IMG/VR virus record: IMGVR_UViG_3300042847_000001
Coordinates: 1 to 25,090 of that record
Source: a virus
Taxonomy: Duplodnaviria; Caudoviricetes
Length of the DNA stretch: 25,090 nt
Reading direction: 5' to 3' (one strand)
The notes below the pieces were generated by a model. It was not told the DNA's origin. It worked only from the letters and a program-made list of their open reading frames with translations, and ran no database searches. Below are positions 1 to 25,090 of the stretch, one piece after another (the stretch's first letter is position 1; every line of letters starts with the position of its first letter). A program made the position numbers and the translations under genes.

Positions 1-103
1 AGATCGAACGGCTTCAATTGCTGCACCCACAGAATTCACCGCCAAGCACCACTGAGTGACGCTTCGCGGTGCATTCCGCACCAACTTCCTGCAGGAGTTA
101 TCT

Positions 104-796
104 ATGAGAAAACTACTTTTTGCTACCACCGCGTTAATCGCATTGTCCGGGGCGGCGCAGGCCGATATTGTTCTGGATACCACCGGCCAAGGCGGCACCG
201 GCAACAACGTTATCTTCTCTAGCATTGCCAGCAGCCAGCTTATCCTTGGCAAGCTGAATGGACAGAATGACGAAGTCGTTCGTTTCTTCGACGTTTCTGC
301 CAGTCAGGGTTTTTCCGGCTCTGCCAACGGTAACGACATCAAAATCGTGAACACGAGGGATTTGGATATCACGGTTTTCGACAAGACCAACCTGACCCAG
401 CTTGGTATCAACAGAGACATCTTTAGTCTGAAGGGTGACGGTCAAGTGTTCTTCCGCGTCACCGCGCTGGAGGCGGACGGCACCTTCAAGACCTTCAACT
501 ACACCAACCTTGCAGGAGGTGTGGCAGGACTTGGGGGTGGCGGTTACACACTCGGCAACGGCCAGAGCGGATTTGATTTCAAAGCCATCAATGGCGAGAG
601 CATCTGGGATCTGGACCTGTTCGTTTCCGCGAACGGTCACATCACTGACTTCGAACATTTCAGGATCGACGTAGCCCCGCAGATTGCAGCAGTTCCGGAG
701 ACAAGTTCGTGGGTTATGATGATCTTGGGCTTCGCTGGCGTCGGTGGTCTGGCGATGCGTAAGCGCCGTCAGGGTCAGCAGCTCCGTATCGCGTAG
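104..796 (+). CDS. Secreted protein with PEP-CTERM (PEPxxWA-type) C-terminal sorting signal, 230 aa
   Basis: ATG at 104 follows AGGAG (93-97). N-terminus MRKLLFATTALIALSGAAQA-D is a Sec signal peptide with an AxA site. C-terminus VPETSSWVMMILGFAGVGGLAMRKRR matches VPE motif + Trp + transmembrane helix + basic cluster. The GTG at 56 in the ORF track is a less likely start. Confidence 0.85.
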   Translation: MRKLLFATTALIALSGAAQADIVLDTTGQGGTGNNVIFSSIASSQLILGKLNGQNDEVVRFFDVSASQGFSGSANGNDIKIVNTRDLDITVFDKTNLTQLGINRDIFSLKGDGQVFFRVTALEADGTFKTFNYTNLAGGVAGLGGGGYTLGNGQSGFDFKAINGESIWDLDLFVSANGHITDFEHFRIDVAPQIAAVPETSSWVMMILGFAGVGGLAMRKRRQGQQLRIA

Positions 797-812
797 TTAC
801 TTCGTGGGGTAA

Positions 813-851
813 CAGCATGCCATCGTGGGTTTACACCATGGTGGCATGCTG
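813..851 (+). promoter_or_regulatory. 16-bp RNA stem-loop covering the start codon of the 33-aa ORF
   Basis: CAGCATGCCATCGTGG (813-828) pairs with CCATGGTGGCATGCTG (836-851). The only two non-Watson-Crick positions are G-U wobbles on the + strand. Confidence 0.5.
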
Positions 852-918
852 CCTCGCCGGATTTATCATCGGCTATATCGCAGCGTGGCTGGTTGACCTT
901 AACAACCAAGACAAATAG
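817..918 (+). CDS. Putative 33-aa single-pass membrane peptide MPSWVYTMVACCLAGFIIGYIAAWLVDLNNQDK
   Basis: Translated by hand, below the ORF-track cutoff. ATG 817, TAG 916-918, GGGGT SD-like element at 806-810, one ~22-residue hydrophobic stretch and a polar tail. Confidence 0.5.
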   Translation: MPSWVYTMVACCLAGFIIGYIAAWLVDLNNQDK

Positions 919-923
919 ACGGT

Positions 924-962
924 GGACCGGGCGGTGGCGGTGGCGCTACCTCCAGCCGGTCC
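924..962. terminator. GC-rich hairpin between convergent transcription units (possible terminator or RNA-end structure)
   Basis: Outer arms GGACCGG (924-930) and CCGGTCC (956-962), inner stem GGTGGCG/CGCTACC. Lies between the + stop at 918 and the - stop at 975. No clear U-tract. Confidence 0.3.
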
Positions 963-974
963 CGGCTCTTCCTG

Positions 975-1208
975 CTATCGGATAGGAAGAAAGTGCGGCA
1001 ACCCGGTGCCACCTCCGATCACGCCAGCAAGCCACACTACCACGGCGATCAGGCATAACAGCCCGACAATGACCTTGCCCCATTTCAGCACGTTGGCGTC
1101 GATAGCAATGCCCATGAACGAGGTGAGCACCCACAGGATGACGAACGCCACGAAGATGATGATGGCGATGTAGAGCAACAGATTCAAAAAACTCACTAGA
1201 ATCGCCAT
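975..1208 (-). CDS. Small integral membrane protein, 77 aa (holin-like candidate)
   Basis: ATG at 1208 preceded by a strong SD (GAGGAGG). MAILVSFLNLLLYIAIIIFVAFVILWVLTSFMG...WGKVIVGLLCLIAVVVWLAGVIGG has at least 2 hydrophobic helices. Last gene of the late operon. Confidence 0.7.
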   Translation of the reverse strand: MAILVSFLNLLLYIAIIIFVAFVILWVLTSFMGIAIDANVLKWGKVIVGLLCLIAVVVWLAGVIGGGTGLPHFLPIR

Positions 1209-1210
1209 GG

Positions 1211-1399
1211 CTACCTCCTCGTTTCGCAGCGCGATACCTGCACCAGGTTGCGCGCCAGTAGCTTGCACTGCGCCGCGGCGTTGATGGCGTCGACATCGGA
1301 ACGGCTGTAGGTGCGCAGCATGTAGTCGTCCAGCACGCGCCGGTCTTCGAGCGTCAGGCAGCCGCCCAGCGGCAGCACAATCAGAAGAGCCTTCCACAT
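1211..1399 (-). CDS. Small predicted lipoprotein, 62 aa (o-spanin-like candidate)
   Basis: SD AGGAGG upstream. MWKALLIVLPLGGC is a type II signal with lipobox LGGC. Two further Cys in the mature part. Confidence 0.7.
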   Translation of the reverse strand: MWKALLIVLPLGGCLTLEDRRVLDDYMLRTYSRSDVDAINAAAQCKLLARNLVQVSRCETRR

Positions 1400-1408
1400 G
1401 ATTGCCTC

Positions 1409-1645
1409 CTATTTGGGAATTAGCTTGTCCTTGACGCGATCCATTGCCGCCTCGACGGCCGTTGTCTTGCTCTCCAGCACTGTCAAGCGGTTGTCTATCA
1501 GGGAGAGATGCGGCGATCCCCGCACCTCAAGGGTAGAGACCCGACTTTCAAGGTTGACCATATACGCGCCAGCGATGATCGCCTGCACCAGCAGAGCAAT
1601 CGCCAGCGGTTGATTATCCTTAACCCACCCACTTACGGCACTCAT
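1409..1645 (-). CDS. Small membrane-anchored coiled-coil protein, 78 aa (lysis-associated candidate)
   Basis: N-terminal hydrophobic helix (LAIALLVQAIIAGAYMV) followed by heptad-like LESRVSTLE...IDNRLTVLE. Located just after the tailspike gene. Confidence 0.65.
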   Translation of the reverse strand: MSAVSGWVKDNQPLAIALLVQAIIAGAYMVNLESRVSTLEVRGSPHLSLIDNRLTVLESKTTAVEAAMDRVKDKLIPK

Positions 1646-1649
1646 GCAA

Positions 1650-1694
1650 TCACCGCGTCGCGTTGGCGTGCAGCCACGACCGGAGTTCGGTCAT
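1650..1694 (-). other. 14-codon mini-ORF MTELRSWLHANATR, possibly a truncated paralogous 5' end or translational relay
   Basis: Its ATG overlaps the tailspike stop (TGATG at 1692-1696) and its stop ends 4 nt before the ATG at 1645. W7 and N11 align with W7 and N11 of the downstream 78-aa protein. Confidence 0.35.
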
Positions 1695-3781
1695 CAGACC
1701 ATGCACAGTGTGAAGTTGTCGGCGGGACCAACCGTGGAGGACCAGTAAACCTGCCCTGTCGTCATTCCCGCCGCCACCGCTGCCGTCCGGTTGGCGTAGG
1801 TAGGCAAGCCCAGCAGCGCAAAGTGCGAGCCGCCGCCGGAAGCAGATGATCCATAGACACTGTTGGGCAGCAGCACCATTTGTTCTGCCGTGCTGGAATT
1901 GGCTAATAGCGCCCCGGTCGTGATGCTATTGCCTCCAACCACCGCGCCCCTGACATTGGTCTTGTTGGCGATCGCGCCGGAAAAGTTAATGGCAGCAGCG
2001 AACGACTCGAAGAAATTGCCGCAGATATGAACGCCGCGAACCCCTCTTTGTTGGGGGTCGCCACTCACCAAGCCTGCACCGCCGATGTCGATGGCAATCG
2101 AGCCTGCGCTGCCGCCGAAACGATTACCTGTAATCGTCAGACCGCTGCCCCATTGAGCGACGATCCATTCGCCGGCGGCGGACGCATCGCCCCACCAGCA
2201 TCCGGAAATAGTAAGACCAAAAAACGGCTGACTTGAACTGGTGATAATGCCCCACGGCTTTAAGTCAGTCCCCGCCTCGAACACACATCCAACAAAACTG
2301 ACAGCTTCGCACGATCCGTTGATCGGATGCTGCGTGCCGGGGCGAAAGATGCAATTGATGAACACATGACCGTTGACGAACCCAACGGCTGCAATCTGCT
2401 GCATGTGAACGTGAATGCCAGGACCGAAAAAATGAACCCCGATAAAACGTCCGTCTGTCGCGCCGTGAAGCTCGAGCAGAACCGACGACGCGCCGTAGGA
2501 AAAAAGCGTACAGTCCTCAATGCACATGAAAATAGCGTCGGTGCCGGGCGTGACCACGGCACTGCTGCCGTAGCTTATAAACGTTCCATTGAACGCGCTG
2601 TTCAGATTACCCATCTGCAACCCGTGAAAACTGGCGTTGTTAGTGCCTCGGCAATTGATCGCCGGATTGTCGGCACCTATGGCCCCCGCCGTGGAGTAGA
2701 ACATCGCCCGCTGATCCGCGCCCGCTCCCTGCCCGGCACCCTGAACGCCCCTGAACCTGATAAAATCCTTGCCATGCAGATCAAGCGTTGTGAAATTCAC
2801 ACGGCCTTGCAGAATGATCTCGCCGCCTTCTGCGGGCAGCGCGTCGATGATGGCTTGCAACGCCGCGGTATAGTCGGCGCCCAGGCCGTCAACCCCGAAC
2901 CACGCCGCGTCGGTGGTCGGCCCGCTCATGTCGAGTTGCCACCAATGGCCGCCTGCTTCCTGGAATGCCATCGGGCCGCCGCCCGCGCCGACCGGGATAT
3001 ATGTTGCATATGCCAGCGGAGATGTCGTCGCGAACCGCGTGATTTTGATGGCCTTGACGCCGACCGGAATAGTCGCCGCTATTGCCTGCGCGCGGGTGTC
3101 GTACTGGTGCACCTGATTGCCAAGCGCAGCCGCTGCCGCCGCTGCCGCATCGGCAGAATCCTGCGCCGCATCGGCAGCAGCCAGCACGTCATCAAGAACA
3201 CCGGTGGCATCCACCGGCATCGAAACCATAACGTGATAGTGGTCGACCTGCCACACCATCAGCACCGGAATGTTGGGCAACAGCGTATTGGCGGCAAGCG
3301 ATGCCCCGAGCGCGTTTCGTATTTCGAAAGCGCCTGATCCATTGACGTTGATCGTGGTCGGTCCGGTATTGGCAATCGTCGGCGTCAGCAGATAGAGCTT
3401 GTCGCCGGGAACAGTCGGGGTTTCGAACGAGGTCGCCAGGATGTTATTGGCGGTGCCTCCGGTGACGGTAAGGCGAATGACATCGTTCGGGGTATCGCCG
3501 ACGCGCGCCCACGAACCCGAACCACTGGCGCCGGATTTCTGGTAGATGCCGTTATAGGCCGGGTTCGGGTCGGCGTAGACGATCGCCAGCGTGTTGGCGG
3601 CGTGGTTAAGGTCGGCATACAGCAGCGCCCGCGTCGCATAGCCGAGGCCAACCGAACCGAACAGCGACTCATACATGCCGAGCAACGCGCGAATTTCCGC
3701 CTTGATCGGCTTGTGCGGGCCACTCGCCGGAACGCCTGTGGTTTCGTAATCGCGATAAACCTCGGCCGCTGTCTGCGTCAT
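1694..3781 (-). CDS. Tailspike / receptor-binding protein with C-terminal pectin-lyase-like right-handed beta-helix, 695 aa
   Basis: N-terminal particle-attachment region, Ala-rich helical linker (AAADAAQDSADAAAAAAAA), beta-helix cap motif (AAWFGVDG...DYTAALQAIIDALPAEGGEIIL), then repeated beta-helix rungs (IEDCTL, FINCIF, FVGCVF, ISGCWW, ITGNRF, ICGNFF). ATGA overlap with the upstream gene. Confidence 0.8.
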   Translation of the reverse strand: MTQTAAEVYRDYETTGVPASGPHKPIKAEIRALLGMYESLFGSVGLGYATRALLYADLNHAANTLAIVYADPNPAYNGIYQKSGASGSGSWARVGDTPNDVIRLTVTGGTANNILATSFETPTVPGDKLYLLTPTIANTGPTTINVNGSGAFEIRNALGASLAANTLLPNIPVLMVWQVDHYHVMVSMPVDATGVLDDVLAAADAAQDSADAAAAAAAALGNQVHQYDTRAQAIAATIPVGVKAIKITRFATTSPLAYATYIPVGAGGGPMAFQEAGGHWWQLDMSGPTTDAAWFGVDGLGADYTAALQAIIDALPAEGGEIILQGRVNFTTLDLHGKDFIRFRGVQGAGQGAGADQRAMFYSTAGAIGADNPAINCRGTNNASFHGLQMGNLNSAFNGTFISYGSSAVVTPGTDAIFMCIEDCTLFSYGASSVLLELHGATDGRFIGVHFFGPGIHVHMQQIAAVGFVNGHVFINCIFRPGTQHPINGSCEAVSFVGCVFEAGTDLKPWGIITSSSQPFFGLTISGCWWGDASAAGEWIVAQWGSGLTITGNRFGGSAGSIAIDIGGAGLVSGDPQQRGVRGVHICGNFFESFAAAINFSGAIANKTNVRGAVVGGNSITTGALLANSSTAEQMVLLPNSVYGSSASGGGSHFALLGLPTYANRTAAVAAGMTTGQVYWSSTVGPADNFTLCMV

Positions 3782-5001
3782 TGTAGAGCTACCTTCTCGG
3801 TTGTTACTTGAGCTTTCAGCGCGTCAATTTCTTGCTGCAACAATTGGCAGTGCGCGATCAGATAGGGGACGGCCTTGCTTAAGTCGGTCATCCATAATTC
3901 CGTGGTTGAGCTACTCAACTCCAGCCCTTCGTTGCTGTCCCCCTGCGTAACCATGCGGGGCAGCACTGAATAGGCCTCTTGCGCCAGCAACCCGACGCCC
4001 TGGATCAAATTGCGCTCATCATCGTGGTCCCACACCTGGAGGGCGCAAATCGTGTCACGCGCGTCCTCCAGCGCCAGCGGCTGGCGGTAGGTTTTCCCGC
4101 GCTCGTCTGACGATGTATTGAAAGTTGTGGTATGCGCGCTCTGATCGATGTTGATGGAGCCGCACTGAATATCGGCCGACGTGCAGAAATCAAACGCGCC
4201 CGCTAGCCCGGTTGTACCTGGCCCCCTGAAGGCAACGACATTGCCACCTGTCGCTATCAGGAGAAAACAAAAAGCGCCCGCCCTCCCCAGGCCTCCCGGC
4301 TGTGAAATCTGGAACATGCCGGTTGAGTTGGAACTAAGCCCCGCCACATTGCTGGCGGGCAAATACATGCCATTGGCCGGAATGGCAGAGCTTGTGACGT
4401 TGACATTGTTGGCTGTCGCAACGCCGATATTAGGCGTCACCAGTGTAGGCGACGTGGCACGAACGAAGTTGCCTGTGCCGTTTGTCGCCGTAAATGTCGG
4501 AACGCCAGACGCAAACAGCGGAACACCCGACTGCGCGCTGATGTCCGCGCCAAACCCGCCGCGGGCCGGCGCCAGTGTCCCGTTCCATCCCACCGTGATG
4601 CTGGTTGCCTGCAACAGCGCAATGCTGGGCGTGCCGCCCAGCGTCAGGGTGACGTTGGTATCGCTGGCTCGCGTCAGGGCAGCAGGCGTCACGCCACCGC
4701 TACCGATGTGTGCGTCCACATAAGCCTTGGCCGCCTTTTGCGTGGCAATTTTCAAGTCACTGTTGGCCGCCAGCGTCACGTCGGCGTCGATGACGCCGGC
4801 CGCAAAGTTGGTTGTCACAAGACTGGAAATGGTATTGCTGCCGGCGCTGATGCTCTTGCCGGTCAGCGTTTGCGGCAGCGATGCCAGCCAGGCCGCAATC
4901 GTGCTGAGGAGAATGCCCCAGTTGCTACCGGCGGCGGCGGCGGCAATCTTTTCCGATCCGTCAGGTGTCCGGTCGGGATCTTCGCTTATCTTGCCGGTCA
5001 T
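3778..5001 (-). CDS. Tail fibre protein with C-terminal intramolecular chaperone (peptidase S74-like), 407 aa
   Basis: C-terminus NTSSDERGK...GLLAQE...PRMV...DLSKAVPYLIAHCQLLQQEIDALK matches the S74 pattern (SDxRxK, GxxAQE, terminal coiled coil). Fibre-type motifs IATQKAAKAYVD and ATSPTLVTP. Confidence 0.8.
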   Translation of the reverse strand: MTGKISEDPDRTPDGSEKIAAAAAGSNWGILLSTIAAWLASLPQTLTGKSISAGSNTISSLVTTNFAAGVIDADVTLAANSDLKIATQKAAKAYVDAHIGSGGVTPAALTRASDTNVTLTLGGTPSIALLQATSITVGWNGTLAPARGGFGADISAQSGVPLFASGVPTFTATNGTGNFVRATSPTLVTPNIGVATANNVNVTSSAIPANGMYLPASNVAGLSSNSTGMFQISQPGGLGRAGAFCFLLIATGGNVVAFRGPGTTGLAGAFDFCTSADIQCGSINIDQSAHTTTFNTSSDERGKTYRQPLALEDARDTICALQVWDHDDERNLIQGVGLLAQEAYSVLPRMVTQGDSNEGLELSSSTTELWMTDLSKAVPYLIAHCQLLQQEIDALKAQVTTEKVALQ

Positions 5002-6605
5002 GCGTCCTCGCGGATATACGTGGAATTGTGCTCGCGGATATAGAACGAAGCATCCTCGTGCAGCAGCGCTGCGGTGTTGGCGATCGGCGGTACCACCGGC
5101 GGCGCACCCTCGTCCGTCTCCGGGTCGTAGGCTTCGATAAAATCAGGCTGGATGCGCAGGAACTGCCAGACGATCGTACCGCCCAGCAAATCCACCTCGG
5201 CGCCCTGGATTTCGACCACGCAATCCTGCAAGCCAGAGATGAACGGATACTGCAGCTTGACCCATCGCTTGCCGAGATATCGCAGGCCATAAAGCGTTGT
5301 GGTGAAACTGCCGGTCATCAATGCGTTGAGCCGCTGCATGGCGCGATCGGCAAGCCGTTGCGCCTGCGAGTTGGATTGAACCCAGGTCAGGTCCATTGTT
5401 TTGGCGCGCACGATGCCGGCCTGTGAGATCATTTCCTCGTCGCGCCAGGGTTCGGTCTGCACCGAGACGTAGCGCGCGGACGGATCGGTAAACGTGATGT
5501 CCAGCTGGTTGACCAGTTCCTCGTCGGCCTGGCCGTAATTGAGCGCAAACCCCATGATGTGCTTTTCGGTCAGCGGCGGCTCAGTCGGCTCTCGATAGTT
5601 TCCCACCGTCAATGTCAATGAACCGTCGCCGGCCTCGGCAAGCCAGCCGTCGCAGGTCGTCAGCAACGAGCCGATGACGTTCTCTGGCGCATTGCCGAAT
5701 TCAAACCAGCCATGTGAGGCGTAACGCGGCTCGAGCGCACCGCTAGCGGTCGCCACCACCTCGTCGCAGACATTAGCCTCGTTGAGCCATTGCGAAAGGT
5801 TCGGCGCAATCGCGGTGTCATAATCCAGCCCCATGCCGCCGTCGACGCGGGTCAGATAGTCCATCAACTGTATTACCGGGTTGGTGGTAAATTTCACCAG
5901 GCCATCACGCCGGTCCAGGCATGGCGAACAGTTTGCCACCACCGAAATTTCCGGCTTGTTGCGCGGATAGACTCTTGTAAATACAGACGCATCAGGCATG
6001 CCTGCGCACGCCAGGCCAACATAGGCGATACCGTCGCCGCGATGCGCCGGGGTCCACACATCTGAAATTCGGGGATCGGTGGTCAACATATTCAATGGCG
6101 CCTGTGATGCCGCTCCGAGCCGCGCCTCGATCAGGACCAGACCGACATACCGCTCGTCGCCGGCGCCGGTGCCGGTGACGGTGGCAGTGCCACCTGAGTT
6201 GATATCAATATTGAGAAACACCGGATCGTCCGACAAATAGATATTGCCGATCGAGGTAATCGACCCTGAGTGAAACGCCACCACGTCGTAGGAAACCGCC
6301 GGGGGCGATCCGCCCGCCTCAAACAGCATGTAATAGCCAGCCAGCCGATTAGTGCCATAACCGCGAATACGCGGCGGTACCGATTGTTTCAGCGCCTGCG
6401 ATCCCTGCTCCGGTTTCGGCACCTGCGGCTTTGACAGCGCATATTGCAACCCGATCGAGACGCCGATAATTGCGGTGGCGCCGACCACCGAGGCCAGGCT
6501 GAAGCCGGCAACCGTGGTGCCGGCAAGCGTGCCTAGGCCGGCGATGCCGCCGATCTCGCCGGCGCCTGCGGCACCTATGATCAACAGCCCAACGGTTTCA
6601 GCCAT
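4998..6605 (-). CDS. Tail tip / baseplate hub protein (GpJ / Phage-tail_3-like), ~535 aa
   Basis: Gly/Ala-rich hydrophobic N-terminus, PPRIRGYG..RLAG motif, NPVIQLMDYL...GMG motif, C-terminal hub-like region (NQLDITFTDP...QAQRLA). Start placed at ATG 6605, overlapping the upstream stop at 6598-6600. Confidence 0.75.
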   Translation of the reverse strand: MAETVGLLIIGAAGAGEIGGIAGLGTLAGTTVAGFSLASVVGATAIIGVSIGLQYALSKPQVPKPEQGSQALKQSVPPRIRGYGTNRLAGYYMLFEAGGSPPAVSYDVVAFHSGSITSIGNIYLSDDPVFLNIDINSGGTATVTGTGAGDERYVGLVLIEARLGAASQAPLNMLTTDPRISDVWTPAHRGDGIAYVGLACAGMPDASVFTRVYPRNKPEISVVANCSPCLDRRDGLVKFTTNPVIQLMDYLTRVDGGMGLDYDTAIAPNLSQWLNEANVCDEVVATASGALEPRYASHGWFEFGNAPENVIGSLLTTCDGWLAEAGDGSLTLTVGNYREPTEPPLTEKHIMGFALNYGQADEELVNQLDITFTDPSARYVSVQTEPWRDEEMISQAGIVRAKTMDLTWVQSNSQAQRLADRAMQRLNALMTGSFTTTLYGLRYLGKRWVKLQYPFISGLQDCVVEIQGAEVDLLGGTIVWQFLRIQPDFIEAYDPETDEGAPPVVPPIANTAALLHEDASFYIREHNSTYIREDA

Positions 6606-7026
6606 ATGTAAAAGCCCTGCGCGTTGGCAGCGGCGCAATCACCAGGCCGAGATCCGATGTCATCACCGCCCGCCGCGTTTGGTCGACGCCGATTGCGCCG
6701 GTCGGCCGTTGTTGTATTTTTCCGCGCCTGACCGCATACGGCGCCAGCACCGTGACAATGTCGCCGGCGCCAGGCCGCGAAGTCTCGACATAGCCGACAG
6801 CAGCAAGCCGACGGGCACAGGATTGTTCAAAGCCGCCTTCCCGGCGCAGGATGCGCAAGAACTGCCGCTCGGTGGTATAGCTGCCGCGCACGTCGGCGAT
6901 CGGATCGATGCCGGTGACCGCGCACACCCAGTCGGCCATGAACACGCCGCAGTCGAGCACGCCCGGCCGCCAGCGCCTGCCCGCCATCGCGGCCAGGTAA
7001 TCGCTCAAGCTGGGAAGGTCGGCCAT
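6598..7026 (-). CDS. NlpC/P60-like tail-associated protein (DUF6950-like), 142 aa
   Basis: W.PG.LDC..F.ADWV...TG.DP...RG.Y and RPGAGDIV motifs. Canonical position just before the tail hub gene. Confidence 0.7.
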   Translation of the reverse strand: MADLPSLSDYLAAMAGRRWRPGVLDCGVFMADWVCAVTGIDPIADVRGSYTTERQFLRILRREGGFEQSCARRLAAVGYVETSRPGAGDIVTVLAPYAVRRGKIQQRPTGAIGVDQTRRAVMTSDLGLVIAPLPTRRAFTYG

Positions 7027-7616
7027 GACTTATTGAACCCCGTGCAATAGATCGGCGTTCGTTCGCAGAACCGGTCACCCGGCGAACGCGATCTCTGATC
7101 CTGGTCAGAAAAATACGACAGTGCCGGCCGCCGCCGCGCCGTCAACAGCGTGCCGCACGACAACCTGATAGTGCGCACGACCGGCTGCGCCGGGTCGCCG
7201 GTCAGCGCCTGCTCGATCGCGAGATAATCCGCGGTATAATTGGCGCACCATTTCACAGCGCCGAGCATGACCCAGGCTTGATCCATGAGTGCAAACCCGA
7301 ACGCCACCCGTTTGCCCTTGACCTGGTCAGGATCGCCGCCGGAAGCAACCGAAAGAATTTCGCCGCTCACACCTGAAATAGTAAAATCAACCCGCTCGGC
7401 CGAACCGTTGATCAATTGCCGAAACACCGGCAGGTTCTGGATTTCGCCAAAGCCGTGATACAGCGCACCCGAGGGATCATAGGTATTGACGCCTGACGCA
7501 ATGTCGCCAAAGCCGAGCCATATCCGCACGATCGGATCAGTATCGAGCCGGAAAAATACTCCGATCCTGGTAGCTCCACTTTGCAGCGCCGCGAGTTCAT
7601 CATCGTTTAACGTCAT
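7005..7616 (-). CDS. Minor tail / baseplate protein (DUF2163-like), ~203 aa
   Basis: ATG 7616 overlaps the upstream stop (ATGA). Contains ...NGSAERVDFTISGV... and a C-terminal DQ..RSPGDRFCE motif typical of this tail-tip position. Confidence 0.65.
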   Translation of the reverse strand: MTLNDDELAALQSGATRIGVFFRLDTDPIVRIWLGFGDIASGVNTYDPSGALYHGFGEIQNLPVFRQLINGSAERVDFTISGVSGEILSVASGGDPDQVKGKRVAFGFALMDQAWVMLGAVKWCANYTADYLAIEQALTGDPAQPVVRTIRLSCGTLLTARRRPALSYFSDQDQRSRSPGDRFCERTPIYCTGFNKSWPTFPA

Positions 7617-8365
7617 TGCGGCGGTGCCTCGATAAAATCGACGCTGGCGTTGTTGAATGTCCAGGGCTGCACAGTGAGGTCCATCGAACTGGTGCGCGCC
7701 AGCCTCATCACGCAACGCGGCCGGTCGAATTCCAGCGGGGTACCAACGCTGACCGCCTCGCGCAGCGGCGGCATGAAGGTAATGCGCGCCGCTGTATCGC
7801 TGTCATAGGTGACGGTGGCGATCTCGTAGAGCCGCCAGCCGAACGTCGGATGCTGGATGGAAAAGCTTTCACCGCCCATCAGGCCGCCGCACCAGTTCAA
7901 CTGGATCGCCAGGCCAGTGGCGCGCAACGCCGCATCGGCGGCAACCGTGACGTCGATCATCGACTGGTAATAACCGGCGTCATCGGAAAACATCGCGAGG
8001 TCGCTATGCGGAACGCCGGCAGGACCACCGGCAACTCCCCCGGATGTGGCCTGGAACGGCCACGGCCGAAACAGGGCGTCGTTGCGCGGCACCACGATGT
8101 TATTGACGCCGCCGTCGCAGATCTGGCGCACCGCGCGCCACAGCAGCGTGGCGATGCGCTGCCGCTGCCGGTCATGCGCCTTGACGCCCTTGACCCCGGA
8201 CAGCGACACGTCGCTCATGACGCAAGACCAGAACCCGCCGCCATCGCTGCGGATGATCGGGGCCACGTTCTGCGCGTTCTGTCCCGGCGTGGTGGCAACG
8301 CCGACCAGGTTCCAGGAATGCGACCGCTCGCGGAGCAGGCCGCGCGGGAAATCCGATGTCGTCAT
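7613..8365 (-). CDS. Distal tail (Dit-like) protein, 250 aa
   Basis: Immediately follows the tape measure gene with ATGA overlap. Contains GGGFW, PHSD...FSD, F.PPLREAV..G..LEFDRP.C.MRL and terminal F.EA motifs seen in alphaproteobacterial siphophage Dit-position genes. Confidence 0.6.
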   Translation of the reverse strand: MTTSDFPRGLLRERSHSWNLVGVATTPGQNAQNVAPIIRSDGGGFWSCVMSDVSLSGVKGVKAHDRQRQRIATLLWRAVRQICDGGVNNIVVPRNDALFRPWPFQATSGGVAGGPAGVPHSDLAMFSDDAGYYQSMIDVTVAADAALRATGLAIQLNWCGGLMGGESFSIQHPTFGWRLYEIATVTYDSDTAARITFMPPLREAVSVGTPLEFDRPRCVMRLARTSSMDLTVQPWTFNNASVDFIEAPPQ

Positions 8366-10086
8366 CCTACCCCCGTTGCCTGCAGCCGCCGCGTCGAGGT
8401 CACCACCCTGGCCAGCCCATCGGCCTTGCGGTGCGCGGCGACCACCGCCTGCTGCAGCCGGTCGATGGTCGATTGCGAGACATCGCCGGCAACGTTGAAA
8501 TTGTAATATTGAGTGTCGCCGCCCGCGCCCATATTGCGCGCGACATTATTGGGGATCACTTGCGAGCCGCGCGGCAGATTGACAATCTCGGGACCGCGCT
8601 CGCCGACCAGCGCCATGCCGCCCGGCGCCGAGTTGGTGCCACCGGCAAAGCCAAGCATTTTCGCAAACGGCGCCGTGCCGCCACCGGCGCCTGGCGTGAA
8701 CAGGCTCATGATGCTCGAATTGATCGCCGCCTTGAGCAAGGTCTTGACCAGGCTGTCCAGCACCTCGTTGAGTTTTTTGCCCTCGACGATGGCATCGGCA
8801 AACGCGGAGGAAATCGCCGAGCCGAGTTGCTGGCTCGCCGCGTTGATTTGCCCGACCTTGAAGGTTGCCTCGGCGAGTGCTTGCGCCGCGCGACCGGCGG
8901 CGTCGGCTTGCGCCGCAATCCTCGCGGTCTGTTCTGCCGTCAGCGTAATGGCCTCACCCTCGGCGAGATTGAGCTTGCGCCGCATCCCTTCCATCAGCGC
9001 CGCCTCGGCGCGCAAGCGTTCCTTTTCATAGACGTTCGCGCCGGCCGCCTTGGTGTCGGCATTCATCAGCGCGATGTGCTTGGTGATCTGGTCGTTGGCG
9101 CGCTCGAATTCGTCGGCCTCCTTGGCGCCGCCGCCGCCGAGCCCAAACGGGTCTTTGGCTTTGCCCTTGCCGCCGGTGACCTCGACCTGTGTCAGTCCCG
9201 AGGTCACCGACTTTTTGCTCTCGTTGAGGATGCGGTTGATTTCCTGCCACCGCGCGAGCTCGCGCCCCGATGCCGCCTCTAACGGGCCGCCATGAAACAG
9301 CGACTGTTCCCATTCTGTAATTGCCAGCGCGACTGCGGCGAGTTTCTTGAAACCCTCAAGCGCCTTTTCCGCCCAATCGCTGCCGAGGTCTTTGATCCAC
9401 GCCGCCCAGGTATCTTTTAGTTTCCTGGTTGCCTCGACCGCGTTGTCGATGTTTGGCGCGGCGGCGGCGGCGGCTTGGGACATCTTCACGAATGCGTCGC
9501 CGCCATCCTTGAGTGCCTGAACCGCGCCGGCCGGCATGCCGAGTGCCTCGGCAACCCGAACCTTTTGCACCTGGTTGTCAAGGTTTGCGATGATGTTGCC
9601 GACCACTCGCATAGTGTCGGTGAGCGTCATAGCTTCGCGGTTCATGCCCTTGAGAAATTGCGGGTTGGCGTCGAACAGTTTGGTGAGCGAATTCTCGCCG
9701 CCGCGTTTCATGGTGTCGAGTTGTTCGGCGAGCGCGGCAACCGCCTTGTTCATGTCCTCGATCGAGGCCCCGGCTTTCGCGCCGGCCGCTTGCACGCCAT
9801 ACAGCCATTGCAGCGATGTGCCGGCATATTCGGCGGTTTTTTGCAGATCACTAAACCGGTCGATCAATTTGCGCATCGCCTCGGCCGCGGCGTTAATAGC
9901 CTTGTCGACTACGTTCGCGAAGAAATTTCCGAGGAACGACGTTTTGATTGACGGGTTGATTTTCGAGAACTTGTCCTCGACATCGCTGGCCGCCTTCTCG
10001 GCCATGATGCCGGCCTTCTGCATATCCTTTTCAAATTTGGTCAGTTGCGCCGAGAGCGCGACGACTAGGGCTGCGGTGTCTGCCAT
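8362..10086 (-). CDS. Tail tape measure protein, 574 aa
   Basis: Ala/Lys/Glu-rich helical sequence. N-terminal LVVALSAQLTKFEKDMQKA, C-terminal GFAGGT..APGG.ALVGERGPE...PRGS.VIPN typical of TMPs. Position after the tail chaperones. Confidence 0.85.
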   Translation of the reverse strand: MADTAALVVALSAQLTKFEKDMQKAGIMAEKAASDVEDKFSKINPSIKTSFLGNFFANVVDKAINAAAEAMRKLIDRFSDLQKTAEYAGTSLQWLYGVQAAGAKAGASIEDMNKAVAALAEQLDTMKRGGENSLTKLFDANPQFLKGMNREAMTLTDTMRVVGNIIANLDNQVQKVRVAEALGMPAGAVQALKDGGDAFVKMSQAAAAAAPNIDNAVEATRKLKDTWAAWIKDLGSDWAEKALEGFKKLAAVALAITEWEQSLFHGGPLEAASGRELARWQEINRILNESKKSVTSGLTQVEVTGGKGKAKDPFGLGGGGAKEADEFERANDQITKHIALMNADTKAAGANVYEKERLRAEAALMEGMRRKLNLAEGEAITLTAEQTARIAAQADAAGRAAQALAEATFKVGQINAASQQLGSAISSAFADAIVEGKKLNEVLDSLVKTLLKAAINSSIMSLFTPGAGGGTAPFAKMLGFAGGTNSAPGGMALVGERGPEIVNLPRGSQVIPNNVARNMGAGGDTQYYNFNVAGDVSQSTIDRLQQAVVAAHRKADGLARVVTSTRRLQATGVG

Positions 10087-10089
10087 GGG

Positions 10090-10500
10090 TTACTCTGCTG
10101 AATATTCTTTGATGCGTTTGGTGATCTTGCGCCGCATCGCCGAGCGCATTGACTTTTTCATCAGGCGGTAACTAGGAAAAAAGAACGGTTGCGCGGCGAC
10201 GTGCTCGGTGCCGAATTCGACCGCGCGTGCGTAGTCATAGGATTTGCCGCCGCCGCCCTGGCGCGTCGTGGTCGGCCCGCCGGCCTTGATGACCACGACA
10301 GTTGATTTTTTGCCTGGTTCGATGCGCAGGGATTTGGCGAGCTCGCCGGTCGGCCCATGCTTCACCGCGGATGCCATCACGCCGACCAGGGACGCTGCTT
10401 GCGCGTTGAGCTCGGCGAGCGCGTCGGCATAGATGTCGCGCTGCAGATCCACCGTCAGCTTGCGAAACGCCATGACGCTCTTGTTAGGTGCCCTTGCCAT
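10090..10500 (-). CDS. HK97 gp10-like tail component, 136 aa
   Basis: TGELAKSL...YDYARAVEFGTEHVAAQPFFFPS motif characteristic of the HK97-gp10 family. Confidence 0.8.
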   Translation of the reverse strand: MARAPNKSVMAFRKLTVDLQRDIYADALAELNAQAASLVGVMASAVKHGPTGELAKSLRIEPGKKSTVVVIKAGGPTTTRQGGGGKSYDYARAVEFGTEHVAAQPFFFPSYRLMKKSMRSAMRRKITKRIKEYSAE

Positions 10501-10756
10501 TCATCAGACCCTTGTGCGCCTCAGCCTCGGCGGATGCCTCGACCATCGCATCGAATTCCGCATCGCTCGGTGCTTCCGGTTTCGGCTCAGCGCCGTGTAC
10601 CCTGTTCCAGCCATCGACCGCCGCGCCGAATTGCCAGAACGAACAGAGGTCGACTTCCCATGGCTTCAATCCTATTGCAGCACCGAGCCCGTAGTATTCA
10701 GAGCACCGGATGGGTCCGAATTCGCCGTCTCGTCCGGTGTCGCCGGCGTCGGTTCT
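10484..10756 (-). CDS. C-terminal extension of the tail assembly chaperone, reached by -1 frameshift (gpT-like)
   Basis: The -1 frame is open from the slippery site to TAA 10484-10486: RTDAGDTGRDGEFGPIRCSEYYGLGAAIGLKPWEVDLCSFWQFGAAVDGWNRVHG... No good independent start (the ORF track uses TTG). Confidence 0.7.
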   Translation of the reverse strand, partial: RTDAGDTGRDGEFGPIRCSEYYGLGAAIGLKPWEVDLCSFWQFGAAVDGWNRVHGAEPKPEAPSDAEFDAMVEASAEAEAHKGLMNGKGT

Positions 10757-11115
10757 TTTCCCACCGGGTCGTCAGGCGGTCCGAACATCGCGAACTGCAG
10801 CACGGTGCGCGCGGCAGGCATGCTGTTGAAATAGGCCCGACCCTCGACGTGGCGCTTGACCAGGACGAGCGCGCGGTCGGCTTTCATCCCGCCACCGATG
10901 AGGCCAAGCCGTATCACCTCGCGCACATCGTGCGGCCAGGCGTTGCCGTCGAGCATGGCGCGCAACAAGCCCATCGGTCCCAGCACTGGCTCACCGATTT
11001 CGAGCCGGTGCTTGTTGATGCTCTCCTGCAGTTCGCGCCATTGCCCGAACGCGATGCGGAACGTGTGTTCCTCACCGCCGAATTCGAGCGTAACCGAACC
11101 GTCCTCGCTCGACAT
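10672..11115 (-). CDS. Tail assembly chaperone (GTA-gp10-like family), 147 aa
   Basis: ATG 11115 overlaps the tail tube stop (TAATG). ...F.I.FGQWRELQE...GP...DVREVIRLGLIGGGM...A..LV..HVE motif. Directly after the tail tube gene. Confidence 0.75.
   Translation of the reverse strand: MSSEDGSVTLEFGGEEHTFRIAFGQWRELQESINKHRLEIGEPVLGPMGLLRAMLDGNAWPHDVREVIRLGLIGGGMKADRALVLVKRHVEGRAYFNSMPAARTVLQFAMFGPPDDPVGKEPTPATPDETANSDPSGALNTTGSVLQ
10756..10762 (-). other. Programmed -1 ribosomal frameshift slippery heptamer G GGA AAA
   Basis: Plus-strand TTTTCCC at 10756-10762 reads GGGAAAA on minus, in the X XXY YYZ register of the chaperone frame (codons ...GTG GGA AAA, V-G-K). Confidence 0.75.
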
Positions 11116-11552
11116 TATGGAATTACCTCGGGAACAACGGCCCCGTCGGAAACGATGGCAACCGACATCTGCACCTTGTTGCCGCGCTCGGCGTTGATGG
11201 TGAATTCCTGCAATTTCGCCGGCATGATCCAGGCGTATTCGACAGGGTTGCCAAGTTCGATGCGAACGTTGCGGGTTTCGCCGGCGTTCCACCAGTCTTC
11301 CCACGTCGCAAAACTCTCCTCCGCCACGACACCCTCGCCGGCGATCGCGCCCTGGTACGAAACGACATCGCGGCCGAGCCAGGACGGCGCATCGGGATCG
11401 TCGCAGTCGGGAATGTTCGTGTCGTTGAGGTTGGCAGTCCGCGTGAAACCTTTTGAGGTCAGGCCACAGGGATCAGTGAACACCTCGGGCGCGGCTCCGT
11501 CCCCGATCTTCACCAGGAACTTGCTGAAGGGATAGGTGGTGGCTTGGGTCAT
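11115..11552 (-). CDS. Major tail (tube) protein, 145 aa
   Basis: FLVKIGDGAAPEVFTDPCGLTSKGF...IPDCDDPDAP.W...SDG.V motif typical of Phage_tail_2/TP901-1-like tube proteins. SD GGAG upstream. Confidence 0.85.
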   Translation of the reverse strand: MTQATTYPFSKFLVKIGDGAAPEVFTDPCGLTSKGFTRTANLNDTNIPDCDDPDAPSWLGRDVVSYQGAIAGEGVVAEESFATWEDWWNAGETRNVRIELGNPVEYAWIMPAKLQEFTINAERGNKVQMSVAIVSDGAVVPEVIP

Positions 11553-11568
11553 TGTCGTTGCTCCAATG

Positions 11569-11602
11569 AAAAAACCCCGCTCTCGAAATCGAGAACGGGG
11601 TT
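11569..11602 (-). terminator. Rho-independent terminator-like hairpin between the GH9 gene and the tail tube gene
   Basis: Minus strand reads AACCCCGTTCTCGA-TT-TCGAGAGCGGGG-TTTTTT: long stem with one G-U pair, followed by U6. Confidence 0.75.
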
Positions 11603-11637
11603 GGTGGTGGTCAGGCAGTTTCAGTCGATATTCGGGT

Positions 11638-14600
11638 TCAGGTGTTCCCGTCCCAGCCGTGCAGGTACAGTTGCGTGGAAATCGTGTTGCATTGAACCAT
11701 CAAGCCAAACTCGGACGTGTAAATGATCAGCCGGTTTTCCGGCTGCCATTCCCAGAACGACGAGCCGAGCCGCCACGGGTTCCACATCTTGGCTGACCCC
11801 GGTGTGGCGGCCCCTTCGTAAAGACCGCTGGTGTTGTCGGAGTTCATGAGAAGTGTGCCATCTCCGCCGACGTCTCCGATACCTCTAAAGTTATTGAACA
11901 TGCGCGCCTTGGCGTATCCCTGATAGCCGAAGGCAATAATGCCATCGGGCGTCGGAGCGCCGTACTTGAAAGCGTCTTCGTGCAGCGTGGCGGTAAACGA
12001 CCGGAAGCCGGTCCCGGTCTGGAATGATTTGTTGGCGAAGTTCGCCCCGATCTGGGCCGATGCGCCCGCCTGCATCATCTTCAGATAGTTCGAGCTTCGC
12101 GCGCCCGGCGCAGCCGCTGTGTTTGCCAAGACATACAGCATATGCGCCGTGATTGCTTTCTCAGGAGAGGCGAGATCCATCATACCGATCCGCGCCGGAA
12201 CAGGGACGACATCGAAGTACATCCCCATGTAGCCCATCGCGGAGTTCAGGTTGATTGCCGGGTTTCCGTTGTCGTAATTTGCGGGCAGCACCATCGCCGC
12301 CTTGATCGTCGCGTTGCACCCCGGAGTGGCGGCATACTCGACACACCCTCGCGTAGCGCCCAGATACAACTGCCAGAACGGCAGGGAGCTGAAGTTGAAC
12401 GTTGCTCCCGTCCCCGATCCAGTCGTGCTGCCCTGTCCTATCGGGTTTGCCTTGGTTGTCGTGTACTGCCCTATGGTGACTTGCCGGGCGGCTGTGATCA
12501 CACCACCGCTGACGGCAGTCACCATCACCACTGCATTGATATCGACGCCCGTCGAGCCTGTGGCTGTTATTGTAATGAAGTCATTGACGGCGTAACCGGA
12601 GCCACCGAAGGCCACCGACGATAGCGGGTCGAAGATGCTGAGCGTTTTCTTTTCAAGGGTGTCGCCATACGCCTGCCCCGACACCGGCCCGTTAAGCAGG
12701 CGGTACAGCGACGCAGCAGCATGAAACTTCTCCGGTAACGCGCGATCAGTGAGCACTTGAACGGCTTGATTATACTGGGTCGTTGTCCATCCCATTTTGG
12801 CTTGCAGGTTGAGCGTGCCGTTGTAGTAAGTGTTTCGCGTCGTGACATTATTCATGAGGCTGTCCGCCCACGCATAGGCGGCAATGGCCGACGCCTTGTA
12901 GGTGTCCCCCAGCGTGGTGAGGCCGTAGTCATAGGCAATCTGTGCAAGCTGCGCGGCGAGACCGGCGTACATCATCGTGGTCAGATGATCCGGCGCATAG
13001 GCGAACGCCATGACAGTCTGTCCCGTCAACGAGCCATAAGCATTCGTCCCGTGATACTTGTCGATGGTCTCGGGATAATCAGCTACCTGGCTCTCAAATT
13101 TCCCGTAGCCCGTGCCGCCCCATACCGCGCCGCTTCCCAACTGCCCCTGCCGGTATTGATCGGCATACCAGAACAACTCATGGAACAGCGGCGGCTTGTC
13201 GTCGGTGCCAGCAAACAGTGTTGGGTTTAGCAGCGTCGTTGACAATGGCACCGTGTAGGGCGTGACGCGCGACGCTTGCGGGATATTACGAAATGCCAGC
13301 GCGAGAAGATGATAGCCGGGAAAATGATCAACAGCGAGGTCGTCGTTGTCGCCCGCGTCCTGCACGGCGGCCTTCGTGCCGGTTCGTGTCGATGTAACAA
13401 AACCGGTTAGAACCTTGCCCACCGAAACATCGGCGGCAGCAAGGACCTGACCGCCCATGTCCCAAGTAAACGTGTTCGTCCCGGTCGAGCGGGCGATGCC
13501 TGCGGTAAAGTTTCCACCCTGAACGGTGTTGTAAAGAGTAGGGGTAAAGCCAATCGGCTGAATGGCAAAATCAGTCCCGTTCGGAATGCCGTGCGGGACA
13601 GTGGTCGTAGCCAGCACCGTCCCCGCCGGACAAGTCATACTGGAAAGCGTCAGCGTGCCATGATCGGCATATGCCCCCATGCCCGCAGTGGCAATCGTAC
13701 CCCCCGCAGGATAATACGCCGACCCGCCTTCCGAGCAGAACGTGGCGACCAGCTTGCTCTGATAGTTGGTGCATCCATTGACGCCGTCGGCAACTGCAAC
13801 ACCGCGCGAGTAGCCGTTAGTGGAGTTGACCGCGCAGCCAAGCCGAAGATTGAACAGGCCTTGATGTGACTTCCCCGCAGCAATCGCCCACGCATTCGAC
13901 TGAATGAGAAAGGGGTCGCTGATACCGTAGCCGGGAATGTAGATGTAATGCGTCCCGCTGGTGGATGGCGTCCAACCGCTGAAATCCAGCCCGAACACAA
14001 ACGTGCCCGCGCGGTTGGTGTTGAAACACTTGAACACTTTGTTGTTGATGCCGCCGAGCGCCGTCGCGAAATTTGTCGTATTGGCAAATGTCGTGTAGCC
14101 GGTTGTGTTGAGATCGATTGTGAAACTCACTCCCGCAGTAACGGGAGCGATTACCTTCAGTCCGATCCAGTACCCTTCGCCGCCCGGCGGGATTAATTCG
14201 AAATCACAAATCTCCGTCATGCCGTTGATGCCAGCAAATCGCACCCTGTCGTTGACAACGAAGTCATGACCGGCACACGTCACCAATGCCGTCGTGGCCT
14301 TGGAAATCCCCGTCACCGAGAAGCCATGCGACATGTCGGCGACGTCGATACCGTTGTCATAGCCTTCCCCGACGGCCTTTGCAGCACTGCAACGTTGCAC
14401 GATGCTGCCGGTGTACACCGTCGCCTTGGCGCTGTTCAGTATCTGGAAGCTGGTCTTGCCGTAGGTGTTGATGAAATCGACAGTGCCTTGGTTGGCCCCG
14501 CCGGGAATACGCATGGCGAGGTATCCGTAACGCAGGGTGTCGTTGGGACGCTGTCCCACCATGTTGACCTGAATGCCGCTCGCGCGGATCATCTTGTCGT

Positions 14601-15102
14601 TGTAGGTGAACGTGAAGGGCAGGAACGTTTTTGGCGCGCTGTTCGAAATCGTAATGACATCGCCGTTCGTCGGCACCGCCGCCAATTTTATGTAAATCGT
14701 GTGCCGCTGCGTGAGCATGTACTCGCTGCCGGGCGAATGTGTCTCACCTTGTCCAATGCTCTCGTCACGACAATAGACAGCCTGCTTGGTTGCGCCGCTC
14801 ACTGTGTAGTTGGCGATGTTGCGCAGCGCCATCTTGTCGAGATAACCCAGCGGATTAGGCTTGTCGGAGTAGCGCACCTCGGTGCGGTTGATGCCGATTG
14901 GCATACACCACTCCAGCACGCCGCTGACCGGATTGGTCCGCTGAAACCATGTGCCATAGGCATTGCCGCTGAACGTCCCGGTCTCGATGTTGCCGGGAAT
15001 GATCGGCGGATCGTCTCTCGAAAATGCAATGATATCCGGCGCGGCCATCCACGGCGATTTCGCGTTCAGTCTGGCGGGAGTGTCGAAACTCAGGATGCTC
15101 AT
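11638..15102 (-). CDS. Glycoside hydrolase family 9 (cellulase-like) protein with N-terminal Ig-like domain and three inserted beta-rich modules, 1154 aa
   Basis: CelD-N-like IQVNMVGQRP and GLDFSGW...GTHYIYIPGYGISDPFLI...GLFNLRLG. GH9 motif I QDAGD (13348-13359), helix motifs ELFWYADQYRQGQ..GAVWGG and YKASAIAAYAWA, motif II IGANFANKSFQTGTG...LH, candidate catalytic acid in YTSEF (11710-11712). No signal peptide seen. Confidence 0.75.
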   Translation of the reverse strand: MSILSFDTPARLNAKSPWMAAPDIIAFSRDDPPIIPGNIETGTFSGNAYGTWFQRTNPVSGVLEWCMPIGINRTEVRYSDKPNPLGYLDKMALRNIANYTVSGATKQAVYCRDESIGQGETHSPGSEYMLTQRHTIYIKLAAVPTNGDVITISNSAPKTFLPFTFTYNDKMIRASGIQVNMVGQRPNDTLRYGYLAMRIPGGANQGTVDFINTYGKTSFQILNSAKATVYTGSIVQRCSAAKAVGEGYDNGIDVADMSHGFSVTGISKATTALVTCAGHDFVVNDRVRFAGINGMTEICDFELIPPGGEGYWIGLKVIAPVTAGVSFTIDLNTTGYTTFANTTNFATALGGINNKVFKCFNTNRAGTFVFGLDFSGWTPSTSGTHYIYIPGYGISDPFLIQSNAWAIAAGKSHQGLFNLRLGCAVNSTNGYSRGVAVADGVNGCTNYQSKLVATFCSEGGSAYYPAGGTIATAGMGAYADHGTLTLSSMTCPAGTVLATTTVPHGIPNGTDFAIQPIGFTPTLYNTVQGGNFTAGIARSTGTNTFTWDMGGQVLAAADVSVGKVLTGFVTSTRTGTKAAVQDAGDNDDLAVDHFPGYHLLALAFRNIPQASRVTPYTVPLSTTLLNPTLFAGTDDKPPLFHELFWYADQYRQGQLGSGAVWGGTGYGKFESQVADYPETIDKYHGTNAYGSLTGQTVMAFAYAPDHLTTMMYAGLAAQLAQIAYDYGLTTLGDTYKASAIAAYAWADSLMNNVTTRNTYYNGTLNLQAKMGWTTTQYNQAVQVLTDRALPEKFHAAASLYRLLNGPVSGQAYGDTLEKKTLSIFDPLSSVAFGGSGYAVNDFITITATGSTGVDINAVVMVTAVSGGVITAARQVTIGQYTTTKANPIGQGSTTGSGTGATFNFSSLPFWQLYLGATRGCVEYAATPGCNATIKAAMVLPANYDNGNPAINLNSAMGYMGMYFDVVPVPARIGMMDLASPEKAITAHMLYVLANTAAAPGARSSNYLKMMQAGASAQIGANFANKSFQTGTGFRSFTATLHEDAFKYGAPTPDGIIAFGYQGYAKARMFNNFRGIGDVGGDGTLLMNSDNTSGLYEGAATPGSAKMWNPWRLGSSFWEWQPENRLIIYTSEFGLMVQCNTISTQLYLHGWDGNT

Positions 15103-15103
15103 G

Positions 15104-16951
15104 CTACCAGTTCCCGAAGCCTGCTGGAGGTGTCATCGCATAGGCGCTGTCCCCGAAATTCCCCACAAAGGTATCGCCAGTTATTTCCAGTGTTGTCATC
15201 GGGAAATACGGCCCGGCATTCAACGTCGCAAAGCTGATGCCTCCGACGCCTGTCGCTGGATTGTTTGCCGCGTTGTTATTCCAGTTCAGACTGGCATTGT
15301 GCCGGAACCAGATCAGCTTTGCATCGAGGTCGACGGCTATCGCTGCGGTGTTACCGGGCGCAAATGTCTGAATGGTCGCGATGTTGGAACTGTTTATGTA
15401 GACAGCTCCCCGCCAGCAAATACTGTTAAGGTCAGGCCCGCCGCCAAGGGCAGCCAGATTTGCACTGGCATTACCAAAACCGACGCCTTGCCCGTCAGGG
15501 TTCATAGCGGCAAAGGTCAATTCAAAATAGTATTTGCCGGTGGACCGCCCGCTACCGCTGCCGAGCATACCTGCGTAGAACGTACTGGCTGAGATCGATC
15601 CCGTCAGCTTGTCGGCTGACAACGTAATTGCAGCGACCTTCCTCGCCGGGTCCCAAGTAATGCTCGTCCCCGCCTGCACCCATGTCGCCTGAGTGACGCT
15701 GGACTGGTTGCCCGCCAGATCCTCATGCATGTAATAGGCATAGCGCGTGCCCGGTGTGATGCCGGTCGCCGTTGCAGTCTTCGCGCCGGTCGCGGAGATC
15801 GTTTGCGATCCGGCATAGATCGCCGCCGCGCCGGTATTGTTCTGCCCCGCCTTGACCTGTGCAGCGGTGGGGAACGTCGCGCTGCCCGTAACGACGTAGT
15901 ACAGCACGCCGTTCGCTTCGTTGGTCGTCACCGACAGTGTCGCCGTCGTCGGCGCGAGCAGCACGCCACCAGCCGAAGTCAGTACCGGCGCTGTCGGGTC
16001 CACCACAACGACGAGTGCGTTTGACGGACTGCTGGTGGACGCCCCGCGCTTATGCGTGACGGTCACTGAATTGCTGCCACTCGCGAGTGGCGTGGACAAC
16101 GCGATAATTCCTGTCCCCTCTTCGTAGCCCGTAACCGTGTGCGACACGAGCAGGACCCCACCAACGCGAACCTCGATGACATCGTTTTCAAGCGGCACAT
16201 CAACGCCCCAGTCGACGTTGAGATCGGGCGTTGTGTTATTTGTGATGTTGTCGGTGGATGAACTGCCGCTATCGGTAGCCGTCGTCAGCGAGATCAAGGT
16301 CGGCGTGGAAATGGTGCCTGGTGCACCGGCAAGCGTCGTAATCGTAAAGGTGTCGGACACGCCGCCAATCGTCAGCACGACATTGACCGCCGTCGAGTTC
16401 GACGCTGACGACGTGCCCCGCACCTTGACGGTAGCCCCGGCCGTGACACTGGTCGAGGTCGAGGCATAGCTGCCACCGTTGATTGAGTATTCGCCACCCG
16501 TGATCGTCATCGTGGCCGGCCCGTCGATCCCGGCGACCGTGATGGTGTTACTTTCAGTAACAGTGGAAAGCGCCGCCCCTGTCACGTCGGTGAAGCTGAA
16601 GGCGTTCGGCGTGGTGTCCTCGACCACGTTAATCACCGTGATGACGATCGTGCGGGTGATCGGCGCGCCGCCATTGGTGGCTGACACCGTTATGGTGTGG
16701 TTGGTCGCAGTCTCGTAATCCAGCGCCGCGGCGGTGTTCAGGTTTGTGCCATTGGTGCCTGCGGTGGTGAACTTGCCACCGGCGCTGTCGGTCAGCGTGA
16801 ATACATAAGTACCGGTCCCTCCCGCCACCGACAGCGTCGTGATCGTGGTGCCAATAGCCGCGCTTTCCAAAACGCTGGCATTGGTGATTTCGATCACTGG
16901 ACCGGTAGCGGCAGCTGAGCGCGCGATCAGACCGGCGCGGAATGAGACCAT
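15104..16951 (-). CDS. Multidomain adhesin-like protein: cadherin + Ig-like + FN3-like + C-terminal SPRY/ConA-like domain, 615 aa
   Basis: Cadherin signature (V.ESAAIGT...LDYET...ITVINV.E); DTTPNAFSF Ig-like module; bacterial Ig signature DSG...DNITN.TTP; APVL...TTNE.NG.LYYVV...EDLAGNQS module; SPRY-like WDP...ITLS...STGKYYFE...AVDLD...IWFR...YFP...NFG...PPAGF. Thr/Ser/Gly rich. No clear signal peptide. Confidence 0.75.
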   Translation of the reverse strand: MVSFRAGLIARSAAATGPVIEITNASVLESAAIGTTITTLSVAGGTGTYVFTLTDSAGGKFTTAGTNGTNLNTAAALDYETATNHTITVSATNGGAPITRTIVITVINVVEDTTPNAFSFTDVTGAALSTVTESNTITVAGIDGPATMTITGGEYSINGGSYASTSTSVTAGATVKVRGTSSASNSTAVNVVLTIGGVSDTFTITTLAGAPGTISTPTLISLTTATDSGSSSTDNITNNTTPDLNVDWGVDVPLENDVIEVRVGGVLLVSHTVTGYEEGTGIIALSTPLASGSNSVTVTHKRGASTSSPSNALVVVVDPTAPVLTSAGGVLLAPTTATLSVTTNEANGVLYYVVTGSATFPTAAQVKAGQNNTGAAAIYAGSQTISATGAKTATATGITPGTRYAYYMHEDLAGNQSSVTQATWVQAGTSITWDPARKVAAITLSADKLTGSISASTFYAGMLGSGSGRSTGKYYFELTFAAMNPDGQGVGFGNASANLAALGGGPDLNSICWRGAVYINSSNIATIQTFAPGNTAAIAVDLDAKLIWFRHNASLNWNNNAANNPATGVGGISFATLNAGPYFPMTTLEITGDTFVGNFGDSAYAMTPPAGFGNW

Positions 16952-16965
16952 GGTCTAAACTTCTC

Positions 16966-17373
16966 TCATGTGGGTTCGGTCCAGGCGTGCACGGTGACCA
17001 CGGCGTGCGCGGTAATGCCGTCGGGATCGCGCATGTACTGGATCTGCTCGATCGAGAGCTCGATCAGCCGCTGGCCGTCGATGACGATCTCGGCGCGGTC
17101 GAGATCGGACGCGATGGCGGCGCCGAGCTGCTTGACCTGGACGGTGTCCGGCCCGGCCGCCCAGCCGTCGAGCGTCATGAACACTTCGCCGCCATCGAGA
17201 CAGTCGCCGTGCTCGGGCAGCATCTGGAACGGCCCGAACGACACATAGGGTTTGACCGCGCTGCCGGGCACGCCGTCGTAAATCCGCCCGCCGGTCAGCG
17301 CGCCGGTCTCGCCGGCCTTCATGATCGACAACGTGCCTTTCTGCATCGCCAGCGCCGGATCGGAATAGCTCAT
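16966..17373 (-). CDS. Tail completion / terminator protein (DUF3168, gp17-like), 135 aa
   Basis: DPALAMQ...GGRIYDGVP....PYVSFGP...RDPDG.TAHAVV motif. ATGA overlap with the head closure gene. Confidence 0.85.
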   Translation of the reverse strand: MSYSDPALAMQKGTLSIMKAGETGALTGGRIYDGVPGSAVKPYVSFGPFQMLPEHGDCLDGGEVFMTLDGWAAGPDTVQVKQLGAAIASDLDRAEIVIDGQRLIELSIEQIQYMRDPDGITAHAVVTVHAWTEPT

Positions 17374-17741
17374 ACCGCCACCCCGGTTTCGGCGATCATC
17401 TCGATCCACAGCCCGTGCCGGCTGTCGCCGATCAGCGGGTCGATCGCGGTGCGGATATTATATTCTCGGCCCTCGCCGTCGGTCGCCCGCCAGTCGGTGG
17501 TGATCAGCCTGGTGTCCGGCGACTTGCGCACCCGGATCAGGACGGGCTGGCGGCCGGCCAGCCGCGCCGCGTCCACCGCCTCGCCGCCGAGCTTGGCAAT
17601 GATGTTGGCCGACACCGTGAAGCGGTCGACCCAGCCGCCCGACACGTTGCCATACTCGTCCTGCGTGGTGTCGCGCTCGGCGAACGTCACCCGATAGCGC
17701 AGGTCGCCCGCGCCGCTAACGCTTGCGAGGCCGGAAGGCAT
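17370..17741 (-). CDS. Head closure / head-tail adaptor (SPP1 gp16-like), ~123 aa
   Basis: AGDLRYRVTF......DEYGN...W......A.I...GGEAV.AARL.G.QP..IRVR...I...WR...YNI motif. Start uncertain (ATG 17741 chosen). Confidence 0.8.
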   Translation of the reverse strand: MPSGLASVSGAGDLRYRVTFAERDTTQDEYGNVSGGWVDRFTVSANIIAKLGGEAVDAARLAGRQPVLIRVRKSPDTRLITTDWRATDGEGREYNIRTAIDPLIGDSRHGLWIEMIAETGVAV

Positions 17742-17934
17742 GTCTTGCGTCCACGATGTCGAAACCGGCCGCATCACCGGAAGGCGTCGCAACGATACGG
17801 CCGGCTCCCTGGCGCTCGATTTCGCGCGCGGCGATTTCAAGCACCCGAGCGTAAGTAACCCCCGCGCGAAACCGCACCGTGCGGCGCGGATGCAGCGAAT
17901 AATGGTAGTCGCGGTTGAAGTAGACGGTCTGCAT
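17716..17934 (-). CDS. Small basic hypothetical protein, 72 aa (MQTVYFNRDYHYSLHPRRTVRFRAG...)
   Basis: ATG overlaps the connector stop (TGATG at 17932-17936) and the ORF fills the gap between connector and closure genes. Confidence 0.6.
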   Translation of the reverse strand: MQTVYFNRDYHYSLHPRRTVRFRAGVTYARVLEIAAREIERQGAGRIVATPSGDAAGFDIVDARHAFRPRKR

Positions 17935-18476
17935 CAGCACCTCGGGAACCAGTATGTGCTGATGACATCGGTCATCCAGCCCGGCGATTGCGCCTCGGTG
18001 CCGGCGACCAGGATCTCGCGGTTCTCGTACAGGTGCGATGTGTAGCGCAGGATGGCGTCGGTAATGCCGGGGTCGAGCTCGTCGGCGTCGGCATAACCAG
18101 ACGGGATGCTGACTGCCATGCCGGCGGCGTATGGCCCGACCAGGCAATACAGGCCGACGCCGTGCGTAGACATGGTCTCGACCATGTAGTTTCCGGTCAC
18201 GTCGCCATCGACATCAACCGTGACATCGTTCACCGGCGACACCGGAACCGTTGCAACACTGTCGCAAAAATTAGCTTCATCGGGCGACCAGGTCCACGTC
18301 ACCGGGTTGACCGATACGTTGGTGACCCGCTCAAACCAGTTGATGGCCCGCTTGATGGCGTCGGTGATGTAGGCATCGTCATAGGTGCCGTCGACGCGAA
18401 GATGGCTTTTGACGATCGGCAGCAACGCTTCCGGCAGCACGGTGCGGTCGAGCCCGGTGGATGCGATCGCGCTCAT
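17934..18476 (-). CDS. Head-tail connector (HK97 gp6-like), 180 aa
   Basis: VKSHLRVDGTYDDAYI...I..A...ER.T and C-terminal I..AILRY.SHLYENRE motifs. Confidence 0.85.
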   Translation of the reverse strand: MSAIASTGLDRTVLPEALLPIVKSHLRVDGTYDDAYITDAIKRAINWFERVTNVSVNPVTWTWSPDEANFCDSVATVPVSPVNDVTVDVDGDVTGNYMVETMSTHGVGLYCLVGPYAAGMAVSIPSGYADADELDPGITDAILRYTSHLYENREILVAGTEAQSPGWMTDVISTYWFPRC

Positions 18477-19093
18477 GCCATCACCTGGCGGTAGTAGCGT
18501 TCGATCACCGGCATCAGGTCGCAGGACAGCACCGAGCCGTCGGAGCGCAGCAACATCAGCGTGGCGTCCGCAATCGTCATTTCCTCGATCCCGATCCCGT
18601 CGGCGCCGCGCTCGCCCCTGGCCCCGCGCTCGCCGGCCGGCCCCTTTTCCCCAGGCCGCCCCCGCACCCCCTTGGCACCCAGCATCCAGCCCGGCCCCGG
18701 CAGTTCACCGGGGTCGTCCTTCACCGCCCGCCATTCGCTGCCGTTGTGGCTGACCACATCCATGGCCCGATACTGCGCCGACGCATCCCAGAGGCCCCGC
18801 GCCTCGCCGGGATAGGCATCCAGCCCGCGCTCGCCTTGCGGTCCCGGTTCCCCTGCCGGCCCAGGCGGCCCGATATCGCCCGCCAGCCCGCGCGGCCCGG
18901 GATCGCCCACCGGCCCGCGCTCGCCGTTCTGGCCCCGCTCGCCGGGCTCCCCGGCAGGCCCCGGCATCCGCACCAGGTTGCCGTACTCGTCAATCAGTTC
19001 CGCGACCCTGGCTTCCAGCTCCACCCTGGCATTGCGTTCCGTCGCCAGCACCTCGCCGACGGCGGCGATAATCGAGCTATGATCAAGCTGCAT
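18473..19093 (-). CDS. Collagen-like protein with central CBM5/12-like aromatic module, 206 aa
   Basis: N-terminal coiled coil, 16 consecutive Gly-X-Y triplets, RGLWDASAQYRAMDVVSHNGSEWRA module, then ~10 more Gly-X-Y triplets. Confidence 0.8.
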   Translation of the reverse strand: MQLDHSSIIAAVGEVLATERNARVELEARVAELIDEYGNLVRMPGPAGEPGERGQNGERGPVGDPGPRGLAGDIGPPGPAGEPGPQGERGLDAYPGEARGLWDASAQYRAMDVVSHNGSEWRAVKDDPGELPGPGWMLGAKGVRGRPGEKGPAGERGARGERGADGIGIEEMTIADATLMLLRSDGSVLSCDLMPVIERYYRQVMA

Positions 19094-20471
19094 GGCTATC
19101 CATGGTCCGCTGTAACAGGAACCGCGCGTAGGCTTTTGCCTCTTCCGGATCCGGCTTGTCGTCCTTGGGATCCTCGGCGTCGGGCGGCGGCAATGCCGGC
19201 GCCGGCGCCGGCCTGGTCAGCGCCTGGTCCCATGCGCTCAACGGGACGACCTGCTGCTGTACCCGGGGTTCGTTGCCGTCTTTTGCCGCCGGCAGGCTTT
19301 CGTGTGCCCTGGCTTCATTCGGCGAGAAGATGCCGCCCTGTACCGCCCGGGCCAGGCCGTCGATGCGGTCCTTGAATGCCGAACGCAGCAGGATCGAGCT
19401 GTCGAGTTCCGAATATTCGCCGACCGCCTTGGACAGCCCGAACAGCCGGTCGATCGCCAGCTCGACCTGGTTGAGGGCAAAGCCGAGGCCGCCGCCGATC
19501 CAGAAATTCATCAATGCTTCGGTCGAGCCCATTGGCTGCGCCTCGCTGCCGATGATCGCCAGCGGTACCCGGAACACGGCGGCGATCTGCTGGTCGCTCA
19601 TCTTCTGCGCCTCGGCGAACTGGGCGTCGGCCTGTGAAACGCTGATCGGCTGGAACTTCAGCCCCGAGGTCAGGATCGGAGTGCCGCCGGCCGCAAGTCC
19701 CCTGGCCTGCTCGTCCCACCGGCCGCGCAACTGGTTGACCTGTTCCGGCGTCAGCACCATGTCGGTCTGCAGGACACCGGATGGCCTGGACTGGTTGCCA
19801 TAGAACGCGATCGATTGCGCCATCATGGCATTGCCGGCACCGACCGCCAGTGCGGCCGCGGTCAGCGGCGTGTCGCCGATCAGGACATGACGCGGCGTAT
19901 GAAGGCGGATGTGCAGCACGTCGCGCGCCGGCACATAGCTGAGTTCGTCGAGCTCGAGCGCCTCGATGCGGCCATCAATCACGTCGTTGCCGCCGAGCTT
20001 GTAGTAGATCTCGCCGCCGATCACCTGTGGCTGGCATTGCCGCGGATGCATCAGGTGCAGCGACGATATCTCAAACCGGTCGTTGCGCAGCGCCAGCGCG
20101 TAGGCATTGCCGTCGAGGTAGAGCGAGCGCACCGCATTCAATAAAAAATCGCTGATGGTCTGGTAATCGTTCGGGCTCCGCAGGATCCGCGACAGCGCCG
20201 AGGTGGTGATGCGCTCGCGCCCGCCATTGCCCTGCTCGCGCCAGTGACTGCCAGGGCACATGGCGATCGTCTGTGCGTAGGCCGAGACGCAGGCTTCCAC
20301 CATTGCCGACGTGGCGCCGCCAGACGGGTCGTAACCCATCTGCCAGAAGTTCATGTATTTACCGACACTCGCGGGCAGCCAGCCGTCCATGGTCAGCCAC
20401 GGACCGTCGCGGTAGGCACCCTCCGCAGCCTTGGTGCGGAAGGCGTCCGTGATCCGGGTCAGCAGGTTCAT
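19083..20471 (-). CDS. Phage portal protein (HK97 family), 462 aa
   Basis: VEACVSAYAQTIA..P, PNDYQT..DF....SL.LDGNAYA, DVLHIR, FYGNQSRPSGVL, IAAVFRVP, GIFSPNEARAHE.LP motifs. Confidence 0.93.
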   Translation of the reverse strand: MNLLTRITDAFRTKAAEGAYRDGPWLTMDGWLPASVGKYMNFWQMGYDPSGGATSAMVEACVSAYAQTIAMCPGSHWREQGNGGRERITTSALSRILRSPNDYQTISDFLLNAVRSLYLDGNAYALALRNDRFEISSLHLMHPRQCQPQVIGGEIYYKLGGNDVIDGRIEALELDELSYVPARDVLHIRLHTPRHVLIGDTPLTAAALAVGAGNAMMAQSIAFYGNQSRPSGVLQTDMVLTPEQVNQLRGRWDEQARGLAAGGTPILTSGLKFQPISVSQADAQFAEAQKMSDQQIAAVFRVPLAIIGSEAQPMGSTEALMNFWIGGGLGFALNQVELAIDRLFGLSKAVGEYSELDSSILLRSAFKDRIDGLARAVQGGIFSPNEARAHESLPAAKDGNEPRVQQQVVPLSAWDQALTRPAPAPALPPPDAEDPKDDKPDPEEAKAYARFLLQRTMDSHAA

Positions 20472-21175
20472 GTCTTGGGCTGTGGCCTTGCCAGACGGCC
20501 TGGCGCGCGTGTTTCGTAATTACCAGCCGGCGCGCCCCCTTGCATCGCCCTTTGGTTATGGTCGCTATTGCGCTTCTCGCGCGCCTGCCGCTGCTCGTCG
20601 GTCTCGTTTCGCTGCGGCTTGCGCTTCGCCTGGCGTTCCGTATTGCGCTTCTGACGGCCTTCATTGCGCATTTCACGCTCCCGCCGTGCGTCCCCGGTTT
20701 CACCTTCCGGCGCAGGCTCGTCGGGCTCTTCCGGGTCGGCTTGCGCCTGCGCCCAGGCATTGGCCGCTTCTATCGCATAGGCGCGGTCCTCGTCGGTCAA
20801 TTCATGGTCGTGATCGACAAGCGGGTTGTTTTCGGCATCAAACGAAGAAGGTATGTCGCTCATATTAATCGCCCAGTGACTATCCTTGGCGTCCTCGGCC
20901 TCCGCGTCGGGCATCGTCAGCACGGTATGACGATACGGCCCGACGATGACCCACATCGCCCTGGTGCCCTCCATCCCGACAGGCTGTGTCACCAGTTGCT
21001 CGGCAGGGATCGGCCGCGATGCATTGGCTGCGATATCGGCGGCGACCTTGGCGTTAGCCTCCGCGCTGGCGTCGTCCTCGCCGGCGGCCCGCGGTGCGTA
21101 AGCGGCGGCTACTGCCTCGGGCGGAATCCTGGCACCCTTCGGCGGCGTCGGTAGATCGGGTTGCTTGTCTGCCAT
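20468..21175 (-). CDS. Hypothetical protein, acidic centre and Arg/Glu/Gln-rich C-terminus, 235 aa
   Basis: Co-oriented ORF filling the capsid-portal gap. GGAG upstream. Stop overlaps the portal ATG (ATGA). Confidence 0.65.
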   Translation of the reverse strand: MADKQPDLPTPPKGARIPPEAVAAAYAPRAAGEDDASAEANAKVAADIAANASRPIPAEQLVTQPVGMEGTRAMWVIVGPYRHTVLTMPDAEAEDAKDSHWAINMSDIPSSFDAENNPLVDHDHELTDEDRAYAIEAANAWAQAQADPEEPDEPAPEGETGDARREREMRNEGRQKRNTERQAKRKPQRNETDEQRQAREKRNSDHNQRAMQGGAPAGNYETRAPGRLARPQPKT

Positions 21176-21193
21176 GTCATGGCTCCATCGGTT

Positions 21194-21226
21194 AAAAAAC
21201 TGGCGGGAAACAAAATGCTCCCCGCC
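21194..21226 (-). terminator. Rho-independent terminator downstream of the major capsid gene
   Basis: Minus strand GGCGGGGAGCA-TTT-TGTTTCCCGCC-AG-TTTTTT, ~30 nt after the capsid stop. Confidence 0.7.
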
Positions 21227-21255
21227 GATAGTCCAGTTCTACTTATCTTGTCCTA

Positions 21256-23163
21256 CTACCAAGTAACTCCCGTCATCCAGCTAACCATCGAAGTCCGCCG
21301 CATGGTCCAGTTCATGTCCACCATCATCCTAATACCAATTGAGGCTGTCTGCCAAAGTGACCGTGTCGGCGTGGCGAGAACGCCAGAACCCTGGGCACCC
21401 GTCGCGATCGGCAGCGGCGTGGTGTCTTCTTCGTGGATGGTTGCCACGTCGGAGACATCAAACTCGGGAGCGTCACCGGTCACGCTGGCGAACTCGGAAG
21501 CGTCCAGCATGATCAGCATGCCCGCGGGCACGGTGGTCGAGGTGATGACCGTCAGGTTGCGAAGCGTGCCGTCCTGAACGTCCGCGAACACAAACTCTCC
21601 GTTCGGGGTAACCACCCAGGACAACGAGAGCGATTGCGCGGTGTTCATGAGCAGCACCAGGTCGCGGCCGCCACGGGCGGCAACGATCGGCGCGATGAGT
21701 GCCTTGATATCGGCAATCATCTTGTCGAACGCAGCGGTAGCCACCGAAGGCGTCAGACCGGATACGCCATTGCGTAGACCGGCCGGTCGGATGGTATCGG
21801 CCGCCACAGCGTCGATCAGCACGGTGTCGATCGCCACCGCCGTATCGTCGTTGATGGCCTGGCGGATCACGCCCTCGATCGCCGGCGTGGAATGCAGCGC
21901 CATCTCTCTGGTGAACTCGCTGATCACCGCCATTTTCTTCGGCGTCAGCGGGATAGCCGTCAGCCCGAGCTTGCGCACCGGGATCGGCTGGCCTTCACCA
22001 ACGAATGAGCCGTTGATGGTCGGCGTGGCCGAGCGTCCAGGTATCCGGATCGTGCCGTTCCGGCCAAAGGTAAACTTGATCCCCTTGGAAGAAAGACGCG
22101 GGTAGATCGTGGTGATCGGAAGCTGGTTGAGGAAGTCCGCAATAGCGGTTCCAACCAGTTCAGCCGCCCAGGTTGCCTGCGTAGTAAGAGCAGGACCAAC
22201 AGCGGTTTTCAGCACCGCACCGGTACCCTCGTCGCCCGGATAGCGTTCGCGCAGCACTTCCTCGATGGTCTTCTGCTGCATCTTGGCAATGAAGTGCGTG
22301 GTCATGGCGCGATAGATGTGGTCGCGCGGATCGAGTTTGCGCAATGCGTGCGGCGTGCGGATGATCGCCGGCGCCTGCATGCGTTGTTCGGAACTGGCGC
22401 GCTGCGATGCGAGGCCGGTTTCGAGCTTCTTCAAGGTGTCGATCTGCCTGGAGATGGTGTCGCGATTAAGCGTCCGCTCCTCGATTTCCGCCTGCGCGGT
22501 GTCATCGAGCGTATCCAGCTCGGCGAGTTCCTGAAGGCGGTCCTGGTTGGCATTGTATTCGATTTGCGCATGTTCAATGCGCTCTGAGAGAGGTTTCATT
22601 TTCGTGCCCTGTGGCGCGAGGTATTTGGCAGACTTGCCAGTGGTGCGGCTGCGGTTTTCATCTGCAGGCTTGCAGAAAACCTCGGCCACGATGTCGCCCG
22701 GAAGGTTGAGCGATTTGACGGTGGAGAGTGCGTTGGGGTTCGCAGGAACGGATACCAGCGAACACTCCAGCAACTCTGATTTGGTAAAACGGAACGGCCC
22801 GTAATATTTGTCGGCGTCCTCGTTGAGCGGTGATTTTTCGACCGGCCGGAAGCCAACCGACACCGCGCGCAGGATGTTCTGCCGAACCAGAGCCCGCACG
22901 GTGTCGACCAACGGCGAGGTACCAGCCTCGGCCAGTTCAAGTTCGCCGCGCAACTGCCCGCCCTCGATGCGCACGTCGGCCCATTTGCCGATTACCTGGT
23001 CGGTGTCGTGGTTGAACAGCGCGATCGGATGGCTCTTGAAATGATCGAGCATCCAGCCCTTCGGCTCGATCACGTCGCCCATCCGGTCGATGCTGGCGTC
23101 GGACATAACGAATGTATTCGGAACACCACCCGGAGGCGGTGCCGATTTCACGGCATATCGCAT
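21256..23163 (-). CDS. Fused prohead protease (HK97 U35/S78 type) + scaffold (delta) + major capsid protein, 635 aa
   Basis: N-terminal DRMGDVI..GW...PIALFNHD...IGKW...AVSVGF...ELLECSLVSVPANPNA protease motifs; coiled-coil delta-like segment; HK97-fold capsid motifs (FVGEGQPIPV, LTPKKMAVISEFTRE, RPAGLRNG, SLWQT..IGIR). One uninterrupted ORF. Confidence 0.92.
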   Translation of the reverse strand: MRYAVKSAPPPGGVPNTFVMSDASIDRMGDVIEPKGWMLDHFKSHPIALFNHDTDQVIGKWADVRIEGGQLRGELELAEAGTSPLVDTVRALVRQNILRAVSVGFRPVEKSPLNEDADKYYGPFRFTKSELLECSLVSVPANPNALSTVKSLNLPGDIVAEVFCKPADENRSRTTGKSAKYLAPQGTKMKPLSERIEHAQIEYNANQDRLQELAELDTLDDTAQAEIEERTLNRDTISRQIDTLKKLETGLASQRASSEQRMQAPAIIRTPHALRKLDPRDHIYRAMTTHFIAKMQQKTIEEVLRERYPGDEGTGAVLKTAVGPALTTQATWAAELVGTAIADFLNQLPITTIYPRLSSKGIKFTFGRNGTIRIPGRSATPTINGSFVGEGQPIPVRKLGLTAIPLTPKKMAVISEFTREMALHSTPAIEGVIRQAINDDTAVAIDTVLIDAVAADTIRPAGLRNGVSGLTPSVATAAFDKMIADIKALIAPIVAARGGRDLVLLMNTAQSLSLSWVVTPNGEFVFADVQDGTLRNLTVITSTTVPAGMLIMLDASEFASVTGDAPEFDVSDVATIHEEDTTPLPIATGAQGSGVLATPTRSLWQTASIGIRMMVDMNWTMRRTSMVSWMTGVTW

Positions 23164-23167
23164 CTGA

Positions 23168-23446
23168 TTATTCCCTGGAGAGAGCCGCTAACGCTTGCCG
23201 GTTCTGGTCCGGCGTCATGTTGGCTTCGCCGACGGCGGCGAGCATTTCCTGCATTCCAAGCACGATCGAAACATCGTCGCTGTCAACTATCAGGTAGGAC
23301 TGCGCCGCACCGTCGCGGAACGCGGTCTCGACCTCGATTGCGGTGACGCCCTCGGCCATCACGCTATCGACTACGCCGGCGATCACGTCGACATCCCTGG
23401 TACGATCTGCGACCAGCAGCATGTGACGGTGCCGCGGCGTGATCAC
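23168..23446 (-). CDS. Hypothetical protein, ~92 aa
   Basis: GTG start overlapping the terminase stop (GTGA at 23443-23446). Ends 4 nt before the capsid ATG. Confidence 0.55.
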   Translation of the reverse strand: MITPRHRHMLLVADRTRDVDVIAGVVDSVMAEGVTAIEVETAFRDGAAQSYLIVDSDDVSIVLGMQEMLAAVGEANMTPDQNRQALAALSRE

Positions 23447-25050
23447 GCAATCATCGCTGCGACGTCCAGCGTCGTCTCGCCGCACTTCATCGCCCCGATC
23501 GCCATCAGCGTTGATACCGCAAGGTCGATGCGGCCATAGGTGCGGCGCTTCTCTGGCTTGCGGTTTTGCTGCGGCGTGCCCGCCTCATGCACCAGCACGG
23601 TATTCGAGATGCACCACCGCAACACAGGATGGCCGCCGTGAACCAGCCGGCCTTCCGTCGCCGCCACTTCGAATTCACGGATGGCCGGCGAATAGGACTT
23701 GTAGCCCTGTACGAACCCCTCCAGCGGCAGCACGATGCCGAGCCGGGCCATGTCGGAAATCAAACGGATGATGTTCCACTTGTCGTAGGCAATCCGCACC
23801 AGGTTCATGCCGCTGCTGGCAGCCACGATGTCGGCCAGCACATAGTCATAGTCGATCGTCAGCCCCGGCGTGGCGTTGAGTTGTCCGTCGCGGTGCCAGG
23901 CATCATACGGCGCACCGTCGCGCTGCGTCCTGGTCAGCAGGGTTTTTTCCGGCGTCCAGGCGAATGGCTTCAGATGAATGCGGTGATGGTCGTCCTCGGC
24001 CGCCAGCACCAGCGCCGTCAGATCCAGCCGTGCCGACAGATCGAGCCCGCCGAACACCGGCCGGCCGTCGGTAAATACTTCATCGCTGACCGGACCATTG
24101 CCGAGCGACCAGACCGCCGGCGTGCAGAGCATATCCGCCGATGCCGCAATGCGCTGGTTGCAGCGCAGATTGCGGAACGCGCTTTCCGCCGACGGCATGC
24201 GCCGCGCCTGCTCAGCTTCCTTGAACAGTGTCTCGGCATCCAGGAACACACCGAGCGCCGGGTTGGCCGCGCGGATCACGTCATGGTTGAATACGTCGGC
24301 GCCGGTCGGAACAGCCGTCAGGTCAATGATGATCGACGGATCCTTTTCGCTCAACCCGTCATCGATCAGTTGCGATAGCGGATGCTCGTCATCCTCGGCC
24401 TGGGTCGACAGGATGATGCCGAGGCAGCGTTTGCGCTTGCCCATCGCGGTCCGCAGCGCATCGAACAGCTTGCGATCCCGCGTCTGCGCCATCTCGTCAT
24501 AGGCCCACCACGACGGTGCCAGACCATGGCCTCGCCGTGCATCGGACGACAGTGCCTCGTATTTGGAACCCTTGCCGGGGCCTTCCGTCACTTCGATGCA
24601 GCGCCGCTGCCCGCCGCTGCGGATACGGGTCACCGCTGCGAATTCATCGACGGCCTCGATGATCGCCGCCATCTCGTCATGCATCAGCGCCGATTGCTGC
24701 CGGTTGACTGCAGCCGAATAGCACTCGCCACGTTCCTCGGCCTCTGGCCCGAGCAGATGACAGAGTGCCAATCCCGCCACCAACCCGGTCTTGCCGTTGC
24801 CGCGCGGTTCAGACCGCACCGCCAGCCGGACTTCGCTTGACCCATAGACAGCCTCGATGAACCGCCGTTGGCCCGGCAATAGCTTCAGGTTGCTGCCGAT
24901 CTTGATGCCTTTGGTGATCGGTAAAAATTCCAGAAAAGCAATCACGCGATCAACGCGAGACAAGCCTTTCCGCTTCCAGGGCAGAATACGCTTGCGTTTG
25001 TCCGCGATGCTTTGTTGCGCCGCTTTCTGGACAGCCGTCGTGTTACCCAT
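23443..25050 (-). CDS. terL: Terminase large subunit, 535 aa
   Basis: Walker A PRGNGKTG, Walker B WAYDE, coupling motif ILSTQ, nuclease motifs GGLDLS, AYDKW and RIDLAVS. Confidence 0.95.
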   Translation of the reverse strand: MGNTTAVQKAAQQSIADKRKRILPWKRKGLSRVDRVIAFLEFLPITKGIKIGSNLKLLPGQRRFIEAVYGSSEVRLAVRSEPRGNGKTGLVAGLALCHLLGPEAEERGECYSAAVNRQQSALMHDEMAAIIEAVDEFAAVTRIRSGGQRRCIEVTEGPGKGSKYEALSSDARRGHGLAPSWWAYDEMAQTRDRKLFDALRTAMGKRKRCLGIILSTQAEDDEHPLSQLIDDGLSEKDPSIIIDLTAVPTGADVFNHDVIRAANPALGVFLDAETLFKEAEQARRMPSAESAFRNLRCNQRIAASADMLCTPAVWSLGNGPVSDEVFTDGRPVFGGLDLSARLDLTALVLAAEDDHHRIHLKPFAWTPEKTLLTRTQRDGAPYDAWHRDGQLNATPGLTIDYDYVLADIVAASSGMNLVRIAYDKWNIIRLISDMARLGIVLPLEGFVQGYKSYSPAIREFEVAATEGRLVHGGHPVLRWCISNTVLVHEAGTPQQNRKPEKRRTYGRIDLAVSTLMAIGAMKCGETTLDVAAMIA

Positions 25051-25090
25051 CGATCCCTTCGAAGATTTTTTTTAAATGCGTGTGAAAATT

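Follow-up and report, generated by a model that had tools for sequence, protein, structure and literature searches.

The window, meaning here the whole analysed stretch of 25,090 nt from IMG/VR record IMGVR_UViG_3300042847_000001 (Caudoviricetes), carries two genes, A and B, between a tail terminator and a tail tube gene. ORF A (16951-15104) and ORF B (15102-11638) are both read on the minus strand, and their junction has the letters TAG-C-ATG. Coordinates and letters agree with the initial annotation, which had placed two co-oriented genes 1 nt apart between tail completion and tail tube genes. Terminator and A are separated by 14 nt, B and the tail tube gene by 85 nt. The following features were assigned:

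16966..17370, minus strand: tail terminator, 134 aa (Pfam PF11367, Tail_completion_gp17, 6e-25; PHROG 176), scanned as the longer ORF 16966-17409; upstream slot boundary
15104..16951, minus strand: gene A, 615 aa, with an N-terminal basic/hydrophobic tag, cadherin-like, Ig-like and Big_13 domains, a beta-domain without family and a SPRY-like lectin domain; proposed stalk/adhesin
16913..16951, minus strand: N-terminal peptide of A, first 13 codons, kept by relatives with otherwise unrelated cargo as the beginning of their first cargo gene
16625..16879, minus strand: cadherin-like domain of A, aa 25-109 (PF00028 6e-6, 27 bits, cut-off 28.8; protocadherin 5szn 2e-7)
15998..16315, minus strand: Big_13 Ig-like domain of A, aa 213-318 (PF19077 2e-9)
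15152..15535, minus strand: SPRY-like (ConA-fold) C-terminal domain of A, aa 473-600 (PF00622 0.0025, below cut-off; TRIM9 SPRY, E 0.32)
11638..15102, minus strand: gene B, 1154 aa, predicted divergent GH9-fold glycosidase with an N-terminal beta-domain, an interrupted CelD_N-like Ig domain and an (alpha/alpha)6 barrel with beta-inserts
14020..14334, minus strand: FCCH-like beta-barrel insert of B, aa 257-361, inside the Ig domain (VIA Z 12.2, rmsd 1.5, 78 residues aligned to 4p22; weak PHROG 584 major-tail match, E 0.008)
13348..13359, minus strand: DAGD motif of B (D582, D585), GH9 catalytic-base motif, aligned to the DAGD of CelD
12379..12654, minus strand: beta-insert of B, aa 817-908, with weak similarity to T4 gp18 sheath domain I (3fo8, E 0.016; PF22639 in 2 of 19 relatives)
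11710..11712, minus strand: E1131 of B, candidate catalytic acid
11573..11602, minus strand: hairpin (13 pairs) with T-run in the tail tube gene leader; downstream slot boundary
11115..11552, minus strand: tail tube protein (PF06199 3e-15, PHROG 13196); downstream slot boundary
56..796, plus strand: secreted PEP-CTERM-like protein, antisense to the late genes (NF035944 1.5e-7; 31.1 bits, cut-off 35)

The cassette is probably co-transcribed with the late genes. A promoter scan, with a scope limited to sigma-70-like sites, found none near 16951, and the GC3 of the cassette (0.72) is comparable to that of other tail genes of the same phage. By eye, hairpins resembling that of the tail tube leader were seen in all 8 filled close relatives and in 12 of the 23 empty ones; since it also occurs without cargo, the hairpin is not cassette-specific. 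An assembly artefact was ruled out because a second contig (L008) has the same gene order and unaltered pieces occur in other soil runs. A relative-like contig (X8) joins across the slot with a 30-base side, which is a weak hint.

The terminator/tail-tube junction was compared in 31 close and 57 more distant relatives. A distance of 100 nt or less between the flanking genes was found in 23 of the close and 44 of the more distant relatives, which bears out the earlier statement that these tail genes are normally adjacent and supports an optional cassette. Because they adjoin in most relatives, the placement of the cassette is more than chance. The slot was empty in 23/31 close relatives, and the eight filled ones held 3.9-8.8 kb of different cargo, in all cases without B. 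Their common plan is an Ig/lectin gene followed by a large gene, which encodes a BNR-propeller (L102/L104), an SGNH (L039/L042) or a DUF1996 protein (L053) or gave no family (L022/L038/L044). Two cargo families without a family call had no PDB sequence match; judging by their motifs, they may resemble TIM-barrel glycosidases. Several cassettes add a gene of 142-148 aa, for which the nearest named clusters were those of the GP4 fibre protein gp80 (0.86, a lead only). No PDB sequence matched the 148-aa third cargo gene. Pfam matches to Gp80/Gp77 were obtained in L066 and L006, and gp80 is described as a virion fibre part of GP4 (PMC13730344). The site serves as a general exchange slot for varied cargo.

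One filled relative (L022) is 91% identical to the window as far as position 16914 and divergent beyond, and the exchange point lies directly after the first 13 codons of A. A-like starts were found in the first cargo genes of L022, L053, L111, L027, L029 and L041, and a motif scan with the N-terminal tag of A returned three loci, none of them additional. The kept peptide could merely mark the recombination point. Cadherin, Ig (Big_13) and, below cut-off, SPRY-like domains were recovered in A as initially annotated; the FN3 domain was not, the best hint being an adnectin at E 0.4. A had no PHROG match and, in the Pfam scan, no beta-helix match. Neither protein has an evident signal peptide, as had been noted before (A judged by eye; B by crude hydropathy, 1.3). 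The portion most often common to A-like neighbours of B comprises aa 213-318 and aa 319-427, and the SPRY-like domain is a candidate glycan binder.

Used as a single query, B gave no GH9 match in Pfam, NCBIfam or PDB sequences and no score above the curated cut-off of PF00759 Glyco_hydro_9 (27.7 bits). A tblastn search of 50,697 cultured-phage records also found nothing. A profile of the B family matched CelD at 9e-37, the PF00759 cut-off was passed by 20 of 35 chosen wider relatives, and PF02927 was matched, with E values of up to 1, by 8 of 19 close relatives. As B has no Pfam GH9 match, it was filed as a divergent GH9-like subfamily and not as a strict PF00759 member. An AlphaFold (AF2) model calculated from a 71-row alignment reached pLDDT 92.3 and pTM 0.93 (an earlier 19-row model had pLDDT 69). 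With this model, Foldseek matched 1ut9 at 5e-16; in VIA structure comparison the top 42 rows were GH9, with a best Z of 25.2, rmsd 3.8 and 525 residues aligned. A Foldseek search of viral structures gave no full-length match. The predicted model contains an (alpha/alpha)6 catalytic barrel. The structural match of the CelD_N-like Ig domain begins at aa 169-175 and is interrupted by the insert, a third beta-insert covers aa 480-575, and the N-terminal domain (aa 14-175) gave only leads below 0.9 in Atlas. The GH9-like assignment of the initial annotation thus held for family profile, structure and catalytic residues, and failed for a Glyco_hydro_9 match of B alone.

Conservation was assessed in 122 sequences of about 25-30% identity. 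D582 (118/122), D585 (122/122) and E1131 (Glu in 119/122) are among the few near-invariant columns, and a conserved His before 'ED' aligns to the PH-DR motif of CelD. B and its closest relatives depart from the common family motif directly before DAGD. E1131 is likely the GH9 catalytic acid, since it lies near the C-terminus of the superposed barrel; its placement presumably also agrees with the general GH9 layout. B is therefore predicted to be an active glycosidase, and established GH9 knowledge would imply inverting beta-glycosidase chemistry. No cellulose-binding module was detected in B. A classical tailspike depolymerase (trimeric right-handed beta-helix) was rejected, as the B model is an alpha-barrel and A lacks a beta-helix match.

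In five of the eight filled relatives (L039, L042, L044, L102, L104) and in L105, the terminator closes with the first half of an Ig domain, and the gene that follows and overlaps it opens with the second half. These halves match aa 143-176 and 178-234, or an earlier Ig copy, of one intact protein. In L114, more than 620 aa of cargo are fused in frame to the terminator. Such half-Ig and in-frame fusions suggest neck mounting. The window's own terminator (134 aa) carries no extension, and docking here would therefore need the short N-terminal peptide of A. L038 has the second Ig half and not the first, so the split-domain link is not required. We infer neck mounting of this A/B pair and binding of A to B. 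The cassette is separate from the tail-tip apparatus, as proposed earlier, with the tail-tip fibre genes at 1694-5001. Both genes of phage G003/L006, and B of L011, begin with twin-arginine-like (Tat-like) N-termini; by a crude pattern, such starts occur in 20 of 137 family rows, scattered across the tree, and 105 of 137 have no signal by a crude test. Cargo exchange and the ties of cargo to the terminator in relatives extend beyond the initial annotation.

The B family comprises 175 clusters at E<=1e-30, for most of which genomic context is lacking; searches with two single proteins yielded no phage loci of the wider family. In unrelated phages, B relatives occupy structural positions (after portal, after tail fibres, after adaptor). 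Of the 11 non-cellular-looking loci that include upstream DNA, 7 have an A-like gene at most two genes upstream of the B relative and four have no A-like neighbour. All six cellular relatives found sit among glycosyltransferase and Wzx/Wzy genes, two adjoining exosortase XrtD-like genes, and a Pfam scan of 61 + 15 proteins at these loci revealed no cellulose-synthase subunit families. As five of the six branch outside the phage-rich clade, with only L018 close (42% in the best segment), the specificity of B may differ from theirs. Family- and class-level genome samples each returned the centre genome only (1/401), so cellular copies are rare in the genomes searched.

PEP-CTERM-like proteins are encoded by the window, L004 and L005, counted only among B-bearing relatives; the window's gene hints at an exosortase/EPS system in the host. 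Because all cellular relatives lie in Wzx/Wzy heteropolysaccharide clusters and the phage encodes a PEP-CTERM-like protein, the substrate is likely host exopolysaccharide and not cellulose, contrary to the cellulase function initially proposed. A decorated EPS with a beta-glucan backbone would be a suitable substrate for B; GH9 includes xanthanases (PMC10881899). The best cultured match to the tail tube was a Bradyrhizobium phage (54%), and the rhizobial-type host assumed earlier is likely.

The preferred reading, at a probability of roughly 0.5, is a swappable accessory cassette in the late operon of a soil siphophage, in which A would form an Ig/cadherin stalk with a lectin-like tip docked at the neck. 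B, the GH9-fold glycosidase, would be borne on this stalk and cut Wzx/Wzy-type (exosortase-linked) exopolysaccharide of the host so that the virion reaches the cell surface. A broader version is less probable: soil rhizobial phages would share a neck toolbox slot in which interchangeable Ig stalks, attached by split-Ig, fusion or peptide docking, show varied glycan enzymes. These would include an unrecognised GH9 clade that has been traded with exosortase-linked EPS clusters of the hosts and acts specifically on that floc-forming polymer, and in some phages Tat-exported parts would join the virion only after lysis.

The same enzyme and substrate could also belong to a non-virion pair, made late and released at lysis (Tat-exported in some relatives) as a lectin-targeted depolymerase that loosens floc or biofilm for progeny. 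This released-enzyme model stays alive because the Tat-like N-termini of some phage relatives fit export and not cytoplasmic virion assembly; their scatter across the tree, the varying cassette position between phages and the unextended terminator of the window also speak for it. It is nevertheless rather unlikely given the terminator fusions and split Ig domains of close relatives, the predominance of signal-less family rows, the resemblance of the small B beta-inserts to tail or sheath surface domains and, as a lead only, gp80-like genes in the same slot. True cellulose as the substrate of a mounted or released enzyme (host biofilm fibrils or plant-surface glucan) is unlikely. The nearest solved folds are the cellulases CbhA, CelD and J30, the likely host is rhizobial and a GH5 enzyme of Erwinia phage S6 provides a precedent (PMC9544554), but identity to those cellulase structures is only 12-19%, and the same match lists hold xyloglucanase, xanthanase and glucosaminidases. 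The cellular gene settings and the missing cellulose-binding module also argue against it.

Two further explanations were rejected. A lysogenic-conversion moron or auxiliary metabolic gene, helping the lysogen to remodel the matrix or use carbon and playing no part in infection, is very improbable: the cassette follows the terminator stop after 14 nt without a sigma-70-like promoter, is co-oriented within the late operon and matches the other tail genes in GC3, and, with no signal peptide evident, the glycosidase would stay in the cytoplasm of a lysogen and out of reach of EPS. These points outweighed the integrase and PEP-CTERM genes of related phage L005, the action of cellular relatives inside EPS clusters and a rumen viral GH9 reported as an active auxiliary gene (PMC10465536). 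That B lacks catalysis and serves as a binding scaffold, which would leave the pair as only an adhesin, is hardly credible with three catalytic positions near-invariant at such low identity, although B itself has no Pfam GH9 score and departs with its closest relatives from the motif before DAGD.

Among known enzymes, Ig-bearing GH9 proteins (CbhA 1ut9, CelD 1clc, J30 5u0h, BoGH9A 6dht, xanthanase PspXan9 6fhn) share with B the CelD_N-like Ig domain and (alpha/alpha)6 barrel (Z 19-25, about 500 residues), DAGD, the His motif and the C-terminal Glu. B differs by its 12-19% identity below the Pfam cut-off, an extra N-terminal beta-domain, three beta-inserts (FCCH-like, aa 480-575, gp18-like), the lack of signal peptide, dockerin and CBM, and its location in a phage structural operon. 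Likewise, gp094 (GH48) and gp095 (GH5) of Erwinia phage S6 are non-beta-helix phage glycosidases with Ig-type N-terminal domains, encoded in a polymorphic genome region and directed at host matrix polysaccharide, a target that is predicted for B (PMC9544554). S6 is an N4-like podovirus and not a siphophage, its enzymes are of other families with demonstrated cellulose activity, and the available text of that paper describes no terminator-linked slot.

The neck passage structure of lactococcal 936-group phages is an appendage that only some of them bear on the neck (73 of 113 phages). It is accessory to the receptor-binding protein; its N-terminal part is constant, and its C-terminal parts, which bind carbohydrate or resemble pectin/alginate lyases, are interchangeable (PMC6669499). 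By description only, the present slot is similar as an optional neck-region site with interchangeable glycan modules; it differs by two to four genes for an Ig stalk and a separate large enzyme instead of a single trimeric coiled-coil protein, by a Gram-negative host and by its inferred neck location. Chain-like accessory fibres of podophages GP4/VP1/A1002 use beta-strand augmentation and split-domain complementation between neighbouring genes; sister cassettes, but not that of the window, contain gp80-like genes (a lead), and the accessible part of the report describes no glycosidase cargo (PMC13730344). The rumen viral GH9 is also encoded on a viral contig and, at 79.5% identity to a Ruminococcus cellulase, is a recent host-type gene (PMC10465536), whereas the clade of B is divergent, mostly lacks signal sequences and lies within structural modules. 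The literature searched, with few subscription papers and without supplements, described no GH9 virion appendage, terminator/tube slot or Tat-exported phage structural cargo; soil-prophage GH9s of the B clade may be contained in the supplements of PMC13507307. Two apparent GH9 precedents were discarded, 'GH9' being a strain name in PMC6690015 and the family in PMC4468916 being GH90.

The B clade is a pool of uncharacterised glycosidases, as B is invisible to a plain Pfam scan and has no tblastn match in cultured phages, and the split Ig on the tail terminator of relatives provides a directly testable assembly idea. If the preferred reading is true, an (alpha/alpha)6 GH9 enzyme and a modular display site at neck level would join the known phage routes across polysaccharide coats. 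Exosortase-linked EPS would be the likely target, with candidate enzymes for analysis of that EPS, and the GH9 genes of soil viromes may serve infection and not be carbon-cycling auxiliary genes.

By Pfam- and PHROG-type gene assignments, the minus strand of the window, whose source virus record is partial, carries a siphophage late operon. It runs in the order terminase, fused protease-capsid, portal, collagen-like gene, adaptor, head closure, tail terminator, A, B, tail tube, chaperones, neck protein, tape measure, distal tail, hub and two fibres. Among cultured phages, the top match of the tail tube (54%) came from a Bradyrhizobium phage; of 14 matching records, 10 belonged to phages of Rhizobium, Sinorhizobium, Bradyrhizobium or Mesorhizobium. 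Labelled data sets containing window DNA were soil metagenomes. The following features are referred to below.

16966..17370, minus strand: tail terminator gene
15104..16951, minus strand: gene A (615 aa), proposed stalk or adhesin
11638..15102, minus strand: gene B (1154 aa), predicted divergent GH9-fold glycosidase
11115..11552, minus strand: tail tube gene
10090-10500: HK97-gp10-like neck gene; in this lineage it follows the tail chaperones instead of preceding the terminator
18473-19093 and 20468-21175: respectively, a collagen-repeat protein with a weak CBM5/12 match (portal-adaptor interval) and a 235-aa acidic/basic gene without family assignment (capsid-portal interval)
56-796, plus strand: PEP-CTERM-like protein gene

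Both reading frames, their TAG-C-ATG junction and both flanking genes had been called correctly in the initial annotation. Its description of A as a cadherin/Ig/FN3/SPRY protein held for cadherin (6e-6) and Big_13 (2e-9) and weakly for SPRY (0.0025); FN3 was not confirmed. Rhizobium phage P10VF_112 (L135:5968-6327) encodes a cadherin domain on its own that resembles A's first domain and is preceded by a short basic tag; in cultured Rhizobium myophages such genes adjoin terminase. This protein may provide a testable model for A's N-terminal tag.

By itself, B matched no GH9 model in profile-library scans and nothing in cultured phages. Its family was sampled by word search (19 proteins) and by profile (175 clusters at E<=1e-30). 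A 122-row family profile matched CelD at 9e-37 with the DAGD and His motifs aligned, and 20 of 35 chosen wider relatives passed the Pfam GH9 cut-off. D582 is retained in 118, D585 in 122, H1041 in 87 and E1131 in 119 of the 122 rows, and B is predicted to be catalytically active. The AlphaFold model of B (71-row alignment; pLDDT 92.3, pTM 0.93) matched CbhA at 5e-16 and gave Z 25.2 (rmsd 3.8 over 525 residues) in a VIA structure search, where the first 42 rows were GH9, including a xyloglucanase, a xanthanase and glucosaminidases, all at 12-19% identity. Profile and structure back the earlier GH9-like call; on its predicted structure B is a GH9-fold enzyme. Additional parts are an N-terminal beta-domain without family assignment and inserts, one FCCH-like (VIA, Z 12.2) and another weakly gp18-like (E 0.016). 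Two close relatives carry an SGNH esterase fused to the enzyme. Many signal-less family members (P0154, P0169, P0175, P0189, P0201, P0209, P0229 and others) have a short, basic and hydrophobic, beta-strand-like tag at the C- or N-terminal end, a candidate docking strand.

The site between terminator and tube is an exchange slot. In all, 102 de-duplicated loci were fetched with the two flanking genes (one fetch being the best 80 of 158), and both flanks were present in 88, comprising 31 close relatives (tube at least 74% identical) and 57 distant ones. In these contigs, which represent few samples and some near-copies so that counts are not independent, the slot was empty (flank gap <=100 nt) in 23 of the 31 close relatives and held other cargo of 3.9-8.8 kb in 8, all lacking B; among distant relatives 44 were empty, 12 had 100-1500 nt and one 5.1 kb. 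L022, the closest relative, matches the window at 91% identity as far as 16914, which is 13 codons into A; the match picks up again at 11577. A hairpin upstream of the tube gene belongs to the slot edge, not to the A-B cassette.

All 8 filled close relatives share one plan, an Ig/lectin gene followed by a large gene and often by a 142-148 aa gene. Cargo of 5 of the 8 matched Pfam BNR propellers, SGNH domains or DUF1996, whereas that of the other 3 matched no Pfam family. Two large cargo families, A6 (L038, L044, L021, L027, L039) and A7 (L022, L029, L041), have little or no Pfam coverage and no PDB match by sequence; their conserved motifs presumably resemble TIM-barrel glycosidases. A thioredoxin-DUF1996 pair (L053:3731-5358, L049:249-1810) may have a role in handling the disulfides of fibre parts. 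Similar cargo occupies a second slot, the adaptor-head closure interval, in L027, L029, L041 and L054, and L035 has a further one from head closure to terminator; these added slots of the same lineage hold the same kind of cassette with a similar N-terminal peptide.

B travels among phages. An A-like gene lay within two genes of the B relative in 7 of 11 non-cellular-looking loci having upstream DNA: behind the portal (L002, L003, L007), behind tail fibres (L004, L005), in the adaptor-terminator interval (L006) and behind a virion protein (L017). None was found within that distance in L011, L015, L016 and L019. In the gene runs L006:3776-14419 (genome G003; adaptor-terminator interval) and L011:606-5959, several genes, the A-like and B-like ones among them, have Sec- or Tat-like N-termini; their products, encoded within a structural module, are apparently exported.

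Links between terminator and cargo were found in 5 of the 8 filled close relatives and in L105, where the terminator has 36-48 extra residues and closes with the first half of an Ig domain. The second half stands at the start of the following gene, which overlaps the terminator's stop. Two different break points occur; the split Ig is of A9/AIR9 type (L039, 1131-1646; L042, L044, L102, L104, L105, L101) and possibly represents fragment complementation or a fusion relic. In L114 (6742-9021) the terminator is fused in frame to cargo of >620 aa that bears repeats and is still open where the contig stops. The nearest clusters to the 142-148 aa third gene were those of GP4 fibre gp80 (0.86), a lead; gp80-type dimers form chain-like fibres through beta-strand augmentation (PMC13730344). 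Against a neck link count L038, without the first Ig half, and the unextended window terminator, so that docking in the window would depend on the short peptide at A's N-terminus.

Cellular copies were found in 6 of 401 genomes sampled from the order of the one cellular hit (that centre genome included), and family- and class-level samples gave no more. All six are surrounded by glycosyltransferase genes, have Wzx and/or Wzy-like genes close by, and start with signal-like peptides, as judged by eye; XrtD-type exosortases adjoin two. In a FastTree tree, five of the six fell outside a 116-row, mostly signal-less clade containing the phage proteins, and L018 was nested within it, near B. The L018 copy (9935-12940, genome G001), which has a Tat-like signal and, within an EPS cluster, an IS element as its neighbour, is possibly a phage-to-host return. 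PEP-CTERM proteins require a host exosortase. PEP-CTERM-like proteins are encoded by the window, L004 (13550-14080) and L005 (13404-14030, 15514-16311), antisense to late genes; their secreted-type products would use the host enzyme. GH9 includes endoglucanases acting on the xanthan backbone (PMC10881899), so a decorated beta-glucan EPS would reconcile the fold of B with its genomic context and is the substrate we infer.

The 14-nt and 1-nt gaps and the lack of a sigma-70-like promoter suggest that A and B would be transcribed with the late genes and translationally coupled. A would dock at the neck, its Ig/cadherin part reaching out as a stalk and its SPRY-like domain forming the tip; B, carried on or beside A, is predicted to hydrolyse host EPS by GH9 chemistry, after which the tail-tip fibres would bind the true receptor. 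We give this whole sequence of steps a probability of about 0.5.

Release of A and B at lysis, in place of mounting on the virion, is a less probable competitor, kept in play by twin-arginine-like starts on both L006 genes, on the L011 B relative and, by a crude pattern, in 20 of 137 family rows scattered over the tree. Cellulose as the substrate is somewhat less probable still; no cellulose-synthase subunit families were among the proteins scanned at the cellular loci. Viral GH9 has been published as a Ruminococcus-type auxiliary gene (PMC10465536), and soil-prophage CAZymes include GH9 (PMC13507307). A moron or auxiliary metabolic role for this cassette is improbable. Least credible is B as a dead scaffold; D582, D585 and E1131 are near-invariant in the family alignment.

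The A-B cassette observation is real, and the literature searched held no description of the B clade or of the terminator-tube slot. The cassette would work similarly to the GH5/GH48 enzymes in a polymorphic region of phage S6 (PMC9544554) and to the optional neck-passage structure of 936 phages (PMC6669499), as a member of neither.
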